DNA from: a virus
Taxonomy: Duplodnaviria; Caudoviricetes
Reading direction: 5' to 3' (one strand)
DNA length: 63,944 nt
IMG/VR virus record: IMGVR_UViG_3300048998_000126
Span: 1-63,944 of that record
Both the position numbers and the translations under genes were made by a program. Each line of letters opens with the position of its first letter. The first letter of the stretch is position 1. The notes under the pieces are model-generated. The model searched no databases. It had not been told where the DNA came from and was given only the letters and a program-made list of their open reading frames with translations. Positions 1 through 63,944 of the stretch are shown here, piece by piece.

Positions 1-127
1 ACGGCCAGGTCACTAACGTGGACATCGGCTACGCCATGGCGCCGGAGCTGGTCCGTCTGTTCGGTGCGCGCCGGGTAAACAAGGGCTTGGCATTCAAGCT
101 TATGGCTGGGCAGATAACCGATAACGA
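1..127. repeat. 127-bp terminal direct repeat (copy 1); assembly circularisation overlap
   Basis: Identical to 63818-63944. The length of 127 matches a common assembler k-mer, and the repeat lies inside an ORF that reads through the junction. Confidence 0.95.
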
Positions 128-172
128 CGTGGGCGTCGCGCGATGGATTGTGCACAATCACAAGGTCGATCT

Positions 173-457
173 GTGAGCGTGTTTACCCAAGCCGAACGGG
201 ACTATCTGGGCAAGCGGGGCTTCCAGATCGTAGGCGAATCCTCGGCACGGGCCATGGGCACTAATCGCTTGTCAAAAGCCCTGACCAAAGTCCCTTCGAA
301 CAACAAGGACCCGCACTGCCCGTGGTACTGGACGGCCGTGGCTTCCAGCCAGGACGAGAACGTCGCTCTGGAGCTGGTCGTCTCGGCGTCGGAGCAGATC
401 TCGGACCTGATCACGGCGTTTGTGACTGCGGAGTTAAGAGCATGGCGCAGACAGTAG
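173..457 (+). CDS. Small early protein, paralogous family member 1
   Basis: GTG at 173 overlaps the TGA of the junction-spanning ORF. N-term FTQAERDYLGKRGF, C-term SDLITAFVTAELRAW. Confidence 0.75.
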   Translation: MSVFTQAERDYLGKRGFQIVGESSARAMGTNRLSKALTKVPSNNKDPHCPWYWTAVASSQDENVALELVVSASEQISDLITAFVTAELRAWRRQ

Positions 458-690
458 ACGAGGACACCCGTGTTTATATGGCCGCTCGGGGATTTGTACC
501 TACAACCGCTCTCCAACTGTACCGACTCGGGACACCTGGGACCTCAAAAACCATTACCTACAGCGGCGGCCAGTGGAGCGCCCATGTCGTAAACTGGGCC
601 GGCCCTAACGATCTGGTGTGTATCGGTCCCGACCCCATCACCTGCTTTATCACCGCTGAACTCATGAACTGGAGCAACCCTGATGCCTGA
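442..690 (+). CDS. Small early protein, paralogous family member 2
   Basis: GGAG upstream of ATG 442. N-term EDTRVYMAARGF, C-term PDPITCFITAELMNW. Confidence 0.8.
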   Translation: MAQTVDEDTRVYMAARGFVPTTALQLYRLGTPGTSKTITYSGGQWSAHVVNWAGPNDLVCIGPDPITCFITAELMNWSNPDA

Positions 691-1042
691 AGATAAAAAG
701 CCCGACCTGCAAGCGTTCCTTGAACAGCTCGCCAGCCAGTCCGCCGCTCAGCTAGAGGCAGACGCCGCGCTCGGCATGTTCATCCGCAAGGCCTTCGGTG
801 GCTCGCTGCTGACTGCCCTGCGCAGTCCTGACCCGATGGAGCTGGTTTACTTCTGCGCTCGCGAGCTGGTCGGCCACACGGTCAACAAGAGCGAGAAGGG
901 TGTCGTGATTAGCTGCACGGACTTCACCGTCAACGACAAGCCGGTCGGCGACTGGCAGGTAATCGTGACACCGTACGACAAAGAGCTGGCCGAAGCCGTG
1001 GCGGAGCAGCAGCGAGAAGCCGGTAATGGCACGGTACATTAG
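683..1042 (+). CDS. Hypothetical protein
   Basis: 119-aa ORF overlapping both neighbours, with GGAG upstream and genome-typical codons. Confidence 0.75.
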   Translation: MPEDKKPDLQAFLEQLASQSAAQLEADAALGMFIRKAFGGSLLTALRSPDPMELVYFCARELVGHTVNKSEKGVVISCTDFTVNDKPVGDWQVIVTPYDKELAEAVAEQQREAGNGTVH

Positions 1043-1253
1043 CGCAAGATGGTTCGAACTCGATCCTAGGCGCAGGTATTACGGTGATCTAGGATCCACC
1101 ACCAAGCAGTGCTTTTGCGTTCACGTAGACGACGATGAAACGTGGTTCGTCGTCCCACCGAGCGACCAGCCATGGCCGGACATCGTGTTCCCCGACCTGG
1201 AGACGGCTAAAACCTGGGTCGAAATAGAGGCGTCGAACCATGCCAATTCCTAA
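1026..1253 (+). CDS. Small early protein, paralogous family member 3
   Basis: C-term VFPDLETAKTWVEIEASN. Confidence 0.75.
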   Translation: MARYISARWFELDPRRRYYGDLGSTTKQCFCVHVDDDETWFVVPPSDQPWPDIVFPDLETAKTWVEIEASNHANS

Positions 1254-1488
1254 CGCAGCACCGGCCGACGTCCTGCCTGCGGGCTGGATTCAACTGCCTG
1301 GGTGGCAAGCCTGGACACGTGGTAGCGTCCAGAACTGGGCTAAACAATGGGACGTCGAGCGCGACGGTACGCAATACGCTGTCAGCCGCAACGGCAGTGG
1401 CGAGTACCTCGGCGGAGATCGGTTGCTGTTCCCGACGCCGCTGGCCGCCATGATGTGGGTCGAACTGGAAATCTCGAACGCCTCATAA
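1240..1488 (+). CDS. Small early protein, paralogous family member 4
   Basis: GAGG SD. N-term LPAGW, C-term LFPTPLAAMMWVELEISN. Confidence 0.8.
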   Translation: MPIPNAAPADVLPAGWIQLPGWQAWTRGSVQNWAKQWDVERDGTQYAVSRNGSGEYLGGDRLLFPTPLAAMMWVELEISNAS

Positions 1489-1503
1489 CCGCTTGTCATA
1501 AGC

Positions 1504-1532
1504 TTGATCAACCGTTTCAACTCATATATAGT
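1504..1532 (+). promoter_or_regulatory. Putative sigma70 promoter upstream of the AAA+ ATPase
   Basis: TTGATC-17 nt-TATAGT in an AT-rich intergenic gap. Confidence 0.6.
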
Positions 1533-1579
1533 TACTACACAGAGCAGCAATACAGCCGCTCTGACTGATCAACCAGCAA

Positions 1580-1594
1580 TCACGACTGTCGTGA
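1580..1594. promoter_or_regulatory. Palindrome TCACGACTGTCGTGA (operator-like; extends to AATCACGACTGTCGTGATT)
   Basis: Perfect dyad between the promoter and RBS of the ATPase gene; one of 7 copies. Confidence 0.7.
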
Positions 1595-1619
1595 TTCAGC
1601 ATTTCGGAGAACCACCCGC

Positions 1620-2771
1620 ATGAACGTCTCTCAACTCAAACCGATCATCGTCGCGCTGTACAACGCGGATATTACCGGCATGCTCTGGGGCGCGCCGGGT
1701 CTGGGCAAGTCGTACAGCTTCCGCGAAGCGGCCCGCGAACTGAAGACCCAGCTGGGTCTGACCGGTCCGGTACTGGAACGCCACGAGGTGCGCGGGTTCA
1801 TCCAGAGCGGCGGCGATATCAAGACCGCTTTCGGCATGTTCGACCTGCGTCTGAGCCAGTGCGATCCGGTGGACATCGGCGGTCTGCCGCGCGAGAACAA
1901 GGCCAACGGCACCATGGAACGTCTGCCGCCGAGCTGGTTTGCCCACACCCTGCGCAACGACCTGCCCGACTTCGGTATCCTGCTGCTGGACGAGCTGCCA
2001 TCGGCCCCGGCGTCGGTACAGAACGCGGCCTACCAGATCACGCTCGACAAGGTCATCGACGAGTACAAGCTGAAGGACGGTTGGGCTGTGTTCGGCGCGG
2101 GTAACCGCATGACCGATGGCGGCGTGTTCTTCAAGATGGCCATGGCGCTGGCCAACCGCATGTGCCACATCGACGTCGAGTCGAACCTGGACAGCTGGGT
2201 TGACTGGGCTATCGACAACAACATCGATCACAGCCTGCTGGCATTCATCCGCTTCAAGCCTGACCTCCTCAACGAGTTTGAGGCGCACGTGAAGGACAAG
2301 CGCAAGGGCTTGGCGTTCTCCACCGAGCGCGTGTGGGAGAAGACCAACGACTTTCTGGCGAACAACAGCCACGTCGACGGCGTGACCATGCAGGCGATCC
2401 TGGACGGCATCGTCGGACCTGGCCCGGCGGCGGAGTACATCGGTTTTCGCAAGGTCTGGCAGAACATGCCGGACATCAGCCAGATCTGTATCGATCCGCT
2501 GTCCGCGCCGCTGCCCGAAGACGCCGCGACGCAGTACGCTGTATGTACCGCCATGGCTGCCCAGTGCACCCACACGAACATCCCGAACATGTTCGCCTAC
2601 GTGGACCGGTTCACCGCCGCAGGCCGCGCGGAGCTGGCCCTGCTGTTCGTGAAGGACATGCAGCGCCGTGACGGCATCAACCGCGGGCAGAACAAGCCCG
2701 GCTATAAGTCCCCCGTAACAGCACCGGAGTACAGCGTGTGGGCGCACAAGAACAAAGAACTGTTCGGCTGA
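1620..2771 (+). CDS. MoxR/dynein-related AAA+ ATPase
   Basis: Walker A GAPGLGKS, D(L)RLSQxDPVDIxGLP motif, Walker B LLLDE, sensor-1 AGNR, arginine finger ALANR. Confidence 0.9.
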   Translation: MNVSQLKPIIVALYNADITGMLWGAPGLGKSYSFREAARELKTQLGLTGPVLERHEVRGFIQSGGDIKTAFGMFDLRLSQCDPVDIGGLPRENKANGTMERLPPSWFAHTLRNDLPDFGILLLDELPSAPASVQNAAYQITLDKVIDEYKLKDGWAVFGAGNRMTDGGVFFKMAMALANRMCHIDVESNLDSWVDWAIDNNIDHSLLAFIRFKPDLLNEFEAHVKDKRKGLAFSTERVWEKTNDFLANNSHVDGVTMQAILDGIVGPGPAAEYIGFRKVWQNMPDISQICIDPLSAPLPEDAATQYAVCTAMAAQCTHTNIPNMFAYVDRFTAAGRAELALLFVKDMQRRDGINRGQNKPGYKSPVTAPEYSVWAHKNKELFG

Positions 2772-2815
2772 AACGCCAGCAGGACCCGAAGGCGGAGCAC
2801 GAGGCGCGCACCGGA

Positions 2816-3223
2816 ATGTGCGCGAACATGTTGCAGCTTGGGTGGAAGTGCAAGGGATGGACGACGTTGGGACGCCCCAACCACTTCCGCCAGAAGTTCG
2901 GCGACGTGTTCTACGCTATCAAGTCGGCGAACAACGGCGGCACCGAGTGGCGGGCGGAAATGTCGACGGGGCGGACGATACCGCTTCGAAAGACCGGTCA
3001 GAACGTCCACATCATGGCGAAAATAGAGGGGCCGCGTCTGCGCGGGCCTGTAGCGCTGGCCACGTGGCTGGCAGTGGAGATCCGAAATGGCTGTATCCGT
3101 ATTGACGAGAGCAAAGGCCCAGCTGGTGCTCCAGGAGCCGTTCTACGCGACGATCCTCCTGAACCTGAAGGTAGTGGAGACGGACAAGACCAATGGTCGC
3201 CCTTTGTGGATGGTCGCAACTGA
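2816..3223 (+). CDS. Small early protein, paralogous family member 5 (start uncertain)
   Basis: MLQLGW near the N-term and GPVALATWLAVEIRN just before the next gene start. The frame runs 137 nt into the vWA gene. Confidence 0.6.
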   Translation: MCANMLQLGWKCKGWTTLGRPNHFRQKFGDVFYAIKSANNGGTEWRAEMSTGRTIPLRKTGQNVHIMAKIEGPRLRGPVALATWLAVEIRNGCIRIDESKGPAGAPGAVLRDDPPEPEGSGDGQDQWSPFVDGRN

Positions 3224-4235
3224 CGGGGCGAACCTGTACGTCAACCCGGCCAACTTCGAAACGCTGTCGGTAGCCGAAGCCAAGGGCGCGCTCAAGCACG
3301 AGGTTATGCACATCGCGGGTATGCACCTGTGGCGTGGTGGCGGCAAAGAGGCGGACCGCTGGAACCAGGCTTGCGACTACTCGATCAACCCGATCATCCT
3401 GGACGAGGGCGGAGCGTTGCCGAGCGGCGTACTGGACGGGACACCGTTCAAGGGCATGAGCGCCGAGCAGATCTACAAGATCCTGCCGCCGTCCCCACCC
3501 AAGGACCCGAACGCGCCGCGCGATCCTAACGGCAACCCGCTAGATGACGACATGATGCCGCCGCAGAACCCTGGCGCGTCCGGCGAAGCAGCAGCCAAGG
3601 TGATGGTGGCTCAAGCGGCGGCAGTGGCCAAGGCTCAGGGTAAGCTGCCCGGCTCGCTGAAAGAGCTGGTGGACAGCGTCATGCGGCCAACGGTGGACTG
3701 GAAGGAACAGCTTCAACAGTTCCTGACCGAGATCGAGCCAGCGGACTACAGCTTTGCCCGGTGCAACCGCCGGTTCATCGCAGGCGATGCCTCGATCTAT
3801 CTGCCGGGTATGTCGTCGAACGACTCCATGCGCGAACTGGGCTACGTCAACGACACGTCGGGGTCGATCAGTCTGGACGAGATGCGCAAGGGCTTGGGCG
3901 AGATCGGCGGGGCCGTGGAGGACGTGAAGCCGTCGAAGCTGATCGTCGCTCACTGTGACTCGAAGGTTCAGCACCACGAGGTCTTCGATCACCCGTCGCT
4001 GGCGACAGTGACCGAGAAGCTGGAGCGTCACGGCGGGGGCGGTACGAACATGCCGGCGGCGCTGACGTGGTTTACCCGCAAGTTTCCAAATGTGCAGGCC
4101 GTGATTGTTTTTACTGATGGGGAGACCCCATTCGGGAGCGAAGATGACTACCCATTCCCAGTGCTTTGGGCTATTACCAGCAAGCGGATTACCGCTCCGT
4201 GGGGAACCACCGTCCATGTTGAACTTGACGGCTGA
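3087..4235 (+). CDS. HExxH metallopeptidase + vWA domain protein (DUF2201-like)
   Basis: ATDG..LYVNP, HEVMH zincin motif, WNxAxDxxIN, Pro-rich linker, then vWA MIDAS DTSGS / GGGGT / FTDG and PVLW. Confidence 0.9.
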   Translation: MAVSVLTRAKAQLVLQEPFYATILLNLKVVETDKTNGRPLWMVATDGANLYVNPANFETLSVAEAKGALKHEVMHIAGMHLWRGGGKEADRWNQACDYSINPIILDEGGALPSGVLDGTPFKGMSAEQIYKILPPSPPKDPNAPRDPNGNPLDDDMMPPQNPGASGEAAAKVMVAQAAAVAKAQGKLPGSLKELVDSVMRPTVDWKEQLQQFLTEIEPADYSFARCNRRFIAGDASIYLPGMSSNDSMRELGYVNDTSGSISLDEMRKGLGEIGGAVEDVKPSKLIVAHCDSKVQHHEVFDHPSLATVTEKLERHGGGGTNMPAALTWFTRKFPNVQAVIVFTDGETPFGSEDDYPFPVLWAITSKRITAPWGTTVHVELDG

Positions 4236-4485
4236 CGAGCTGGAACTGCTGAAAACACTGGGCTTCGTGCCCAGTGTTCTGACGCCGGGTCAGTGGACGA
4301 AGATGGTCGACGGCATCCAGATGGCGAAGCTTGTCCGACCGCCTAGCGGTGACTGGGAGATGACGACCTGGACGCGGCCGGGGGACGCGACAACGTACGA
4401 CAGCATGCTGCCGCGTAAGGCCCCGTTCAAGTCCCAGACCATCGGCCCGCTACTGACGTGGGCGCACGTTGAGGGGTTGATCTGA
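4216..4485 (+). CDS. Small early protein, paralogous family member 6
   Basis: N-term LTADELELLKTLGF, C-term FKSQTIGPLLTWAHVEG. Confidence 0.75.
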   Translation: MLNLTADELELLKTLGFVPSVLTPGQWTKMVDGIQMAKLVRPPSGDWEMTTWTRPGDATTYDSMLPRKAPFKSQTIGPLLTWAHVEGLI

Positions 4486-4844
4486 TGCGAGCGGGGAGAG
4501 CTACGCACCCTGGCGAAGACCACGCAATGAGAGAAGACCCGCGCATGCGCTGGTTCCCGATGTCGTGGTGTCTGTCTAACCACGACTGGTCCGAGTACAT
4601 CAAGAAGACCTGGCCGCATGTCTACGTGAACGGCGATGCGATCAAGAACTCGCCGACGAAAGACGATCCGCTTGGCGCCCGACCCTTTCTCGCGTTCGGC
4701 CACAACAGCGACAACCAGACGTTCCAGGTCAGGCTGTTTGACGAATCATCGCCGTGGCTCACACCGGACGCCGTGGAGGCTTATCTGTACATCCACTGGC
4801 CGGAATATTTCAGGAGAGGCAGCAATGGGCAGGCACCAGAATAA
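4485..4844 (+). CDS. Hypothetical protein (weak family resemblance)
   Basis: TGATG-coupled start. The C-term WLTPDAVEAYLYIHW only loosely matches the family motif. Confidence 0.6.
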   Translation: MRAGRATHPGEDHAMREDPRMRWFPMSWCLSNHDWSEYIKKTWPHVYVNGDAIKNSPTKDDPLGARPFLAFGHNSDNQTFQVRLFDESSPWLTPDAVEAYLYIHWPEYFRRGSNGQAPE

Positions 4845-5394
4845 ACCCTGGCAGAAGCGCTGGGTTCCGCAGCCGGGTCCGCGTGTCCAGAACGCCGGTT
4901 TCACTGCCCCGGCGACGCCAGAGGGGTGGCACCGACACGAGCGCACCGACTGGTGCGAATACCTCTCTGGGACCTGGGGTAACGGCTGGCGGGTCATCGG
5001 CAAAGCAGGCGTTAAGTGGAAGGTCTACGAGACAAAACTGGACTTCCTCCTGCACGACGAAACCTACGTTTCGAGCGATCTTGTTTTCGAATCCAACTCG
5101 TTCGAGGCGTGCGTAACCTTCGTCAAGATCGAGCAGTCCAACGAACCGGAGCGAGCCATCGGTATGGATTGGGCCGGTATCGAGTCGAAAACTGCGCGGC
5201 TGTCCTTGGGATACAACACTGGTCGGCGTCCGCTTAAGATTGGCGACTTGGTCGCAAGCGAAGCAGCCGCGCAAGACATGCTCGCCCAGTACCGCGCAGC
5301 GTTCATGGGCCAAGAGTTCACGACAGTCGTGATCGACGAGGCGGCTCAACTTGACTTTTCAAAGTTGGAGGACCGTGTCCATGCCCGCCCATAG
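4825..5394 (+). CDS. Paralogous family member 7 with C-terminal extension
   Basis: AGGAG SD. TPEGW ... FESNSFEACVTFVKIEQSN, followed by ~80 extra residues. Confidence 0.7.
   Translation: MGRHQNKPWQKRWVPQPGPRVQNAGFTAPATPEGWHRHERTDWCEYLSGTWGNGWRVIGKAGVKWKVYETKLDFLLHDETYVSSDLVFESNSFEACVTFVKIEQSNEPERAIGMDWAGIESKTARLSLGYNTGRRPLKIGDLVASEAAAQDMLAQYRAAFMGQEFTTVVIDEAAQLDFSKLEDRVHARP
5318..5332. promoter_or_regulatory. Palindrome TCACGACAGTCGTGA (intragenic)
   Basis: Exact copy inside the CDS, read as FTTVV. Confidence 0.65.
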
Positions 5395-5905
5395 TCAGAT
5401 CGAAACGTACACCAAGCGCTTCAGCGAGAACGTCGAGGCCGGGTGGGAGACTCTGCGCGCCCTCCATGAGTTGGGCTACGAGCTGGTGGCGCATCAAGAG
5501 CAGGAGCTGATGTTCATCCGCGCGAACACAGCAATCGTCCCTATAGCGATGTCCGGCCGTCTGGCCTGGATGCACAGCATGTCTACGCCAGTGCACCGCG
5601 TGAACCTCAACATGCGGCTTATGCGCGGCGAGCCTCATTTTACGGACGCCATGGCTGTCGCTGCTTGGTGGGAGATAGAGGTCGCGAACAACCCACAGCC
5701 TGAGCCTTACTCGGCTCCAGGGCCAGCAGCTCCGACGTGGCAAGGTCCGACACTCAATCCACAGCACGTCGCTGCTGGAGTGCCGTACGGCGGGCTGGCT
5801 CCAATAGCGAATCCTCCATGGGACGGCAACGTCTCGCCCAAGCAACAGGCCGAGATGGAGGCGTTTCTTTATGGGATTAATAGCGGTCGGGGCACTCGAT
5901 CATGA
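5381..5905 (+). CDS. Paralogous family member 8 with Pro-rich extension
   Basis: GGAGG SD. LRALHELGY ... HFTDAMAVAAWWEIEVANN, followed by a Pro/Ala-rich tail. Confidence 0.75.
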   Translation: MPAHSQIETYTKRFSENVEAGWETLRALHELGYELVAHQEQELMFIRANTAIVPIAMSGRLAWMHSMSTPVHRVNLNMRLMRGEPHFTDAMAVAAWWEIEVANNPQPEPYSAPGPAAPTWQGPTLNPQHVAAGVPYGGLAPIANPPWDGNVSPKQQAEMEAFLYGINSGRGTRS

Positions 5906-6246
5906 CACCGCTGTCACTGACCGACCTGGTCATGCCAGACGGGTGGTTCTGCGTGAACATGTCGGCGTCGGGTGTGGGATTGTACGAGAAGTGGTTTGTA
6001 GTGGAGAAACCCGCGTTCAGCTTACGTTTCGGTAACCCCGTCCACGCCGGAAAACATCAGACCAGGACTTATCGCGAAACCACCAAGTACCGAGTTTGCT
6101 TTAACGGCTTCTGTGGCGGATGGACAATACAGGAGAAGAAAACGGGCGTCGGCGACTGGCAGTGGTTTATGTCCGGTGTGGCCTTTCCTTCGCACGTAGG
6201 CGCAATGCTTGCCCTTGAGATAGAACTAAGTAATAATAAAGCCTGA
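5902..6246 (+). CDS. Small early protein, paralogous family member 9
   Basis: ATGA overlap. MPDGW ... AFPSHVGAMLALEIELSNN. Confidence 0.75.
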   Translation: MTPLSLTDLVMPDGWFCVNMSASGVGLYEKWFVVEKPAFSLRFGNPVHAGKHQTRTYRETTKYRVCFNGFCGGWTIQEKKTGVGDWQWFMSGVAFPSHVGAMLALEIELSNNKA

Positions 6247-6290
6247 TATATAGCTCTTACACACTTCCGAACTTAAAAAGAGTAACCAAC

Positions 6291-7160
6291 ATGACAAATG
6301 AATCCCGCATCCACGGCCACGCAATGCTCGTCGGCCTGAACGTCACCCAGTGGTCCGCCCGCAAAGTCGACAAGCGCGCCGCTGCCGAAGTCGCCAGTAC
6401 CCACAACGTCGCCAGCAACAAGGGCACCTACTACAAGTCGTTGGTAGAGGGCGGAGCGCTCGAAGAAATCAAGGTCATCGCCACCAAGGCCCGCGCAGCG
6501 CACTACCGCCGCACGCTGCCGTGGTCGGACGCCGGCCCGCGTATCCTGTCCAACATCGGGTACCTCGACTACATGGCCGAGATCGCCGCCCTGCGCGACG
6601 AGTTCGACGTTCAGGTCGAGAAGTTCGTTGTCGAGTACCCAGCGCTGCGCGAGGAAGCCAAGCGCTTGCTCGGTACCCTGTTCAACGAAGCCGACTACCC
6701 GAGCACCGCAGTCGTCTCCGCCAAGTTCTCGATGGAAACCGTTGTCATGCCGATTCCACGGGGCGAAGACTTTCGCTGCGACATCGGCGAGGCCGAAGTT
6801 GAAGCCATCCGCCAGTCGATTGAGCAGGGCAATACGCGCGCCGTCGAGACTTGCATGAGCGACGCCTTCAACCGAGTGTTGAAGGTCACCGAAGCGCTGA
6901 TGGACCGTCTCGGCGCCGAAGACGCTGTGTTCCGCGACACCCTGATCACCAACGCTCGCGACCTGGCCGACATCCTGCCGTCGCTGAACATCACCGGCGA
7001 CCCGGTCCTGACCGACTTGACGAACCAGCTGGTGAACAATATCTGCGTGCACGAGCCTGAGGCTCTGCGCCACAACAAGACCACCCGGCGCCAGGCGTAT
7101 GACGCCGCCATGAAAATGAACGCTGGGCTGATCGACTTTTTCTCCGGGGGTGCGCAATGA
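6291..7160 (+). CDS. Helical phage protein, DUF3150-like (commonly near MoxR/vWA genes)
   Basis: 289-aa ORF with LVxLNVxxWSxRKxD, TLPW..G.R.L and YP motifs. Family assignment is from recall. Confidence 0.6.
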   Translation: MTNESRIHGHAMLVGLNVTQWSARKVDKRAAAEVASTHNVASNKGTYYKSLVEGGALEEIKVIATKARAAHYRRTLPWSDAGPRILSNIGYLDYMAEIAALRDEFDVQVEKFVVEYPALREEAKRLLGTLFNEADYPSTAVVSAKFSMETVVMPIPRGEDFRCDIGEAEVEAIRQSIEQGNTRAVETCMSDAFNRVLKVTEALMDRLGAEDAVFRDTLITNARDLADILPSLNITGDPVLTDLTNQLVNNICVHEPEALRHNKTTRRQAYDAAMKMNAGLIDFFSGGAQ

Positions 7161-7765
7161 CTATCAAATCGAAACACGAACAGGAACTGGAAGCAGAGCT
7201 CAAGGGCCTGCTGTCCGGTGCGCTGTCGGCCAAGGATGTACTGAGCGGGCCGCGTAAAGCCGTTGCCAGCAAGCCGGGCGTTCCGTTGCCGACCGCCATG
7301 GACAAAACAGCGGAGGGGCTTCGCGAGCTGCGGGACGCGCACGTAAGTCCAGTCCCCGCCGGTGTCTATAGAGGCATTGGCGAACATATCCGTTCCCAGC
7401 CCGCGCTGGGGGCGCCCTATGGCCCGGCCACGGATAATCACGACAGTCGTGACCCGATGGCCCGCGTGCTGGACCTGCTCGAGCGGCTGGAGACCCGCAC
7501 CGTCCGTATGGAAACCCGGATCACCAACACCATGCGTTACCTGGGCTTCCCGCCCCGGGCGCCGCTCATGGACCCGCCGAGAGGGCGTGTGTGCTGGTCT
7601 GACGGCGATCTCGTGGTCACCGGCTCCAACGTGCCAGTGCGCGACATCAGTTGGCTCATGGCCCAGAGCAACCCTAAGCACGACGTGAGAATCGTCGTCA
7701 ATAACGTGGTGTGGGCAACCCTGCACCACCAACCTCAAGCCGCTTTCGGCGTAGAAGAGAACTAA
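7157..7765 (+). CDS. Hypothetical protein
   Basis: ATGA overlap with the upstream gene; 202 aa with a coiled-coil-like middle segment. Confidence 0.7.
   Translation: MTIKSKHEQELEAELKGLLSGALSAKDVLSGPRKAVASKPGVPLPTAMDKTAEGLRELRDAHVSPVPAGVYRGIGEHIRSQPALGAPYGPATDNHDSRDPMARVLDLLERLETRTVRMETRITNTMRYLGFPPRAPLMDPPRGRVCWSDGDLVVTGSNVPVRDISWLMAQSNPKHDVRIVVNNVVWATLHHQPQAAFGVEEN
7438..7452. promoter_or_regulatory. Palindrome TCACGACAGTCGTGA (intragenic)
   Basis: Exact copy inside the CDS, read in a different frame (NHDSRD). Confidence 0.65.
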
Positions 7766-7769
7766 GGCA

Positions 7770-8225
7770 ATGACCGACAACCTGATCCCGGTGGCAGACG
7801 TCACCAACGAACCCACCCGCGACGAAGTCCACGCGCAGAGCCGCGAGCACGTCGAGGGCGTGCTGAACCGTAAGGACAGCTATCTGATGATCGCGATCAA
7901 CGGCGAAATCGAGGGCGGCCTGAACGTCATCGCGGCGTGCGACGAAGGCCAGCTTAACGTGTTCTCGCTGGCGCTGATCCAGATGCTGGGGATGGAGATC
8001 ATGGGCCCTGATCGCGTCCAGGCTATCCCGCCGCAGATGATCGGCGCGGTAGCTACGGCGACCGGCCTGAAGCGTCTGAACGACGTGGTGCAGGCTCAGG
8101 CGCAGCAGGCGGCGCAAGCCATGCAGCCAGCGCAGACACCGGCAGGCGATATCAACGCCGCGCATAAGGAAGCAGCCGAAGGCTTCGCTTCAGTGGCAGC
8201 CCAGACCGATGGCAAGCCGGTTTAA
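7770..8225 (+). CDS. Hypothetical protein
   Basis: 151-aa ORF, tightly packed, typical codon usage. Confidence 0.75.
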   Translation: MTDNLIPVADVTNEPTRDEVHAQSREHVEGVLNRKDSYLMIAINGEIEGGLNVIAACDEGQLNVFSLALIQMLGMEIMGPDRVQAIPPQMIGAVATATGLKRLNDVVQAQAQQAAQAMQPAQTPAGDINAAHKEAAEGFASVAAQTDGKPV

Positions 8226-8487
8226 AGGCACCAACAAGCCCACTTACATGCGTTGCACCTCGACCCCTTGTCGCCACCGCTTCAAGGGGTTTGAGGGTGA
8301 CAAGTGCACCCTGTGCGGGAAGAACGCCACGGTCAATGCCGAGTACGTCGCCCGGCCTTGGCGTAAGCATTTGTGCTACTGCACGGGCATGGCGTGGGGC
8401 GACAGGGGTTCACCGCATCGGTATGGCAGCGGGGACTGCGATTTTAATCCGAGGAAATATCAACATGACCCAGACCAGCAAACCTGA
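8209..8487 (+). CDS. Cys/His-rich putative zinc-binding protein
   Basis: CxxxxC, CxxC and CxC...HRxGSxxC motifs. Confidence 0.65.
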   Translation: MASRFKGTNKPTYMRCTSTPCRHRFKGFEGDKCTLCGKNATVNAEYVARPWRKHLCYCTGMAWGDRGSPHRYGSGDCDFNPRKYQHDPDQQT

Positions 8488-8686
8488 GTTTGTCACCGTA
8501 GTAGTTCGCGTCGACGACCCCGAAGCTGCCCAGCCGTGGCTCCACACCGTCGGTGCTGCGTTCGCGGAAAAAGAAACCATCGCCGGGATCACCGTCACCG
8601 GTATGGCGAACAGCGACGAGATGACCCGCGTCGAATACCTGGAAGGCCTGTTGGACGAGGAGAATATCCATTATGACCAGGCGTGA
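8465..8686 (+). CDS. Hypothetical protein
   Basis: GAGG SD before ATG 8465; overlaps the ligase start. Confidence 0.7.
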   Translation: MTQTSKPEFVTVVVRVDDPEAAQPWLHTVGAAFAEKETIAGITVTGMANSDEMTRVEYLEGLLDEENIHYDQA

Positions 8687-9596
8687 ACCGAAGAAACCTA
8701 ACCTGGCCTGCGACGCCCCGGACGACATTGTCTTCCCGGTCTACGCCAGCCCGAAGATGGACGGCATCCGTGTCACGGTCTGGAACGGCGTCCCGTTGAC
8801 CCGTGCACTCAAGGACGTGCCGAACCATTACATCCGCGACACGATCAAGGCGGCGAACCTGCCCGCTGTGTTCGATGGCGAGCTGGTCGTGGGCAGCCCG
8901 ATGGCTCACGACTGTATCAACAAGACCACGTCAGGGGTGATGTCCCGCGACGGCCGGCCGGACTTTACGTTTTTCGTGTTCGACTATGTGCCGCTGGACT
9001 TCAGCGACGGAAGCCCGGACAGGAGCAGCACGTTCAGCGAGCGTTCCACTCGTTTGGCTACGCAGACATCGTCGTTTCAGGCGTTCCACCCGTGGTTCAA
9101 GATCCTGGAGCAAAAGCTTATCCAGAGCCCTGAAGAACTGGCGGCGTTCGAAGCTGAGCAGCTTACACTTGGTTTCGAGGGGGTGATCGTCTGCAACCCC
9201 CACGCGCTTTACAAGCACGGCCGCAGCACGGCGAAAGAGCAGGGGAAAATGAAGGTCAAACGCTTCAAGGACGCCGAGGCGATAGTGATCGGAGTTTATG
9301 AGCTGATGCGCAACGACAACCCGGCGACCACCAACGCGCTGGGGCACACCGAGCGCTCCAGCCACAAGGCCAACCTCGTGCCGATGGGCATGCTCGGCGC
9401 GCTGATCTGCCGTACGCCGGAGGGTGTCGAGTTCGAGATCGGTACCGGCTTCACCTACCTGCAACGCACGGTGCTGTGGCAGATGCGGGATCAGTTGGTC
9501 GGCCGGCTCGCGAAGTACAAGTTCTTCCCGGTGGGCGTCAAGGATAAGCCTAGGCACCCGGTGTTCCTGGCGTGGCGTGATTTGTCGGACGTGTGA
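8673..9596 (+). CDS. lig: ATP-dependent DNA ligase (minimal type)
   Basis: Motif I SPKMDGIR, motif III FDGEL, IIIa FFVFD, IV FEGVI, V KVK, and OB-fold GTGF ... PRHPVF. Confidence 0.93.
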   Translation: MTRREPKKPNLACDAPDDIVFPVYASPKMDGIRVTVWNGVPLTRALKDVPNHYIRDTIKAANLPAVFDGELVVGSPMAHDCINKTTSGVMSRDGRPDFTFFVFDYVPLDFSDGSPDRSSTFSERSTRLATQTSSFQAFHPWFKILEQKLIQSPEELAAFEAEQLTLGFEGVIVCNPHALYKHGRSTAKEQGKMKVKRFKDAEAIVIGVYELMRNDNPATTNALGHTERSSHKANLVPMGMLGALICRTPEGVEFEIGTGFTYLQRTVLWQMRDQLVGRLAKYKFFPVGVKDKPRHPVFLAWRDLSDV

Positions 9597-9597
9597 C

Positions 9598-9858
9598 ATG
9601 GCTTTCTCGACGCTGGTTACGGATCTGAACTCGCTGCGCCCCAGCGACGCGGTGTGCGAATACATGGCCGATAAAGGGTTTGTATGGAACAAGACGTTCG
9701 AGAATTTCCACATTCCGATTACTGGGTCGCGAGTGGTGTATCCGACTAAGGCTCGGACAGGGGCAACTTGGGCATGGACCACCGGCAAAACGCGCTGCGG
9801 TAACTTCGACTCGCCGATTACCGCGTACGTGAACGCCGAACTGGCAGGGTGGGAGTGA
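9598..9858 (+). CDS. Small early protein, paralogous family member 10
   Basis: CEYMADKGF ... NFDSPITAYVNAELAGW. Confidence 0.8.
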   Translation: MAFSTLVTDLNSLRPSDAVCEYMADKGFVWNKTFENFHIPITGSRVVYPTKARTGATWAWTTGKTRCGNFDSPITAYVNAELAGWE

Positions 9859-10100
9859 TGGGCAGATCAAGACGCAAGAACAACGATTTTCGTTTCATCC
9901 GTGGGCTCGGCTTCGTTCGCGCTATGCACCAGCCAGCACCGCGGCCGATCATGTTTACCCGAGGCAAGTGCTGCCTGTTCAAGCGCGGCGCGCACTGGTA
10001 CGCGGGGCGGTTAGGCGACGGCGATTTGACTTCGCCGGTCTTCGGATCGAACGCCACGGCGGCTTACCTGTACGCGCTTTGCGAAGGCTGGACGCAATGA
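9858..10100 (+). CDS. Small early protein, paralogous family member 11
   Basis: TGATG coupling. FRFIRGLGF ... VFGSNATAAYLYALCEGW. Confidence 0.75.
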   Translation: MGRSRRKNNDFRFIRGLGFVRAMHQPAPRPIMFTRGKCCLFKRGAHWYAGRLGDGDLTSPVFGSNATAAYLYALCEGWTQ

Positions 10101-10384
10101 GCCTGACAACCAGCCCGTACGCCAAGCCAGACGAGATCGCCTACCTCGAGGCGCGCGGCTACCGCGACACGTGGGGAGGCTGGCGCTTGTTCGAGAAACC
10201 CTTGAGCGGCCATGACGTGGACCGTCGCAACCCCTTTAAAAACGTAGTCCTGAGCCGCTACGTCGACGAACAATACTGCTGGCAGGCGTGCGCTTCGGAG
10301 GTAGCTCATTCGATGGGGCAGCCGTTCCCCGATCCCATAGCAGCCTTTGTTGACGCTGAGATCAGGAACTGGGGGCGGGTATGA
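10097..10384 (+). CDS. Small early protein, paralogous family member 12
   Basis: ATGA overlap. DEIAYLEARGY ... PFPDPIAAFVDAEIRNW. Confidence 0.8.
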   Translation: MSLTTSPYAKPDEIAYLEARGYRDTWGGWRLFEKPLSGHDVDRRNPFKNVVLSRYVDEQYCWQACASEVAHSMGQPFPDPIAAFVDAEIRNWGRV

Positions 10385-10629
10385 AACACAAGGACAGGGA
10401 GTTCTTTCGCGATTTGGGTTGGAAGCAGTTTCATAACAACTGCGACAACGACTGGCACGACGTTAGTACGGGGCGCTACGTGCAGATATCTTGGAACCAG
10501 GGCGTTTCGTATTGGCGCGCTATTCACAGCACCAGCGGCCCCGCCGCACGCTACTGGATAGGGCCTCGGCTAGATTGCCCGATTGCGGCCTACGTCCACG
10601 CGGAGCTGGAAAACTGGGGAGAACCCTAA
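10381..10629 (+). CDS. Small early protein, paralogous family member 13
   Basis: ATGA overlap. DREFFRDLGW ... RLDCPIAAYVHAELENW. Confidence 0.8.
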   Translation: MKHKDREFFRDLGWKQFHNNCDNDWHDVSTGRYVQISWNQGVSYWRAIHSTSGPAARYWIGPRLDCPIAAYVHAELENWGEP

Positions 10630-10889
10630 TGGCATTTACCAGCGACGAAATACAGTTCATGGCTGCGCACGGCTGGGATATACAGCCCGACGGCGTGACG
10701 TTCCGAGATCGTAGCTACCGGGAGACGAGCTGGATTGAACACGGCCCGTTCGGTTGGCAGATGGTCACTGATCACATCGGGAACGACCAGTTCGGCGAGT
10801 TCGACCATCGTGTGACTAGAAGCGAGACCTTCGACAGCCCTATCGCTGTCGTCGTATCAATGGAAATAGACCGGAGCAACAACCAATGA
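10629..10889 (+). CDS. Small early protein, paralogous family member 14
   Basis: TAATG coupling. SDEIQFMAAHGW ... TFDSPIAVVVSMEIDRSN. Confidence 0.8.
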   Translation: MAFTSDEIQFMAAHGWDIQPDGVTFRDRSYRETSWIEHGPFGWQMVTDHIGNDQFGEFDHRVTRSETFDSPIAVVVSMEIDRSNNQ

Positions 10890-11671
10890 GCGATACAACC
10901 GTACCAACAGGTCCGCGCCACGTCTCGATTGACCTCGAGACACTGGGCATCAAGCCCACCGCTTTGATCCTCTCCATCGGCGCCGTGGCGTTCGATCCGA
11001 AGACCGGCGAGCAGACCGACGACGGCTTCTATCGGATCGTCGACATCGCCCACGCCATCGGCGGCGGAGACATCGACCCCAGCACCGTCAACTGGTGGAT
11101 GAAGCAGTCGCAGGCGGCGCGCGACGAGATCTTCGGCGACGTCAACGCAGAGCAGCGGGTAAACCTGCGCGTGGCCCTGAGCGAGCTGAGCGACTACCTG
11201 GGCTTCAGCGAGGCCATCCCCGAGGGCGAGTTCCCGGATCTGGTTCTATGGGCGCGAGGGAGCAAGGACGAGCAGTGGCTGGACTCGGCTTACAAGGGCA
11301 TGCAGCTGGCTCCGCCGTTCGCGTACTGGCAGTGGAAGGACGAGCGCACGTTTACCGGCTACTTCAAACAGTTCCTGCCGGACCGCGGCGAGCTGGTGGC
11401 ACACAATGCGTTCGACGATGCCTTGTACCAATCGCTCTGCGTGAGCGCGGTGTTCCGCCGGCTGGCTGCTATCGGCCATAACGTGGGCTGGAAGAAAGCC
11501 GAGAAAATCACGACTGTCGTGAATTCTGAAAACGAAGGCTCGGAGGTAGAGCCGTGGGTTGGCCATGCGGCGCCGGCTTACATCGCTCCGCCGCCAGCGG
11601 ACGTGTCGGACTGGGAAGACAGTCATAAGGTCGACCCAGAAAATGACCACCCGAATACGGCCCATTCCTAA
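10886..11671 (+). CDS. DEDDh-family 3'-5' exonuclease
   Basis: VSIDLETLG (Exo I), ILSIGAV, T..WW..Q and HNAFDDA (Exo III). Confidence 0.85.
   Translation: MSDTTVPTGPRHVSIDLETLGIKPTALILSIGAVAFDPKTGEQTDDGFYRIVDIAHAIGGGDIDPSTVNWWMKQSQAARDEIFGDVNAEQRVNLRVALSELSDYLGFSEAIPEGEFPDLVLWARGSKDEQWLDSAYKGMQLAPPFAYWQWKDERTFTGYFKQFLPDRGELVAHNAFDDALYQSLCVSAVFRRLAAIGHNVGWKKAEKITTVVNSENEGSEVEPWVGHAAPAYIAPPPADVSDWEDSHKVDPENDHPNTAHS
11508..11522. promoter_or_regulatory. Palindrome TCACGACTGTCGTGA (intragenic)
   Basis: Exact copy in the 3' tail of the exonuclease gene (ITTVV). Confidence 0.65.
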
Positions 11672-11682
11672 ACCGGCCTAGA

Positions 11683-11728
11683 TTGTACACGGGTGTCCAG
11701 TTATTATACTCGACACCCGTTTTTGTTT
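11683..11728 (+). terminator. Intrinsic terminator-like hairpin overlapping a putative sigma70 promoter
   Basis: ACGGGTGTC(11689-97)/GACACCCGT(11712-20) stem followed by TTTTGTTT; TTGTAC-16 nt-TATACT is superimposed. Confidence 0.6.
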
Positions 11729-11741
11729 GAGGAGAACCACC

Positions 11742-11975
11742 ATGACCGACTGGGCCAAGGCCTACAACGGCCTATCCGCCGCAGGCTTCACCGACGACCA
11801 GATCGCTGGGCTGGCGGGGGTGACCCGCGCCGTTATCAACTCGGTGCGCAATGGCAACTACGCGTTCAGGCACGAGCCCGGCTACGAGGGCGGCAAGACC
11901 GTTCTGGCCAACCTGACCCACGCCATCGACATGGGCTGGATCGATCACGATCCCCTAGCGGAGCCGACACCATGA
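11742..11975 (+). CDS. Small HTH (Cro/XRE-like) DNA-binding protein
   Basis: GAGGAG SD; GFTDDQIAGLAGVTRAVINSVRNG...EP.Y fits an HTH pattern. Confidence 0.7.
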   Translation: MTDWAKAYNGLSAAGFTDDQIAGLAGVTRAVINSVRNGNYAFRHEPGYEGGKTVLANLTHAIDMGWIDHDPLAEPTP

Positions 11976-12121
11976 AAAATGCTCTCTTCCTCGCCATGCT
12001 ATTCCTGTTCGGGGCAATCAGCTACGGCGTGTCCGGCCTCGGCGAGGCGCAGCACATAGTCGTAATGACAGGGGTGGTTGTCCTTATGTGGACTACGAAG
12101 CTGTGGGAGTCGATGCCGTGA
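11972..12121 (+). CDS. Small membrane protein
   Basis: ATGA overlap; 49 aa with two hydrophobic stretches. Confidence 0.55.
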   Translation: MKNALFLAMLFLFGAISYGVSGLGEAQHIVVMTGVVVLMWTTKLWESMP

Positions 12122-14238
12122 CCCAACTCTACCCCTGGACGTTCGACGCCGAGTCGTACTACACCGACAAAGCCAACGGCGAGTACAGCCTTACCTGGCT
12201 GACCCCCGAGCAGTACATCCGCGACCCGCGCTTCGAACTGATCGGCTTCAGTCTCAAGCCAGGCGACGGCGAGACCCGTTGGTTCACTGGTACCCTCGAG
12301 TACCTGCGCGCTGTAGCGCAGTCGCTGGACTGGTCAAAGATCCTTGTCATCGGCCACAACATGAGCGAGTTCGATGCGCTGATCCTGACCGAAGTCCTCC
12401 TCGTTAAGCCCGCGGCCTACGCCTGCACCATGCAGATGGCCCGCGCTATCCACGGCGGCAAGTCGGCGGACGGCAAGCAGTTCAGCGCCAGCCTCGAGAA
12501 GGTCGCCATGTTCTACGGCCTGCCGCCCAAAGGGCAGGAGGTCAAGTACGCGATCAACAAGCGCCGGCTGGACTTCACCCAGTGGCAGATCGACCAGTAC
12601 GGCGGGTATTGCAACCTCGACGTCGACCTGTGCTGGGCACTCTACAACCTGATGTCGGCGAAGATGCCGCCGCAGTCCATGTGGATGGCCAACCTGTGCA
12701 CGAAGATGTTCGCCCAGCCCCGACTGGCACTGGACGCCCCGCTGCTGGATCTGATGGCGCAGGACATGCAGGTTCGCAAGGCTGGTCTGATGGAACGTGT
12801 CGCAACCATTCTCAACGTGCCCGCCGGCCCTGACCGTATGCTCGCCACCCAGAAGGTGCTGCGTCAGGACAAGATCCTCGCGCAGGTACTGGAGAAGCAG
12901 TACGACGTCGAGCCACCGATGAAGTGGTCAGTCAAGCAGAGCAAGATGGTTTACGCCTTCGCCAAAACCGACGAGGGGATGGAAGCGCTGCTGGACTTCG
13001 AGGACGAGTCGGACCCTGAGGGCGCCGAAGACATACAGGCGCTGGCAGCGGCCCGTCTAAGCGTGAAGTCGACGCTCGCCGAGTCCCGTGTCGAGCGCTT
13101 CCGTGGCATCGCCTCGCGCGGCCTGCTGCCGGTCCCACTGTCCTACGGCAAGACCCACACGGATCGACTGGCAGGTAGCCAGAAGATCAACATGCAGAAC
13201 ATGGGCGGTACCAAGTTCGTCAACAAGAAGACCCCCACCGGCGCGCTGCTGCGCACGCACAGGGGTATCGAGCGGCTGCTGGCGTTCAATGAACCGACGA
13301 TGCAGGTGAAGGTCGCCGACGGCACGATCCTCGACATCATGGACGCAAAGAAGGAAATGCAGATCTGGGTGGTCGGCCTGCGCGACTGTATCGTGGCGCC
13401 GCCGGGATTCAAGATCGTCGTGGTCGACTCCAGCCAGATCGAGCTGCGGGTGTGCCACCTGCTGGCCGGCCAGCTGGATACGGTCGACGAGCTGCGCCGC
13501 GGGATCGACGTCTACTCCTCGTTTGCCTCCACCGTCTACAACCGGCCGATCACCAAAAAGGACAAGAAGGAACGCCAGCACGGTAAGGTCGGCATGCTCC
13601 AGCTTCAATACCAGGCCGGCGGCAAGTCGTTCAAGAACGCCGCTCGGATCATGGGCGGCGTCCGGCTGAACGATGACGAAGCACACGCCACCGTCAAGAC
13701 CTATCGCGACCGGTTCACCGAGGTGGTGGGCTTCTGGCGCAAGTGCCAGCACTCGATCAAGAAGATGAACCAGGGCGGCGGGCAGTACCTGGATCAGTGG
13801 GGTCTGGTGAAGATCGAGCACAACCGGCTGACCATGAACGGCCGGCTGCCACTCCAGTACCAGAACCTGCGCGAGGAGCTGCTTTCCTTCGACGGTCGCG
13901 ACCCAGAGATGATGTGGGTCTACGACGACAAGGAGAAGCGCTACGCCAAGAAGATCTACGGCGGCAGCGTCACGGAGAACCTGTGCCAGTGGATCGCCGG
14001 CAGCGTGGTTAAAGACCAGACCCTGGAGCTGGAAGCCGAGTTCGGTAACTACCAGCAGCACGGCGAGGGCGTCGTCCTGATGGTCCACGACGAAGCGGTT
14101 CTATGCGTGCGCGAGGAGAAGGCTGATCACTGCCTGAAGCGCGCTATCGAGACTTTCAGCGTGGCGCCAGCGTGGTGGAACCAGTTGCCAGTGGCTGCCG
14201 AGGGCGGAATAGGCGACAGATACTCGGAGGCTAAATAA
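12118..14238 (+). CDS. polA: Family A DNA polymerase with N-terminal 3'-5' exonuclease
   Basis: Exo DAE and GHNxxEFD; motif A VDSSQIELRV; motif B RQHGKVGMLQLQY; motif C VHDE. GTG start overlaps the upstream stop. Confidence 0.93.
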   Translation: MTQLYPWTFDAESYYTDKANGEYSLTWLTPEQYIRDPRFELIGFSLKPGDGETRWFTGTLEYLRAVAQSLDWSKILVIGHNMSEFDALILTEVLLVKPAAYACTMQMARAIHGGKSADGKQFSASLEKVAMFYGLPPKGQEVKYAINKRRLDFTQWQIDQYGGYCNLDVDLCWALYNLMSAKMPPQSMWMANLCTKMFAQPRLALDAPLLDLMAQDMQVRKAGLMERVATILNVPAGPDRMLATQKVLRQDKILAQVLEKQYDVEPPMKWSVKQSKMVYAFAKTDEGMEALLDFEDESDPEGAEDIQALAAARLSVKSTLAESRVERFRGIASRGLLPVPLSYGKTHTDRLAGSQKINMQNMGGTKFVNKKTPTGALLRTHRGIERLLAFNEPTMQVKVADGTILDIMDAKKEMQIWVVGLRDCIVAPPGFKIVVVDSSQIELRVCHLLAGQLDTVDELRRGIDVYSSFASTVYNRPITKKDKKERQHGKVGMLQLQYQAGGKSFKNAARIMGGVRLNDDEAHATVKTYRDRFTEVVGFWRKCQHSIKKMNQGGGQYLDQWGLVKIEHNRLTMNGRLPLQYQNLREELLSFDGRDPEMMWVYDDKEKRYAKKIYGGSVTENLCQWIAGSVVKDQTLELEAEFGNYQQHGEGVVLMVHDEAVLCVREEKADHCLKRAIETFSVAPAWWNQLPVAAEGGIGDRYSEAK

Positions 14239-14354
14239 TGATGAAGCGACTTATTCCTTTGGTGATTCTCGGGTTGGCTATGTGGGCCGTCGGAATCTAC
14301 GCGGCGTACACCGTTCTAGCGTGGGCTTTTGGGGCGCTATGTGAGCTGCCCTGA
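14238..14354 (+). CDS. Small hydrophobic peptide (38 aa)
   Basis: GGAGG SD and TAATG coupling; MMKRLIPLVILGLAMWAVGIYAAYTVLAWAF... Not in the ORF track. Confidence 0.5.
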   Translation: MMKRLIPLVILGLAMWAVGIYAAYTVLAWAFGALCELP

Positions 14355-14652
14355 AGATCCTTGGGACTGGCACCCTACCGGCGTAAAATGTCAGGACAAA
14401 CATACCTGGATCGTCTATCTGACTTTCCGTATCCGGGAGTGCCACGATTGTGGCGCTGCCGAACCACTTTGGGCCGACTTTGGTTTCGGCAGGATAGGGC
14501 TTTCCGATGAAGAACATTTCCCCGAACAGCAACGACCGTCTACGGATCGGCCTGACGAAGTCGCTGGAGACGTTCGACGCGCTGATCAAGACGATCAGAT
14601 GCCCGAAAACTCGCCGCGTGCTGGAGAGCAAGGCTGCCGCCACCCGGGCTAA
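14341..14652 (+). CDS. Hypothetical protein with CxxC (uncertain)
   Basis: C..KH.W...ECHDCG motif; the 3' half overlaps a competing ORF. Confidence 0.4.
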   Translation: MSCPEDPWDWHPTGVKCQDKHTWIVYLTFRIRECHDCGAAEPLWADFGFGRIGLSDEEHFPEQQRPSTDRPDEVAGDVRRADQDDQMPENSPRAGEQGCRHPG

Positions 14653-14674
14653 AGTCGAGCAGGTCCGCGACTGA
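14507..14674 (+). CDS. Hypothetical protein (55 aa)
   Basis: MKNISPNSNDRLRIG...VEQVRD; its TGA overlaps the methyltransferase ATG. Confidence 0.5.
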   Translation: MKNISPNSNDRLRIGLTKSLETFDALIKTIRCPKTRRVLESKAAATRAKVEQVRD

Positions 14675-15546
14675 TGGCCATCGGGACGTACCGGGTAAGG
14701 ACCGGCAACTGCGTGGACTCGATGCAGCTGATGCCCGAGCAGTGCGTCCATATGTGCGTAACCAGTCCGCCGTACTTCGGGCTGCGCGACTACGGTATGG
14801 AGGAACAGATCGGGCTGGAGCAGCGCGCACCGGAGTATGTAGCCAATCTGGTAACGGTGTTTGACGAAGTGAAACGGGTGCTGCGCGATGATGGCGTGTG
14901 CTTCGTGAACATCGGGGACACTTACGCGGGTTTCAAAGATGGCAAGTTCCCGCCACAGAGTCAGGCCAACGGTAACCAGCGTGGCATGCCTGTAAGCGGA
15001 GCGCCGCACAGGAACAAGGCATTGCTCCAGCTCGACGGCTTCAAGAACAAGGAACTTATGGGTATCCCATGGCGCTTTGCTTTCGCGATGCAGGACGCGG
15101 GATGGTATCTCAGGCAGGAAATTATCTGGGCCAAGCCGAACTATACGCCGGAGAAGGTTCGCGACCGCTTCGTTCGCAGCCACGAGCACCTGTTCCTGTT
15201 CAGCAAAAAAGATCGCTACTGGTTCGATGGCGACGCGGTCAGGGTACCGGACGCTAACGGGGGCGACAAACTTCGTTCAGACGTGTGGCAGGTTCCTGTA
15301 AGTACCTTCAAGGGTGCCCACTTTGCGACCTTCCCCATCGGGCTGGTGGAACCCTGCGTACTCGCGGGGTGCCCGGAAGGAGGTGTGGTTATCGACCCCT
15401 TCGGTGGTAGCGGTACCACGGCCGGCGTAGCTACTGCGCTCGGTCGTAACGCCGCGCTGTGCGAGCTGAACCCAGAATTCTCGGCGTTGGTACCCGCTCG
15501 GGTGGCCGAGATCCATAAACATTACGCTGCAAGGAACCAAGTATGA
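14674..15546 (+). CDS. Orphan DNA amino-methyltransferase, beta class (N4-C/N6-A)
   Basis: Catalytic TSPPY precedes the SAM-binding DPFGGSGTT; IIWAKPN and HFATFP motifs. Confidence 0.92.
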   Translation: MAIGTYRVRTGNCVDSMQLMPEQCVHMCVTSPPYFGLRDYGMEEQIGLEQRAPEYVANLVTVFDEVKRVLRDDGVCFVNIGDTYAGFKDGKFPPQSQANGNQRGMPVSGAPHRNKALLQLDGFKNKELMGIPWRFAFAMQDAGWYLRQEIIWAKPNYTPEKVRDRFVRSHEHLFLFSKKDRYWFDGDAVRVPDANGGDKLRSDVWQVPVSTFKGAHFATFPIGLVEPCVLAGCPEGGVVIDPFGGSGTTAGVATALGRNAALCELNPEFSALVPARVAEIHKHYAARNQV

Positions 15547-16661
15547 GACTTATCATCGCAGGCTCGCGTACCGCCGGTACCGAGGCGGACTACGCAGCCC
15601 TGAAACACTTCGCCCAAACCAGCGGAATGCCGCGCCCGAACGAGATCATCACGGGCGACGCGCGCGGCGCTGACAAGCTGGGCAACCGCTTGGCACAGGA
15701 GTTTGGCATCCCGCTGAAGACTTTCGTACCGGACTGGGATCGTCTCGGCAAAGGTGCTGGGCACCTGCGCAACGGCGACATGGCGGTCTACGCCAGCGAC
15801 GAGCCAAACAGCGGCCTGATCGCGATCTGGGACGGCCAGAGCACGGGTACCGCTGGCATGATCGAAGTTGCCAAGCGCTACGGTCTGCATGTCGCCATCA
15901 TCCCGGCTACGCAGGCCTTGCCAGACCCTCGTGCCGTGCTCCCGCTCAAGGACATCACGCCGCCCGACCCGTACATCTTTCCCCAGTCTCACAGCTCGCT
16001 GAACGTGTTCGAGACGTGTCCGCGCCAGTACGAGGCGAAGTACATAATCAAGGACTCGCCTTACGTACAGAGCAAGGAGGCAGCATTCGGCGACGAAGTC
16101 CACAACGCTCTGGAGGCGTACCTGAAGGCGAATGGTCAGATGGCCATGCCGAGCAACATGGTCCAGTACAAGACGTGGGGCGACTGGGTGCTGGCTCGAG
16201 CGGCGCAGAAAGGGGGCATCGTACACGCCGAACGTAAGTCGGCGGTGAGCCGCGACAAAGTGGCAGTCAGCTATCAGGCGCGCAACCGTTGGATAGGCGG
16301 GAAGATCGACGTCACCATCGTCTACCCGAACCACGGCGAGGCCGAGGTGTTCGACTGGAAGACCGGGAAGGTAAAGAACGATCAGACCCAGCTCCAGCTG
16401 TATGGTGCGCTGGGTCTGGCCGACTTCCCCGACGTCCATACAGTCCGCGCTGGCTACATCTGGCTGGCGCACGGTACCATCTCGCCACCATCGGTGTACG
16501 CCCGCGAGGACTACGCTCAGCACTGGGATACGTTCGAGCACAAGTATCTCCAGTTGCAGGACGCCTACCGCCGCGGTGTGTTCCCGCCAAAACCAAACGG
16601 ACTGTGCCAGAAGTGGTGCGACGTCAAACGCTGTGAGTTCCACGGCAAGGGGAGAAGATGA
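15543..16661 (+). CDS. SLOG (YspA/DUF2493-like) domain fused to a Cas4/RecB-like PD-(D/E)xK exonuclease
   Basis: N-term IIAGSR, GDARGAD, GAGHLRN..M, WDGQSTGT; C-term SHSSL..F..CP, GKID, DWKTG, QLxLY and three terminal Cys. Confidence 0.85.
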   Translation: MRLIIAGSRTAGTEADYAALKHFAQTSGMPRPNEIITGDARGADKLGNRLAQEFGIPLKTFVPDWDRLGKGAGHLRNGDMAVYASDEPNSGLIAIWDGQSTGTAGMIEVAKRYGLHVAIIPATQALPDPRAVLPLKDITPPDPYIFPQSHSSLNVFETCPRQYEAKYIIKDSPYVQSKEAAFGDEVHNALEAYLKANGQMAMPSNMVQYKTWGDWVLARAAQKGGIVHAERKSAVSRDKVAVSYQARNRWIGGKIDVTIVYPNHGEAEVFDWKTGKVKNDQTQLQLYGALGLADFPDVHTVRAGYIWLAHGTISPPSVYAREDYAQHWDTFEHKYLQLQDAYRRGVFPPKPNGLCQKWCDVKRCEFHGKGRR

Positions 16662-16819
16662 AACGGCTAACCGTGCATATCGAATGGCCGACAGGCTCCG
16701 AAGATGTAGACGTAGAACTAGCCGGGGATGAAACCTCGGAACAAATCGACGAGATAGCGCAAGAGACCTTTTATGGCGTTTGCAACTACGGGTTTTCTAT
16801 CGACGGAGAACCGCAGTGA
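16658..16819 (+). CDS. Small acidic hypothetical protein (53 aa)
   Basis: GGAG SD with ATGA and GTGA overlaps at the two ends. Not in the ORF track. Confidence 0.6.
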   Translation: MKRLTVHIEWPTGSEDVDVELAGDETSEQIDEIAQETFYGVCNYGFSIDGEPQ

Positions 16820-17148
16820 ACCGCTGCTGGGAATGGATAGCCCTCGCGTTCCTGCTGGGTACGATGACCATCGGCGTATGCCGATGGCTTGTCAGCCGGG
16901 AGCGACGCCGGGCGCGCGAGGCGCTTGGGTGGCAGAACTTCATACAGGGGCTGATGCGCATCACCATCAAGCCCACCGACATGCAGGCCATACGCCGCGC
17001 GATGGCTGATCTGCGCGAGGAGCAAGGTTTTAGCGGGGAGTGGGAAGATCGGTTTACTGCGGTGATCCGTTCGCGGGTGCGCAGCGACGGCAAGCTCCCA
17101 CTCGAGTACGCCATCTTCTGCCTGCGCATGGAACTGGAGGGTTACTGA
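16816..17148 (+). CDS. Hypothetical protein with N-terminal TM segment
   Basis: GTG overlaps the upstream stop; WIALAFLLGTMTIGV is hydrophobic. Confidence 0.6.
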   Translation: MNRCWEWIALAFLLGTMTIGVCRWLVSRERRRAREALGWQNFIQGLMRITIKPTDMQAIRRAMADLREEQGFSGEWEDRFTAVIRSRVRSDGKLPLEYAIFCLRMELEGY

Positions 17149-17285
17149 TGTTTACGCCTGAGATCCTGCTGCCGGTCCTGAAGTGGGCCGCGCTGTTGTC
17201 GTTCGGCGGTGGTGTTACCGCCGGTGTCGTGGTGGGTTTGCTGGAGGGAATGGGTGTATGGCCACGACGCCGGAAGGCAAAGTAA
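17148..17285 (+). CDS. Small membrane protein
   Basis: GGAGG SD and TGATG coupling; hydrophobic body with a basic tail. Confidence 0.5.
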   Translation: MFTPEILLPVLKWAALLSFGGGVTAGVVVGLLEGMGVWPRRRKAK

Positions 17286-17686
17286 AAGAAAAAGTGCGCG
17301 CGGATTTCCGGGCGCATGGTACATTCTACGAAGGCAATACAGCGAGCGCGATGGGCACCAACGGTGCGCCGGACTTTCGCTGTTGTCGCCAGTCAGACGG
17401 GCACTACGGCGGGGTCGAGACCAAGGCAGGTACTTGGAAGGTTTCGGCGTTGCAGCGTGTCCGGCTGGAAAAGCTCGGCGCCTCCATGGGCAGTGCGATG
17501 GTGGTCAACGAGAGCAACCTGGACATGCTGACCTTATGGTTGGACAGCCCGGGCTGGCGCGTCATCGCCGTGATCAATGACAAGGACGTGTGTACGCATC
17601 ATCTGGCTGTCCGTATGGACGGTACCGGGATGACGAAAATAGAAAACCCGCCGGTCTCGAAGACCAAGCGGGTTAAAGGGCCGTGA
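17258..17686 (+). CDS. VRR-NUC / Holliday-junction-resolvase-like nuclease
   Basis: TPEGKVK, GAPD, ETKAG and S.LQ motifs; adjacent to the SNF2 helicase. Confidence 0.8.
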   Translation: MATTPEGKVKEKVRADFRAHGTFYEGNTASAMGTNGAPDFRCCRQSDGHYGGVETKAGTWKVSALQRVRLEKLGASMGSAMVVNESNLDMLTLWLDSPGWRVIAVINDKDVCTHHLAVRMDGTGMTKIENPPVSKTKRVKGP

Positions 17687-17729
17687 ACCCAGAGCGGCAG
17701 AATACCACAGCACAACTGATTGGTGAGAC

Positions 17730-19298
17730 ATGCACGTCCACAAGGAATCTAAAAGCCTGATCCTCGCTCTACGCGATCCGACCCGGGTTACCAGCGTTAT
17801 GCCTAAGGCGCGCGCTGTCCCCGACGGTAACGGGATGACGTGGACGCAGGTGTTCTTCGGGCTCGATGAGGCGCGCGTGCTGCGCAACATGGGCATCGCC
17901 GCCCCCTCGCCCATTCGCTATTTCTACGACTTCCCTATCCGTCACCCACACAAGCCGTTCGAGCACCAGGTGACCACCGCCGAGTTCTTCACCCTGAACC
18001 CCCGCGGGATCTGTCTGAACGACATGGGTACCGGCAAGACTCTCAGCTCGCTCTGGGCGGCTGACTACCTGATGGAGCAGAAGCAGGTCGGTAAAGCAAT
18101 CATCGTCTGCCCCAAGTCCACTCTGTCGTCCGTGTGGGAGAACGAAGTCGCCCAGCACTTCATGTCCAAGCGGACCACGGCGGTGCTGACCGGCAGCCGC
18201 GAGCGCCGACTTAAACAGCTCAAGCGCGACGTGGACTTCTACATCATTAACCATGACGGGCTGAAGGTCATCGCCGACGAACTACGCCGCCGGCCGGACA
18301 TCAACCTATGGATTCTGGACGAAGCCTCCGAGTTCAGGAACGCCGAGACCGCGCGCCACAAGCTGTTCGCGGACCTTGTGCGGCCAACCGACTGGCTCTG
18401 GCTCATGACCGGCACGCCATGTCCTGCCGAGCCGACAGACGCCTGGGGTCTGGCCAAGCTGCTGCATGGCAACCGCGTGGTACCGGCTTACTACACCCAC
18501 TTCCGCAACCAAGTAATGACGCAGATCACCACCTACAAGTGGGTGCCGAAGCCAGATGCTTACGAGAAAGCCTACGACATCCTGCAACCCGGTATCCGAT
18601 TCACCAAAGAGGCCTGCATCTCGTTGCCGCCGGTTACGTTCCAGACTCGCATGTGCAGCCTGAGCCCGGATCAGGTGGCGATGTACAAGGAGATGATCAC
18701 CACCATGGTGGCGAACCTGCGTGGCGTGGAGATCACCGCAGCCAACGCCGCGGTGAAGATGGGCAAGCTGCGGCAGGTCTGTGTGGGCTCGATCTACGAC
18801 GAGCACGGCGTCGGCTACTCTATCGACTCCAGCGACCGGTTGGCTGTGTGCGAGGAAGTGTGCGAGGAGGCGGCTCGGAAGGTTATCGTGTTCGTCCCGG
18901 TTACCCACGCGCTGGACAAAGTGGCGCAACACCTCAGTAAACGCTGGAGTGTCGAGAAGGTTGACGGGCGCACCAGCGACTCGGAACGGAAAGTTATCTT
19001 TGACAACTTCCAACGAGCGCAGCACCCGCGCATACTGGTCGCCCACCCGCAGACTACGGCGCACGGCCTGACCCTGACGGAAGCGGATACCACGATCTGG
19101 TACGCCCCGATTGACCGACTCGACCTGTTCGAACAGGCGAACAACCGGATGAACCGCCCGGGCCAGAAGCACAAGATGACCGTGGTGATGCTGGCAGCGA
19201 CGATGATGGAGCAGAACCTGTATCAAGGCCTGAAGACGAAACAGAACGTTCAGGACTCGGTCCTGAGTCTTTTTAAATCCGAACTCGGATTAAGTTGA
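17730..19298 (+). CDS. SNF2-family superfamily 2 helicase
   Basis: DMGTGKT, ILDEA, MTGTP, HGLTL and QANNRMNRPGQ motifs. Confidence 0.92.
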   Translation: MHVHKESKSLILALRDPTRVTSVMPKARAVPDGNGMTWTQVFFGLDEARVLRNMGIAAPSPIRYFYDFPIRHPHKPFEHQVTTAEFFTLNPRGICLNDMGTGKTLSSLWAADYLMEQKQVGKAIIVCPKSTLSSVWENEVAQHFMSKRTTAVLTGSRERRLKQLKRDVDFYIINHDGLKVIADELRRRPDINLWILDEASEFRNAETARHKLFADLVRPTDWLWLMTGTPCPAEPTDAWGLAKLLHGNRVVPAYYTHFRNQVMTQITTYKWVPKPDAYEKAYDILQPGIRFTKEACISLPPVTFQTRMCSLSPDQVAMYKEMITTMVANLRGVEITAANAAVKMGKLRQVCVGSIYDEHGVGYSIDSSDRLAVCEEVCEEAARKVIVFVPVTHALDKVAQHLSKRWSVEKVDGRTSDSERKVIFDNFQRAQHPRILVAHPQTTAHGLTLTEADTTIWYAPIDRLDLFEQANNRMNRPGQKHKMTVVMLAATMMEQNLYQGLKTKQNVQDSVLSLFKSELGLS

Positions 19299-19322
19299 CA
19301 CGGTTGATACAACTGATAGTAT
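19295..19322 (+). promoter_or_regulatory. Putative sigma70 promoter
   Basis: TTGACA-16 nt-TAGTAT in the intergenic gap. Confidence 0.5.
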
Positions 19323-19354
19323 AGCGACTACACACCTTATCCGAGGTTTCAGCC

Positions 19355-19942
19355 ATGCAAGACATCAACGCTCCAGTGCGCGACCCACGGTTCATGGACG
19401 CCCAAGGCCAGTTCTGGTTTTGGGACGTCACGTTCACCAAGCAGTTCGGGCCGTACGCCAACCCCACCATCGCCGGACAGAAGCTCAACGAGTACACCCA
19501 GTGGGTGAACTCTCAGTCACAGGCCGCCGTGGTAGAGCAGCAAGCACAGCCGGTCGACTCGGTAGTTGCTCAGGCCGTGGCCGAGTTCATCCGCCTGCGC
19601 GACGAACGCGACGCTCTGTCCGCCAAGCACAAGGACGAAGCCGCATTGCTCGAGGAACAACTGGCCGCCGGCGAAGCGTTCCTGACCGAGAAGCTGAAAG
19701 AGATGGGCGCCGAATCGTTCAAGGTTCCAGCCGGTACCGTCTTCACCAGCACCCAAGCCCGTTCTGCCATCCCTGATAAAGCTGCGTTCAGCGCCTGGGT
19801 GCTTCAGACCGGCGAGATCGATTTGCTCCAGTCCCGCCTCTCCAATACCAACTTGGAGAAGTGGATCGAAACACACGACGGCGCACTGCCGCCGGGCGTC
19901 ACCTTCAGCCGCGAGCGAGTAGTCCGCGTCCGTCGTGCTTGA
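19355..19942 (+). CDS. Conserved phage coiled-coil protein preceding the SSB-like gene
   Basis: GAGG SD; coiled coil followed by GTV and LPPGV motifs. Confidence 0.75.
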   Translation: MQDINAPVRDPRFMDAQGQFWFWDVTFTKQFGPYANPTIAGQKLNEYTQWVNSQSQAAVVEQQAQPVDSVVAQAVAEFIRLRDERDALSAKHKDEAALLEEQLAAGEAFLTEKLKEMGAESFKVPAGTVFTSTQARSAIPDKAAFSAWVLQTGEIDLLQSRLSNTNLEKWIETHDGALPPGVTFSRERVVRVRRA

Positions 19943-19978
19943 TACACCCAACACACTTCCGTGAACCATGAGGTATGT

Positions 19979-21712
19979 ATGAACAACATGATCCCCTTTG
20001 GCCAAGGCCAGGCTCCAGCGTTTCTGACCCAACTGGGCATGAGCCCGGAACAAGTCGCTGCAATGAACAGCGGCGCTGCCGTCGGTACCGGTGGCGGTGG
20101 CGTCAACCGTATCAGCTTGAAGCAGTCCCGCTTCCGTCTGATCGTTGGTGGCACCGAGACCATGGTCATCCCTACGCTGAACATCCAGCTGGTCATCGTC
20201 CGCGCTAACGACGGCGTGACAAAGACTTGGTACGAAAAAGAGTGGACCCCGGACCAAGGCGAGAACAGTGCCCCCGACTGCTCGAGCGACGACGGCATCA
20301 CGCCGCGTATGGACTCGCCGAAGCGTCAGGCGAACTCTTGCGCCACCTGCCCGATGAACGAGTGGGGCAGCAAAACCAACAAGCTGACCGGCGCTAAAAT
20401 CAAAGCATGCACCGACGGCAAGACCATGGCGATTCTGGCCCCGGGTGCTAACGGCCAGTTCGGCGTAGGCGATCTGTACCAGCTGAAGACTCCGCCAGCG
20501 TCGCTGGGCGAGTTCGGTGGCTTCGTCAAGGGCCTGAGCAGCCTGCCACAGCCGGTGCCGTACAACGCCGTGGTAGCTGACGTCTCGTTCGACCCACAGG
20601 CGAACTTCCCTAAACTGCTGTTCAAGCCTGTCCGCTACCTGGACGCGCAAGAGTACGAGCTGGTCGCCAAGCGCTACAACGAAGATGAGACCAAGCGCAT
20701 CGCTGGCTTGGCTGACGTCCAGACCATGCGTACCCCGCAGCTGGCAGCGCCGCAAGCCCAGCCTCAACAGCAGGCGCCGGTGCAACAGCAGTTTGCTCAG
20801 CCGCAGAACCCGCCCGTCCAACAGCAGGCTCCGGTTCAGCAGCAAGCTCCGCAACAGGCGCCCGTACAGCAGGCCGCAGGCGGATGGGGCGAGCAACCGC
20901 AGCAAGCCGCTCCACAGCAGCAAGCTCCGCAACAGGCCGCAGGCGGGTGGGGCGCAGAACCAACTGGCCAGCAAGCTGCGCCTGGCGCGAACTCGGGTTG
21001 GGGTTCACCTGCTCAGGCTCAACCGCAGCAGGGCGCGCAGACGTTCGAGCAACCTCAGAGCACCGCGCCGGATGGTTGGGGTCAGCAAGCTCCGCAACAG
21101 CAGGCTCCAACGCAGCAGGCTCCAGTGCAGCAGGCTCCAGTGCAGCAGGCTGCGGCTCAGTCGGGTTGGGGCGATGCAGCTCCACAGCAACAAGCTCCAC
21201 AGCAACAAGCTCCACAGCAACAAGCTCCACAGCAACAAGCTCCACAGCAACAAGCTGGCGTAGTGCTGATGGCTGGTGGCCGTGAGCATGGCAAAGCTCC
21301 TGCCGGTAAGAAGCGCCGCACCGCTGCGGAGATCGCTGAGGACGAAGCTTACACAGCGTCTGGCGGCCAGGCTACCCAGCAAGCGCCGGTCCAACAGCAG
21401 GCTCCACAACCCGCTGCTGATGGCTGGGGCGGTCAGCCGCAAACTCAGGCAGCACCGCAACAAGCTGCCGCAGGGTGGGGTGACGCCGCGCCGCAACAGC
21501 AAGCTCCGCAGCAGGCCGCCGGTTGGGGCGATGCAGCTCCACAACAGCAGGCACCTGTCCAGCAAGCGGCTCCGGCTTTTGACGCGGCCAACCCATGGGC
21601 TAACGGCGGTGCGCAGCCACAGCAAGGCGCGCCGAATCAGCCGGGTGTGATGCAACAAGCGCCGGGTGGCATGCCGGCCTTCCAAGGTTGGGATGACCAG
21701 CCAGCGCAGTAA
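19979..21712 (+). CDS. Putative ssDNA-binding/annealing protein with long Q/A/P-rich GWG-repeat tail
   Basis: ~250-aa globular part (RISLK..RF, APDCSS.DG..P, CATCP, FPKLLFKP) in the replication module, then a low-complexity tail ending FQGWDD. Confidence 0.7.
   Translation: MNNMIPFGQGQAPAFLTQLGMSPEQVAAMNSGAAVGTGGGGVNRISLKQSRFRLIVGGTETMVIPTLNIQLVIVRANDGVTKTWYEKEWTPDQGENSAPDCSSDDGITPRMDSPKRQANSCATCPMNEWGSKTNKLTGAKIKACTDGKTMAILAPGANGQFGVGDLYQLKTPPASLGEFGGFVKGLSSLPQPVPYNAVVADVSFDPQANFPKLLFKPVRYLDAQEYELVAKRYNEDETKRIAGLADVQTMRTPQLAAPQAQPQQQAPVQQQFAQPQNPPVQQQAPVQQQAPQQAPVQQAAGGWGEQPQQAAPQQQAPQQAAGGWGAEPTGQQAAPGANSGWGSPAQAQPQQGAQTFEQPQSTAPDGWGQQAPQQQAPTQQAPVQQAPVQQAAAQSGWGDAAPQQQAPQQQAPQQQAPQQQAPQQQAGVVLMAGGREHGKAPAGKKRRTAAEIAEDEAYTASGGQATQQAPVQQQAPQPAADGWGGQPQTQAAPQQAAAGWGDAAPQQQAPQQAAGWGDAAPQQQAPVQQAAPAFDAANPWANGGAQPQQGAPNQPGVMQQAPGGMPAFQGWDDQPAQ
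21179..21256 (+). repeat. Perfect 15-bp tandem repeat (GCTCCACAGCAACAA) x5
   Basis: Read directly; encodes APQQQ x5. Confidence 0.95.
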
Positions 21713-21720
21713 GTAACGCT

Positions 21721-21754
21721 GCACGCCCCTGATTAGGGGCGTGCTCTACTGTTT
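21721..21754 (+). terminator. Hairpin terminator after the SSB-like gene
   Basis: GCACGCCCCT-GATT-AGGGGCGTGC 10-bp stem with a weak T tract. Confidence 0.65.
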
Positions 21755-21769
21755 CTCGAGGTAACCATC

Positions 21770-22096
21770 ATGTTGGACAAAGAAGAACTCGCCGCCTTTC
21801 TGGCTCTGTTTCTCGCCTTCGCCACGACCAACGCGTTGTCGGCACACAAGCTGTCCGAAATGTTCGGCGTCAGCGTGCCCACCGTATCTCGTTGGCTCAA
21901 GCGGGCTCGTGGACTTCACGTCCAGTCGGGCGATAACACCTACATCTACCGTCATCTGGCTGAGCCGGTGCGCGGGAAGATCGAAAAGCTCAACGAGATC
22001 GACGAAGCCCGCGGGATCTACGCGGCGATGGACGGCTACAGCGTGGCCAAAAAAGTCGAACTGCTGCAAGGCGCGCTCGCCGGACGGATCGTCTGA
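21770..22096 (+). CDS. HTH DNA-binding protein
   Basis: GAGG SD; LSAHKLSEMFGVSVPTVSRWL. Confidence 0.75.
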   Translation: MLDKEELAAFLALFLAFATTNALSAHKLSEMFGVSVPTVSRWLKRARGLHVQSGDNTYIYRHLAEPVRGKIEKLNEIDEARGIYAAMDGYSVAKKVELLQGALAGRIV

Positions 22097-22126
22097 TAGA
22101 CTGACCCCGCCAACCAAGGAGGCGCC

Positions 22127-25100
22127 GTGAATACCCAAGACTTCCTCGCAACTGTATGGCCCCAGACAGGGGTGTACCTGACCATCATTCCAGCCACTTA
22201 TACAGACCGGAGTACCAACAAACAGGTTCCCTACTTCAAGCACTTCGCAGACGCCACCATCGAAGCCGCAGCAGCCCGCGCAGGCGGCCTGGCCGCTCAG
22301 GGTAACGACGTGTTCTTCGCCTTGGGCAGCGTCAAGGAAGACTTGACCACGCTCAACAAGACCGCCCGCGAAGCTGCTGGTAAAAAGGTTCGTGGTCGCC
22401 ACAAGACCGGCCACAACAACACTGCGTTCATCAAGTCGTTCTGGGTCGATCTGGACGTCAACGCGTCGAAAGCAGCCGCGGGCGATAATGTTTACGCTAC
22501 CCGCGATGAAGCCATGGCTTCGCTTCGTTCGTTCTGCGCGCAGATGAACCTGCCGCGTCCGCTGGTAATCAGTTCCGGGGGTGGGTACCACGCTTATTGG
22601 CCTCTCACATGTGAGATTCAAGCCGAGAAGTGGGAGCACTACGCCGACCTGTTCAAGCAGCTAACAACCGCTTGGGGGTTGAAGGCGGACCCTACCCGAA
22701 CCGCCGATCAGGCCAGTATCTTGCGGCCTGTCGGTACCTTCAACATGAAGACCGGCTCGCCGCGGCCGGTGGAGGTTGTCGTCCCGGCAGGCGCTACCGA
22801 CACCGATCAGTTCCTGAAGCACATCGAGGCGCTGGCTGCCCGCGCACAGCTCCAACCGACGCCAGTCCGTGGCCCGTCGGCCATGACGATCCTCGGCGCG
22901 CCGCCTCCGCATATCTCTGGCACCGCTCCGGTGGTGACGATTGATGTGTCGGCTTTGAACGAAGCGGCCGCACATGGTGCTGCGTACGATCAGCCTGACC
23001 CTCGCCTTGTCGTCCAGGCGTGCCTCCAGCTGGCCTGGCAAGCGAGCAACCAGGGGCTCGTGTCAGAACCCCAGTGGTACGCGATGATCGGCTGCCTGCG
23101 CCACGCGAAGGACGGTATTCGCGCCATCCACTTCATGTCGAAGCAGTCGCCGACCTACGACCCGACCACCACCGACGCGAAGATCCAGCAGCACATCGAT
23201 GGCAACTATGGCCCAACCACCTGCGCCAAGTTCGAGTCGAGCCGACCAGGTGGGTGCAGCCAGTGCCCGTTCCGCGGGAAGATCACGACGCCGCTTCAGA
23301 ACGTCAAAGAACTGAAACAGGCAGCGCCGCCAATGATCTCGCTGAGCACTGCTGCGGGAGTTGTCCAGATCTCCCTGCCGCCACCGCCTAAACCGTACAA
23401 GCGGGTGACGAACCCATTGACCGGAACGAATCGTATCGCCATGACCATTGGTGACATGAAGACCGGCAGCACCGAAGACATCGTGATCTACGAGCACGAC
23501 ATTTACCCGTCGAAGCTGATCAAAGACGAGCGTCTGAACGAGTACGTGGCGGTGATAAACCGTTGGCTGCCACACGAAGGGTGGGAAGAATTCGAGCTGC
23601 CGTTGTCGATGCTCTACGATACGAAGAACTGGTCCAAGTCTTTGGGCTCTTTCGGCGTGCTGGTGGACGTCGCCCACATAGGTGAATTGGTGCAATACAT
23701 GATCGGATACATGCGAGATCTCCAGAAGGCTGCACAGGCCAACGTCATTTACGCCCAGCTTGGCTGGCATAAGGACCAGATAAAGTTCGTCCTCCCGGAC
23801 CGTGTCGTCACGCCCGCGGGTGTGCAGAAGGTAACGCCGAGCAAAAACGTTTCGAACTCGCTGTCGTGGGTCGAAGCCAAGGGCGATATCGAGGTCTGGA
23901 AACAGATCGCCGCCGTCTACGACCGGCCAGGCCTCGAGGCCCACCAGTTCGGCTTCGGGGTTGGGTTCGCCAGTCCGCTGTTCAAGTTCACCAACTTCAA
24001 CGGCATGCTGGTGTCCATGGTCGGCGAGCGCGGCGCGGGCAAGTCCTCCGCTGCCATGATGGCCAACAGTATCTGGGGCCACCCAACCATGGGCTGGGCC
24101 GATGCCAAACACGATACCCAGAAGGCCTTCTACCAGAAGCTGGGCATTCTGAAGAACTTGCCGGTCACCTATGACGAGCACACCAACCTCGATAACGAGA
24201 CAGTGTCCGACATGGCTTACTCGGTTTCCAAGGGGCAGGGTCGCCAGCGCCTGCAACAGAACGCACAGGCGGCGGAGAACTTCGGCAACTGGCAGCTGAT
24301 GATGCTGATGACCGGGAACAAGTCGTTGAACGACCGGTTGGGCCAGCTCAAGGGTGACTCCTCCGCAGAGTCGGCGCGCATCTTCGAATACGTGGTGCCG
24401 AGCAACACCCTGACCAAAGCCGAGGCCGACAAATACTGGGGCCCGAACTCGCTGATCAGCCAGCACTACGGTATGGCCGGCGAAGTGTACGCGCAGCAAC
24501 TGGTTGTCAGCGAAGTATGGGCGCGTCACCGAGTGGCGGAGTGGGTGCAGATCGTCGACGCCCAAGCCAACGTCAGCAGCGGCGAGCGCTTCTGGTCGGC
24601 AGGTGTGGCCTGTGTGCTGACTGGCTTCGAGCTGGCCAACGCCTGCGGCCTTACCAACGTCAACATCCAGCGGCTGCTCAAGTTCGCCTGCAACGTGATC
24701 ATGGACATGCGTGGCACTGTCACCGAGAACACCCGCGAAGCAGAATCGATCCTTGCCGACTACCTCAACAACAGCCTGGGCGCCACGCTGATCCTGAACT
24801 CGGACGCAACCCCAACCGCCAACGCGATGATGCTGCACGAGCCGGCCAGTGGCCGTGGGTTGCACATCAGGATGGAGAAACACCACTCGCGCATGTACCT
24901 GGACCGGGCGGACTTCCGCAAGTTTGCCGCCCTGCGTGGCGTCGACGTGAGCGCCCTGACGCGGGAGATGATCGCCGAGAAGATCCTGCTCAACAAGAAC
25001 TACCGGATGACCCTGGGCAAAGGCACCAAATACGGCGGCATCCAGACAGTGTGCTGGGTCATAGACATGTCTCATCCATCACTGCTGGGGGTCGGCGACC

Positions 25101-25153
25101 TCGCCGTGGTGCAGTCTCAGCAAGCGCCAGCGCATCTTCGGGCGGTCCCGTGA
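22127..25153 (+). CDS. Primase-helicase (AEP/RepB-like primase + Cys cluster + DUF927-like ATPase)
   Basis: WVDLD and SGGGYHAYW primase motifs, ILRPVGTFN, C...CxxCP, Walker A GERGAGKS, Walker B VTYDE; AGGAGG SD. Confidence 0.88.
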   Translation: MNTQDFLATVWPQTGVYLTIIPATYTDRSTNKQVPYFKHFADATIEAAAARAGGLAAQGNDVFFALGSVKEDLTTLNKTAREAAGKKVRGRHKTGHNNTAFIKSFWVDLDVNASKAAAGDNVYATRDEAMASLRSFCAQMNLPRPLVISSGGGYHAYWPLTCEIQAEKWEHYADLFKQLTTAWGLKADPTRTADQASILRPVGTFNMKTGSPRPVEVVVPAGATDTDQFLKHIEALAARAQLQPTPVRGPSAMTILGAPPPHISGTAPVVTIDVSALNEAAAHGAAYDQPDPRLVVQACLQLAWQASNQGLVSEPQWYAMIGCLRHAKDGIRAIHFMSKQSPTYDPTTTDAKIQQHIDGNYGPTTCAKFESSRPGGCSQCPFRGKITTPLQNVKELKQAAPPMISLSTAAGVVQISLPPPPKPYKRVTNPLTGTNRIAMTIGDMKTGSTEDIVIYEHDIYPSKLIKDERLNEYVAVINRWLPHEGWEEFELPLSMLYDTKNWSKSLGSFGVLVDVAHIGELVQYMIGYMRDLQKAAQANVIYAQLGWHKDQIKFVLPDRVVTPAGVQKVTPSKNVSNSLSWVEAKGDIEVWKQIAAVYDRPGLEAHQFGFGVGFASPLFKFTNFNGMLVSMVGERGAGKSSAAMMANSIWGHPTMGWADAKHDTQKAFYQKLGILKNLPVTYDEHTNLDNETVSDMAYSVSKGQGRQRLQQNAQAAENFGNWQLMMLMTGNKSLNDRLGQLKGDSSAESARIFEYVVPSNTLTKAEADKYWGPNSLISQHYGMAGEVYAQQLVVSEVWARHRVAEWVQIVDAQANVSSGERFWSAGVACVLTGFELANACGLTNVNIQRLLKFACNVIMDMRGTVTENTREAESILADYLNNSLGATLILNSDATPTANAMMLHEPASGRGLHIRMEKHHSRMYLDRADFRKFAALRGVDVSALTREMIAEKILLNKNYRMTLGKGTKYGGIQTVCWVIDMSHPSLLGVGDLAVVQSQQAPAHLRAVP

Positions 25154-25464
25154 GGGTAAGCCTCCACGCGAAGGAACGTTGGCGCCAGCGAGCCCCGGGC
25201 GTCGACATGAACGCGGACGTGCTGACGGCTAAACCCGTCAGCAAGCGCTTGCTGCGCGTGTTGAACGATCCGAACTACGGCGGGGTAAAGGGTATGCGTG
25301 GCCCGCAGGTGATCCGTTACATGGTCACCGAGGGGCGCATGATTCTTGTGGTAGCGGCTGATGGGACCATCGTGACGGTGGTAAGTCTGGACGAAACCAA
25401 AGCGTGGGCCGCCCGCCGCGAACGGACCCTGCGCAGGGTCCGCCGCTACGGAAACCTATACTGA
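25150..25464 (+). CDS. Small basic protein with SxHAxER motif (DUF4258-like)
   Basis: GTGA overlap; VSLHAKERWRQR ... ILVV..DGTIVTV. Confidence 0.6.
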   Translation: MRVSLHAKERWRQRAPGVDMNADVLTAKPVSKRLLRVLNDPNYGGVKGMRGPQVIRYMVTEGRMILVVAADGTIVTVVSLDETKAWAARRERTLRRVRRYGNLY

Positions 25465-26400
25465 TTCGATCTGCGCAACCAGAGTGCCGGCAGCCGCGGC
25501 GCTCTGTGCGGCGATGTCGGAGAACCCGCGGGAGGCTTGAGCGTGGGCGCTGGCGACACCGTTGGCTCCGTAGATCGACACCCGGTTGCGGTCGATGGAG
25601 TTGTCGATCTGGGCGCCGGTCTCTTTCGCCTGAAGCTGCAAGCGAGCCTGTGCCACCTCCACGTCGTAGTAAGTGCCCAACGCGGCATAGAACGACTGGT
25701 ACGCCTGCGCACGGATTCGCGCGGAGTCCACATCCAGCTGCTTGAGGCCGTAGTACGCGCGGAAGAATTCGGCTGACGTATTCAGAATGCCGAGCTTCAG
25801 CTGCGCAGCGATCTGAACCGCCTGCATCAGCAGCTCTTTGCTGATGTCTGCTTCCTTGACCGCCTGCTCTACGTTCACTTCCATGATCGCCTGAGTAGCT
25901 CGGCGTTCGATCTCGGCCTGCGCGGCTACCAGCGCACCGGGTGGCAGGCTGAAGCCTTGGTTCGACAATCGAGCCTCGGCGCTGCGTAGCTCGGTCTGAG
26001 ACGTTCTGTAGGTCCGGTCGCGCATCCGTGACCATACGCGCTCGAAGACCGTGGTGTCGCTGCCGTAGGGCTTCACGCCGCTGATGATGTTGGCGGTGTA
26101 GTCCTCGGTCAGACTCTGGAACGATCCGTTAATGGCCGGGAAATACTTCGCCAGCCAGGCGTCCACCTGATCGTTCAGCGCGTTGTAGTTGGCGCCCGAG
26201 TGATCGGACCCATCGAACAGGTCCGAGAACTTCGGCGGCGCGCCGAGCGCTATAGTCGGCGGCGTGTAGTTGAAGGTGGTCTCTTTGAGCGTCGGCTTGG
26301 TGGCCAGGTTGATCCGCCCTGCGCTGCCCGAAGCCAGCGACACCGCGCGTGTGGCCTGTGCCAGCAGCGCGGACGTTGTGCTGTCGTATTCTGAGGACAT
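25456..26400 (-). CDS. Putative virion structural protein
   Basis: 314-aa helical Ala-rich ORF; last gene of the late arm. Confidence 0.7.
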   Translation of the reverse strand: MSSEYDSTTSALLAQATRAVSLASGSAGRINLATKPTLKETTFNYTPPTIALGAPPKFSDLFDGSDHSGANYNALNDQVDAWLAKYFPAINGSFQSLTEDYTANIISGVKPYGSDTTVFERVWSRMRDRTYRTSQTELRSAEARLSNQGFSLPPGALVAAQAEIERRATQAIMEVNVEQAVKEADISKELLMQAVQIAAQLKLGILNTSAEFFRAYYGLKQLDVDSARIRAQAYQSFYAALGTYYDVEVAQARLQLQAKETGAQIDNSIDRNRVSIYGANGVASAHAQASRGFSDIAAQSAAAAGTLVAQIESV

Positions 26401-26403
26401 TGC

Positions 26404-28287
26404 CTATCTCCCGAGCCGGCGCCCCGTTGCGCCAACATACCATTCTACATTGTCTACCTCGCCGTACGTAGCACCCACGATCTCCAGACGCATGTTCCAG
26501 AAGCGTGAGGCCAGCCCTTTGCCGGTCTTGACCTTGTATGTGCTTTTGTACTGCGCAGCCCGGTAGGTTACTTCGCGACCGTCATCGTCGCGAAGCCGGA
26601 CGAAGATCTGGCCGTCGGTGGCGAGGCCTACGTACAGGTTGTCGACGCGCTTTTTCATGGCGGTGTCGAAGTCTTCAGCCACGAAATCCACAATAGCGCT
26701 GATCAGCTCGCCGTTGTCCGACTCGCCCGTCAGTTCGTAAAGCCCGTCAGCGCGCAAACCGAACGAGCGCTGGCCAACCTGCACGAAGGACCTGAACCCG
26801 AAGTTATCGTACCGAGTGACGCCACCGGTGGCAGCGTTGGTTACGTACTGCACCAGGTCGCGGTTGACTTGGCTGAGGTCGTCGCCGATTCCCAGCCCAC
26901 TCTTAATCAGCATGTCGATGATGAAGGTGGCGTCAGCCGTATCTCCCAGCGCCAGAAACTCGGCCAGGTCCTCCTGAAAGACGAATACCAGCTCTACACT
27001 GGAACCGATTGTCATGCTCTCATTGAGAACGAAGAACACCGTTGGCTGGAAGAAATAGCCGTCAATAACCGCAAGCCCAGTGGCGGTGTCAGTTGTCAGA
27101 CTCGGCGGGACGCCGACGGCGTTGATCAGCAGCGGAGGCAGGCGGACCCGGCCCTCGCCGTATACGCCCTGAGACCCACGCAAAAGAAGTGGCAGCGACA
27201 CGCCACCTCCGCCGATTCCACCGGTCTTGCTGTCGCCCTGGGTGTAGAACGGGAGGGACACTTGCCCGCCCCCAACGTTGACCACAGGGAAGCCACCATA
27301 GGCCACCACACCGACCGGGGGCAGCTCTACCTTCCCTTGGCTGTACGCCGTGTTCGCGCCCAGCACGCTGAGACGCAAGCTTACGAGACCCTGTGCGATC
27401 CCGCGATCTTGACCAACTACCCCGGCTCGAGCAGTTCCGCGCAGCGAGTAGACGTCAAACGTGTTGGTCGAGGCGGTCGCCCGGGCGCCAGCGTACCCGT
27501 CGCCAGACAGCGAGACGACTTTAGCCAACGACGGCGAATCGACATAGTCGCCGGCCACATACATGCACGCCTGCAAACACTTACCACCGCTCGAAGGTTT
27601 GTCGCTCTGGTAGCTCCAGTCGTCAATCTCGTACGTTACTTTCGAGCCGTTGCGGGAGATACGTACCAACGGCGCGCTGTCCGGTGGCACCGGAGAGTTG
27701 GCGACCACCACTCCCGACTCGATGATCTGGTACTGGCCGACAGACGCATAAACGCCGTGCTCTACCGCCCCGATGTCTGTTGTTTTGGTACCGCCAGCGA
27801 GTCCGCACACGATACCCGTAGGCGTCGGCGGCAGCCGGAACTGAGCAACCATATCGCCAGGGAGCAGCACAGCGCTGCGCGCGCCAGAGGTCCAGCCGCG
27901 CTGGTTGTCCACGACGTACGAGGAGAGCTTGCCGGGGACTTCGGCGACCGCTGGGCTGCATACGGTCTGCTGGGTTGGGATCGACCGGACCGCGTAGAAG
28001 ATCACATACGAAGCGGTGTAGAACGAACCTTCGCCAGTCAGCACGCTGTCGCTCTTGCCGCCCACCGAAGTAAACCCCTGGATCAGGTTGGCGTTCTTTG
28101 CCAACGCCGTCTGCGCCGGCGTGAGCACCAGCTTGCCGTTCTTGTAGGTGGGGTTGAATACCTTACCCAGCTCCGTATAGACGACGGTGTTGTAGGTCGA
28201 GGTGTAGCAGCGGGCAGGCACACCCGGGACGAAAGTAACGCCCGGGGTGAACACTGCTTTCGAGGTTTTGGTGAGCCTGTTGGCCAT
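26404..28287 (-). CDS. Putative tail/virion structural protein
   Basis: 627-aa beta/Gly-rich ORF in the late arm. Confidence 0.7.
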   Translation of the reverse strand: MANRLTKTSKAVFTPGVTFVPGVPARCYTSTYNTVVYTELGKVFNPTYKNGKLVLTPAQTALAKNANLIQGFTSVGGKSDSVLTGEGSFYTASYVIFYAVRSIPTQQTVCSPAVAEVPGKLSSYVVDNQRGWTSGARSAVLLPGDMVAQFRLPPTPTGIVCGLAGGTKTTDIGAVEHGVYASVGQYQIIESGVVVANSPVPPDSAPLVRISRNGSKVTYEIDDWSYQSDKPSSGGKCLQACMYVAGDYVDSPSLAKVVSLSGDGYAGARATASTNTFDVYSLRGTARAGVVGQDRGIAQGLVSLRLSVLGANTAYSQGKVELPPVGVVAYGGFPVVNVGGGQVSLPFYTQGDSKTGGIGGGGVSLPLLLRGSQGVYGEGRVRLPPLLINAVGVPPSLTTDTATGLAVIDGYFFQPTVFFVLNESMTIGSSVELVFVFQEDLAEFLALGDTADATFIIDMLIKSGLGIGDDLSQVNRDLVQYVTNAATGGVTRYDNFGFRSFVQVGQRSFGLRADGLYELTGESDNGELISAIVDFVAEDFDTAMKKRVDNLYVGLATDGQIFVRLRDDDGREVTYRAAQYKSTYKVKTGKGLASRFWNMRLEIVGATYGEVDNVEWYVGATGRRLGR

Positions 28288-28301
28288 GTCGCCGCCCGGA
28301 G

Positions 28302-28748
28302 TTATACCGACGCTGGCAAGGCAACAACGAAGTAGTCCAAGGTCTGGACTGCCCCGGATACCAAGTCGACGCTGGAGAGGTTGATGTCGGCGCCGATAAC
28401 AGCCAGTGTGCCCTGCATACGCACCGCGGTGGTGGAGGCGGTGCCGTCGTCATTCGGAAGCTGCATGGACCACCAGCTGGCGGTGCCAGTGGTTACGTTG
28501 TTCCCGCGCCACGTCTGAGAGCTCGACTTTGCGAGCTGGCCGCCGGTAGCCGCCGCTTCCCAGTTCAGACCGCCGCCGCTGCCACCGTCACTGATCGTGC
28601 AAAGCAGCAGCGCGTCCTGCGGTTTGGCGGCGTCGGCAGAAGCCGGCATGGTACCGCTGTAGAAGTTGATCACGCAGTTCGCCAGCGCGGTCTTGAAAGG
28701 GCTGGCGGTAAGAATAGCGTTGCGCAGGCCGGTGCTGAGCTGGGTCAT
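28302..28748 (-). CDS. Putative virion/tail protein
   Basis: LSTGLRN...YSG..PASAD...GTASWW pattern seen in phage tail-associated proteins. Confidence 0.65.
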   Translation of the reverse strand: MTQLSTGLRNAILTASPFKTALANCVINFYSGTMPASADAAKPQDALLLCTISDGGSGGGLNWEAAATGGQLAKSSSQTWRGNNVTTGTASWWSMQLPNDDGTASTTAVRMQGTLAVIGADINLSSVDLVSGAVQTLDYFVVALPASV

Positions 28749-29125
28749 TACGAGGTAACTCCTTTAACAATCAGTTCACCGGTAGCGAACTGCACAACAC
28801 CGGCAGCGGCGACGGCGCGAGATGGGTTAAGTTGGACGGTCAGGAGGCAGTTACCACCGGACTGGGCGCTCCACAAACTGAAGTAAGCCACGGTGGCTGC
28901 GCCCGCCAGCCCGGGGTAGGTGATCGCCGCTGAGTTGCTGATCTGATAAACGCCGTCAGCGTCGCTGTCCGAAGGGCTGCCGAATGCTACGGCACGACGC
29001 ACGTAGTTGGCATCGATCAGTTCGTTTGAAGCGCCGTCGGCGCCTGGCGGCCCAGAGTGCAGCGCGACGTACAGGCCGCTGAACAAACCCAGCACCTGCA
29101 CCTGAAGATAGGGGGTCATGGCCAT
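28748..29125 (-). CDS. Putative tail-associated protein
   Basis: YVALH..P...NE....Y.R...ISN...I.Y...W.A..GGN.L pattern. Confidence 0.65.
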   Translation of the reverse strand: MAMTPYLQVQVLGLFSGLYVALHSGPPGADGASNELIDANYVRRAVAFGSPSDSDADGVYQISNSAAITYPGLAGAATVAYFSLWSAQSGGNCLLTVQLNPSRAVAAAGVVQFATGELIVKGVTS

Positions 29126-29134
29126 GGGTCAGTC

Positions 29135-29671
29135 TCAGTTCGTCGACACGAGCGTGATAGCCACACCCAGCTGACCGGTGTAGCCAGCGTCGATCTGGCG
29201 CGGGCTCGGGAAGCGAGCGATGGAGAGCAGGGTGCCGCTGTTGCCGCCCTTGGCCGCGCTGCTGACCAGAAAGCCGCCGTACAGGACTTTGGATTGAGTA
29301 AAGGAGAACTCAGCGCGGGCGGCCAGGTTGCTGATAACGCCTACGCCGTCGTAGTTCTTCTGCCACTCCGGGCGGGTGGCCTGACTGTAGGCCACGGTCT
29401 CTCCGGCGTTACCCGGCAGGTCTGCGGCGCTGGTGTTGCTGTCCGGGACGTAGTTGTTCTCGTACATGCCAACGAACCAGCTGCTGATAGGCGCCAGCTG
29501 GCCAAGCAGAGCAACGTTTGCGAAGTAGTCGATACCCGATTGGGGGATACGGTTCTGCGCCTCGGTCCAGCGGTCGTGGGTTACCAGCTCGCCGTCCGGG
29601 GTGAAGATGTCGAGGGTGTAGACGAAACCGCGTTTGATCAGCGTCTCGTGGATGGCGTCGGGGCGGCTCAT
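29135..29671 (-). CDS. Putative virion structural protein
   Basis: 178-aa ORF coupled to the upstream gene. Confidence 0.65.
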   Translation of the reverse strand: MSRPDAIHETLIKRGFVYTLDIFTPDGELVTHDRWTEAQNRIPQSGIDYFANVALLGQLAPISSWFVGMYENNYVPDSNTSAADLPGNAGETVAYSQATRPEWQKNYDGVGVISNLAARAEFSFTQSKVLYGGFLVSSAAKGGNSGTLLSIARFPSPRQIDAGYTGQLGVAITLVSTN

Positions 29672-30882
29672 GTGGGCACTATCTCCAGGTCGTAGAAGTC
29701 GCTGGCGGCGAGCGGGTTATCGCCCGTCGAGCGCATGGTCGTGACCACCAGCTGGTTACCGTTGTGCTCAAGCATACCAGACGCCCCCTGTTCCGCGGGG
29801 TCGGGCACGAAATTGTTCGCGCTGATAAGCTGGATCTTGCCTGATTCGTCTCCCACTGCCAAGCCGTAGCGGGTCATCCAGCACACGCGGTTGTCAGGCA
29901 AGCGCGCTGCGGTCCCAGCGACGGCGCCGTACGGCAGAAGTGTTTTCTGCTTCGGCGCATCGGTCTCGACGTCAGTTACCCAGTAGGTCTTGTCGGCGCA
30001 CACATACACACCGCCTGGACCAGCGGCGCCGTCTACCGAGACAACTACGTCGATGGCGGCGGGGTACTGGAAGAAAGAGGCGGCCAGCGTCAGCAGATGC
30101 GGGCGGAAGGGCAGCGTGAACCACAGCGTCTTGCCGGAGGCGGCGAGGATTACCCCGTTGGATTCTTCGAGGTGGTCAGCGACCAAGGGCGCGTTATGGT
30201 TGATCAGATCCAGACGCTGGGTGCTGTCGGTGATGGTACTGAGCAACGTGGGGCCTGAGCCCTCCGCTTGCAGGTAAAGAGTGCCGCTGTCACGAGGCCC
30301 CGCCCAGAGCCGAGTCGTACCGCCTGCGGGCGGGGCGGGCATGTCGATCACCACGCCGCCATTCGCCGGGATGTTCATCAGGATGGGGTTTACGGTGGCG
30401 CCTTCGTCTCCGGCGGCGTCGGTAAAGGTGCAGGCAAAAAGATACATGCCCGCCGCCAAGCCGCCGTTAGTGAGCTGGGGCAGCGGCTGTTGGTAAACGG
30501 TAGGGACGCCCCACGGACGAAGCGTGTTGCCGTCATACCGCAGCGTCTGGTTCTCGGTGCAGAAGAACAGCTCCTCGTTCCACACGGTACCGACTAGCCT
30601 ACCTGAGCCAGCGATCTGAGCCAGCACCTGCGTGCTGTCGGTGCGAACGTCGAACGCAACAAGATCGGTACCGTCTGCGTACAGGATCTGATCTTTTACG
30701 GTCAGCGCCCCACGCGCGCTGGCAGCCGTCGTGCGTCGGGTATAACCGGTGCGTAGACCCAGAACCCCGCCGCCCAGCGGGTCGACGTTGACGGCGTCGC
30801 GAAGGAATCCAGCAGGGACCGATTTGGAGTTGGCGCGGTTATCGATACCAACCCACTTATCCCGCTTCTGGAAGTCGCTCAC
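29668..30882 (-). CDS. Putative tail tubular/nozzle-like virion protein
   Basis: GTG at 30882 overlaps the endolysin stop; GIDN..LRDAVNVD..G..R.G N-terminus and beta-rich body. Confidence 0.6.
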   Translation of the reverse strand: MSDFQKRDKWVGIDNRANSKSVPAGFLRDAVNVDPLGGGVLGLRTGYTRRTTAASARGALTVKDQILYADGTDLVAFDVRTDSTQVLAQIAGSGRLVGTVWNEELFFCTENQTLRYDGNTLRPWGVPTVYQQPLPQLTNGGLAAGMYLFACTFTDAAGDEGATVNPILMNIPANGGVVIDMPAPPAGGTTRLWAGPRDSGTLYLQAEGSGPTLLSTITDSTQRLDLINHNAPLVADHLEESNGVILAASGKTLWFTLPFRPHLLTLAASFFQYPAAIDVVVSVDGAAGPGGVYVCADKTYWVTDVETDAPKQKTLLPYGAVAGTAARLPDNRVCWMTRYGLAVGDESGKIQLISANNFVPDPAEQGASGMLEHNGNQLVVTTMRSTGDNPLAASDFYDLEIVPT

Positions 30883-31517
30883 TGAATCACCAGCTGCGCT
30901 TTGATCCACAGGTCACGGCGCTCCTGCGCTCCCGCCATGCCTACGTTTACGACCTTGGTGATCCGATCAAACGATCCGCTGTCGGCCAGGCTGTTGCACC
31001 CGTTGAAACTCCAGAAGTCTCCAGCCGAGTAGCAGGCGCCTTCCGGCTGCTCGAGCAATTCGGGTTTGGCGAGCAGGTCCAACCCCATGCGAATGCCCGC
31101 GGCGCCGTAGTTGTTCTTCCCAGTCACCATGATCAGCCCGCGCCCGCGGTACTTGAAACCATCGCCGGACGACTCTGGGCCGTTACCCATTCGGTTGGCG
31201 TACGCGCGGTTGGCCATCTTCTCGCTGTTGCGCAGATACCCTTGCGCGAACTCGATCTCATCGGTGCTGATGACCTTGTCGTTGTCAGTGTCGAAGGCGG
31301 TGCGGAACAATTTAGCCGCGCGGGCTGCGTCGGTGTAGTAAAGGCTCTCGACGAACTTGGTCAGGCCCTGGGACTCAACACCCACCTGCGCCACAAACGC
31401 CCGTGCTCGAGTTACCGAGTTCACGTCGTAACGGTTCATGGAGAAGTTCAGCGGTTCGAGCAGCTTAGGGTCGGCTTTGGGGAACAGCGTTTTGAACTGG
31501 GTCGCGTTGATTTTCAT
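30879..31517 (-). CDS. Endolysin, glycoside hydrolase family 19
   Basis: F.AQ...ES, E.L.Y, YANRMGNG, GDGFKYRGRGLI..TGK.NY and ITKVVN.G motifs. Confidence 0.92.
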   Translation of the reverse strand: MKINATQFKTLFPKADPKLLEPLNFSMNRYDVNSVTRARAFVAQVGVESQGLTKFVESLYYTDAARAAKLFRTAFDTDNDKVISTDEIEFAQGYLRNSEKMANRAYANRMGNGPESSGDGFKYRGRGLIMVTGKNNYGAAGIRMGLDLLAKPELLEQPEGACYSAGDFWSFNGCNSLADSGSFDRITKVVNVGMAGAQERRDLWIKAQLVIQ

Positions 31518-31776
31518 TTAACTGGTCCTTGACCCACGTCTGTAGGTGCGTAAAGTCGGCCGCGCAGCGTCGCGCGATGTCGTTATTCATCGAGGCTATT
31601 GGCAGCAGCGCTGTGTCCAGCCCGGACGTGGCCATCTGATACGGCTGCACTGGCGTCAGCAGGCGCGGGTCCGGGTGCGGGAAGTCCGCCGGAGCAGGGC
31701 AAGCCGAGGCTTTTATTATAGGCGCACACCCAGTCATCAGGCATAGCACACTTACCATGAGCAGGATTCTGCACAT
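31465..31776 (-). CDS. o-spanin (Rz1-like lipoprotein), overlapping the i-spanin
   Basis: Signal MCRILLMVSVLCLMTGC with lipobox, Pro-rich body, alternate frame over the 3' half of Rz. Confidence 0.75.
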   Translation of the reverse strand: MCRILLMVSVLCLMTGCAPIIKASACPAPADFPHPDPRLLTPVQPYQMATSGLDTALLPIASMNNDIARRCAADFTHLQTWVKDQLNENQRDPVQNAVPQSRP

Positions 31777-32047
31777 ACTTGATGACCTCTTTTGTAACCG
31801 TCTGGGTGATGACCTGCTGCTTTGCCTGCTCAACGTCCTGTACGGCGGACGACGCTTCGGTAATGCTGCTGCGCTTGCGACGCAGCTCCTCCGCCGAAGC
31901 TTCGACCTGCGCGTTGGCTTCATCCAGCTTGAGCTGCACCTGCGCAGCGTCACGATCCGACACGACGCCGCGGGCTTCCCAGCCGCCCCATGCCAAACCG
32001 GCCGCGAGCGCTAGGACAATCAGGAATTTAACTGGGACGTCGGGCAT
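31583..32047 (-). CDS. i-spanin (Rz-like)
   Basis: N-terminal TM, coiled coil, TVTKEVIKYV and Cys residues; lies in the lysis cassette. Confidence 0.8.
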   Translation of the reverse strand: MPDVPVKFLIVLALAAGLAWGGWEARGVVSDRDAAQVQLKLDEANAQVEASAEELRRKRSSITEASSAVQDVEQAKQQVITQTVTKEVIKYVQNPAHGKCAMPDDWVCAYNKSLGLPCSGGLPAPGPAPADASAAVSDGHVRAGHSAAANSLDE

Positions 32048-32331
32048 ACTTTTCTATCCGTCAGGGCTTCGATATGGCCGGCGTAGAACATCGCATTCGA
32101 GAAGCTAAACGCCATGAGGAGAGAGTTGCCGTAGATCCCGCCGTGAATCTCCCACGGAGACGATCCCCACACCATGAGGTGGGCAACGATAGCCATCACA
32201 CTCAACGCCATCAGGGATGCTACAGCGGACTTGTCGCGTTCTGGGCACCCGCCCGGGCGCATAAAGAAGTGGTACGCCCGGTATACGACGACGATGTGCA
32301 GGAAGATGGTGAAGCCGATTATTACGCTCAT
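32020..32331 (-). CDS. Three-TM membrane protein (second holin/antiholin-like)
   Basis: Three hydrophobic segments; lies between the holin and spanin. Confidence 0.6.
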   Translation of the reverse strand: MSVIIGFTIFLHIVVVYRAYHFFMRPGGCPERDKSAVASLMALSVMAIVAHLMVWGSSPWEIHGGIYGNSLLMAFSFSNAMFYAGHIEALTDRKVCPTSQLNS

Positions 32332-32642
32332 GGAGTATCGCTCCCGGGTGCAATGCGATTATCCAGGTACTTCAAGACCTTAGCTTCGGCCACTCCCAGT
32401 ACCGGATATGCGCAAAACCCCAACATCATGACCCAGCCTGTCGCATTGACCGTGTCTGTTGGGATAAATCCGCCCATCGCCTTGCCCACAAAAAACGCTA
32501 TGAATAGGTTGGCGGTGAAGGTCATCCAGTGGAACCGGCGGTTCTTCACAACCATGATGTACACGTAACTGGCAGCGCCGCCGAACATGGCGAGCATGCC
32601 CAGCTTGATCCAGTCCAGCGCTTCGCGCAAGAAATGCTCCAT
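32328..32642 (-). CDS. Holin
   Basis: 104 aa with three TM segments; first gene of the lysis cassette. Confidence 0.75.
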   Translation of the reverse strand: MEHFLREALDWIKLGMLAMFGGAASYVYIMVVKNRRFHWMTFTANLFIAFFVGKAMGGFIPTDTVNATGWVMMLGFCAYPVLGVAEAKVLKYLDNRIAPGSDTP

Positions 32643-32675
32643 GGTGTGACAACTCCGGGTAGGTATGGTGCGATG

Positions 32676-35600
32676 CTACCACTTACCAATCGCCTCGAGT
32701 ATAGATTGCGATGGCGCGCGGCCACTCGCTACCCCGAATTGATCGGCGTTGCTCTGCGAACGGATGCGGTTGACCACTGCTCGTTTGATGTCGGAGCCTC
32801 TGATCGCCAGATCCGGGTACCTGGTATTGAACTCTTGAATCGCTTCGCGTGACTTGTCAGCTAGGTCCTGATCGCCCAGCGCGTGACCCACGGCCAGCTG
32901 ACCGAGGTAACGCTGGCGCAGGGTCTGGGCCGTTGCGTTCGCTTGGTAACCAGCACCGCGAAGTTCCTCCGCCTCCTTACGATCTCCGCTGCGCAGGCCC
33001 GCCGCGCCTAGCACGGTGTCCCAAACGCCCGGTTCGTAGTAGACGATCTGGCGGGAGTCCTTGGCACCAGTTGCCGCTTCGTATGTGGCCTTGTAGAAGT
33101 CACGGATTGGCGCCGGCAGCAGCCCTTTGGTGGCGCCAACCATGTCGCCTTCCATGAACTTGGTAGCGCCGCTGTACGCCCCGCCGAGCAAGCCAGCCCA
33201 CGGCCCGATGTTCTGCATCACGTAGTAGTTGAACGTGTCAGCCGGCTTGCCGTTGGTCGGAGCGTACTTACGGTCGCCCAGAATCGGGATCAAACCATCC
33301 GAACCGACGCGCTCCAGGTCGACCGCACCGGACAGCAGTCCGTGAGTCAGCCACTGCGGGTAGGCTCGCAGGAACTCGGTGCGCGAGTCCAGAAGGTCAT
33401 CGTCGTCGCGGAACATGTCCATGATGCCGAACACCAGCGGCGCCAACACCGTGCCAGCGGCGCCGGTCAGGGCGAGCTGCGTACCGAGCTGCCAGGCAAG
33501 CGCGCGGCGAGCGGTTTTCTTCTCCTCTGGCGTGGCGTCCTTGGCAACGAACCCATCGCGGATGTCCTTGGAGATCATGGCCAGCATGTTCAACCGGTAC
33601 TGCTGGAACTGGAAAATAGCCTTGCGCCATGGCCCCTGCATGATCGTCGGCTTGTTGTACTGGGCATAGTTAAACTGAGTGGTGTCGATGGCACGCTTGG
33701 TGGTGTCGGCGATGGACGCCAGCTCGGTCGCGCTGAGTGGGCCAGACTTACCGGCAGCGGCGCGCTTATCCAATTCCAGCCGGGCAGTGGCGAGGGAAAC
33801 GATCTGCCGGTTGATCTGCTCGGACTTGTGCATGGCGTAGCCGGTGATCTCCATGGCAGTGCGCCAGTGGCCCGACATAGCACCCGCTTCGCCGCGGGCC
33901 AGCCCTGCGACGTCGTGGGCGTAGGTCGCGTTCAGGTCGCCACGGACCCGCATCTCCTCCATGATCTTGTATTCGTTGCTGTTCGGGTCGAGGCTCGAGC
34001 CCTTGCCGAGCATGTCGCCCTTGGACTTCACCAACGCGCCCATCGCAGACTTGATTCCGCGCAGGGCCTGCCCGCTGCCGTAAGTACCGGCGAGGCGAGG
34101 CAGCGTGACCATGGCGGTCTGCATGCTGTTGACGAAGAACTGGCTCGGCGAGGTCATGAAGAACACGAACCCGCCTTGGGTCAGCAGGTCCGCCGTAGGG
34201 CTGCGTGTGAAGTCCTGCGAGGCCTGATGCTGGGCCTTGACCGCCTCGAGCACCCGCTGGGCCTTGGTGGTGTCCGTAGCGCCCGCGGTGCGTGCCTGAT
34301 CAGTCACTGACACCTGCATCTCCTGCATCTTGCTGGCGATCTGGTCGTCGAACTCGAGACTGGCGATGGAGCGGGCGGCTTTCATGCTGTAGTCGCTGTA
34401 CGCCCGCAGGGTATCGGTGGTGAACCCGGCGATCCCTTTGCGCTTGTTGGCGCTTGTGAGAAACGCTTGCTGCGGGAGGTTGGTCAGATAAGCTTCCACC
34501 AGCGCCTCGCGTACTTCCTTGCGCAGGTTCGTCCGGTCATCGCCCGGCAGAATACCGTCAGCCACCGACTCAAGCTGAGCGATGGTCTGCGGGTTGATGC
34601 CGTCGCGCTGCCAGTCGTGGCTGGTGCGCAGGGTCTGGTTGACCGCGTTGCCCGCGTTCTGCGGGTCAGCCGCCAGTTGCTTGGCTCGAGCGTCGGCCAG
34701 CGCCTTGGTGTCGAACCCTTCGAAGGACAGCAGGCTGCCATCCGCTCCGCGCACGCTGACCAGATAGTCGCCATAGCGTTGCAGCGGCGAGTAGGCGCCG
34801 TTCTTGATCTTGCCCAACGCGCTGTTGATGTTGTTGCCGAACGCCCGAGCGAACTCAGGCGAGCCGACGGCGTGACCGGTCGTACGCGCCAACATCTTTT
34901 GCAGCTCGGTGAACCGACGATTCCACGTGTAGCTGTAGGAGGCCTGGGCCTTCTTGAAGATCGCCTGGCCCTCCTCCCCCGCTGCACGGTAGAGCTTGCG
35001 TACCTGCTCGTGCGCTTCTTTGCGCTCGGCTTCGGTGAAGCTGGTCTCGTCGTAGTTGATCTTCGATTGCTGCTCGAACGACTCCTCAGGGTGCAGCCGG
35101 TACAGGGTGGCGTACTGGTTGAGGTTATCCAGTGCTTCGGCCTTGGCCGGCGACGTACGCTTGAACTTCTCCCATTCCTTGGTCAGATCCACCGAGGAGA
35201 TCTTCAGGTCGGTGGTCTCGTCGCGGTAACGCAGGGTCTCCGGCTGGGTCAGCAAACGGTTGGTGGTTGCTTCCTTCTGGTCCTTGAGTTTAACGAACGA
35301 GGTCAGACCCGGCAGGATCTTGTGGTACAGGCTTTCGATCTGATTCAACGGCACGGCGCTGAGCAGCGAACCAAAGGCCCCGCCGGTCTTGAACTGGTTG
35401 CCGACGTCTTTGAGGTAAGTTAGCGAGGCGGTACCGGCGTCTTTGGCGACGTCGTTCATGCTGCGCTTGGCGCCTGGGCCATCGCTCTCTGCGTCGCTAA
35501 TGATACGGTCGAGATCACCCAGCACACGGGAGAAACGAGCGTCGCCGGTCATACCTTGCTGCGGGTCAGCCAACATGTTGACCAGCCCTTGCAGGTGCGG

Positions 35601-38420
35601 GGCGTTCCTGTCGATAGCCGTTGGTGCAACGCCGCGGTTTACTCGAGCGACGTCGCGCAGGAGAGCGTCGACTTCCTTGTTGTCCATGCGAAGGTCGCTG
35701 ATGCCGATCAGCTTGGCCATCCCTGCCTCGATGGCGTTGCGCACTTTGGACAGAATGTCGCCGTTGACCTTCTGCCCGCCGGCCAGCATATCAGCCAGCA
35801 CTTCCTCAGCGGCCACGGAGCGGCTGAGCCCGGTGTCCATCTTCGCCTTGATTTGTGGGCGGAGGGAGGCGTTGGTCCAGAGCCGGTTGGTCACCGACGC
35901 CAGTCGGTCCCCCAGCAGCTTATCGAGGCCGTTGTGACCCTGCTCGTGCGCCAGCGTGATGGCCAGATCGCGAGCGGAGCCGATGTTCTGGCGGATCAAG
36001 TAGACCTTGCCGTCGCTAAACACGCCTCGGGCGTCTTGCGGCGCAGCTTGGCCGGTCAGCGCCTCGAAGTCCGCAACGCTCTCCAGCGGGATAACCTGCG
36101 CGGTGTTCGCGTTGCCGTTCGCGTTGGCGGTACCGACCAAGCCTTGAAAGTCCTGTACGCCGATGGGCGTAGCGACGGCAGGGCCACGCTGAAACTTGCC
36201 GGGATCACCACCATCGACGCGAGCGTAGCGAATATTGAACTCCTCAGCGACATCCGTTTGTTGAGCACTGTTGAGCAGCCTCCAGCTGGGGTGGTTCTTG
36301 ATCGCCATGAACGTCTCGTCCAGCGACTCAGTGGAGTTGGCGTCGGCCATAAGATCAGAGAAAGCGTCGACCGTAGCCTCGTTGATCGTAGCGCTCGGGT
36401 CCATCTTCGTGTGTTTGAGGATGTGAGCGTCGATACCGATGGGCTGCGCTACCAGATCGAGCGGTACCGAGCCGGGCACAGAGCCGTTCTGTTGCAGGGT
36501 CTCGCCCATGGCTTGGTTGAGCACAGCGGCTTGGCGCGTGACCGGGTCGGCGATAGCGGCGGACGGAGTAATAACGCCCTGCTCTACCGCCACATCGCGG
36601 ATGGGGTTAGGGGCGGCGTCCTTGGTAGCCTCGTCGATTTGAGCTTCCAACTTCACAGGCGCGGGTGCTGCGGGGGTTGGCGCAGCGGCTGGGGCTGTGA
36701 GCGGGGACGCAACGGGCGCCAACGGGTTAGCTGTCTGCTCGACTGGTGCGTACTTCTCGGCAAGCTTCGCAGCGAACAGCGGCGCCGAGGCCGGGTCGCC
36801 CAACTGCGGGGCAATAGTAGCCAGCAGCTGGCTGGCGCCAGGATCACTTGGGCTCACGCCTTCAGTAAGACGGGTAAAGTCATCCCACGCTTTACCGCGC
36901 AGGCTCTGCGGCTTAACGCCCAGATCACGTGCCAGAAACGACTTCCACCCGGTACCGGGCTCGACGAAGTCCAAGCGGCCTTGGTTGTCCGCAGCCACCG
37001 CGGGGGACGCCGACGGTGCGTCGACTTGCTCGGCAGGCACAGCCCCGGCGGCCGGTAACGGCGCGCCGAAGAGATCGGTGTTGCTACCCAGCGTTCCGAT
37101 ATCCGGCGGGAGCGGAGTCGACGACAGATCGATGCTGTCTTCGGGCAGCGGGGTTTGCCCCAGATCAATGGTGTCTTCCGGTAGCGGTACGGAATCCAAG
37201 TGGATAGTCTCGGGATCGCCCTGCCCCGGCAGCGGAGTGTCCGCCAAGTTGACCGTCTCGTCTGGCGTCGGTACGGCGTCGACATCGATGTTCTCGACCG
37301 GCAATAGCGCGTCACCCTGATCCGACAGCGGGCTGGCCTTGAGCGGGTCCCCAGCCTGCTGGTTGCTGCGCCCGAGCATGTTGGTGACCATGTCCCGCAG
37401 TGGCGTAGCGCTGCGCACAGGCGGCAGGTCACGCGGGTTCACTGCCCCAGCGCCGCCACCCAGCACGCCGCCCAACAGGCTGCCGACCAAACCACCCACA
37501 GCCGCTTGTTGTGCGACGCCTTCGAATAAGGGTGTGTTTGGAGTCACAGCGTTCTGCGAAAGCTGCTGCGTACCGCTTTGGAAATACTCCTCGGCGCCCT
37601 CCTTGGCCGCGCCGCCAAGCGCGCCGCGAACGATGCCCGTACCGGGTACCGCTGAGCCAGCCCCGCCGGGTAGTGCGTTGAACACACCCCCCTGAAACTT
37701 GGCTGCGCCTGTCAGCTTACCGATGGCTCCGGCCGCTACGCCAGAGAGGATACCCGCGCCTACGCCGCCCGCTGCCTGCTCGAGGGTACTGCCACCAGCG
37801 TCGCGGATAGCGTTGGTCGCGTCGACGTTGGTGCTACCACCTGTCTGGAGCGCTGTCGTAGCAAGTACGGCGCGTTCCGCCGCGTGAGAGGAAGCCGCTG
37901 CTGTCTCCGCCGCAGTCAGGCCGCGAGCAACTGCGTTCGCCTCGCCGATAGCCCCCGCAGCGCGAGCAAAGCCTGCGGCCGGCAGCAGGGACGGAAGGTT
38001 CGTTGCCAGCGCGTCGCCCAGCAGACTAGGGTTGCTCAGGTACGTGCCGAGGCCGGCGCCAATACCTTCGTTGGCGAACGCGTCCTGCGCTTCCTGCTGC
38101 TTCGCTTGGAGCGCGGGGGACTTGGCTTGGTTGAGGATCTGGTTCGTCTGCTGGAAGTTCTCAGAGAAACCAGTCACCGCGTCCAACCCGCCGAGCGTAG
38201 CTGCGTTGGCGAGACCGTAGACAGACTGACCCAGACCTACAGCACCCTGAAGGACACCGAGGCCTGTGTCTGCTGCGACGTCGCCCAGCGAGCGCGAGGG
38301 CACCGCTACAGGAGCCGCCGGGAGCGGTGCTACCACTTGAGCGGCCTTGGCCGCCTGTGCGATCCGCTGAAGCTCCAGTGCGCGATTGATTACGTCTTGC
38401 GAGAGAGCTTCGCCCGGCAT
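32676..38420 (-). CDS. Very large internal virion (DNA ejection) protein
   Basis: 1914 aa; Gly/Ala-rich hydrophobic N-terminus, HEQGHNG motif, helical C-terminus; position after head genes as in podoviruses. Confidence 0.75.
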   Translation of the reverse strand: MPGEALSQDVINRALELQRIAQAAKAAQVVAPLPAAPVAVPSRSLGDVAADTGLGVLQGAVGLGQSVYGLANAATLGGLDAVTGFSENFQQTNQILNQAKSPALQAKQQEAQDAFANEGIGAGLGTYLSNPSLLGDALATNLPSLLPAAGFARAAGAIGEANAVARGLTAAETAAASSHAAERAVLATTALQTGGSTNVDATNAIRDAGGSTLEQAAGGVGAGILSGVAAGAIGKLTGAAKFQGGVFNALPGGAGSAVPGTGIVRGALGGAAKEGAEEYFQSGTQQLSQNAVTPNTPLFEGVAQQAAVGGLVGSLLGGVLGGGAGAVNPRDLPPVRSATPLRDMVTNMLGRSNQQAGDPLKASPLSDQGDALLPVENIDVDAVPTPDETVNLADTPLPGQGDPETIHLDSVPLPEDTIDLGQTPLPEDSIDLSSTPLPPDIGTLGSNTDLFGAPLPAAGAVPAEQVDAPSASPAVAADNQGRLDFVEPGTGWKSFLARDLGVKPQSLRGKAWDDFTRLTEGVSPSDPGASQLLATIAPQLGDPASAPLFAAKLAEKYAPVEQTANPLAPVASPLTAPAAAPTPAAPAPVKLEAQIDEATKDAAPNPIRDVAVEQGVITPSAAIADPVTRQAAVLNQAMGETLQQNGSVPGSVPLDLVAQPIGIDAHILKHTKMDPSATINEATVDAFSDLMADANSTESLDETFMAIKNHPSWRLLNSAQQTDVAEEFNIRYARVDGGDPGKFQRGPAVATPIGVQDFQGLVGTANANGNANTAQVIPLESVADFEALTGQAAPQDARGVFSDGKVYLIRQNIGSARDLAITLAHEQGHNGLDKLLGDRLASVTNRLWTNASLRPQIKAKMDTGLSRSVAAEEVLADMLAGGQKVNGDILSKVRNAIEAGMAKLIGISDLRMDNKEVDALLRDVARVNRGVAPTAIDRNAPHLQGLVNMLADPQQGMTGDARFSRVLGDLDRIISDAESDGPGAKRSMNDVAKDAGTASLTYLKDVGNQFKTGGAFGSLLSAVPLNQIESLYHKILPGLTSFVKLKDQKEATTNRLLTQPETLRYRDETTDLKISSVDLTKEWEKFKRTSPAKAEALDNLNQYATLYRLHPEESFEQQSKINYDETSFTEAERKEAHEQVRKLYRAAGEEGQAIFKKAQASYSYTWNRRFTELQKMLARTTGHAVGSPEFARAFGNNINSALGKIKNGAYSPLQRYGDYLVSVRGADGSLLSFEGFDTKALADARAKQLAADPQNAGNAVNQTLRTSHDWQRDGINPQTIAQLESVADGILPGDDRTNLRKEVREALVEAYLTNLPQQAFLTSANKRKGIAGFTTDTLRAYSDYSMKAARSIASLEFDDQIASKMQEMQVSVTDQARTAGATDTTKAQRVLEAVKAQHQASQDFTRSPTADLLTQGGFVFFMTSPSQFFVNSMQTAMVTLPRLAGTYGSGQALRGIKSAMGALVKSKGDMLGKGSSLDPNSNEYKIMEEMRVRGDLNATYAHDVAGLARGEAGAMSGHWRTAMEITGYAMHKSEQINRQIVSLATARLELDKRAAAGKSGPLSATELASIADTTKRAIDTTQFNYAQYNKPTIMQGPWRKAIFQFQQYRLNMLAMISKDIRDGFVAKDATPEEKKTARRALAWQLGTQLALTGAAGTVLAPLVFGIMDMFRDDDDLLDSRTEFLRAYPQWLTHGLLSGAVDLERVGSDGLIPILGDRKYAPTNGKPADTFNYYVMQNIGPWAGLLGGAYSGATKFMEGDMVGATKGLLPAPIRDFYKATYEAATGAKDSRQIVYYEPGVWDTVLGAAGLRSGDRKEAEELRGAGYQANATAQTLRQRYLGQLAVGHALGDQDLADKSREAIQEFNTRYPDLAIRGSDIKRAVVNRIRSQSNADQFGVASGRAPSQSILEAIGKW

Positions 38421-38431
38421 ACCTGATTATC

Positions 38432-39841
38432 CTACTTTGTCTGAGATTTCCGCAGTTGGTCTTGCAGCTGTTGTAAGCGGATGGCTTCCGCGAGTCCAGC
38501 TGATTGCTGGGTGAAGGGTAACCCAGTCAGCGCGTCTACACCGAAAGGATTTTTAGGCGCCGCCGGTTCCTGCCCATCCTTGAGGTCGGCCACGTAAGCA
38601 GCCAAGTCGCCGGTTGAGTCGAAACGAGCCCGCGCCGCCGCCTGACGCTCGCCCAACGACTGCGCTTGCGCGCGGGCCAGCAGGGCAGCCGGGCCCCCGA
38701 GAGTGGCCGCTGTCTTCGCGTTGGTAGCGTCAGCTTTGATCTGCGCCCCCTGCAACCCGTACTGGCCAGTCAGGTTAGCCACCTGAGTAGCTTTCTGAAT
38801 TTCGGCAGCGTTGGCGCTTAGCTGGCGCTGGGCAGCAGCGGTGTTATTGAGCCCGGCGAGTCCCAACTGTGCGGCGTTCGAAGCCTGAGCCTTGGCGGTG
38901 TCGTTACGCTGCGCCGACTGGCCCGCGATTTGACCTTGCAACATTCGTTGCTCGGCAAGCGCCTGTCGGTACCGCACCGGATCACTGCGCGCGTCGTCGA
39001 GCCGCGACTGCCCTTGCTGAAGGGCCAGCGCATCGTAGGCGCTTTGACGCTGAGCGACGAACTGCTGGTCTTCAACTTTCTTCTGCGCCAGGTACTGCGA
39101 AGCGCTGAGCTGGTTACCCCCCGCGTCTGTACCAAAGCCACCGCCGGTAAAACCGGTGCGATCAGGAAGCCCCTGCACGTTTACCGGGGTAACTTCAGTC
39201 GGCACCGGAGCCACTGCCGCCGGCACTGCCGGTTGAACGGCCGCGACGGGCTGAACCACAGGAGCAGGCTGCTGAACTGGTACCGGCGCAACCGGCTGCA
39301 CCGCTACTGGTTGGTCGGCGATAGCAGCAGGCGCCTGTGCCTGCTGAACGCCCAGCGCTCCGCGCAAGCCCGACTGAAGGCTGTCGCGGATAGTCCCGGC
39401 TGCGCCAGTAACATTGTCCAGCCCTTGGCTAAGCGTGTTGAACGCCGCGTCGGACAAACGATTCTGTCCGCCGGGCAGAGTGTTCGGGTCGCCGCCAGCC
39501 AGAGAGGTGAGGCCGCGCCGCGCCGCGTCGAAGCCGAGCGCTGGGATAGCCGCTACGCCGCCGACGGCCGTCTGGATAACTCCGCCGAGCCCTTGCGGAA
39601 TAGCCCCTTGCAGGGCCTGTTGTTCCGGGGTGCCGGGGTCCAATGGGAGCTGGGTCTGCGCGCTGGCGGGTACTCCAGGAATCAGCGTCTGTGTAGCCGC
39701 GGGCAAGCCTGCGTTGGGGTCGCGTAGCGCAACGACTCCACGCGGGCCTACCACTGGTTGGCTCAGCTGCGCCTGCATGGCGGCCGCTCGTGCGCCGTCG
39801 TCGATGTACCGGCCTGTCTTCGGGTCGTACACAAGGGCCAT
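38432..39841 (-). CDS. Putative internal virion protein
   Basis: 469 aa, Ala/Gln-rich, directly upstream of the large ejection protein. Confidence 0.7.
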   Translation of the reverse strand: MALVYDPKTGRYIDDGARAAAMQAQLSQPVVGPRGVVALRDPNAGLPAATQTLIPGVPASAQTQLPLDPGTPEQQALQGAIPQGLGGVIQTAVGGVAAIPALGFDAARRGLTSLAGGDPNTLPGGQNRLSDAAFNTLSQGLDNVTGAAGTIRDSLQSGLRGALGVQQAQAPAAIADQPVAVQPVAPVPVQQPAPVVQPVAAVQPAVPAAVAPVPTEVTPVNVQGLPDRTGFTGGGFGTDAGGNQLSASQYLAQKKVEDQQFVAQRQSAYDALALQQGQSRLDDARSDPVRYRQALAEQRMLQGQIAGQSAQRNDTAKAQASNAAQLGLAGLNNTAAAQRQLSANAAEIQKATQVANLTGQYGLQGAQIKADATNAKTAATLGGPAALLARAQAQSLGERQAAARARFDSTGDLAAYVADLKDGQEPAAPKNPFGVDALTGLPFTQQSAGLAEAIRLQQLQDQLRKSQTK

Positions 39842-40584
39842 TAGCAGTTGCTCCAGTTGTTGTGCAGATCGAACTGTACGTCGTCGGTCTGCATCTTTTT
39901 CATCTCGCGCGAGACTTCGATCATCGCGTCCTCGAACCGCTTCTTGTGCGTGCTAGCCTTTGGCAAGTTCTCGGTATCCACGTCGTGGTTACGCAGACAA
40001 CGCCACGCAGCCCAGTCCAGCAGGTCCATGTGGTGGTCTTCGGGCAACTCGGGGGAAGCGTCAAGGTCTGACAGCACCAACGGTTTCAAAGGTCGGCGAG
40101 CCACCCGAAGGTGCAGCACCTGCCCCGCTGCTTTAATCCCCGGGCGCGGGTAGACGCCGATCTTCTGGGTCTCGCGGTCGGTGTAGAAAAGAGTAGGGTA
40201 ATTGTCTGGCTGCTCCTGCCAACGAACGAGGTCGTTATCGCAGAACATCGAACTGATCGCTTGGTCGCCTGACCTGCTGAACAGAGCCCCGTAGGTACCG
40301 CGGCGCAGGCGGCGGACGCCATTGCGGACGCCGAACACGTCGATAACGCGAGGGTCGAGGTCGTAACTCTCTTGTCCGGCGACGAGCACGATATTGCAGA
40401 TCTCGGGGGTGGACTCGTCGCGCAGGAACTTGGTACCGATACAGAACCGATTCTGCGCGTCGTTGATATAGCGGACCAAGGTAGCCTGCGACCACATCGA
40501 AACGTGGTCGCCGGGGGAAATCTGGTCGGACTCGTCACGCAGCATGTTCTCGCGCAGTTCTTCCAGCATTTCCTTGAGTTTCAT
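39841..40584 (-). CDS. Head-tail adaptor / tail tubular A-like protein
   Basis: WS...LVRYINDAQ, LVAGQESY.L and PELPEDHH..L.DWAA motifs. Confidence 0.75.
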   Translation of the reverse strand: MKLKEMLEELRENMLRDESDQISPGDHVSMWSQATLVRYINDAQNRFCIGTKFLRDESTPEICNIVLVAGQESYDLDPRVIDVFGVRNGVRRLRRGTYGALFSRSGDQAISSMFCDNDLVRWQEQPDNYPTLFYTDRETQKIGVYPRPGIKAAGQVLHLRVARRPLKPLVLSDLDASPELPEDHHMDLLDWAAWRCLRNHDVDTENLPKASTHKKRFEDAMIEVSREMKKMQTDDVQFDLHNNWSNC

Positions 40585-40587
40585 GGC

Positions 40588-40971
40588 TTAGTCCGGGTGC
40601 AGGGTGTACGGCAGACGCGGGGCTTGGCGTACGCCAACGACCTGCATGTTTTCATCGACGTCAGGCAGACCATGGATCGCATGGTTCAGCACTTCGAGCA
40701 CCGTCTTCGGCACATTGTATACTACGCCGGGCTTCATGAAATACTGCTTGCCGTTGACGCCAATCATCTGGCCGTTCGGTGGGATCTCCTTGCTGTCATG
40801 AAGGACCACCTTGTACAGCTTCTCGTTGGCCTCGCGAGGGATGTCTTCGACGCTCGCTTCGCTCTTAGGCTTGGCGCGGGAGGCGCGGGCCCGTTTCGCG
40901 GGCTGCTCGAACCCTTGCGTAGGCAGACTCATGGAAGCTTCGAGGCTGCCCTTGTTCTCTGGATTAGACAT
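40588..40971 (-). CDS. Conserved hypothetical protein downstream of the capsid gene
   Basis: GVNGKQY...G....VP..V.EVL..A pattern. Confidence 0.7.
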   Translation of the reverse strand: MSNPENKGSLEASMSLPTQGFEQPAKRARASRAKPKSEASVEDIPREANEKLYKVVLHDSKEIPPNGQMIGVNGKQYFMKPGVVYNVPKTVLEVLNHAIHGLPDVDENMQVVGVRQAPRLPYTLHPD

Positions 40972-41225
40972 CAGTTTGTTCCTTTAGCGAACGCTTCGTT
41001 GAGGGCTGTTTTGTAAACGGCGGCCTTGTCCATCTCCTCGTCTTGCGTCTTGAACAACGGCAGGACGGTCTTCAGGTCAGCGGCCAGCGCTTCCACAGTG
41101 GAGTAAACGCGGCTTCGACTCGGGTCTTGCCATGGACCATCGCCGCGATTGAGGGCGCGAACTTCTGGGTCGTCGTACTCGAGCACGAAACCATTGTCTG
41201 CGACGTCGATTCTGATACAGGTCAT
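40971..41225 (-). CDS. Hypothetical protein
   Basis: 84-aa ORF coupled to the next gene. Confidence 0.7.
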   Translation of the reverse strand: MTCIRIDVADNGFVLEYDDPEVRALNRGDGPWQDPSRSRVYSTVEALAADLKTVLPLFKTQDEEMDKAAVYKTALNEAFAKGTN

Positions 41226-41257
41226 GGAAGGTTCCCGGACGGCTGTTTTGCGCTGAT

Positions 41258-41282
41258 AGAAAACAACCCCCGAAGGGGTTGT
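41258..41282 (-). terminator. Intrinsic terminator after the major capsid gene
   Basis: Minus strand reads ACAACCCC-TTCG-GGGGTTGT-TTT. Confidence 0.85.
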
Positions 41283-41302
41283 CTGCTTTTCCTGCTTACA
41301 GC

Positions 41303-42364
41303 TTACGCATTACCTGCGCTTGCCGCCACTTCCAGACGCACGAGGAAGGCGTCTTGCAGAATCACGGTGGCGTTCCAGAGCTTCCAACCGGCGGTGCCGC
41401 GCTGAGCCAGTGGATCGGACTCGGTGGCCTTCGGCTGAACGACCATGATGTTCGCCACGTTCTTGCCGCGCAGGGCAACCACACCGAAAGCGTCACGTGC
41501 CAGGTAGATCACCGGGTAGACATCAGCGTTGGTGCCGGTGGTCGAGATCATTTCGGCAGCGCCGGTGCCTTTAGCGCCGCCTGCGTCCGGGAACGACTCG
41601 AACACGGTCGAGCGAATGTAGCGCACGTCTTCGACCGAACCGATCTCGCCTTCGAACGCGGAGCCCTGTGCGTAGTGCTTGATGTTGATGAAGCCATCCA
41701 TGTCGCGGATGTCGTTCTCAACGTCAGGGTGGCACAGCGCGACGAACGCCGCCTCGATTGGCTGGGTGTTGTACGCCACGGACGACTTCAGGGAAGTCGA
41801 GATCATCTTGGCGTTCTGACGCTTCAGCGAACGAGTGATGTTGCGTTGCAGGCGCAGGGTGATCGGAGTGTTGACCGCAGCACGAGTCGCGCCGTTGGCG
41901 TAGAACACGTTGGTGCCCGCCTTCAGAACGTTGTAGCGCAGGGTTTCCACGGTGTGCGCAGCGGACTCGCCCAACGCGTTCATCAGCTCGCGCAGGACCG
42001 CTGGGTAGTCTTCGTGGGTGTCTTCGATGACGTCCGAGAAGCCGATCCAGTCGCCGTACTGTTGCATCTGTACGGTGTAGTCCTTGCTCGCCAGCTTCTT
42101 GCCGACCGGAGTCACGCCCTCGGTCAGCGGAGTCAGCGCCAGTGGCATGCTGTAGTTGCCAGCGTTGCCACTGTAAGAGCCGGTACCGCCCGCGATGAAG
42201 TAGCGGCGGAACTTGGCCGTCTGGGTGTTGTTTGGCGGCACCACGAAGACCTGAGCGAATTTCTCAATGGTCATCAGCGGGATAGCGCGTTCCAGGAAGC
42301 CCACGACAGAATAGGCATTCTGGCGTGGAGTGATGTCACCGTACGTGGTGCCAGTATAAGCCAT
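41303..42364 (-). CDS. Major capsid protein, N4-gp56 family
   Basis: YGDI, LTEGVTP, QYG, CHPD, GEIGSVEDVR and DPLAQRGTAGWK motifs; AAGGAG SD. Confidence 0.92.
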   Translation of the reverse strand: MAYTGTTYGDITPRQNAYSVVGFLERAIPLMTIEKFAQVFVVPPNNTQTAKFRRYFIAGGTGSYSGNAGNYSMPLALTPLTEGVTPVGKKLASKDYTVQMQQYGDWIGFSDVIEDTHEDYPAVLRELMNALGESAAHTVETLRYNVLKAGTNVFYANGATRAAVNTPITLRLQRNITRSLKRQNAKMISTSLKSSVAYNTQPIEAAFVALCHPDVENDIRDMDGFINIKHYAQGSAFEGEIGSVEDVRYIRSTVFESFPDAGGAKGTGAAEMISTTGTNADVYPVIYLARDAFGVVALRGKNVANIMVVQPKATESDPLAQRGTAGWKLWNATVILQDAFLVRLEVAASAGNA

Positions 42365-42390
42365 GGTGTTGCTCCTTCGGTATCAGTCGG

Positions 42391-43392
42391 TCAAGAGGTG
42401 TGCGCAGCAGCTTCGTTAAACGCAGCGTCGAAGTCGTTCGGGTCGGTACCCTTGGACTGGTTGGTGCGTTGCGACGCCGGTACTGCCGCTGTAGCCGCGA
42501 CAGCCGCCGGAGCGACAGCGGCCTTTGGTTTAGCGGATTGTGCCGGAGTCTGTTGCGCAGCTGCCGGGGCTGGTGTCGCTGGCGCTGCACCCGGGTTGGC
42601 CGACGCTTTGTACATATTCAACATCTCAACCACCTCTCCAGCGCTACCATTCTGGTAGATGCTCTGGAACTGCGGCCGCAGGATAGTGGGTTGAGACTGA
42701 ATCCACGCAGGTACCTTATCCAGAATCGAATCCAGATCAGGGTGGGCTGCGCGGATCGCGCCCATGTGAGTGTTCACCTCCGCTTTCTGGGTGGACTCCT
42801 GAAGCGGCGCCAGAACACTGTCGAGCTGCGTAACCAACTGATGGTTGGAGTTGGCTACTATCGCCTGCGCTTCGGCCTTGATAAGGGCCTGAAGGGCTGG
42901 GAATTCATCTGGCCACTCGTTCTTGAACTTGGCCAGGCCGGCCTTATCGGCGTCGTTCAGAAACGCCTCGGCAGTGACCGGTACATACTCTTGCTTGGCC
43001 GGTGTCGGAGCTGGTTCCGCTGGCTTGCTGCGGCGGTTAGCTTCGGCGATGGCTTGGGCAAGAAACTCTGGATCGATCTGCGGTACGGGAGCGGGGGCCG
43101 GAGCAGGGGCTGGAGCAGCTACCGCGGGCTGCTGACCGGCCGCGGCCTTCGCTTCGATGTCTGCGGCTACCTGTTCGGTAGACGGCTCCGCCGGAGCGGC
43201 GACGTCAGCGGCCGCTGGCTCTGCTTGCGGCGCATCAGGAACTGGAGCAACCTCGGGTTCTTTATTCCCGGCGTCGGGGGTACTCGCTGCCTCAGCCGCT
43301 GGAGCTGGCAGTCCGCTTGACGCTTGTTCGAACGCTTCGTCAAACCCATCAGCGGCCGGCGTATCGTTCGTATCAACATTGGCATTCGACAT
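42391..43392 (-). CDS. Putative capsid scaffolding protein
   Basis: Acidic Ala/Pro-rich ORF directly upstream of the MCP; HPD motif and DFDAAF terminus. Confidence 0.75.
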   Translation of the reverse strand: MSNANVDTNDTPAADGFDEAFEQASSGLPAPAAEAASTPDAGNKEPEVAPVPDAPQAEPAAADVAAPAEPSTEQVAADIEAKAAAGQQPAVAAPAPAPAPAPVPQIDPEFLAQAIAEANRRSKPAEPAPTPAKQEYVPVTAEAFLNDADKAGLAKFKNEWPDEFPALQALIKAEAQAIVANSNHQLVTQLDSVLAPLQESTQKAEVNTHMGAIRAAHPDLDSILDKVPAWIQSQPTILRPQFQSIYQNGSAGEVVEMLNMYKASANPGAAPATPAPAAAQQTPAQSAKPKAAVAPAAVAATAAVPASQRTNQSKGTDPNDFDAAFNEAAAHTS

Positions 43393-43423
43393 GGTGGCTA
43401 TTTACTCCAGAATCGGTTGGGTG

Positions 43424-43654
43424 TCAATTGTCCTGTGACTCTACACGAGCGGACAGGTCCTTCATCATACCGCGAACCTGCGCCACTTGCCCCTGTAACC
43501 GGTACATTTCCACTGGCTCACGCTCGGTACCAAGTTTACCCAGCAGCGCCAATTCTTGCGATTCCAGATACTGGCGCAGGCCCAGTAGCAGCGGGTGGCC
43601 GATTGACGTCTGCGCGACTTTGACCAGCTCTTGCCGTGATTGACTGAAGTTCAT
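43424..43654 (-). CDS. Small protein between portal and scaffold
   Basis: MYRLQGQ motif; overlaps the portal 3' end in another frame. Confidence 0.65.
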   Translation of the reverse strand: MNFSQSRQELVKVAQTSIGHPLLLGLRQYLESQELALLGKLGTEREPVEMYRLQGQVAQVRGMMKDLSARVESQDN

Positions 43655-45674
43655 CTAAGGAGGCTCCCGCCTGTATGGCGTCCACCAGCGCCTTGAAGAT
43701 AGTGGCGTCGGCCGAGTCAAGGTTCTTCTGGGCCTGAGTCAGCTGTTTAGCGGTGTCGCTGTTCAAGTTCTCCAGCGTAGCCTGTGCCATAGCGGCTTGC
43801 TGCTGGCTCGCTTGCTGGGCTTGCTGCGCTTGCTGCTGCTGGTTCTGAGCGATCTGTTCCTTCGTCGCCATGATGCTATTGAGCGGCAGGTCTCGGACCT
43901 TCAGCCGTTCCTCGAGCAGCGCCTGGCGGTTGATGTAAACCATGTCTTCCGGCGAGAGCGTCTGCGCGAGGTTGTCGAGGGCGAACGAGCGCATCTCTTT
44001 GGCCATGAGCGACGTGGCGCCGCGCGGCACCGGCCGTGTATCGCCTGCCAACTTGTCGCGGTCGGCGTTGAACACGAGGTTCCACTGCACCAGCGCGTGG
44101 ATCACGCTTACGGTAAACCGGTCAAAGTTGCGTACGATGTCTCGGAACGGCAGCGCGGCGTTGCCGTAAATCATCGAGGCGCCGCCGGTTGTGCGCATGG
44201 CCTCGCCAGACACGCCCTCCATGTCCCCATTGGTCAGCGGGTTGACGAAAGTCTCGGTGTCGGCAAACTTCTGAAACTGGTTCATCAGCGCCAGTATCTC
44301 GGTGATCCGGGACTCGAAGTTGATCGACCGGATAACCTGCCCGCCGGTAGTATTGCCCTCGGTACGCCACACCTTGAAAGGCTTGATCGACATATCGTTC
44401 TGGGTGGGGTCGAGGAGGTCGGTGTTGACCTCGACGTTCGGGCCACACGCCACGGAGGCGTTGTCGATCAGCATGCGAGCGCCGCTCGCAATAGCCAGCT
44501 GGCTGTCGCGCATAATCGGTGGGAGCCCGGAGCCCAGCAGGTTCACTTCGTCTTCCTCGAAGATGAACTGGTGGTACACCTTTGATCCTTCCGGGAAAGG
44601 ATTGCGGCCGATCTTGATGATGGTGTTGTCGACGATCCAAGCGGTGTACCGGACGTCATCGTCCATCTCGTCCGAGTCGATGCCATCGCACCCAGCGTCG
44701 GCGAGTTCTCTGCCCGGGGCGCTGCCCCAATACTCGATGAACTCGTACTTCGACCCCTTAGGTAGCGAGGTAGTGTTCTGGCTGCCGCCGATAGACTCGA
44801 GATCGCTTTCGTAGCTAAGCTTGACGTAGTTTCCGTCCTGATGCGTACGCACGTAGTCGCGGATCGCCTTACCGTCGAAGTCAGCGCGTTTGGCCAACTC
44901 CAGCGCTTGGTGCTTCGAGTAGACGTGGCGCTCGAACTCGCCCTCCATCTGGTCGAACGTAGTGGCGCCCATCTCGGGGTAGTAGTTCCAGCACGGCACG
45001 AACTCGTAATACGGACGATACCCCTCCACCTCCACCACTTGGGGCATGCCGCCTGCGTCGATCTCGAACCGGGTGAGGGTGTCCTTGACGGTCATCGGAC
45101 CCTTGGCGACGCCAGGGCCGTAGAGGACGGAGGACGTAACGACCTTGCCCACCAGCGTTTCGTAGTCGGTGGAGTTGTACGGGTCGATATCCTGAAGCTG
45201 GTCGTCGATGACCTTTTCCTGAAAGTCCGCGATCTTCTCCGCGGTATCCGCCACGAGCTTGTCGAGCTGATCCTGTGTAGGCTGCGCGCCGGGGTTCTGA
45301 AGGCGCCAGGCGTCCAGCGCCTCGATCAGGGTATCCAGCGGCAGGTTCGGTACCGGCGAGGCGCTGATACTCCAGTTCTTTTCGCCAGCCGGGAACAGCA
45401 GGCTCATGAGCCGCGACTTCATGCTGGTGCACTTCACCCGGGTGATCTTCGGATAGGCGCGGCTCATGCCCTTGGCCATGACCTGCTCAAGCGCCGGATC
45501 GTACTTGCCGAGGAACTGGCGAACGTTTAGCAGCCACTGGTTTTCGGCGATCTTGCGTTCGCTTTTGTAGGTGGCAAACCGCCCGGACAGAACCCCACCC
45601 AGCTTGGCCTTGCCTTCCGGCGTGCCTTCGTGCTTCGTGGATTCTGCGTCCGGGTCTAAGATTTCGTCTGCCAT
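43536..45674 (-). CDS. Portal protein
   Basis: 712 aa directly after TerL; ITRVK...LFP, YGPGVAKGP, EYWG, G.GLP..MRDSQ and Gln-rich barrel. Confidence 0.85.
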   Translation of the reverse strand: MADEILDPDAESTKHEGTPEGKAKLGGVLSGRFATYKSERKIAENQWLLNVRQFLGKYDPALEQVMAKGMSRAYPKITRVKCTSMKSRLMSLLFPAGEKNWSISASPVPNLPLDTLIEALDAWRLQNPGAQPTQDQLDKLVADTAEKIADFQEKVIDDQLQDIDPYNSTDYETLVGKVVTSSVLYGPGVAKGPMTVKDTLTRFEIDAGGMPQVVEVEGYRPYYEFVPCWNYYPEMGATTFDQMEGEFERHVYSKHQALELAKRADFDGKAIRDYVRTHQDGNYVKLSYESDLESIGGSQNTTSLPKGSKYEFIEYWGSAPGRELADAGCDGIDSDEMDDDVRYTAWIVDNTIIKIGRNPFPEGSKVYHQFIFEEDEVNLLGSGLPPIMRDSQLAIASGARMLIDNASVACGPNVEVNTDLLDPTQNDMSIKPFKVWRTEGNTTGGQVIRSINFESRITEILALMNQFQKFADTETFVNPLTNGDMEGVSGEAMRTTGGASMIYGNAALPFRDIVRNFDRFTVSVIHALVQWNLVFNADRDKLAGDTRPVPRGATSLMAKEMRSFALDNLAQTLSPEDMVYINRQALLEERLKVRDLPLNSIMATKEQIAQNQQQQAQQAQQASQQQAAMAQATLENLNSDTAKQLTQAQKNLDSADATIFKALVDAIQAGASLDELQSITARAGQSRADVNRPPAATGPAPVSGIARIGAAG

Positions 45675-45681
45675 GATTCAC

Positions 45682-47109
45682 CTAGTAAGCGTATGGGTTC
45701 TGCTGGTGTCCGGTGAAGCCAACGCTCGCCGCCTTGCGGCGTTTGGCGTCACGAAACGCTTCACCCTTGAACGCCAGTGCCAGGTACTGACAGGCGTCGT
45801 GGGGGTGGCTGTACTCGTTCTTCTCCGGCACGTCGGCCTGAGCGCCCTTGTTTGAGACGTTATACCGGTATCCTGACTTAAATCCACGGATAAGGGTAGT
45901 GCACGAGGGGTCGATGATCAGCGCTGGGCCGACGTCGGTGAGGCGCGTAAGGTAGTCCTCGACCGCGGCCAGCCGCGGCTCAAGGAGGTTGGTCGCGGCG
46001 GTCTTCACCGGAACTCCCATCTCCTCCTTGAGGACTTTGTACACGCTCTGCTCGTCTGTCTGAGCGCTGGACTTGGATGCGGGGTCGGCGCTAATGATGA
46101 TCTGGGCGCCGGGGAAGTTCATAGCGATCATGGGCTTGAGCTTTTCATTGCAGAACCGCTTGGCACCCGTTTGATGGCCGATGACCTCACGCAGAACGGC
46201 GATTCGTCCGTGGCCATCCTGCTGCCCCAGTATCGCCGCGCTCCACACGTAGCCGGGGTCGAAACCGATGACCAGCGGCAAGTGCGGGTTGTAAATCAGC
46301 GGGCGCTTGGCCACGTGCAGGTCGGGCTTGAACGCTCGGTATACCGGCAGACCCTTGAGACTGTATCCCCAGTTGACTTCGATGTACTGCTTGATCCAGG
46401 CCTCGGACTTACCGGACGCCAAGTTGACGTAGTAGTCGCGCTTGCCCGGCAGGTTTTCGATGTTCTCCGCGTAAGGACTGAACCCACTTGGCTGCTGGTA
46501 GTAACCCAGCTTGGCGGCCTTGATCTTGCCGTCGAGATCCTCTTCCCAGTCACTGTACAGCCAATCGAACCAGAAGTTGTCTTCGTTGCCGGGGTTGGTA
46601 GCGCCCCACATACCCCACCAGGTAGGTCCACCGTCGACCGCCGAAGGGTAACGACCACACCGGCCAGACAGCGCCTCCATGATCGCCGCAGGGATCTCGG
46701 TGAACTCGTCGAGGATGGCCCCGGTGACTTCCAGCGACAGTACACGCCGAACGTCGTCCGCGGTGTCGAGCGGGCGGAACATGATCTCCGCCTCGACGTC
46801 GCCAAACTTCATCCAGAACGTGTTGGTGCTGGAGACCCAGTTACCCGCTTGCCCGTCGGGGAACCACGTAAACCACGACTTGAGCGTGGTGTCCTTCAGC
46901 TGCGGCATGGTGTTACGGACGACCACCCACCGGGTGCGGCGCACTCCGTCTACTGGAGACGGCGCCTGAAGCTTCGCCCGGTGGACGATCTTCATCATGA
47001 TCGCAGTCGTCTTCGCAGAACCGACTGGGCCGACGATGAAGGTATAGAACTTGTCGTCGAGGATGAACGCCTCGGCAATCGGTTCCGGCGCGTAGAGCTT
47101 AGTTCCCAT
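45682..47109 (-). CDS. terL: Terminase large subunit
   Basis: Walker A GPVGSAKT, VVRNT..QL..TT, Walker B AILDE, TNP, nuclease GFD ... SHPHDACQY. Confidence 0.93.
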   Translation of the reverse strand: MGTKLYAPEPIAEAFILDDKFYTFIVGPVGSAKTTAIMMKIVHRAKLQAPSPVDGVRRTRWVVVRNTMPQLKDTTLKSWFTWFPDGQAGNWVSSTNTFWMKFGDVEAEIMFRPLDTADDVRRVLSLEVTGAILDEFTEIPAAIMEALSGRCGRYPSAVDGGPTWWGMWGATNPGNEDNFWFDWLYSDWEEDLDGKIKAAKLGYYQQPSGFSPYAENIENLPGKRDYYVNLASGKSEAWIKQYIEVNWGYSLKGLPVYRAFKPDLHVAKRPLIYNPHLPLVIGFDPGYVWSAAILGQQDGHGRIAVLREVIGHQTGAKRFCNEKLKPMIAMNFPGAQIIISADPASKSSAQTDEQSVYKVLKEEMGVPVKTAATNLLEPRLAAVEDYLTRLTDVGPALIIDPSCTTLIRGFKSGYRYNVSNKGAQADVPEKNEYSHPHDACQYLALAFKGEAFRDAKRRKAASVGFTGHQQNPYAY

Positions 47110-47593
47110 TGATCTCGTCCGCGTCGATTGTCAGGCCTGAGCGGTTGCCGCCCACGCCAAACTGAATATTGATTTCAAAACCACGGCCCGCTCCAGCGCC
47201 CCCACCCACCTGCGCTGGTTGATCGTAGCCCGCCCAGCGCGCCATGTCCTCGATCAGGCGAGTGCGGACACGCGGGTCCATCTCGGGATCGGTGATCATG
47301 TTGTGAGCGACGCTAAGGTAGGAATCGACTTGCAGGCCCGCTTTGAACTTGAAGCTGGCGCCCTCTTTCTCCAGTGCTTTCTTCAGGTCGGCGACAGCCA
47401 TGACGAAGGTAGGCGCGCGGCAGATAGCGTCAAACTGGTGGGCTTGGAGATTGTGAACCTCGAGGATCGTTTCGGTTGTTGTGCCAAGTGCGAAGTCGAC
47501 TACCAGTCGCTGATCCCACTCTGGCCGAAACTCAGGTCCGGCGGGCGAAAACAACTGAATCCCCGTGCGCGGGTCTTCAACGTTGCCGCTCAT
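47099..47593 (-). CDS. Putative terminase small subunit
   Basis: Helical ~164-aa ORF overlapping the terL start; FEINIQF C-terminal strand. Confidence 0.6.
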   Translation of the reverse strand: MSGNVEDPRTGIQLFSPAGPEFRPEWDQRLVVDFALGTTTETILEVHNLQAHQFDAICRAPTFVMAVADLKKALEKEGASFKFKAGLQVDSYLSVAHNMITDPEMDPRVRTRLIEDMARWAGYDQPAQVGGGAGAGRGFEINIQFGVGGNRSGLTIDADEINGN

Positions 47594-47657
47594 GTGTTGC
47601 ATCTCCAGTATGGCGTTTGGCCGGACTATACCGTAGATGCAACGCAGAAGCGACTCG

Positions 47658-48119
47658 TCACTCGGTGGGAGCGGAAAGGGCCGAGGTCTCGCTGGTATAG
47701 GGCTCAGGCATAACAGGCCACGTCGGGGTTGCTGGCCAGCCGGCAGCACCAGTGACACGGCCCAGCTTGACCGTGTATGTGTTCCAGGCTTTGAGCTGAG
47801 TCTTGCGCTGGGGCAGCTCGGCGATCTCGGCGGCCGTGGGCGCCATGTAGTCCGGGTCTTCCTCGTCCTGCCCATTAATCAGGTAGTCGAGCGTCGAGAC
47901 GCGACCAGCCAGGGCTGAAACCTGCGCGTTGGCCTGGCGCGTCAGCGCGTTTAGCTGCGCGGTCTGACTGGCCAGCAGCTCGGCAGCAGCCATGCGGTCG
48001 AGAAATTCTTGCGGGAGTGCGTCTACCAACCTTTCGTTTTCAGCCAAATCCGCGGGATCGAAATCATCCGCAACAGCGCGGTAGCTTAAAACCCCGACTT
48101 CTGTAATTGCGTATTTCAC
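47658..48119 (-). CDS. Tail fibre assembly chaperone
   Basis: L..W..Y.V.L.RV....GWP....WP..P C-terminus typical of Tfa proteins. Confidence 0.8.
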   Translation of the reverse strand: MKYAITEVGVLSYRAVADDFDPADLAENERLVDALPQEFLDRMAAAELLASQTAQLNALTRQANAQVSALAGRVSTLDYLINGQDEEDPDYMAPTAAEIAELPQRKTQLKAWNTYTVKLGRVTGAAGWPATPTWPVMPEPYTSETSALSAPTE

Positions 48120-48122
48120 ATG

Positions 48123-48851
48123 TCACCTCGTAATTTCAAAGCCAAACGCGTCGATGAATCCGCCGCCACCCGCGGGAGGGGTGGTGTTGAATGAATACCA
48201 AACTTGAGCCAGTGGGATGTCCACGTCCCCGTATTGCAGGGTAGCTACGTTAGTTGACCCTTGGAGGATGATCTGCTGAGGATCAGTGCTGGTCGGACCG
48301 AGCTGCAAGAGCGTAGCCGGCCCAGTCAGATAGTTGTTTAGCTTCACATAGAGTTTGGTGGCCGTTGGTGGTGCGAAACCGAGAGTCGAAATCGCCGTAG
48401 TGGTAGTGGCTTGCCCGTTGGCCAATAGGCGCATTTGAGCAACGTCAAAACTTGCCCAGCGGTAGCGCGTATTGTCTGCATAGAACTTGGTCAACTGTGA
48501 AGAAGCATTCGACCAGACGCTGCCCAAGTAACGACGCGTGTTGTCACCGGTCTTGGTCTTAGCGAAACCGCTGTAACCTACGGGTGCGGTGGCGGCAAGC
48601 TCCACAGATGGCGAACCTGCGGCCTCATATAGATAGACGTGGTACCAAGTATTCGCGACCAGGCCAGACGTATTAATGGCCAAGGTCGAAGGAGCATTTT
48701 GTACGCAATTACGACCCAGCCCCGGGATGTAAGCGCTGCCCGCCGAGATCGTGACGTTTGTACCTGTATTCCAGACGAGGTTATACCCATCGATGTATCG
48801 TTCATGGGTTCTGTAGTATCTGGAGTTCGAATTGTCACGGTTTGCGGTCAT
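48123..48851 (-). CDS. Tail-fibre-associated protein, paralogue B
   Basis: SAGSAYIP and KTGDNTRRYLGSV shared with the adjacent gene; lower GC. Confidence 0.7.
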   Translation of the reverse strand: MTANRDNSNSRYYRTHERYIDGYNLVWNTGTNVTISAGSAYIPGLGRNCVQNAPSTLAINTSGLVANTWYHVYLYEAAGSPSVELAATAPVGYSGFAKTKTGDNTRRYLGSVWSNASSQLTKFYADNTRYRWASFDVAQMRLLANGQATTTTAISTLGFAPPTATKLYVKLNNYLTGPATLLQLGPTSTDPQQIILQGSTNVATLQYGDVDIPLAQVWYSFNTTPPAGGGGFIDAFGFEITR

Positions 48852-48854
48852 AAA

Positions 48855-49565
48855 TCACCTGTCAAAAAGATAACCGCGGACCTGAATGGTCAGGCCGCCT
48901 ACCGTGATAAGGCCGTTGAGGAAGTAGTTCAGCAACTGGTTGCCGTTGACTTCAACATCAAACTGGCCGGCTTGGTTCGCCTTTACGAACAGCAAGAAGT
49001 TGGTGGTCGACAGCGTTCCGGTATCAGGCGTGCCGATGTAGGCGTCGCTGGTGGACGTGTTGTTGATCAGCGTGTACATCAGGCGGCACGTCATCGGAAC
49101 GACCGCCGAGGCGTCCACCACCGTAGGCGCGGTGCCAGTGGCCACGTTGAGCAGTCGAGACTGAGCGATAGCCGCGCCGCCGGGCGGGACAAAGCTGATC
49201 CGGTTGGCCCGGTCACCGACCTGGCTGTGCAGGAAGGCCAGCGTAATGCCGGCCGCGTTGAAGTACAGCGACCCCAGATATCGACGCGTCGGATCATTCG
49301 ACTTGGTGCGAGCCGTGCCCTGATATGGGTCCGCCGGCGTGGTGGCCGAAGCCTCGAACGCCAGAACGCCGTTGTCGTTGGCTATGTAGAAATGGCGCCA
49401 TGCGCTGACGACCCCTGTCACGGCAACCGTCATGTCAGTCTGAAGCAGCGCTCGGCCTTGGTTCGGGATGTAGGCGAAGCCGGGCGACAAGCTGACAGTG
49501 GTGCCGTCCGCCCCGACGCTGAGCTTAAGCCCTCGGATGTTCGCATCGTTTACGTTATAGGCCAT
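48855..49565 (-). CDS. Tail-fibre-associated protein, paralogue A
   Basis: SPGFAYIP and KSNDPTRRYLGSL; ATG overlaps the fibre stop. Confidence 0.7.
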   Translation of the reverse strand: MAYNVNDANIRGLKLSVGADGTTVSLSPGFAYIPNQGRALLQTDMTVAVTGVVSAWRHFYIANDNGVLAFEASATTPADPYQGTARTKSNDPTRRYLGSLYFNAAGITLAFLHSQVGDRANRISFVPPGGAAIAQSRLLNVATGTAPTVVDASAVVPMTCRLMYTLINNTSTSDAYIGTPDTGTLSTTNFLLFVKANQAGQFDVEVNGNQLLNYFLNGLITVGGLTIQVRGYLFDR

Positions 49566-52150
49566 TACGTGGTCACCACTGTGTTGTCGGCAACGCGAAG
49601 CCACTGCGTGCCGTTGCTGAAGACGGGACCTGCGCCGCCGGCCATATTCGTGCAGTAGCGTAGCTTGGCGAGGTTGGCGTTCGCCGCGGGTAGAGTGGCG
49701 ACCGTGTACTGGAGGAGCGCATCGTCCTGCGCGCGCACTGCCCCGATTACCAGAACGGACATGATGTCGCTGGTGGTCAGTGAGCCGGATGCCAGAACCA
49801 CGTTAGCGCCATCTGTTGCAGTGAAGTCAGCCGGCGCCTGGAGCACGCCGTTGAAGAAGACGATGATCGACCCGACCGTGTAGCCGTTTGGGACGGCGTA
49901 CGAAGTCTGGCCGACTGAGGAGGTGGCGATGGTCTCGGTGCGGAAGACGCCGCCGTATGCCGTCAGCTGGGCCTGTAACTTGCCGATCGCAGTCAGCACG
50001 GAGTCTGTTGCGGTGACGGGCGTGCTGGTACCGAAAGAGATCGCGGTGAGCACAGCGCTGCGTACAGACCCGGCGAAGTCGGTGAAGACTTTGCTGCCAT
50101 TCCAATACTGCGCCGCAGTGCCGGCCGTGATGGTCGGCTCTTTGTTGGCAACCACAGCGGTGAGGTCCGTGATCTGTTTCTGGAGCTTGCCGACGGCCAC
50201 GAGGATGGAGTCGGTGGCGATTACCGCAGTACCGGTGGCCAGTGATAGGCCGGCCAGCGCGACGTTGAGCACACGCGCTGCGGTGAGGTAGAGATTCGTC
50301 GTGCCTTCGGGAACGTTGTCGGTCGTGCCAGGCGAAGCCACGATGGCCGTGTATACGCTGCCTGACCAGCGATACTCGCGGTTGGTGTCGATGGCGATGT
50401 AGATCTTGCCGGTCTCGCCCGTCGCAGGGAAAGCCGCAAGGTTCGCGAACTCGAGGACATCGTCTACGTAGCTGGGCAGGTAGGCGGAAGCGATCTTGCT
50501 GTCGGCACCGAGCGGTGCTACGCCGTTGGCGGCGCCGACGGCCGTCAGTGGGACCTTGGTTGCGTCCGGCGAGCCAACCAACGAGCTGCCGTCGGCGCGC
50601 TGGTAGCTGATCACACGCCATGCGATAGCGGAATCGGCCTGCAAAATGATCGAGTCGAATAGACGAACCGTGATGTTGGCCTGTGTTGGTAGAGCAAAAA
50701 GATTGCCGTGAACGAGGATGATGCCAGCGTTAACGAACACGATGCGCCGGGTAGCGCCGGACGTGGTAACAGACGGATCGGCAATGGCGCTTATCTGGTC
50801 ACCAGCGTTGGCTGAAACGAATGCCGAGTTGCCGTTAGCACCGAAGGTCAACGTTCCGCCGCTCAGCGCTGCACTGCCGTAAGCTTCGTTGAACGGGCCG
50901 GTCATCTGACCACCAATCAACGGGAGTTTGGTGTTGTCCGGCGAACCCACGAGCGCAGTGCCGTTCGCGCGCTCATACCACAGGCACTTCCACTGCTGAG
51001 CAGCGGTGCAAAGGAACTCAGCCGTGTCCCCAACAGCAGTCGTAATGGACCCGCCCGGAAGGTCTATGTACGGCGGGAAGTCGCCGATGGTGCGAACGCT
51101 ATTGAAGGTCAGCACCACGCGCGTGCCCGCTGGCGCTACGTCGTCGAAGTAGTCGATGGCGCTGGTGCCAGTTACGTTGATGTTGTCGCTGGCCGCCGCG
51201 CCGACAGGCAGTACGTTAGTGGTCGAATCGACCGTGACACTTGGCGCTTGCCGGAACGCGCCGGTCATCTGGACGGAGCCGTCTTTTTTGAAGTCCCCCG
51301 TACCGCCAGCGGGAGCTACCAAAGCGGTGCCGTTCGCTCGAACGTACCAAAGCATTTCCCACACGCCGCTGCCATGACTAATAAATTCAGCGCGATCCCC
51401 GGCGGCCACTTGAATTTCGCCGGTCGCCAGCAAGATGAAATTGGCACTCGGGCGCATGATGGGTGTGCTGCTGAACTCGATAACACGACGCACGCCATCC
51501 GGTAAAGTGTCGATACCGTCGATGTAAGGGTTGCCGCCGTAGGTGAAAGTGTTCGCCGCCACAATGGACGCTTGCAGTATCCCGCCGACGATGGTGATCG
51601 GGAGTCGCGGGGCTTCGTTGAAAGCACCCGTCATGGCGACAGAGCCATCTTTTTTAAAGTCGCCGGTGCCGCCCGCTGGCGCTACTAAAGCAGTGCCGTC
51701 AGCTCGGGCGTAGCCGATCATTTTCCAGTTGCCGATGGTCTGACCTGCGTCGAAACCAAGGGACTCGAAGGTAGCAGTGTCCCCGGCCCGGACCTGGATG
51801 TCGGCACCGGTAAGTAGCTGCATTTTTGCGGCGTTGTAGCGGATTATCGGTGCGCCAGAGAAGATAACAACTCTGATTGCCCCCGATGCGATTGAACCCA
51901 GCCCGACCAGATCACTGGAGCCGCTTGCCTGAAGGGTGTTAGCCAAGTTCAGGTCCGCGTCGACGATATATCCGCCGCCGACCCCCGTCCCAGAATCGAG
52001 GTTATGCGCTCGGATCGGCGCCTGATTTAGGGCTCCTGTCATGGCGACAGAGCCATCTTTGAGAAAATCCCCTACCCCGGCCAGGGTGTCGCCCGCCGGC
52101 AACTGGACGTTCTTACCTCCTACACGAACCAGCGGCTTGCGGGCGGTCAT
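49565..52150 (-). CDS. Tail fibre protein with four tandem ~125-aa modules
   Basis: Repeated KDGSVxMTGAxNxAP ... WxxxxYxRAxGTALV; LPSYVDDV, EGTTNLY and TDSxLxAxGKLQ motifs. Confidence 0.85.
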   Translation of the reverse strand: MTARKPLVRVGGKNVQLPAGDTLAGVGDFLKDGSVAMTGALNQAPIRAHNLDSGTGVGGGYIVDADLNLANTLQASGSSDLVGLGSIASGAIRVVIFSGAPIIRYNAAKMQLLTGADIQVRAGDTATFESLGFDAGQTIGNWKMIGYARADGTALVAPAGGTGDFKKDGSVAMTGAFNEAPRLPITIVGGILQASIVAANTFTYGGNPYIDGIDTLPDGVRRVIEFSSTPIMRPSANFILLATGEIQVAAGDRAEFISHGSGVWEMLWYVRANGTALVAPAGGTGDFKKDGSVQMTGAFRQAPSVTVDSTTNVLPVGAAASDNINVTGTSAIDYFDDVAPAGTRVVLTFNSVRTIGDFPPYIDLPGGSITTAVGDTAEFLCTAAQQWKCLWYERANGTALVGSPDNTKLPLIGGQMTGPFNEAYGSAALSGGTLTFGANGNSAFVSANAGDQISAIADPSVTTSGATRRIVFVNAGIILVHGNLFALPTQANITVRLFDSIILQADSAIAWRVISYQRADGSSLVGSPDATKVPLTAVGAANGVAPLGADSKIASAYLPSYVDDVLEFANLAAFPATGETGKIYIAIDTNREYRWSGSVYTAIVASPGTTDNVPEGTTNLYLTAARVLNVALAGLSLATGTAVIATDSILVAVGKLQKQITDLTAVVANKEPTITAGTAAQYWNGSKVFTDFAGSVRSAVLTAISFGTSTPVTATDSVLTAIGKLQAQLTAYGGVFRTETIATSSVGQTSYAVPNGYTVGSIIVFFNGVLQAPADFTATDGANVVLASGSLTTSDIMSVLVIGAVRAQDDALLQYTVATLPAANANLAKLRYCTNMAGGAGPVFSNGTQWLRVADNTVVTT

Positions 52151-52668
52151 CAGAGCACCACGTAGTCGTGGTCGTCGGTATCCAGCTCAGTCGCACTGAG
52201 TGCCACGCCGAGCTTCTGGTCGATGCTGCCGGCGGTCGCCGTGGTGGAGTCCAGCGCGGGGGTAATGACGCCGCCGGCGGTACCGAGGTAGTAGTCAGCG
52301 CCGATGGTCAAGCCCGACAGCCCGCTGTTCACCGCGTCCAGATCGTAGACCGCCGCGGTACCTGCGCTCGCCACCGCTGTCAGCACAAAGCCATTGGCCG
52401 GGCGGTTATTGGAGTTGTCGGCCAGGCGGACGTTTAACACGCCCGCGTTGGCGTAGATGTTCACGAACTTGCCCGCGCCGATAGCCTCACTGGCCACGAT
52501 GGGACGAGTCGAAGGACCGGAACCGCCGGTTACCATGGAGCTGTCGATCTTGCCGTCAGCGCCCAGAGCCACGATGTCGCCCGCATTGGCCGCGCCGGCC
52601 GAAGCCTGCGTAGCCGCGACCAGAACGTTTTTGCCGCCGGAACGGCTCATGTACTTTTTGCCAGCCAT
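52150..52668 (-). CDS. Putative virion (fibre-attachment/decoration) protein
   Basis: ASEAIGAGKFVN and GLTIGADYYL..AGG...Q.LGVA.SATE motifs. Confidence 0.65.
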   Translation of the reverse strand: MAGKKYMSRSGGKNVLVAATQASAGAANAGDIVALGADGKIDSSMVTGGSGPSTRPIVASEAIGAGKFVNIYANAGVLNVRLADNSNNRPANGFVLTAVASAGTAAVYDLDAVNSGLSGLTIGADYYLGTAGGVITPALDSTTATAGSIDQKLGVALSATELDTDDHDYVVL

Positions 52669-52676
52669 GCTGTCTC

Positions 52677-53462
52677 CTACGCCAGAAAGACTGGCTCATC
52701 CATATCGAGATTTAGTCGGGTCGGCGAGGTGGCGAAACCGACCACTACGTCCCAACCGATTGTAGGCGGCGTCTGAGTCAGTATGCCGCCGCTTGTTGCG
52801 AATACGAGGCCACCGTTCGAAGTGTCCCAGTTCCAACTCGAGTCTTCGATGTAGCCCTCGGTCTGGATCACGATCTGCGCTCCGGCAACACCGCTGCTGA
52901 TCGACACACCCATGATCTGGAACACGTCCGCGGTCGCTGTGTCCACCGGGTAGACCAGCCCCTGCTTTTCATACAGGACACGAAGCGCGCTGACCGTGGT
53001 GCCGGCGGTGCGTCGAATCGACTGGAGATCGCCTGTAGGAAGCGGTTGTAGCGGGGTGCCGCTGATGTACGTCTCGGCGACCGAGAACGTCACCTTGGCG
53101 TACCCCTCGCGACTGGTCAGCACCTGACCGTCCGGGTGCTGGGCGTCAAAGGCGATCAGCAGCGCTTCGTAACCAGCGTCCGATGCCGGGTAGTCGAACT
53201 GGGATAGCTCCAACTTGATCTGCCCGGGCGCTGCGCCGATCCATGTGAACACATCCGGCATCAGATCCGAGTCGAACGAGATCTGCGGTTCGACGTTGGT
53301 GAACACCATGACCATGCGGGTGATGTTGCTGAAGTCGAGAGCGCTGTCCTTGCGTCCGTTCCACTGCTTGAACGTCAGGGACACCGGGTTATCGCGGGAG
53401 CGATAGATGATCTGGTGACCCGGCTCTACCCGGATCTGGACTGGCAGAACGTCGCCCAGCAT
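52677..53462 (-). CDS. Putative virion protein
   Basis: C-terminal G.LTQTPP..G....VG.A motif, similar to the adjacent gene. Confidence 0.6.
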   Translation of the reverse strand: MLGDVLPVQIRVEPGHQIIYRSRDNPVSLTFKQWNGRKDSALDFSNITRMVMVFTNVEPQISFDSDLMPDVFTWIGAAPGQIKLELSQFDYPASDAGYEALLIAFDAQHPDGQVLTSREGYAKVTFSVAETYISGTPLQPLPTGDLQSIRRTAGTTVSALRVLYEKQGLVYPVDTATADVFQIMGVSISSGVAGAQIVIQTEGYIEDSSWNWDTSNGGLVFATSGGILTQTPPTIGWDVVVGFATSPTRLNLDMDEPVFLA

Positions 53463-53472
53463 ACGAAGCTCC

Positions 53473-53757
53473 TTACGGCGTTACCGGTCCGGCTTCGATG
53501 GCAGCAGACAGACGATTCAGGTTGCGAGCCCACATCTGCCGGGTGAACGCCACGTCGAAGTGGCCGACCCCCTTCAGGTTGTAGGTCGTCAGCAACGCGC
53601 GGCGAACAGACTCGAGTTCACGTTCCCACTGGTACCAGGTATCCGGGACTTCGCGAAAAGGCAGCTTGGCAGCGGCGAGGTTAAGCGGTTTGAACAGGGC
53701 GTTGAGCTTGCGGGCCCACGAACGGCGGGTGTCTTGCGTGCGAAAGCGGATTTTCAT
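53473..53757 (-). CDS. Hypothetical basic protein
   Basis: GGAG SD; internal repeat TRRSWARKLN / TRQMWARNLN. Confidence 0.65.
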   Translation of the reverse strand: MKIRFRTQDTRRSWARKLNALFKPLNLAAAKLPFREVPDTWYQWERELESVRRALLTTYNLKGVGHFDVAFTRQMWARNLNRLSAAIEAGPVTP

Positions 53758-53849
53758 GCGTCTTCTCCATGGGCCGACGGCTTGCTGGAGAGGATGGTGC
53801 CCCATCCTTGGGGCTGCGTCCAGTGCTGCGTTGCTTCCTTGGCGCGGGC

Positions 53850-54425
53850 CTAGCCCAGTTTATTCAGATCCTGACGCTGGCTGGCGACGGACTTAACCGA
53901 GGACATACCTTCTGGCAGCGTTTGCAGTTCGGCGTCCGCATCGTCGTCGATGCCCAAATGGCGAGCCAGCTCCTCCACCACGAGCCGCTGGGCTTCGTTG
54001 GTGAACGCCAGACCGATGCGGTCGTAGAACGTGCTCACAGCGCCTGACGGCGCAACGTAGTCCGGGTCGTCGACCCATTCAGTCCCTGCGTCGTTCAGCT
54101 TCTTCCCGATCACGGACTTGCCGTTCACGGTTTCAGGCTGAGGAACGACGCCGCGCTGGCGCAGGTCGATCTTCGCGCGCTCGGCAACAGCAGCCGCTGC
54201 GCCCGGCGCCTTCGGCACTTCCAGAGTGGCCTTGTCGCCGTCTTCGGTGGTGACCGTGGCGGTCTCCGTCTCGGTGCTGAGCGCCGGGTCAGTCTGACCT
54301 GGAGCCAGTTCGCCAATGCCACCGGAAGCCGGAACCGGTGCGCCGTCAGCAGCTACCACGGCAGGCGCCGGGGCGGCGGTCTTGTCAGCGTCTTTGTCGG
54401 CAGTCTTTTTTGCAGTCATGGCCAT
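53850..54425 (-). CDS. Hypothetical protein
   Basis: AAGGAG SD; 191 aa with a low-complexity N-terminus. Confidence 0.75.
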   Translation of the reverse strand: MAMTAKKTADKDADKTAAPAPAVVAADGAPVPASGGIGELAPGQTDPALSTETETATVTTEDGDKATLEVPKAPGAAAAVAERAKIDLRQRGVVPQPETVNGKSVIGKKLNDAGTEWVDDPDYVAPSGAVSTFYDRIGLAFTNEAQRLVVEELARHLGIDDDADAELQTLPEGMSSVKSVASQRQDLNKLG

Positions 54426-54475
54426 GACTCCTTTGGGTGTCTGGTTAGGATCGCGCGGCCGCGCGTCGGTTCACT

Positions 54476-55513
54476 CTACACGGTCTCAACCGCTTGTACC
54501 ACGTTGGTCCAGAACTGCACTGGTGCTCCCGGGGCGTCCGGCTCCCATGGCGGGGCGGTGCCGAACAGGCCCTGCGCCTGGACGCCGCTGAAACCGCCGA
54601 TCTGGTACGAGCGCCCGTCCTTGACGAACTGGTCGACAACCAGTTTCTCCATGTCAAAGATCGTGCCTACTTCCACGCCGCTCAGATAAAACCCGCTTCC
54701 GTCGTTGCGCACGTGGCTGGTCTGCAAGTAAACCTGCAACAGGCCCTGCCCATCGGTGGTGAACCACACCGACTTCAGGTCGCACGCCGTCGCGCTCTGG
54801 TTCTCCGCCCGGATGAACCCCTGTCCCTGCGTCGAGGTGTCGTTCCCCGCAAGCGGTTGGTACCCGTAGAAATACCCGGCGAACGGCGTGCCGCGGTTCA
54901 GTCCAACTCCCGACGCGACACGCGCCCCATCCAGCCCTGAGCCATTGCCCAGCACCGTGAACTCCCCAGTGGCCCCGCGCATGGACGAACTGAAGTCGGT
55001 ACCGACCTGCCCAAACGCTCGCAGCTGTGTGCCGTTGCGCCAGAGCAGAGGGCATCCCAGCGGGTTGCGCGTGAAGGGAGTGCCAATCGAGGCCGTCGAG
55101 ACGCTGCCGTCGAACCCTATCCTGACCAGCGATCCCCCGTTCGAGTCGGCCACGAAGTACACACCTGTCGCGTCCATCCCCAGCGCGTAGGCAAACGGCT
55201 GCTGGTCCGTCGGGTTCAGCACACGGTACACGGCTGATGCCGGAAGACTCGGTTTCGAGTTCACATCGACGACGAAGTAGAACCCGTTGTACGCCCATAC
55301 CGACCCCTGACTCGGCTCATAGCCCAGAAATCCTATCGAGGAGCTGCGCGGCCTGTCCCCCAGATTCGCCAGTATCCAGGCCTTGACGCCGGAGAGGTCG
55401 ACGCTGTTCGCCTGATACGCGCCCGTCTCGAGGTCGAGGAACACGACATCCGAGAACAGATCGACCTGCGCCGAGTCCAGTATGTTGACCGCGGCCGTGT
55501 ACAGATATGCCAT
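54476..55513 (-). CDS. Hypothetical beta-rich protein (possible virion component)
   Basis: 345-aa ORF ending in FWTNVV. Confidence 0.7.
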   Translation of the reverse strand: MAYLYTAAVNILDSAQVDLFSDVVFLDLETGAYQANSVDLSGVKAWILANLGDRPRSSSIGFLGYEPSQGSVWAYNGFYFVVDVNSKPSLPASAVYRVLNPTDQQPFAYALGMDATGVYFVADSNGGSLVRIGFDGSVSTASIGTPFTRNPLGCPLLWRNGTQLRAFGQVGTDFSSSMRGATGEFTVLGNGSGLDGARVASGVGLNRGTPFAGYFYGYQPLAGNDTSTQGQGFIRAENQSATACDLKSVWFTTDGQGLLQVYLQTSHVRNDGSGFYLSGVEVGTIFDMEKLVVDQFVKDGRSYQIGGFSGVQAQGLFGTAPPWEPDAPGAPVQFWTNVVQAVETV

Positions 55514-55514
55514 C

Positions 55515-57746
55515 TCAAACCCTCACGACAGGCTCTGTGCGGGCCTGTGCTGCGTTACCTGCGTGGAACGCCCCGACCGGCGAGCCGTAGTTCATGATCA
55601 GGGTCCATGTCTTGCCGGAATCATAACTGATCCACGTCCGCCCCTGTGTGATGTCGTCGTTGTCCCAGTCCGCCAGATTCAGCCCCGGCTGCCCTTTCCC
55701 CTGGGTCACGATCAACGTGGCCGGATGCCCTGGCGAGTTCGCGTCCGTCGGATCATAGCCCGCACCCTCCGGGCGCAGCACCTCGATCCTCCCCAGTTTG
55801 GCCGAGTTCGCGAACACCGGGACCGTATACGCACTGGTCTCCGACACGTAGAACCAAGCCTGCTGCGCCGTGTACGGCGATTCCGCGCCGAATCCGTTCG
55901 ACACCTGCTGGCTGTCCACGACCCCTTCGAGCCGCACTTCGTCGGTCTCCAGATTGTAAGTAGCCACGCCGATGGAGCCCGCCGGCGCCCAGAAAAAGTT
56001 GTCCGCCGGGCGCTCCGACAGCTCGTGCGAGACGTAGAACATGAACCTGCCATTGCCGATGTACGTCACGTGGTCATACGGCGCCGGCAACGTGATCCAC
56101 TCGCCGTACTGCGCCTCCCCCGAGAGGGGCCTGTCCACCACGCCGTAGTTGTAAATCATCTGCTCTCCGGTCGCGCACGCCACGCACCAGGCGAACCCCG
56201 GCTTGCCGCTGTACCGAAGCTGGACCCCGTCCCGCGTCGCCACGTACACCCGCAACCGCGGCAGCTCGCCCGGCTCGAACGCCGAGAACACCGGGAACAC
56301 GACGCTCGTCCCATCCGTGTCCGCCCCTATCGTGAACCTGTCCTCGTCCGCATCCCCGATATCGAACGCCACGTTCGTCCCGTTGTAAGGCGCCTCCCCC
56401 ACGTCCGCGTGGAACACTCCCCGCTTGAGCTCCGTCGTGGTCAGGTTCTGCCTGCGCACCGCCCCGTTGTCGAACCACGTCACGTCCACGAACAGACCCC
56501 CGACAAACTCCTTGCTCGAGTAAGCCGGGTCCGCCCCGAAGTTGTACCAGTCCGGCGTGCGCTCCACGAACGTGGCGCTGATCATCACCGACGTCCTCGT
56601 CCCGTCCTCGTTCTCCACCGTACACATGGGCGCCCGGTATGTCAGGTTGTTCAGGTACCACGTCCCCAACCCGCCGAACCGTGTCCTGTCCCTGAGCAAC
56701 GGCTCCCGGTCCGTCGACCCGCCAAACACACGGTAGCTGTTCACCACCCGTGCCGCCGGCCCAACCACCTCTATGTCCGCCGCCCACAACCCCTTCGCCC
56801 CCGACGGGACCCCGCCGCTCGGGCTACTGACCCCGTTACTCCCCTCGCTCCACGCCCCACCTCCGCCGCTCGGGTCATCTGGCCGCTCAACCGAGTCATA
56901 CCAGTAGTACGGCCCGGCCGCCTCGTACGTCACGTGACAAGCAACTGTGATACGAAACCCGAGGTCGCCCGTGTCCGTCGTGAACGAAACCGGCCGCCCC
57001 GCCGCCATCCACGGGTACTGGGCTCCCTCCCAGTTCAACTCGTAGCTCGCCTCCGGCGCATCGAGCAGCCGTGTTATCGCCGTCGCCCCGCCGTTGAGCG
57101 CCTGCTCCCCGATCTCAAGTGTCCACCCGCTCGCTGCCGACTGAGGATCCTGGGGCGTCTGTACCGTCTCCCCGTCCGTCGTCACCCACCTGACCACCGT
57201 CGGCGCCTCGATCACCAGCCTCCACACGAACGGCTCCCCGTTGGTCGCATAACTCATGGGCCACCGGTCTGCTCCCCCGCGGATCGCCGAGTACACGTGG
57301 GTCATCCCGACCCCCTTGAACGGAACCCCGAGACCCCAGTACCGGGTCGGACTCACGCTCTCCTCGCCCGTGGGAACACCCAAGCGCACCGTATTCAACG
57401 GCCCGGCCAGGACCAGCGGCTCAAGACGCGGCTCCAGCACCTGCGTGAGTTTCCCCGGCATGTAGCTGTCCCGGCCCTGAGCAAGGGTCTGAACGAACGA
57501 CTGGTCACGGTTTAGCGGCTGATTTTCAGGGATATAACGACCAACGAGCAGCAGGAACGCCGGCAGGTCGAGGATCGTAGCCTTGAGCACCTTGCCGTTC
57601 TTGCGGGCTTCGAGAAGGTAACCTTCGAGGATCTTGCGACTGGCTCCACCGGCAAGGTTGCTGTTGCCGAGCTTGCGGGCCATGTTCTCGACATGACGTA
57701 CCAACCAGCTGGCAGATGCGGAGGTAGAACGGCGGATGGGTAGCAT
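55515..57746 (-). CDS. Large hypothetical protein (possible virion component)
   Basis: 743-aa ORF with a C-terminal Asp-box SYDSGKTW. Confidence 0.75.
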   Translation of the reverse strand: MLPIRRSTSASASWLVRHVENMARKLGNSNLAGGASRKILEGYLLEARKNGKVLKATILDLPAFLLLVGRYIPENQPLNRDQSFVQTLAQGRDSYMPGKLTQVLEPRLEPLVLAGPLNTVRLGVPTGEESVSPTRYWGLGVPFKGVGMTHVYSAIRGGADRWPMSYATNGEPFVWRLVIEAPTVVRWVTTDGETVQTPQDPQSAASGWTLEIGEQALNGGATAITRLLDAPEASYELNWEGAQYPWMAAGRPVSFTTDTGDLGFRITVACHVTYEAAGPYYWYDSVERPDDPSGGGGAWSEGSNGVSSPSGGVPSGAKGLWAADIEVVGPAARVVNSYRVFGGSTDREPLLRDRTRFGGLGTWYLNNLTYRAPMCTVENEDGTRTSVMISATFVERTPDWYNFGADPAYSSKEFVGGLFVDVTWFDNGAVRRQNLTTTELKRGVFHADVGEAPYNGTNVAFDIGDADEDRFTIGADTDGTSVVFPVFSAFEPGELPRLRVYVATRDGVQLRYSGKPGFAWCVACATGEQMIYNYGVVDRPLSGEAQYGEWITLPAPYDHVTYIGNGRFMFYVSHELSERPADNFFWAPAGSIGVATYNLETDEVRLEGVVDSQQVSNGFGAESPYTAQQAWFYVSETSAYTVPVFANSAKLGRIEVLRPEGAGYDPTDANSPGHPATLIVTQGKGQPGLNLADWDNDDITQGRTWISYDSGKTWTLIMNYGSPVGAFHAGNAAQARTEPVVRV

Positions 57747-57896
57747 GAGGGTCGGCCCGAGGTTGATACACTGGGCCAGAGGGTACTGCGGTTTGATCGG
57801 CGTGGCGAGAGTTGCCGGTTACCCTGATCCGGCGCCGCGAGGGCGGGGTGATACCTACTCGTCTCCCCGGCGGGATACCGGTTCTACCTCGGCTGC

Positions 57897-57940
57897 TGGT
57901 TGCAGGTGGCCGGAATCGAACCGGCGTCATCAGCTTGGAA
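57897..57940 (-). pseudogene. 3' half of a tRNA-Gly(TCC)-like gene
   Basis: Minus strand TTCCAAGCTGATGAC-GCCGG-TTCGATT-CCGGC-CACCTGCAACCA: anticodon loop, T arm and 3' acceptor strand, with no 5' half. Confidence 0.65.
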
Positions 57941-57941
57941 C

Positions 57942-58018
57942 TGGTAGCGAGGCCAGGATTCGAACCCGGGATCTCAAGGTTATGAGCCTTGCGAGATAGA
58001 CCACTTCTCCACCACGCT
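57942..58018 (-). tRNA. tRNA with CAT anticodon (Met or Ile2)
   Basis: AGCGTGG/CCTCGCT acceptor stem (one mismatch), GAGA/TCTC D stem, CAAGG-CTCATAA-CCTTG, CCGGG-TTCGAAT-CCTGG and encoded CCA. Confidence 0.88.
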
Positions 58019-58133
58019 AGAATTAGAGCTTAGCCCTGACGCACCAGAGTGTGGGGCTCCGGGACTTACAGCAGGGCTTAGCGACCATCTGCTTCTCGGC
58101 ACTGTTCAGGGAGCGAGAAGTTTCGGTCCGGGC

Positions 58134-58162
58134 AAGATAGCGTTCGGCTATGGGGAGGTCAA
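58134..58162 (-). promoter_or_regulatory. Sigma70 promoter for the tRNA/late arm
   Basis: Minus strand TTGACC-17 nt-TATCTT with an upstream A/T-tract (UP-element-like). Confidence 0.7.
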
Positions 58163-58371
58163 GAATTTTTACGGGAAAATATTTTTATGGAGGGTTGCTA
58201 AGTTGGCATAAAATTAGCTTACGGGGTGTTTAGTAGCTATACATGAGGAAATTAGGGTTCGTCATGTCGGGGCAATGGGTAAGGCATACCCTCGTTGCGC
58301 CCCAGCCCCCACGCCCGCCCTCGCTGGCCGGAAAGAATCCTTTTGTTGTGGGGAGTGCCTGCCCTGGCGGG

Positions 58372-58386
58372 TCACGACTGTCGTGA
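58372..58386. promoter_or_regulatory. Palindrome TCACGACTGTCGTGA
   Basis: Intergenic, about 40 nt upstream of an extended -10 (TGGTATAGT 58424-58432). Confidence 0.7.
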
Positions 58387-58483
58387 TTTGGAGATGACAC
58401 GGACGACACGCTTGAAACGGTTGTGGTATAGTTCGATCTCGTTGTGCTACTCGGCACAGCGCCACACTTCTGGAGACACACAC

Positions 58484-59170
58484 ATGGCTACCACCCCTTC
58501 CGTTGCAAACATCTCCTCTCTGCTGGGCACAAAGCTGGCCGCACCTAAGTCGACTTCGAAGCCTGCGCGCAAGCCTGCCCCGTCCAAGCTCAAGTCGGTT
58601 GATACCTCCGCTGCTGCCCGCTTCTCGATTCAAGACTGGCGCTCTGACCTGATCACTGCTGCCAAGGCGGAGTCGTCAGCGTCCACCAAGCTGTTGGGGC
58701 TGGCACTGGCTGCACGCGGACTCGTGGAGAAGGACACCGCACGGGAAGCGTTTCAGGATGCCTACGTAGCAGCGCACCTGCTGGAGAATCCAGAGACTAC
58801 CGACGAACAGGCTCGTTCACTGGCAAGCGTTCGTAACAGGGTGTCGGAAGCCATGGCTGTGTTCAAGGCGGTTGTGCTGCCTGATCCAATGCCTAAGAAC
58901 CTGAGCCGTGCAGCAGACGCTTGCCGTAAGCTTAACGCTAAGCCTAAGCCGGTAGCCGTAGACAGCGACGAGAAGCTTAGCCAGGAAGCGGAAGACGACG
59001 AAGCCGAAGACCTTAACGAAGCTAAGCCAGTTAACAGCGCTATGGATTCGGTTATGGGAGGGCTGGAAGCGCTACAGCGCCAGGCCGTTAACAACCCGGA
59101 AGCCCTTAGCGCTATCTCTGCCATGATGGATCTGGCTTCTGACGTCTTGTTAGCGCTTCTGAAGGCTTAA
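58484..59170 (+). CDS. Hypothetical protein, first gene of the + arm
   Basis: GGAG SD; basic N-terminus and helical body; followed by a terminator. Confidence 0.8.
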   Translation: MATTPSVANISSLLGTKLAAPKSTSKPARKPAPSKLKSVDTSAAARFSIQDWRSDLITAAKAESSASTKLLGLALAARGLVEKDTAREAFQDAYVAAHLLENPETTDEQARSLASVRNRVSEAMAVFKAVVLPDPMPKNLSRAADACRKLNAKPKPVAVDSDEKLSQEAEDDEAEDLNEAKPVNSAMDSVMGGLEALQRQAVNNPEALSAISAMMDLASDVLLALLKA

Positions 59171-59216
59171 CTAACCCTTAGCTAAGCTATACCAAACTCA
59201 TTTGTATACCTTATGT

Positions 59217-59249
59217 AAGCCCTCTGAGCAGCCAGCAGAGGGCTTTTTC
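59217..59249 (+). terminator. Intrinsic terminator
   Basis: AAGCCCTCTG...CAGAGGGCTT stem running into a T tract. Confidence 0.8.
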
Positions 59250-59860
59250 ATTACATCTGTTTCAAGTGTTACGCTTTACTAGTTGATTTCGGCCAAAATA
59301 ACGATTTCTTACTAGCCACTTTACTAGTCTAAATGCCTATATCTATTGGTTTTCTTCATAACTATCATGATTAGTTAACTTTTTTTATATGAGAGCGTCG
59401 CGCGCGACCTCGGTACAGATCAATTGGTATTAGCGCTGCTACCGAAGCTCTTATCCACACCCATGGTAGTAACGATACAAACGCTATCGGTATAGCTTAG
59501 AAGCCTAAAATGATACAAAACGAGTCTGTATTACGACCTCTCTACCCCACCTCATGTTTTTTTTTCTAGCTTATCGTGATAGTTATGACGAAGTGCCCAC
59601 AAACCGACCACTTCGCCTAGTACGATTTGATCCCAACACCACCTAAAATCGTACTAGTCCGCCACCTAAAATCGTACTAGTCCGCCGAATAGCGGTACAA
59701 CCATTACAAGTGTTTCATACCCAGCCTCTCCGAAGCCTTACGCACGTAACGTATGAAACACGCTGATGTGTATGGGCTATACATATACTTAAGCTATGCG
59801 TCCCTTGGTTGAACTGTCCGGTAGAATTGGTACAAACACGTTTTGTACCGCTTGACGTGC
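59250..59860. other. AT-rich non-coding region with direct and inverted repeats (candidate replication origin)
   Basis: No ORF, T tracts, repeated TACTAG cores, a 23-bp tandem duplication and a 20-bp imperfect inverted pair. Confidence 0.55.
59639..59684 (+). repeat. 23-bp tandem direct repeat CCACCTAAAATCGTACTAGTCCG x2
   Basis: Read directly; an inverted 12-bp core CTAGTACGATTT lies at 59617-59628. Confidence 0.9.
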
Positions 59861-59906
59861 TGCACTACCGGCAGTATAAAGAGACCTAACCAACGAGGTG
59901 ACACCG

Positions 59907-60443
59907 ATGATCACAATACGCGTGCAAGGCCCAGTCCGGGGGATGATAGTCAGCGACTACCTGACGAAGCTCGGGACGAAGTTCAATATCGACTATCTCC
60001 CCGGTCGTTCTACCTGGTGGGAGTTCACTCTGCCGGGGGCGACCTTGAACCCGGACGACCTGCGGTATACGCTCAAGAAGCTGACGGACAACGGAGCGGT
60101 AAGCGTAAAGACCGACGCGCCAACGAAGCAGGGGCACGCTTTGCCGGAGTGGCAGCAACGGGAACGCGAGCGGGCGAAAGCCAAACGGGACGAGAAGCGG
60201 CGCAAGCGGGTGGAGTGGGTAGCGTCGTGCCGCGCGACGGGGCATATGGAATTCAGCGTCTTCGGCAAGGAGAACTGCCCGACAGTTGAAGCGACGCTGA
60301 TCAGGCTGGGGCAACCCTTCAAGGTCAGACCGGGCGGGGCGTACTGGGTGTACACCGTCAACTGCCCGATGTTGGACGCCGACTTCCAGGCGTGGCTCGA
60401 CAAGGCCTTCCCGGGGATCGTGTGCAAAGTGGTGCGTCTCTGA
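59907..60443 (+). CDS. Hypothetical protein with internal duplication
   Basis: GAGG SD; two similar halves (L.KLG.KF...PG...W.FT / L.RLG.PF..RPG..YW.YT). Confidence 0.75.
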   Translation: MITIRVQGPVRGMIVSDYLTKLGTKFNIDYLPGRSTWWEFTLPGATLNPDDLRYTLKKLTDNGAVSVKTDAPTKQGHALPEWQQRERERAKAKRDEKRRKRVEWVASCRATGHMEFSVFGKENCPTVEATLIRLGQPFKVRPGGAYWVYTVNCPMLDADFQAWLDKAFPGIVCKVVRL

Positions 60444-60486
60444 CGCACCGATAGAAATTACCTTCAACCACAGCAGGAGATACACC

Positions 60487-60765
60487 ATGTTTAAAACACT
60501 GAAACTCGCTGACTACATTGGCACCGGGAAGAACCTCTACGTCGTCAACGTACGCACCGAGAAACGCCCGTGGATCGGAGAACCACACATGAGCGTTGGC
60601 CATGCGTATTCGAACGATCCCATCAGTTACAACGATACCTGGTTGGTAGCCGGGGATTCGAAGAACGACGCCATCGCATGCGTGTGCCTGACGTACGGGC
60701 TGCCGGTAGAGACAGTCGAGAGCCCATGGTGGTGTGATGTCTGCGTAGTCTTTGAGACGGTCTGA
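60487..60765 (+). CDS. Hypothetical early protein
   Basis: AGGAG SD; 92 aa. Confidence 0.75.
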   Translation: MFKTLKLADYIGTGKNLYVVNVRTEKRPWIGEPHMSVGHAYSNDPISYNDTWLVAGDSKNDAIACVCLTYGLPVETVESPWWCDVCVVFETV

Positions 60766-60838
60766 AGAAACGCGACACAACAGGTTGCCACACGAGACAA
60801 TAGACGCCTGAGCCCGGTTGGGCTTGGGTGACCTAGAA

Positions 60839-60853
60839 TCACGACAGTCGTGA
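60839..60853. promoter_or_regulatory. Palindrome TCACGACAGTCGTGA
   Basis: Intergenic, just upstream of the RBS of the 60876 ORF. Confidence 0.7.
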
Positions 60854-60875
60854 ATATGACCAGGAGCAACAAAGC

Positions 60876-61058
60876 ATGGCAAAGGCAACGAAAGGACTTA
60901 CGATCTCCGTCGTGCAGTGGGCAGCGACCCACGATTGGTACGACCGCAACATGCGGGTAGGGACGAACTACCAGGGCGCTCCGCGTTACGTGGTCGTGGC
61001 GAAAACCGGCGAGCACTTCGACGACCTGAAGGCTATGCGCGACTGGGCAGGGTACTGA
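60876..61058 (+). CDS. Hypothetical early protein
   Basis: AGGAG SD; 60 aa. Confidence 0.7.
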   Translation: MAKATKGLTISVVQWAATHDWYDRNMRVGTNYQGAPRYVVVAKTGEHFDDLKAMRDWAGY

Positions 61059-61060
61059 TC

Positions 61061-61216
61061 ATGTGGACACTCTTCTACAAAGGCTTCCCGATCCACGGCT
61101 ACTGCGACCGCTTGAACGTGCGGATCACAGGCCTGAGCCACGGCACCGGGACGAAAGAATGCGCCAGCCTACTGGCCGCTAAACAGTACATCGGGAAGAT
61201 CAAGGGGCGAGCATGA
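61061..61216 (+). CDS. Hypothetical early protein
   Basis: 51 aa, tightly packed between its neighbours. Confidence 0.6.
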   Translation: MWTLFYKGFPIHGYCDRLNVRITGLSHGTGTKECASLLAAKQYIGKIKGRA

Positions 61217-61449
61217 GCACTCCATCAGTTCAACTGACCGCATCGTTTATCGGCAAGGGCTCGAAGCTGTTTCACGTCAGCATCAAGCATTTCGCTTGGG
61301 ACAGCGCCACGATGTGGCTCGTCGCTGCGGATTCCTTCAAGGAAGCGCAAGAAACAGCGATACAGCAGCACATCGCCGAAGGGTACACAGCGCAGGACTT
61401 CGACTCAGTTGAAGACCGCGACGGGTATGAAATCGGGGTGATCCTGTGA
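61213..61449 (+). CDS. Hypothetical early protein
   Basis: ATGA overlap; 78 aa. Confidence 0.7.
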   Translation: MSTPSVQLTASFIGKGSKLFHVSIKHFAWDSATMWLVAADSFKEAQETAIQQHIAEGYTAQDFDSVEDRDGYEIGVIL

Positions 61450-61631
61450 TCGAACCGCACGCGGTAATGCTGGTACTGGCTCTGGGAGTGCGCAGCGAAC
61501 CAGCGCTGACCCAGGTGGAGTTCGAAAACATGGCGGTATGCGTCGAGGCCAAAATCGAAACGCTCGCCGACTTCAAGACCGACTATGGTCAGATCCGAAT
61601 CGTTTGCTTGTACAAGGGAGAGCACGAATGA
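61446..61631 (+). CDS. Hypothetical early protein
   Basis: GTGA overlap; hydrophobic N-term and EF..M..C...C motif. Confidence 0.6.
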   Translation: MIEPHAVMLVLALGVRSEPALTQVEFENMAVCVEAKIETLADFKTDYGQIRIVCLYKGEHE

Positions 61632-61828
61632 ACTGCATATCCGAAGTGACTCAACCGGCCTTCGTCCAGGCCATCGCGCATCTGGCATGCACCGCGGGGA
61701 CGAAACACACCGTGGAGCTGAACAGCCTGTTTGACTCAGTCGTGTACCGCGTCGGCGAGCAGGTGGTGGGCATGGAGACCGGCGGCCGGTTCTTTCTGGA
61801 GCAGGACGAGGTAACTATCGATGCCTAG
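61628..61828 (+). CDS. Hypothetical early protein
   Basis: GGAG SD and ATGA overlap. Confidence 0.65.
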   Translation: MNCISEVTQPAFVQAIAHLACTAGTKHTVELNSLFDSVVYRVGEQVVGMETGGRFFLEQDEVTIDA

Positions 61829-61955
61829 TCCTCGCAACTCCATCGACAGCACATCGCTGCTGATCCTGGACGCCACGAAGGTGGTAACCGTGTTGCTGCT
61901 GGCGGGCACGGTCGTTTACTTCGGCGCGGCTTATCTGTTCTCCACCACGTTCTAA
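61821..61955 (+). CDS. Small membrane protein (44 aa)
   Basis: GAGG SD; one TM segment. Not in the ORF track. Confidence 0.5.
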   Translation: MPSPRNSIDSTSLLILDATKVVTVLLLAGTVVYFGAAYLFSTTF

Positions 61956-62037
61956 GTGGGCGTGAAGAAAAGCGACTTGTATGTGACAAGCGCTTAATAT
62001 GTAGTTCTGTTAGTTAATTATTTCTGGAGTTCGAGAC

Positions 62038-62295
62038 ATGACCCGCCCAACGCCTGTAACCATCGCCCAGCTTCAAACCCAAGTCCATTTGTTGAACGAA
62101 CTAAGCGGCTCGCCGGCGGAAGCCGTTGTCGACGGAGCCTGGCAAATTGGGAACTATCATCTGTCGCTGGCGAACGGCGGTGCGGGCCTGTGCCGCGTCT
62201 ACAACCTGCATGGGGCGGCAACGTCGGTTACCGGCCACATCGGCAAGCGCACGCTGCTGGGGATCATCACCGGGATGGTCAACAACCTGTCTTAA
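62038..62295 (+). CDS. Hypothetical early protein
   Basis: GGAG SD after an AT-rich gap. Confidence 0.7.
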   Translation: MTRPTPVTIAQLQTQVHLLNELSGSPAEAVVDGAWQIGNYHLSLANGGAGLCRVYNLHGAATSVTGHIGKRTLLGIITGMVNNLS

Positions 62296-62309
62296 CTGTC
62301 GAAACAGAG

Positions 62310-62324
62310 TCACGACAGTCGTGA
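62310..62324. promoter_or_regulatory. Palindrome TCACGACAGTCGTGA
   Basis: Intergenic; flanks extend the dyad imperfectly (ACAGAG...TTCTGT). Confidence 0.7.
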
Positions 62325-62383
62325 TTCTGTCCGTGTGCGGGTGGCTCCCGCCGCGCTGAAGATGACAAGCCCGAGGACTGCCC

Positions 62384-62641
62384 ATGGCTGGCATTCAAGT
62401 ACCCGCAAAACTGTTTCTGGCCATGGCCCGGGCGTACAAGCGCCAGTCGGCTGACGCCAAGGATCTGACCGTAGAAGAACGCCAGATGTGGCTTGAGTGC
62501 CACCGACTGGAGACCCGTGCGCAGTCGAAAGTACGCCCGGTCAAGAGCGCCCCAGTCTGCACCCACAAGCGCCGTGAGGTCGTAAACACCCAGACATGTT
62601 GCTCTGACTGCGGGCAGCCGCTCGGACCTGCGAAGCCGTGA
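62384..62641 (+). CDS. Hypothetical protein with C-terminal CxH...CxxC
   Basis: GAGG SD; probable zinc ribbon. Confidence 0.7.
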   Translation: MAGIQVPAKLFLAMARAYKRQSADAKDLTVEERQMWLECHRLETRAQSKVRPVKSAPVCTHKRREVVNTQTCCSDCGQPLGPAKP

Positions 62642-62931
62642 GCCACCCGTGTCCGAAGTGCTCGGCAAAGGCCAAGTGCGTGAACTCGCGCAAGAGGGCG
62701 GACAACACCGTACACCGCCGGTTTAACTGCCTGGCCTGCGGGTGTCGGTTCAGCTCGGTGGAGGTCATCGTGAAGGTGGACGGCGTATCGGCGACTGTGC
62801 AGCTGAACGAGAACCCGACGTCAAATTCCAAGCTGCTGGCCGCCGCAGTGGCGCCGCAGGTAACGCCGAGCGCTGACCCTGTTGAGCTAATGCAGGCTTT
62901 GTTGAACGAACTAACGAGGGTAAGAAAATGA
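62638..62931 (+). CDS. NrdR/Ogr-like zinc-ribbon transcription regulator
   Basis: CPKC...NSR......RRFNCLACGCRFSSVE; no ATP-cone domain. Confidence 0.75.
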   Translation: MSHPCPKCSAKAKCVNSRKRADNTVHRRFNCLACGCRFSSVEVIVKVDGVSATVQLNENPTSNSKLLAAAVAPQVTPSADPVELMQALLNELTRVRK

Positions 62932-63497
62932 CCGAACAGTGGAAAATGGTGCCGGTTGAGCCGACCGAAGAAATGAACCGAGCTGGTGATGTGGCGTACA
63001 GCTGGAATGTGGCGAAGATATACCGCGCCATGCTCGCCGCCGCACCTGTGCCGCCTGCTAGCGATGTGGAAGTGCTGGCGGTTGCGTGGATCAAGGTCAC
63101 TCGGCCTGACAAGCGAGGCAACGCGTATGAGCTGGATTGGTATTCAGCGGCAGAACGGCTACCGGTTGGTGAATACGAGCTTGTGGACGAAGCGCACGTC
63201 ACCCGCCTGACCGCCGAGCGTGACGGGCTACAGGCTGAAGTGGAGCGCCAGCAAAACACAATAGACGGCATGAATCAGACGCACGCCGAAAGCGTTGAAC
63301 ACTTCCAATCCGAGCTGACCAAGGCGCGGGAGTGGCCGCAAGCTGACCAGATTCATCAGATAGCATTCGAGGAAGGCCAGCCAGCCGAAAACGGCGACGG
63401 TTACGCGTTCTCTGCTGAGGAATTCGACCTGTTCATTGAACGCTTAATCGCCCACCAATCCGCGCCAGCCGCGAAGGACATCAAGCCATGCAACTAG
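62928..63497 (+). CDS. Mosaic hypothetical protein common in phages
   Basis: WKMVPVEPTEEM...IYRAMLAAAP module plus a coiled coil; lower GC. Confidence 0.75.
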   Translation: MTEQWKMVPVEPTEEMNRAGDVAYSWNVAKIYRAMLAAAPVPPASDVEVLAVAWIKVTRPDKRGNAYELDWYSAAERLPVGEYELVDEAHVTRLTAERDGLQAEVERQQNTIDGMNQTHAESVEHFQSELTKAREWPQADQIHQIAFEEGQPAENGDGYAFSAEEFDLFIERLIAHQSAPAAKDIKPCN

Positions 63498-63712
63498 CCA
63501 CCCTCATGATTTCTGTGTGCCTGGGGATCGGCAACTGCCCGGCTAAACAACCCTTTGGCGAGCCCTGGACGGGCCCTCAGGCGACGCAGCACTGTGAGCA
63601 GGAGATCGCCGACCTCAAGACCCAGTTGCGCCAGAAGGCGCCCAAGGCGCTCGTGCTGATGCACTGCCGCATAGAGGTCGTGCCGGACAACGTTAAACCC
63701 ACCAGGTTCTAG
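63488..63712 (+). CDS. Hypothetical protein, possibly exported (4 Cys)
   Basis: AAGGA SD; hydrophobic N-terminus. Confidence 0.6.
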   Translation: MQLATLMISVCLGIGNCPAKQPFGEPWTGPQATQHCEQEIADLKTQLRQKAPKALVLMHCRIEVVPDNVKPTRF

Positions 63713-63720
63713 GAGGCATC

Positions 63721-63944
63721 ATGCTCAAGTCCCTCTTTCGGTTGCCGACGAAGATCATCTTCGCGGTGCGCCTGCACTTCGTCGCCCGACGCGTGCTCAA
63801 GCGCCTCAAGGCGCAAAACGGCCAGGTCACTAACGTGGACATCGGCTACGCCATGGCGCCGGAGCTGGTCCGTCTGTTCGGTGCGCGCCGGGTAAACAAG
63901 GGCTTGGCATTCAAGCTTATGGCTGGGCAGATAACCGATAACGA
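63721..63944 (+). CDS. Hypothetical protein spanning the circular junction (continues to TGA at 174-176; 90 aa)
   Basis: AGGAGG SD; the frame stays open through the 127-bp overlap. Confidence 0.75.
   Translation, partial: MLKSLFRLPTKIIFAVRLHFVARRVLKRLKAQNGQVTNVDIGYAMAPELVRLFGARRVNKGLAFKLMAGQITDN
63818..63944. repeat. 127-bp terminal direct repeat (copy 2)
   Basis: Identical to bases 1-127. Confidence 0.95.

Follow-up and report, generated by a model that had tools for sequence, protein, structure and literature searches.

An AAA+ ATPase, a DUF3150-like protein and a zincin-vWA protein form a conserved gene triad of mobile elements, which is newly defined here; the ATPase-vWA pair itself was already known in phages (N4 gp24/gp25; passages of Iyer et al. 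2021, PMC7824862), as an earlier note on this DNA had stated. The window, i.e., the whole 63.9-kb stretch of DNA analyzed, is the complete record of an uncultured phage. Its triad genes lie on the + strand in the order ATPase-(one small gene)-vWA-(five small genes)-DUF3150, in the same block as the genes for ligase, exonuclease, polymerase, helicase and primase and outside the structural genes, which form a - strand block at 25.3-57.7 kb. The window also holds 12 ORFs of a superfamily of small paralogues (four upstream of the ATPase gene, one between the ATPase and vWA genes, two between the vWA and DUF3150-like genes and five between the ligase and exonuclease genes). The features are as follows.

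143-457, + strand: superfamily member, likely true start near 173 (HMM E 2e-5 unseeded; superfamily profile E 4.9e-11)
442-690, + strand: superfamily member (HMM E 3.7e-5 unseeded; superfamily profile E 2.2e-13)
1026-1253, + strand: superfamily member (superfamily profile E 1.5e-11)
1240-1488, + strand: superfamily member, with 132 nt between its end and the ATPase gene (superfamily profile E 2.8e-10)
1620-2771, + strand: MoxR-like AAA+ ATPase, phrog_1297, N4 gp24 homologue (motifs, PHROG; Walker A at nt 1689-1712)
2816-3223, + strand: divergent superfamily member in the ATPase-vWA slot (E 0.0031; iterated profile E 1.5e-14)
3087-4235, + strand: zincin-vWA/MIDAS protein, DUF2201_N+DUF2201, N4 gp25 homologue (Pfam; HExxH at nt 3297-3311, DxSxS at nt 3852-3866)
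4216-4485, + strand: small gene, possible divergent superfamily member (E 0.14; hhalign 18.0)
4485-4844, + strand: small gene, superfamily membership unsupported (kept in relative G001 at 31% identity)
4825-5394, + strand: 189-aa gene, superfamily membership unsupported (dN/dS 0.17)
5381-5905, + strand: 174-aa protein, the first ~120 residues of which are a divergent superfamily domain (E 0.0069; iterated profile E 1.2e-13)
5902-6246, + strand: superfamily member (superfamily profile E 4e-9)
6291-7160, + strand: DUF3150-like protein, conserved third triad partner (annotated homologues; AF2 pLDDT 91.6)
9598-10889, + strand: five-member array in the ligase-exonuclease slot (superfamily HMM), with ORFs at 9598-9858, 9849-10100 (weak), 10097-10384, 10381-10629 and 10629-10889

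The ATPase (383 aa) has intact Walker A, Walker B, sensor 1 and arginine motifs, i.e., GAPGLGKS at residues 24-31 of the translation, LLLDE at 121-125, AGNR at 160-163 and ALANR at 176-180, and G24, P26, G27, G29, K30, S31, E125, N162, R163 and R180 do not vary across 4 aligned sequences, the most distant at 38% identity, in agreement with the intact AAA+ ATPase that the earlier note had read from these four motifs. It matches phrog_1297 ("ATPase") with E 2.2e-83. Its sole Pfam match is PF00004 at 16.9 bits, under the cut-off of 21.2; the curated cut-offs of AAA_3 and AAA_5 were not reached in the Pfam search, an NCBIfam search returned no match and PDB profile matches had E-values of 0.07 or worse. 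The homologue in relative G003 (38% identity) passes AAA_3 (29.0 bits vs a cut-off of 27), and plasmid homologues are named "MoxR family ATPase" by PGAP. Membership of the window ATPase itself in the MoxR clade is therefore indirect; it is related to MoxR proteins and probably works like one.

The start of the vWA gene is separated from the end of the ATPase gene by 316 nt. The encoded protein (382 aa) matches PF13203 (DUF2201_N; E 1.8e-44, 152.8 bits vs a cut-off of 23.2) and PF09967 (DUF2201; E 2.7e-16, 60.3 bits vs a cut-off of 26.4). Zincin residues H71, E72, H75 and H80 as well as MIDAS residues D256, S258, S260, T320 and D344 are invariant among 37 homologues with 37-80% identity. The fusion of a zincin HExxH to a complete MIDAS (DxSxS, T, D) that had been claimed from the letters is thus borne out, and the protein is a putative peptidase-vWA.

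The third protein gave no direct match in Pfam (none even to E 10), PHROG or NCBIfam. PF11348 is precomputed in at least 5 homologues among the 120 matches listed, one homologue (57% identity) bears the UniRef name "DUF3150 domain-containing protein", GenBank calls the homologues in Synechococcus phage MinM2 and on plasmids DUF3150, and the plasmid homologue scores 22.1 bits against PF11348 (cut-off 24.9). The AF2 model (pLDDT 91.6) consists of 6 strands and long helices. While the earlier note correctly placed a DUF3150-like helical protein after the vWA gene, it missed that this protein, rather than any of the paralogues, is what completes the conserved triad.

The three genes are kept at 58%, 60% and 51% identity in G001 and at 34%, 35% and 27% identity in G003, and they are under strong constraint (dN/dS 0.03-0.07). 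Phage MinM2 shows the order MoxR ATPase ... DUF3150 ... VWA, and Cupriavidus basilensis plasmid pRK1-1 (NZ_CP062805) carries the triad as a contiguous operon on one strand, with identities to the window proteins of 27% for the ATPase (E 5e-37), ~31% for DUF3150 and 33% for the vWA protein (E 5e-63). Among Burkholderiales-type plasmids with a DUF3150-like match, the vWA gene is adjacent downstream in at least 57 of 60 and the ATPase gene upstream in at least 53 of 60 (vWA and ATPase counts read from the best 60 of 133 and the best 60 of 118 matches). A literature search on DUF3150 found no published function of the plasmid triad operon. Of 80 viral vWA loci, 70 have the ATPase gene upstream, and the other 10 end within ~1.8 kb of the vWA gene. 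A DUF3150-like gene was detected in just 16 of these loci, which suggests that most phage (N4-like) pairs are without DUF3150 or have it in an undetectably diverged form.

The presence of the triad on plasmids argues against a virion-only role. The MoxR and metallopeptidase-vWA proteins of group 2.2 jumbo phages have been proposed to act in virion assembly, the comparison drawn being with the tail chaperone of an archaeal virus (passages of Iyer et al. 2021, PMC7824862); the window genes would then encode a virion-assembly chaperone/protease pair, to which the paralogues are unrelated. We consider this very unlikely, as homologous triads occur on conjugative plasmids, which build no virions, and as the window triad is found in the + strand replication block and not in the - strand structural block.

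The explanation that we prefer, tentatively and as a whole at slightly less than an even chance, is a client-remodelling triad that acts in early establishment or counter-defence, accompanied by independent host-binding paralogues. Characterised MoxR-vWA pairs are RavA-ViaA, CbbQ-CbbO and NorQ-NorD, and by analogy with these the ATPase ring would remodel a client protein, which the vWA cofactor would hold via its MIDAS and which might in addition be cleaved by the fused zincin domain. Such a complex would include the DUF3150-like protein as a constant third subunit, for client recognition or regulation. As the triad also occurs on conjugative plasmids and lies in the replication/early block opposite the structural strand, we infer an action on proteins of the host or the element shortly after cell entry, i.e., in establishment or counter-defence and not in virion assembly. 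A MoxR ATPase, bas54_0063, is reported to be needed against the predicted defence system DS-28 (passages of 10.1101/2025.11.20.689424); it was equated with the same-numbered gene of the related phage Bas51 by numbering and annotation only, not by sequence. The Bas51 ATPase bas51_0063 is 31% identical to that of the window over residues 73-289 (E 2e-21), and the Bas51 DUF2201_N+DUF2201 gene, bas51_0055, lies 3.6 kb from it.

The module might alternatively serve replication or maintenance of the element, e.g., by remodelling replisome or partition proteins, rather than act on host proteins. The triad sits amid replication genes in the window, a ParA-like gene is found just upstream in G001, a PRTRC cassette gene adjoins the plasmid module, and the N4 pair adjoins a dCTP deaminase gene, with helicase and polymerase genes then following in LIT1-like phages. 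Profile searches, however, found no DNA-binding or nucleotide-metabolism domain likeness in the three proteins, and a phage MoxR ATPase was, according to passages of the same report (10.1101/2025.11.20.689424), dispensable on a laboratory strain, a single defence system being the only setting in which it was needed; overall, we regard a replication role as quite unlikely.

The small paralogues represent a previously undescribed orphan alpha-beta5-alpha superfamily that is restricted to one phage lineage. Nine window ORFs are robust members by the first family HMM (E 1e-13 to 1e-28), two of them recovered without being seeds (E 2e-5 and 3.7e-5), and the iterated superfamily profile yields 12 at E ≤1e-3. 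ORFs 2816-3223 and 5381-5905 came up (E 0.003 and 0.007) only once relatives had been added to the profile, and the iterated profile gives them E 1.5e-14 and 1.2e-13, respectively; for 9849-10100 it gives E 7e-4. ORF 2816-3223, the final 137 nt of which are shared with the vWA gene, has positional orthologues in G001, G007, G008 and G010. ORFs 4216-4485, 4485-4844 and 4825-5394 do not qualify with the relative-enlarged profile; 4216-4485 has an hhalign score of 18.0 (vs 6.2-12.0 for 10 controls) and a positional homologue after the vWA gene in G001.

The paralogue fold is predicted with confidence (pLDDT 91.1); a structural search with the model gave no clear match, and no match was found in Pfam, PHROG or PADLOC. 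Only 30 superfamily matches occur among 1.84 billion representatives, and a tblastn search of 50,697 phage records with one member gave no match. Among the 80 viral loci the superfamily is present in 4 and is confined to the sub-lineage with vWA proteins at least 50% identical to that of the window; the iterated profile adds L047 and L048. All superfamily matches in oriented loci are co-strand (80 on +, 0 on -), and the 7 minus-strand matches all fall within two unoriented loci.

The paralogues are real genes under purifying selection that evolve faster than the triad, with dN/dS of 0.16-0.32 and dN 4-20 times that of the triad. ORF 2816-3223 has a dN/dS of 0.16 over 90 non-overlapping codons, and values for 4216-4485, 4485-4844 and 4825-5394 are 0.28, 0.32 and 0.17, respectively. 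The ligase-exonuclease array is hypervariable and replaced between near-identical phages (35-54% vs 86-99% identity); it is only 35-54% identical to the same slot in locus L028, as against 86% and 93% for the ligase and the exonuclease on either side.

The paralogues had been described as flanking and interleaving the module, and this positional link is stronger than the earlier note could see: in 5 of 5 superfamily-bearing relatives examined, one or more members occupy the ATPase-vWA slot, and arrays adjoin the module. G010 has 23 copies, placed upstream of the ATPase gene and in the ATPase-vWA and vWA-DUF3150 slots. The superfamily matches that surround the module make up 23-24 of 25 in G010, 5 of 6 in G008 and 7 of 12 in the window. 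Members also turn up at a distance from it, namely in the ligase-exonuclease slot of the window and, in G006 and G001, amid replication genes. Crowding around the module is tighter than independence predicts and therefore counts against the independent-paralogue part of our preferred explanation; the link between paralogues and module is suggestive.

Such a link would be expected if the paralogues were swappable adaptors, as the earlier note proposed, or else clients or decoys: bound to the MIDAS of the vWA protein or to the ATPase ring, they would hand over host proteins, e.g., defence factors, to be unfolded or cleaved. Members occupy all three module slots in the window, G001, G007, G008 and G010, with the 23 G010 copies confined to these positions, and none was found among the other small early genes at 58.3-63.9 kb (5.6 kb) or elsewhere among the 869 six-frame ORFs of the window. 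Moreover, the MinM2 module holds three mutually similar ORFs and a Simplicispira plasmid module eight small genes, and cellular MoxR-vWA "ternary" conflict systems use variable associated proteins (passages of Kaur et al. 2020, PMC7159879). Clustering, however, is expected from tandem duplication alone, and co-occurrence does not support the proposed coupling: 76 of the 80 viral loci (74 by the iterated profile) have the module without the superfamily, and no member occurs at the plasmid, N4, LIT1-like, MinM2 and Bas51 module loci. The plasmid operon has no interposed genes, and some members lie 2.4-11 kb off the module, in the window, G006 and G001. The near-invariant Glu of the earlier note is kept in 45 of 45 window-type subfamily sequences, but in the sister branch (G010) just 3 of 23 copies have Glu in this column, which argues against this residue as the one docking on the MIDAS. 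Overall, we judge an adaptor role unlikely. Quite improbable, too, is an ATPase-vWA-DUF3150 machine in which the expanding small alpha-beta5-alpha arrays are specificity parts, each copy for a different host protein; if true, the phage would encode its own system for targeted degradation with exchangeable receptors, e.g., for defence factors. Under our preferred explanation, the paralogues would most likely be independent host-protein binders, i.e., takeover or anti-defence factors, and tandem duplication in the accessory slots next to the module would raise their copy number.

Among known systems, N4 and other Schitoviridae resemble the window in having an ATPase gene followed by a vWA gene in a non-structural block; N4 gp24 is homologous to the window ATPase (27.8% identity, E 2e-29) and N4 gp25 likewise has DUF2201_N and DUF2201 (293 and 158 bits). 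The Schitoviridae pair is an ATPase plus an "HNH endonuclease" (phrog_1297/phrog_1314) and, unlike that of the window, is without the small superfamily, with the DUF3150-like gene undetected beside most such pairs. Across all 808 phage records, identity to the ATPase of the window stays below 32%. Plasmid pRK1-1 shares three homologous proteins on one strand, including a vWA protein with DUF2201_N and DUF2201 by Pfam, but differs in its order (ATPase-DUF3150-vWA, no interposed genes) and in being a plasmid, not a phage. The domain pair of the window also occurs in Vequintavirinae (Bas51/Bas54) and in group 2.2 jumbo phages (for the latter, passages of Iyer et al. 2021). In Bas51, 3.6 kb separate the two genes, which are on opposite strands. 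Different roles are proposed in the published passages, i.e., virion assembly for the jumbo-phage pair vs anti-defence for bas54_0063. Cellular MoxR-vWA and VMAP/iSTAND systems likewise combine an AAA+ ATPase with a MIDAS-bearing vWA cofactor, and the latter are described as "ternary", with a constant third protein (passages of Kaur et al. 2020, PMC7159879). By description, this third protein is VMAP or iSTAND as compared to a DUF3150-like protein in the window, VMAP-C having 7 strands and 6-7 helices (same source) vs 6 strands and long helices in the DUF3150-like model. Unlike in the cellular MoxR-vWA systems, the vWA domain of the window protein carries the peptidase as an N-terminal fusion.

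The three conserved genes at the centre of the studied region, and two further genes that serve as landmarks downstream, are as follows.

Large genes of the studied region and its downstream flank
1620-2771, + strand, AAA+ ATPase
3087-4235, + strand, vWA protein with fused peptidase domain
6291-7160, + strand, DUF3150-like protein (289 aa)
8673-9596, + strand, ATP-dependent ligase
10886-11671, + strand, Rv2179c-like exonuclease

All motifs that the earlier note had read in the ATPase are present in the translation, and in an alignment the catalytic residues showed no variation in relatives down to 38% identity. The protein matches phrog_1297 (E 2.2e-83), falls below every Pfam AAA cut-off and has neither an NCBIfam match nor a solved-structure match by sequence; its MoxR affiliation is therefore indirect. 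A homologue in the related genome G003 exceeds the AAA_3 cut-off (29.0 vs 27 bits), and PGAP names the plasmid homologues "MoxR family ATPase". The vWA gene product, described previously as joining a zincin motif to a MIDAS, is a clear DUF2201_N + DUF2201 protein (Pfam) in which both sites are intact; residues H71, E72, H75 and H80, as well as MIDAS residues D256, S258, S260, T320 and D344, did not vary in any of 37 homologues (37-80% identity). PHROGs labels this family (phrog_1314) "HNH endonuclease", which for DUF2201_N + DUF2201 zincin-vWA proteins is evidently a misnomer and a propagating annotation error. The label has passed into a RefSeq product name (e.g., gp51 of Pseudomonas phage DL64, L038 6558-7787).

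The third protein has no direct Pfam match, even at E 10. The label "DUF3150-like" is nevertheless fair, since homologues in Synechococcus phage MinM2 and in plasmids are annotated DUF3150 and, among the matches listed, PF11348 occurs on 5 of 120 homologues and one homologue at 57% identity bears the UniRef DUF3150 name. Its confident AlphaFold2 model (pLDDT 91.6) gave no Foldseek match; VIA-align matched residues 165-289 to generic four-helix bundles only (Z ≤ 9.0), short of the score that the tool requires of helical proteins. For none of the three proteins did sequence or profile searches of the PDB yield a significant match. The three genes are strongly constrained (dN/dS 0.03-0.07).

Searches with the window proteins (tblastn) found that the ATPase, vWA and DUF3150-like genes persist at every depth of relatives, with identities of 58%, 60% and 51%, respectively, in the genome G001 and of 34%, 35% and 27% in G003. 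The ATPase is matched by 808 phage records, and an IMG/VR scan with the vWA alignment found 578 viral contigs, from which the best 80 loci were taken. The ATPase gene precedes the vWA gene in 70 of these loci, the remaining ten being truncated there, and a DUF3150-like gene was detectable in only 16; thus, the pair is general and the triad represents a large subset. Few phage gene pairs of unknown function are as widespread as ATPase-vWA. Gene order is not fixed, as G003 and phage MinM2 show the order ATPase, DUF3150, vWA, with other small genes interposed. A 277-aa "ClpX" gene that precedes the ATPase gene in a LIT1-like phage was considered as a DUF3150 homologue and proved unrelated.

The triad is also found on plasmids. 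The DUF3150-like protein matched 60 plasmid records, of which 29 are typed conjugative; most of the 60 come from Burkholderia, Paraburkholderia, Cupriavidus and their relatives. By manual reading of the search tables, a vWA homologue lies directly downstream on the same strand in at least 57 of the 60 (using the best 60 of 133 vWA matches, and counting one pair 2.8 kb apart and one across the record origin), and an ATPase homologue lies upstream in at least 53 (best 60 of 118 ATPase matches). The three genes form one uninterrupted run in Cupriavidus basilensis pRK1-1, next to a PRTRC cassette gene; the ATPase and vWA proteins of this plasmid match those of the window at E 5e-37 and 5e-63, respectively. 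In the Simplicispira suum plasmid NZ_CP027670 (L041 3517-6740), eight small genes, one of them annotated "toxin of addiction system", split the ATPase from the DUF3150-vWA pair, and a DNA cytosine methyltransferase gene and a DUF4942 gene are found nearby. Full-text literature searches on DUF3150 and DUF2201 turned up neither a functional study nor an account of the triad, although paper supplements may hold more. In the literature searched, the triad with DUF3150, spanning phages and conjugative plasmids, is undescribed, while the ATPase-vWA pair is known.

The window record (63,944 bases, with a 127-nt terminal direct repeat and completeness rated 100%) places the module in a non-structural block. 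Plus-strand genes run from approx. 58.3 kb, over the record ends, to approx. 25.4 kb and encode small early proteins, the studied region, the ligase, the exonuclease, a DNA polymerase, a helicase and a primase; the minus strand from 25.3 to 57.7 kb carries structural genes (i.e., portal/adaptor, tail proteins and a 1914-aa virion protein). Megablast against 50,697 phage records found no near relatives of the region, and a promoter and terminator scan of positions 1-12200 gave counts no higher than in shuffled sequences. A weak sigma-70-like site (TTGATC-17-TATAGT, 9/12) at 1504-1532 (+), directly upstream of the ATPase gene, coincides with the start that the earlier note gave for the system; such sites were no more frequent in the region than in shuffled controls.

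Other observations concern the remainder of the genome. A 583-aa ORF at 19961-21712 (+) contains 15-nt tandem repeats (families D1-D3) that encode GWG...APQQQ-type low-complexity sequence, and its PHROG matches are to function-unknown families only. The C-terminal 700 residues of the 1914-aa protein (32676-38420, -) resemble phrog_10089 "DarB-like antirestriction" (E 3.8e-54), and this protein may be an ejected virion protein. A tRNA-Met gene (57942-58018, -) marks the junction between the two transcription blocks and is followed by the sole low-GC stretch of the genome (58000-60000; 0.51 vs approx. 0.61).

The small proteins arrayed in and near the module were defined with a profile seeded with seven evident window members, which recovered two non-seed ORFs (E 2e-5 and 3.7e-5) and converged on nine robust members.

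Robust family members in the window (first profile)
143-457, + strand, upstream of the ATPase
442-690, + strand, upstream of the ATPase
1026-1253, + strand, upstream of the ATPase
1240-1488, + strand, upstream of the ATPase
5902-6246, + strand, downstream of the vWA gene
9598-9858, + strand, downstream of the vWA gene
10097-10384, + strand, downstream of the vWA gene
10381-10629, + strand, downstream of the vWA gene
10629-10889, + strand, downstream of the vWA gene

The family is rare: of 1.84 billion representative proteins, just 30, the window's own included, matched it at E ≤ 1e-3. No Pfam or PHROG match and no meaningful PADLOC match were obtained, and tblastn of member 10381-10626 against all phage records found nothing at E up to 1. 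A confident AlphaFold2 model built from a 20-sequence alignment (pLDDT 91.1, pTM 0.81) predicts a helix, five strands and a C-terminal helix. Foldseek with a paralogue model gave no match above noise (best E 0.16 in PDB and 0.10 in BFVD), and an Atlas search gave no named relative; in VIA-align, TtfA ranked best (Z 5.9), ahead of immunity-protein and type III chaperone-like entries, and none of these rose above the tool's stated noise. The pI of 45 family sequences ranges from 4.1 to 10.2.

The first profile gave no significant score to the ORFs that lie among the large genes. In hhalign comparisons of single candidates, six window candidates scored 15.1-21.0 as compared to 6.2-12.0 for ten control ORFs; because the probabilities were only 4-18%, enlarged profiles were preferred. 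With an enlarged profile, the ORF between the ATPase and vWA genes (2816-3223) was recovered at E 0.0031 and 5381-5905 at E 0.0069, with weaker values for 4216-4485 (E 0.14) and 9849-10100 (E 0.2), and ranks 1-13 among 869 six-frame window ORFs were all candidates previously picked by eye. An iterated superfamily profile matched 87 of 18,701 ORFs, every one in this phage lineage and none on the opposite strand in oriented loci; in the window it matched 12 ORFs at E ≤ 1e-3 and nothing elsewhere in the genome. Neither profile supported 4485-4844 or 4825-5394 as members. Compared to the close relative L028, the interleaved ORFs show dN/dS of 0.16-0.32 (0.16 over 90 non-overlapping codons for 2816-3223); they are real genes.

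Among the 80 viral loci, the family profile matched only four, i.e., those with a vWA protein 57-97% identical to that of the window. In two of these four (in the genomes G007 and G008), matches occupy three positions, namely ahead of the ATPase gene, in the ATPase-vWA interval and in the vWA-DUF3150 interval; the first were obtained with a profile built without them (E 3e-4 to 3e-5). A more distant relative, G010 (vWA 50% identical), carries 23 small ORFs in this same layout, and hhalign aligned a profile of these ORFs with that of the family from end to end (73 columns, probability 84.5%, E 7e-6).

Array in G010
L048 3434-13542 (60.6-kb IMG/VR record), 15 copies upstream, 1 between ATPase and vWA, 7 between vWA and DUF3150

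The upstream 15 are split by an RNase H-like ORF (6800-7288). This pattern around the module is striking. The small superfamily and its lineage-specific arrays around the module are undescribed in the literature searched. Scans of sequence collections with a degenerate DNA pattern that represents the C-terminal helix returned 11 genome stretches without a family member at E 0.01 (A1/A2 profiles), the sole exception being a fragment match over 15 profile positions (E 0.0058), and 17 metagenome stretches, two of which (L024 and L028) held real members; the genome stretches thus give no sign, within this narrow pattern, of a family borne by prophages in reference genomes. In MinM2 (OQ594354, L039 6878-7904), three mutually similar ORFs of approx. 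112 aa separate the DUF3150 gene from the VWA gene; they are not matched by the superfamily profile and may represent an independent paralogue array within the same module.

The earlier note hypothesized that the paralogues are adaptors that dock on the ATPase-vWA machine through a near-invariant Glu in the C-terminal helix. The crowding of paralogues in and around the module, which the note had described for the window, holds, extends to relatives and speaks for this hypothesis: seven of the 12 window members fall in 143-7160 and five at most 3.7 kb downstream of it; 23 of 25 matches in G010 fall in the module's three intergenic positions (one of the others is borderline at the DUF3150 gene start and one lies approx. 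6 kb off); five of six in G008 fall in the module span, the sixth being a 35-aa fragment with stop codons; and G001 has four tandem copies 1.9 kb upstream of the ATPase, one between ATPase and vWA and at least two downstream. In each examined relative that has the family, one or more members lie in the ATPase-vWA interval, which measures 57 nt in L049, a locus without the family (vWA 46% identical). Between the four-copy array and the module, G001 also carries a ParA-like ATPase (KGGxGKS-type P-loop) and a 113-aa ORF (L008 10717-11406), a stretch without counterpart in the window.

Against the hypothesis, the module has a much wider distribution than the family, and members also occur between the ligase and exonuclease genes and, in G006, between replication genes. 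Between phages that share 86-99% identity elsewhere, the ligase-exonuclease copies have been exchanged; they look like autonomous, fast-turnover accessory genes. The Glu itself is fixed in 45 family sequences (G13 and W45 nearly so), but is kept in only 3 of the 23 copies in the G010 sister branch; the prediction of a universal Glu thus fails in this branch, and a Glu-MIDAS contact is not the general mode. Co-folding of the vWA protein (37-row alignment) and Mg with paralogue 10381-10626 (20-row alignment) gave scores of 0.39, 0.00 and 0.00, which count neither way. Overall, we consider docking adaptors unlikely, and the bolder version, in which the paralogues are interchangeable receptors for targeted degradation, improbable. 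The arrays of this one lineage represent a natural experiment that can show whether machines of this kind rely on exchangeable specificity factors: if the small proteins dock on the machine, they would reveal a new principle of phage counter-defence, and if they do not, the family would still comprise new, rapidly diversifying candidate host-interaction proteins.

In characterised MoxR-vWA pairs, the vWA protein links the ATPase ring to its client through the MIDAS. By analogy, the window vWA protein would bridge ring and client via its MIDAS, and the client might be cut by the fused peptidase domain. One possible role is in the virion: group 2.2 jumbo phages, as described by Iyer et al. 2021 (PMC7824862), encode a MoxR ATPase and a metallopeptidase-fused vWA cochaperone for which virion assembly with proteolytic processing was proposed. 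For the window, a virion-specific role is disfavoured because homologues occur on plasmids and the genes are placed in the non-structural block. These same observations favour a role in establishment or counter-defence, for which there is one experimental precedent. Taken as a whole, including paralogues that would act independently, this reading is tentative but quite possible; a DUF3150 partner common to phages and conjugative plasmids likewise points to the establishment of a mobile element in a new cell.

The precedent comes from the HIDEN-SEQ preprint (10.1101/2025.11.20.689424), which reports that bas54_0063, a Vequintavirus MoxR ATPase, is specifically required against the predicted defence system DS-28. 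A gene of the related phage Bas51 with the same number and name matches the window ATPase (31% identity, residues 73-289, E 2e-21), and bas54_0063 is likened to the window ATPase through the number and name of this related gene, not through the Bas54 sequence; a Bas51 DUF2201_N + DUF2201 gene lies 3.6 kb from the MoxR ATPase gene. A homologous phage MoxR ATPase reported as a counter-defence gene in this recent screen makes the pair more tractable, as do the shared DUF3150 partner and the paralogue arrays, and the module can now be tested in culturable plasmids and E. coli phages. Among cellular systems, Kaur et al. 2020 (PMC7159879) describe "ternary" conflict systems in which MoxR and vWA proteins are combined with a third protein that is constant and with modules that vary. 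As the earlier note had stated, the ATPase-vWA pairing itself was already known in phages, i.e., from the jumbo-phage pair and from phage N4, in which gp24 is the ATPase homologue and gp25 a DUF2201 protein, the same pair as in the window.

Follow-up and report, generated by a model that had tools for sequence, protein, structure and literature searches.

The window analysed here, a stretch of viral DNA of 63,944 nucleotides, begins and ends with the same 127 bases, which indicates that the genome is a circle of 63,817 bp; no palindrome site falls within this overlap. An exact scan found the 15-base palindrome TCACGACWGTCGTGA exactly seven times, at positions 1580, 5318, 7438, 11508, 58372, 60839 and 62310 (Table 1), and so recovered the seven copies that an earlier note on this DNA had named. 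No exact match was found in 100 dinucleotide-preserving shuffles of the window. When up to three mismatches were allowed, the same seven sites were returned and none was found at one to three mismatches, against 1.86 loose matches expected by chance. Within this genome the motif is all-or-nothing, and a half-site of 10 nt at 8906 is its sole further trace. Alignment of the flanks of the seven copies showed that conservation is limited to the 15 bases. Moreover, palindromes with 6-nt arms reached at most two copies in 40 shuffles of the window, compared with the seven observed.

All seven sites lie inside an arc of 16,953 bp, or 0.266 of the circle (P ~0.0025 for seven random points). The single stretch of about 17 kb described earlier is thus borne out, and the degenerate scan gave no even spread of copies over the genome. 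Using crude gene calls made for this analysis, four of the seven sites are fully intergenic, as the earlier note had also counted, whereas only 8.1% of the genome is intergenic. The three intragenic copies do differ in frame, in that 5318 and 11508 share a codon phase and 7438 has another, and the claim that selection acts on the sites as DNA sequence is supported.

Table 1. Palindrome copies and neighbouring features of the window
Feature	Position	Strand	Context
Palindrome copy 1, central T	58372..58386		Strand-divergence region, flanked by the clade-conserved box (58330-58344) on one side and the predicted early promoter on the other
Palindrome copy 2, central A	60839..60853		Intergenic; the ATG at 60876 follows after 22 nt, AGGAG between
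Palindrome copy 3, central A	62310..62324		Intergenic, stem III tip of the hammerhead-II-like element
Palindrome copy 4, central T	1580..1594		Intergenic; the MoxR-like ATPase gene starts 25 nt further on, at 1620
Palindrome copy 5, central A	5318..5332		In the 3' end of ORF 4825-5394, peptide EFTTVVID
Palindrome copy 6, central A	7438..7452		In ORF 7157-7765, peptide NHDSRD
Palindrome copy 7, central T	11508..11522		In the non-conserved C-terminal tail of exonuclease ORF 10886-11671, peptide ITTVVN
Early promoter candidate ACGACA-18-TATAGT, TG before the -10 hexamer	58403..58432	+	Consensus match only
Sigma-70-like promoter candidate TTGATC-17-TATAGT	1504..1532	+	Consensus match only
Box GGAAAGAATCCTTTT	58330..58344	.	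Clade-conserved, shortly before the first palindrome
Variant type II hammerhead-like element	62294..62378	+	Around site 62310
First early gene, 228 aa	58484..59170	+	After copy 1; weak candidate binder
Conserved ~100-aa protein, invariant R-x-E-x-R-(x5)-R helix	7457..7765	+	Speculative candidate binder

Copy 1 is fully intergenic and ends 17 nt before the -35-like hexamer of the early promoter candidate. Four relatives (G002, G003, G004 and G006) have a -10-like hexamer at 18-40 nt downstream from their first palindrome. A GGAAAAGAAT(T/C)CTTT-like box is present in all eight aligned genomes, and the box at 58330-58344 is constant between lineages whereas the palindrome is not. Relative to the sigma-70-like candidate, copy 4 would sit at about +40 to +55 of the leader, and a -10-like TAGTGT box occupies a similar place in G002 and G006; such promoter-like consensus matches occur at chance frequency (two found for this candidate, 2.6 expected in shuffles).

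Homology with the sister genome L098 stops 2 bp past copy 2, where the downstream gene is replaced, and again 2 bp past copy 7, where L098 has about 144 extra bases. The segment 62044-62382, which holds the gene at 62038-62295 and the hammerhead-like element with copy 3, is missing from L098. Copy 5, 48 nt upstream of the next gene's ATG at 5381, is kept in L098 and G001. Copy 6 lies 4 nt before an in-frame ATG at 7457 that opens a clade-conserved domain of about 100 residues, and its HDSRD peptide is retained in P0130 and P0138 despite a highly divergent N-terminal half. The early arm is hyperplastic, with most early genes of the window having no homologue in the relatives.

Palindromes of the related genomes

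Relatives were found through the MoxR ATPase. Those with at least 44% identity in this protein carry an exact multi-copy palindrome of their own in the same early arm, with the exceptions of L060 and L100-L102. These four are among 13 further loci in which no palindrome with 6-7-nt arms reached the copy threshold. Of the 13, nine besides L060 and L100-L102, or ten by the search rows, have a MoxR identity of at most 36%, L060 has 45%, and the short contigs L100-L102 reach 62-64%. The window, L098 and G001 share TCACGACWGTCGTGA. The other motifs are TCCCTA-N3-TAGGGA (9, 14 and 8 copies in G002, G003 and L099, respectively), TCCCTACWGTAGGGA (G004, 12 exact copies and one variant), GTCCTAATTAGGAC (G005, 13 copies), GTCCTAGNCTAGGAC (L108, 14 copies), GTCCTA-N4-TAGGAC (L107, 10 copies), TAACTA-N4-TAGTTA (G006, six copies) and GTCCTACGTAGGAC (L113, four copies). 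The clade therefore holds at least seven motif variants, with 4-14 sites per relative; in shuffles of four complete genomes any palindrome reached at most 2-4 copies.

The 12 data sets together contain 106 exact copies and only four sites with one or two arm mismatches. Three of the 106 are duplicates, G001 being a fragment of the L098 type. By the same crude gene calls, 74 of the 103 non-duplicate sites are fully intergenic and a further 15 partly so, compared with 8-23% intergenic DNA. The arms are invariant within each genome while the spacers drift, and no copy with both arms altered yet still pairing was seen among these sites. This suggests that the sequence itself is read and that pairing ability alone is insufficient. 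Three sites are exact in a relative of 85% identity, where the flanks drop to 48-63%. Of the 31 sites in the TCCCTA-N3 genomes, 22 have AAG or CTT as their spacer, split 11:11 relative to transcription, and the window and L098 spacers are CAG (seven) or CTG (six). The spacing between the 6-mers also differs by lineage, being 2, 3 or 4 nt.

A genome-specific palindrome is found upstream of the MoxR gene in G002 (6691), G003 (19888), G004 (1586) and G006 (49707), and in L098 (9961) and L099 (7105) one lies 40 and 47 nt, respectively, before the start of the MoxR match. The position of copy 4 is syntenic with that of the relatives' own, differing palindromes. In the scan of relatives proposed in the earlier note, TCACGACWGTCGTGA is shared with G001 and L098, but it is absent from G002-G006, where matches at up to three mismatches did not exceed the control level and other palindromes stand instead. 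The family-wide, lineage-specific nature of the motif is a feature that the earlier reading overlooked. Taken together, the sites are real, exact, confined to the early arm, mostly ahead of genes and replaced as a set between lineages.

Among 2.9 million viral contigs, exact TCACGACWGTCGTGA occurs in 44 stretches, and only one contig, G001, has it more than once (three copies). By Megablast, a 12-kb piece matched none of 50,697 phage records. The nearest cultured relative by protein is Pseudomonas phage Rollin (DNA polymerase 48%, capsid 58%), in which no dispersed palindrome was found. The first 500 bases of the Rollin record contain a cluster of imperfect repeats of about 23 bp.

The replacement of motifs between lineages that probably infect different hosts is what would be expected if the phages exploited sites of a host transcription factor. 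This is, however, highly improbable, since perfect identity of all copies is atypical of host regulons. Moreover, bacterial and archaeal genomes contain at least 120 stretches with the motif, and the matches listed are single and scattered over many phyla, apart from one MAG with two on separate contigs; no host regulon carrying the motif was seen among them. Many of the 80 stretches compared, among the matches listed, lie in a common stretch of 18-20 bases, which was taken, untranslated, for a coding ITTVV-type motif.

Hammerhead ribozymes, transcripts and possible cassette borders

In ten of the 11 type II hammerheads in the clade, stem III is tipped by the palindrome of the genome concerned, and these ten span three motif types. 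As a perfectly paired stem extension in these elements, the motif is certainly transcribed and folded as RNA there. This embedding was also overlooked in the earlier reading. In the window, the element around copy 3 runs through GUC-GAAAC, a stem III with the palindrome, a GUC cleavage triplet, stem I and then CUGAAGA, followed by one extra U that separates A9 from stem II. It matches the clade hammerhead model R1 over its full length (positions 1-82; 40.1 bits, E ~1e-8 to 1e-9), and all three stems and both core strands align, the extra U making it a core variant. The same extra U is present in the L099 element at 1591-1677. The window element is not listed against the Rfam model RF02276 at E<=1 for the whole window or E<=10 on 201 bases, and thus falls below that model, whereas the G002 and G003 elements attain its gathering score. 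On these alignments, 62294-62378 is classed as a putative variant type II hammerhead.

Type II hammerheads (Rfam RF02276; Perreault et al. 2011) are known from intergenic phage DNA, for example in PaP3 and Bcep176, and the account in PMC3088659 includes multi-hammerhead arrangements around accessory genes. The elements described here share the intergenic phage location, and those of G002 and G003 score as members of RF02276. They differ in the lineage-specific palindrome, which tips stem III in ten of 11 elements and is also dispersed outside ribozymes. In the main texts of the literature searched there was no description of the palindromes of this clade or of palindromes in hammerhead stem III.

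These elements raise the question of whether the palindrome acts as RNA generally, a reading that, like cassette recombination, the earlier note had overlooked. Within leaders and intercistronic spacers of early polycistronic mRNAs, the palindrome would then fold into a stem of 6 bp closed by a loop of 3 nt, to be read by a phage RNA-binding protein or endoribonuclease, and would serve in processing, 3'-end protection or translational control alongside the self-cleaving hammerheads. The paired stem III tips, found with three motif types, are consistent with such a role, as is an arm spacing of 2-4 nt, which is the range of minimal hairpin loops. In G002-G006, 26 of 55 sites precede a called start by 50 nt or less, the spacer contains GGAG at two G006 sites and is followed there by an ATG 9 nt later, and flank pairing of at least 3 bp extends the stem at 12 of 62 sites, compared with 1.7% of random positions. 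The added pairing, however, mostly reflects sequence that the sites have in common (CCG..CGG in G004, CACA..TGTG in G003), as opposed to covariation. The loops vary in sequence, AAG and CUU being equally common relative to transcription. In addition, the predicted early promoter follows the first site, cleavage within coding sequence at 5318, 7438 and 11508 would cut mRNAs, and a second G003 palindrome that immediately follows a hammerhead (13354) would be redundant for processing. Sequence-specific recognition of a plain A-form stem is, moreover, uncommon where neither a loop nor a bulge is contacted. An RNA-level element is considered rather unlikely.

Phage N4 has short conserved hairpins upstream of its early genes, and a second hairpin-based reading is that the palindromes are promoters of this type, read by a virion-packaged RNA polymerase. 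The geometry fits, early genes being closely preceded by a 6-bp stem and 3-nt loop; relatives of the MoxR ATPase occur in N4-like phages, and a virion protein of 1914 aa is encoded. That protein nevertheless appears polyvalent, with LPD39 and DarB-like C-terminal matches and atlas neighbours that are all LPD families, and it has no PDB sequence match at E<=1; in contrast to N4, no virion RNA polymerase was detected by sequence. The loop base is A or T with no strand bias. In G006, moreover, the palindrome spacer holds the GGAG Shine-Dalgarno sequence of a conserved gene start (MRKIT), which means that the transcript must start upstream of the palindrome. Promoters of this type have scarcely any probability.

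The breakpoints noted above in the comparison with L098 bear on a third reading, namely that the palindromes act mainly as short patches of homology bordering early-gene cassettes, through which recombination shuffles accessory genes and copying maintains identity. Breakpoints within 5 bp of a palindrome exceed the random expectation for the window and L098 (2/7, P 0.04), G002 and L099 (3/9, P 0.003) and G003 and L099 (4/14, P 0.001), though not for G002 and G003 (1/9, P 0.37), so that breakpoints and sites coincide in three of four genome pairs; the test is biased, because a conserved 15-mer at a gene border ends BLAST alignments whatever its function. Gene-plus-palindrome indels (window 62044-62382 and L098 4653-5081), spacers that look shared by descent, with flipping, and an early arm in which most window genes lack homologues in the relatives are all in keeping with cassette exchange. 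A precedent is given by the PeSL elements of T4-type phages, described in PMC2839356 and PMC4122927 as units of some 50-70 bp that combine a sigma-70 consensus promoter with a GC-rich terminator hairpin. In the accounts given there, short elements are repeated before accessory early genes, in hyperplastic regions and at the junctions of indels and replacements, a setting that the present sites may share. Here, in contrast, conservation extends over 14-16 bp only, without adjoining promoter hexamers, promoter-like matches occurring at chance frequency and at variable distance, and no sigma-70 promoter plus GC-rich terminator hairpin of the PeSL type was seen. Fifteen bases are also very short for homologous recombination, and perfect arms on both sides of drifting spacers indicate selection on the arm sequence. 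A principal role as cassette linkers is therefore judged improbable.

A candidate operator array

That each relative has its own exact palindrome at equivalent places indicates that the sites behave as recognition sites of a specific, co-evolving trans-acting factor. The most economical reader is a symmetric dimer that binds double-stranded DNA, given the invariant arms, the drifting spacers, the 11:11 orientation of the spacers and the position of the first site upstream of the predicted early promoter. The equal numbers of AAG and CTT argue against a reader of RNA loops, which would treat AAG and CUU differently. Lying upstream of the early -35/-10-like boxes in the window and in four relatives, the first site is probably not transcribed from that promoter. 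The suggestion of the earlier note that the copies bind a dimeric phage protein is partly supported by these comparisons. We regard it as an evenly balanced proposition that the palindromes serve as identical operators at which a DNA-binding phage regulator, probably a dimer and co-evolving with its sites, controls the early regulon. We infer that the reader is a protein, that it binds DNA and not RNA, and that binding represses.

In the proposed mechanism, a phage-encoded, sequence-specific factor would recognise the 15-bp palindromes in cis and co-evolve with them. It would most likely be a symmetric dimer on double-stranded DNA contacting two half-sites of 6-7 bp about 9 bp apart centre to centre; half-site spacings of 8-10 bp fit dimers of the HTH or RHH type. 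One copy would flank the main early promoter, and the others would occupy leaders or intercistronic stretches, shortly before the ribosome-binding sites of early and pre-replicative genes, such that one protein on all copies would control the entire early arm together. The most likely effect would be repression, or a roadblock-type shut-off, at the switch to replication and late genes. Where intergenic space is filled by a ribozyme, the site may be housed at the tip of stem III as the sole place that tolerates a palindrome. Four observations sit less easily with operators. The 2-4 nt variation in spacing would be expected of a hairpin loop more than of homologous dimers; ten of 11 hammerheads hold the motif as paired RNA; most sites are downstream of any plausible promoter at variable distance, whereas classical operators sit elsewhere; and 14 invariant positions exceed the information that an operator needs.

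Many identical palindromes of 13-16 bp in one sector of a replicon resemble parS sites and the OB sites of RK2 KorB, and a ParB- or KorB-like clamp or spreading protein loaded at such sites could silence or organise the early arm, or partition a plasmid-like form. The clustering of identical palindromes at variable positions relative to promoters would suit this, and G004 encodes a ParA-like ATPase. ParA was seen in G004 only, however, no ParB- or KorB-like domain was found in 53 ORFs of the window or 88 ORFs of three relatives, and nothing that would point to a plasmid-like or lysogenic way of life was found. Loading sites of this kind are very improbable, and the partition role entertained earlier loses ground with them.

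With regard to operators of a dimeric regulator, close parallels exist in the conserved inverted repeats (CIRs) of the Streptomyces phage phiC31, bound by the c repressor, and in the KorB OB and KorA OA palindromes of plasmid RK2. In both systems multiple, highly conserved, intergenic palindromic operators are under a single global regulator. OB is built as a 6+1+6 palindrome whose centre is degenerate, much as the window motif is built as a 7+1+7 palindrome. Whereas phiC31 and RK2 are a temperate phage and a plasmid with known repressors, the present phage is apparently lytic, its binder is putative and its motif also lies within ribozymes.

The earlier note had also considered stoperator-like roadblocks. 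As set out in PMC6550527, the stoperators of Cluster A mycobacteriophages are asymmetric 13-bp sites, oriented with transcription and read by a monomer, of which up to about 30 are spread over the whole genome of these temperate phages. In L5, Bxb1 and other Cluster A phages the motif and the immunity repressor differ between related phages and change together, according to PMC6550527 and PMC9283540. The likeness holds for the many near-identical short sites dispersed in intergenic DNA, mostly away from promoters, and for a motif that varies between related phages. It fails for asymmetry and orientation with transcription, since the sites here are palindromes with spacers split 11:11; they are, moreover, free of orientation and confined to the early arm, number 4-14 per genome and are accompanied by no repressor or integrase that could be found.

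Temperate actinophages and plasmids are known to carry identical operators in dispersed arrays; here the same logic is displayed by an apparently lytic, uncultivated clade of soil phages of about 60 kb. What is new is that a perfect palindrome is replaced as a whole set between lineages, in at least seven variants, that it marks nearly every early-gene junction, and that it appears to be built into ribozymes of the self-cleaving type between some early genes. The clade offers a natural series in which to study how a regulator and its 4-14 scattered sites change specificity jointly. It may also supply orthogonal protein/site pairs for synthetic biology, possibly with ribozyme insulators, and in metagenomic phage genomes the genome's own exact palindrome could serve as a signature that delimits the early regulon and the cassette borders.

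A bolder combination would have the same lineage-specific protein act on DNA, as the ligand of early-arm operators, and on RNA, at the hammerhead tip, where it would gate self-cleavage and the fate of early mRNA. The 15-mer would in addition be the joint for cassette exchange within one 'barcode', isolating lineages recombinationally. This dual use is unlikely, and if true would represent a natural protein-regulated hammerhead in a phage-wide, fast-evolving regulatory code.

Candidate binding proteins

Pfam and PHROGs searches of 53 + 31 window ORFs, in which small ORFans received no assignment, revealed no repressor, integrase or partition gene, in line with the earlier remark that no integrase is visible in this phage. 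The only DNA-binding matches in the window's early arm were a weak NrdR/Ogr-type zinc ribbon (62638-62931) and the HTH protein at 21770. The same searches found no DNA-binding family shared among 88 early ORFs of G002, G004 and L108, and a scan for zinc-ribbon patterns gave nothing universal. A 289-aa family showed only weak DUF3150 matches, in two of its 11 members, and homologue searches returned unnamed proteins only.

Each of the three binders put forward earlier is weakened by these comparisons. The family of the HTH protein at 11742 is absent, by HMM, from the palindrome-bearing G005 and L108, both of which cover the region. That of the HTH protein at 21770 occurs also in Rollin, where no dispersed array was found. 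The 58484 protein belongs to a family present in six data sets (HMM), and AlphaFold models a helical core for it with confidence (mean pLDDT 77.7), but it has no DNA-binding or other PDB match, neither the model nor profile searches giving a significant one. Both AlphaFold models made here were searched with Foldseek and VIA, together with profile-to-PDB searches, and nothing rose above background.

The second model is that of the protein at 7457..7765, which has no PDB or Pfam match. It is predicted to comprise one long helix and a small alpha/beta domain (pLDDT 80.7). Its family was not found in Rollin, and is present in all 12 of the palindrome-bearing data sets.

A palindrome array in the early arm of the window and its relatives

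An exact and degenerate scan of the window recovered the 15-bp palindrome TCACGACWGTCGTGA at the same seven positions as had been reported by eye in the earlier note, and at no others. No additional site appeared at up to three mismatches, against 1.86 loose matches expected by chance, and 100 shuffles of the window gave no match. The window is a complete IMG/VR virus record; as its opening 127 bases recur at its end, it was treated as a circle of 63,817 bp. All seven sites fall within a 16,953-bp arc of this circle (chance ∼ 0.0025). This arc opens a plus-strand arm that starts at the strand-divergence point (near 58.3 kb) and leads past small genes of unknown function into the replication genes. 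The minus-strand arm (25.4–57.7 kb), encoding virion, packaging and lysis proteins, contains no copy, and the proposed confinement to the early arm therefore stands. Crude gene calls likewise agree with the described division into four intergenic and three intragenic sites, the latter encoding FTTVV and ITTVV in one codon phase and HDSRD in another. Identity among the seven copies is limited to the 15 bases, and the flanks do not align. A lone half-site, TCACGACTGT, with its other half unmatched, is present inside the ligase gene at 8906–8915.

Three of the sites are conserved in a relative, as a reading of them as binding sites demanded: G001, a 17-kb IMG/VR fragment with 85% identity across window positions 3887–11975, carries exact palindromes at the syntenic positions of sites 5318, 7438 and 11508 (3/3), and the flank on one side of each shows 48–63% identity or an indel. 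Relatives were gathered via the MoxR-like ATPase, and repeated palindromes were sought in each without a prior motif. In every relative with a MoxR identity of at least 44%, this arm holds a palindrome of that genome's own in multiple exact copies (see the table). In shuffles of four complete genomes (40 each), no palindrome with 6-nt arms exceeded two to four copies. No palindrome with 6–7-nt arms reached the copy threshold in 13 further loci, mostly with MoxR identities of 36% or below and including three short contigs at 62–64% that are too small to judge. The motif of the window did not rise above the level of a reversed-pattern control in G002–G006. Among the complete genomes, clustering was evident in G002, where nine sites occupy 10.2 kb of a 58.7-kb genome, in G006 (six within 10.6 kb out of 60.6 kb) and in G004 (12 in half the circle). 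The palindrome is a clade-wide feature, swapped as an entire set between lineages, and the observation is both real and stronger than the sequence-only note could show.

Within any genome the arms are invariant and the central bases vary. In genomes with the TCCCTA-N3-TAGGGA motif the spacer is AAG or CTT at 22 of 31 sites, divided 11:11 relative to transcription, and most other spacers differ from these by a single change. The window and its sister genome L098 together have a CAG centre at seven sites and a CTG centre at six. Copies in which both arms are altered yet still pair are absent among these sites, and only four sites in all 12 data sets depart from the exact motif by one or two mismatches in the arms. 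We conclude that the copies are related by descent, that the arms are strongly selected on sequence and that the palindrome functions in either orientation. Such use favours recognition of double-stranded DNA, as the reader of an RNA loop would distinguish AAG from CUU, and this speaks against the palindrome as an RNA hairpin ligand, a role that we regard as unlikely. We give roughly even odds to the palindromes being a set of identical operators bound by a phage regulator, probably a dimer, that co-evolves with them and controls the early arm, most likely by shut-off or as a roadblock. The array is comparable in its working to stoperators, the CIRs of phiC31 or the KorB sites of RK2; however, the palindrome lacks the asymmetry and orientation that define stoperators.

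Features of the window and of related phage genomes and contigs (G and L numbers)
Feature	Location	Detail
Site 58372	window 58372	97 nt before start
Site 60839	window 60839	22 nt before start
Site 62310	window 62310	59 nt before start
Site 1580	window 1580	25 nt before start
Site 5318	window 5318	48 nt before ATG at 5381
Site 7438	window 7438	4 nt before in-frame ATG at 7457, which opens the clade-conserved domain
Site 11508	window 11508	219 nt before next called gene
Box GGAAAAGAAT(T/C)CTTT	window 58330–58344	GGAAAGAATCCTTTT in window
Box TAGTGTAAACT...TA(C/T)ACA	G002 6640–6690 and 10262–10287; G003 23945–23971; G006 49723–49770	
Hammerhead, type II	G003 13277–13352	47.6 bits (Rfam)
Hammerhead, type II	G002 1893–1968	46.2 bits (Rfam)
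Hammerhead	G003 14609–14707	74.5 bits (clade model)
Hammerhead	L099 1591–1677	60.9 bits (clade model)
Hammerhead	L107 3964–4045	51.4 bits (clade model)
Hammerhead-like	window 62294–62378	40.1 bits (clade model)
Hammerhead-like, type II	L098 4652–4729	33.7 bits (clade model)
Palindrome TCACGACWGTCGTGA	L098 (G001 is a fragment of this type)	6 in 21 kb
Palindrome TCCCTACWGTAGGGA	G004	12 exact, 1 variant
Palindrome TCCCTA-N3-TAGGGA	G002, G003, L099	9, 14 and 8 copies
Palindrome GTCCTAATTAGGAC	G005	13 copies
Palindrome GTCCTACGTAGGAC	L113	4 copies
Palindrome GTCCTAGNCTAGGAC	L108	14 copies
Palindrome GTCCTA-N4-TAGGAC	L107	10 copies
Palindrome TAACTA-N4-TAGTTA	G006	6 copies
MoxR-like ATPase	window 1620–2771	four-gene set
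DUF2201 metallopeptidase/vWA	window 3087–4235	four-gene set
289-aa protein	window 6291–7160	four-gene set
∼ 100-aa Arg-rich-helix protein	window 7457–7765	four-gene set
1914-aa virion protein	window 32676–38420 (−)	polyvalent-protein type; LPD39 domain; C-terminal 700 aa like DarB-type giant proteins
tRNA, anticodon CAU	window 57945–58018 (−)	59.8 bits; first minus-strand-arm gene, adjoins strand-divergence region

Gene junctions, hammerhead ribozymes and cassette borders

The 12 data sets contain 106 exact sites, or 103 once three G001 duplicates are dropped; 74 of these are fully and 15 partly intergenic, with intergenic DNA amounting to 8–23% by crude gene calls. In G002–G006, a called start codon follows within 50 nt at 26 of 55 sites, typically with a conserved ribosome-binding context immediately 3′ of the site, and some others become start-proximal if starts missed by the caller are read by eye. 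All seven window sites are upstream of a possible start. A site stands ahead of the MoxR gene at the syntenic place in the window (1580), G002, G003, G004 and G006, with differing sequences. The first site of each genome lies within the strand-divergence region, 18–40 nt upstream of a −10-like hexamer, whereas the order at the MoxR gene is promoter-like box, palindrome and ribosome-binding site. Its placement with respect to promoters is thus not constant. That the palindrome is itself an N4-type promoter is hardly credible.

Just upstream of the first palindrome is a nearly palindromic box, GGAAAGAATCCTTTT in the window, that is kept in all eight genomes aligned and is constant across lineages while the adjoining palindrome changes; conserved GGGTAAG and C-rich blocks are located farther upstream. 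This box may have a role common to these genomes, in control, as an origin or in packaging. A further box, TAGTGTAAACT...TA(C/T)ACA, recurs 16–44 nt upstream of some relatives' palindromes, with TATAGT at the syntenic place in the window, and may be a clade-specific promoter or the site of a second regulator.

In both type II hammerheads confirmed by Rfam, the palindrome forms the tip of stem III. A clade model was built from six palindrome-bearing elements, the consensus fold of which shows covariation in stems I and III, and recovered five additional full-length elements outside its training set. Stem III holds the palindrome of the element's own genome in 10 of the 11 elements, spanning three motif types; the sole exception is that of L098, located in a 429-bp segment absent from the window. 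The window element has three stems, GUC-GAAAC and CUGAAGA, and one extra U before stem II, a core variant that recurs in L099. Because it was not reported by the Rfam hammerhead model, this predicted element is termed hammerhead-like. Hammerheads in phage intergenic regions are already known (PMC3088659); a limited literature search turned up no account of such ribozymes incorporating a dispersed, lineage-specific palindrome. Overall, the palindrome is read by sequence and works in either orientation; its places are early-gene junctions, the early promoter and the ribozymes that incorporate it.

Homology between the window and L098 stops 2 bp past sites 60839 and 11508. L098 lacks the segment 62044–62382, which comprises one small gene and the hammerhead-like element around site 62310; it carries in turn a hammerhead and a gene missing from the window. 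Breakpoints within 5 bp of a palindrome exceed random points in three of four same-motif pairs (window/L098, 2/7 sites, P 0.04; G002/L099, 3/9, P 0.003; G003/L099, 4/14, P 0.001; G002/G003, 1/9, P 0.37), although this test is biased, because a conserved 15-mer at a gene border ends alignments whatever its function. The enrichment and the gene-plus-palindrome segment differences would fit a cassette linker; we consider this improbable as the primary function. The borders resemble the PeSL cassettes of T4-type phages (PMC2839356; PMC4122927), but the palindrome lacks the attached promoter that defines PeSLs.

Candidate readers and gene content

The binders suggested in the earlier note fared less well. 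The helix-turn-helix family at 11742 is missing from G005 and L108, both of which cover that region, and that at 21770 is also present in Pseudomonas phage Rollin, which has no dispersed array. Rollin is the nearest cultured phage by protein (DNA polymerase 48%, major capsid 58% identity), followed by the KPP25 group (28%); no close relative at the DNA level was found in the phage collection. The product of the first early gene (58484–59170), the third suggestion, gave no significant structural or profile match; it has homologues in six data sets, with plausible remote ones in three more, and its predicted model has a confident helical core.

The ∼ 100-aa protein, in which an R-x-E-x-R-(x5)-R helix is invariant, is encoded in 12 of 12 palindrome-bearing data sets, a universality that is not independent evidence because sampling went through the neighbouring MoxR gene. 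It was not found in Rollin, and its predicted model gave no match. Its long ORF form, with HDSRD encoded by site 7438, is retained in two homologues (P0130 and P0138). A weak NrdR/Ogr-type Zn ribbon (62638–62931) is restricted to the window and L098. No reader was identified among the proteins examined. Integrase, repressor, ParB and RNA polymerase were not detected among the window ORFs scanned, and a ParB/KorB-like loading site is considered very improbable. Among the matches listed in bacterial genomes, motif hits are scattered and single, so a host regulon is unlikely; many share an 18–20-base stretch, which we took for a coding motif. A host-factor site is considered highly improbable.

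The early/middle arm of the window encodes a MoxR-like ATPase, a DUF2201 vWA protein, an ATP-dependent ligase, an Rv2179c-type exonuclease, a family A polymerase, a DNA methylase, a PD-(D/E)XK nuclease, a SNF2 helicase and a DUF927 primase-helicase. The four-gene set is found in all relatives sampled and not in Rollin; the MoxR-like ATPase has relatives in N4-like phages also, and two of 11 members of the 289-aa family gave weak DUF3150 matches. The 1914-aa virion protein, which matches no PDB sequence and gives no sign of a polymerase, is probably ejected together with the DNA.

Directly 3′ of the first early gene, ∼ 770 bp (59170–59943) carry no called gene and lie in the region of lowest GC in the genome (58–60 kb, 0.51); in the equivalent part of G003 (12084–12862), four palindromes are accompanied by GCTTAGC-type repeats and a terminator-like hairpin. 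A gene (19979–21712) for a 577-aa product of unknown function contains, at 20760–21550, runs of tandem 15-bp repeats, such as AGCTCCACAGCAACA in five copies. The early arm of G004 encodes a ParA/MinD-type ATPase (L085:2618–3310, −) and a protein whose DNA-binding domain is of the MvaT type, like the H-NS-like proteins of Pseudomonas (L085:4843–5268, −), the latter hinting at a Pseudomonas-like host. G002 has two NinX-like genes and a 115-aa ORF (L082:13048–13395) with a match (E 7.5e-24) to the family of R67-type dihydrofolate reductases.
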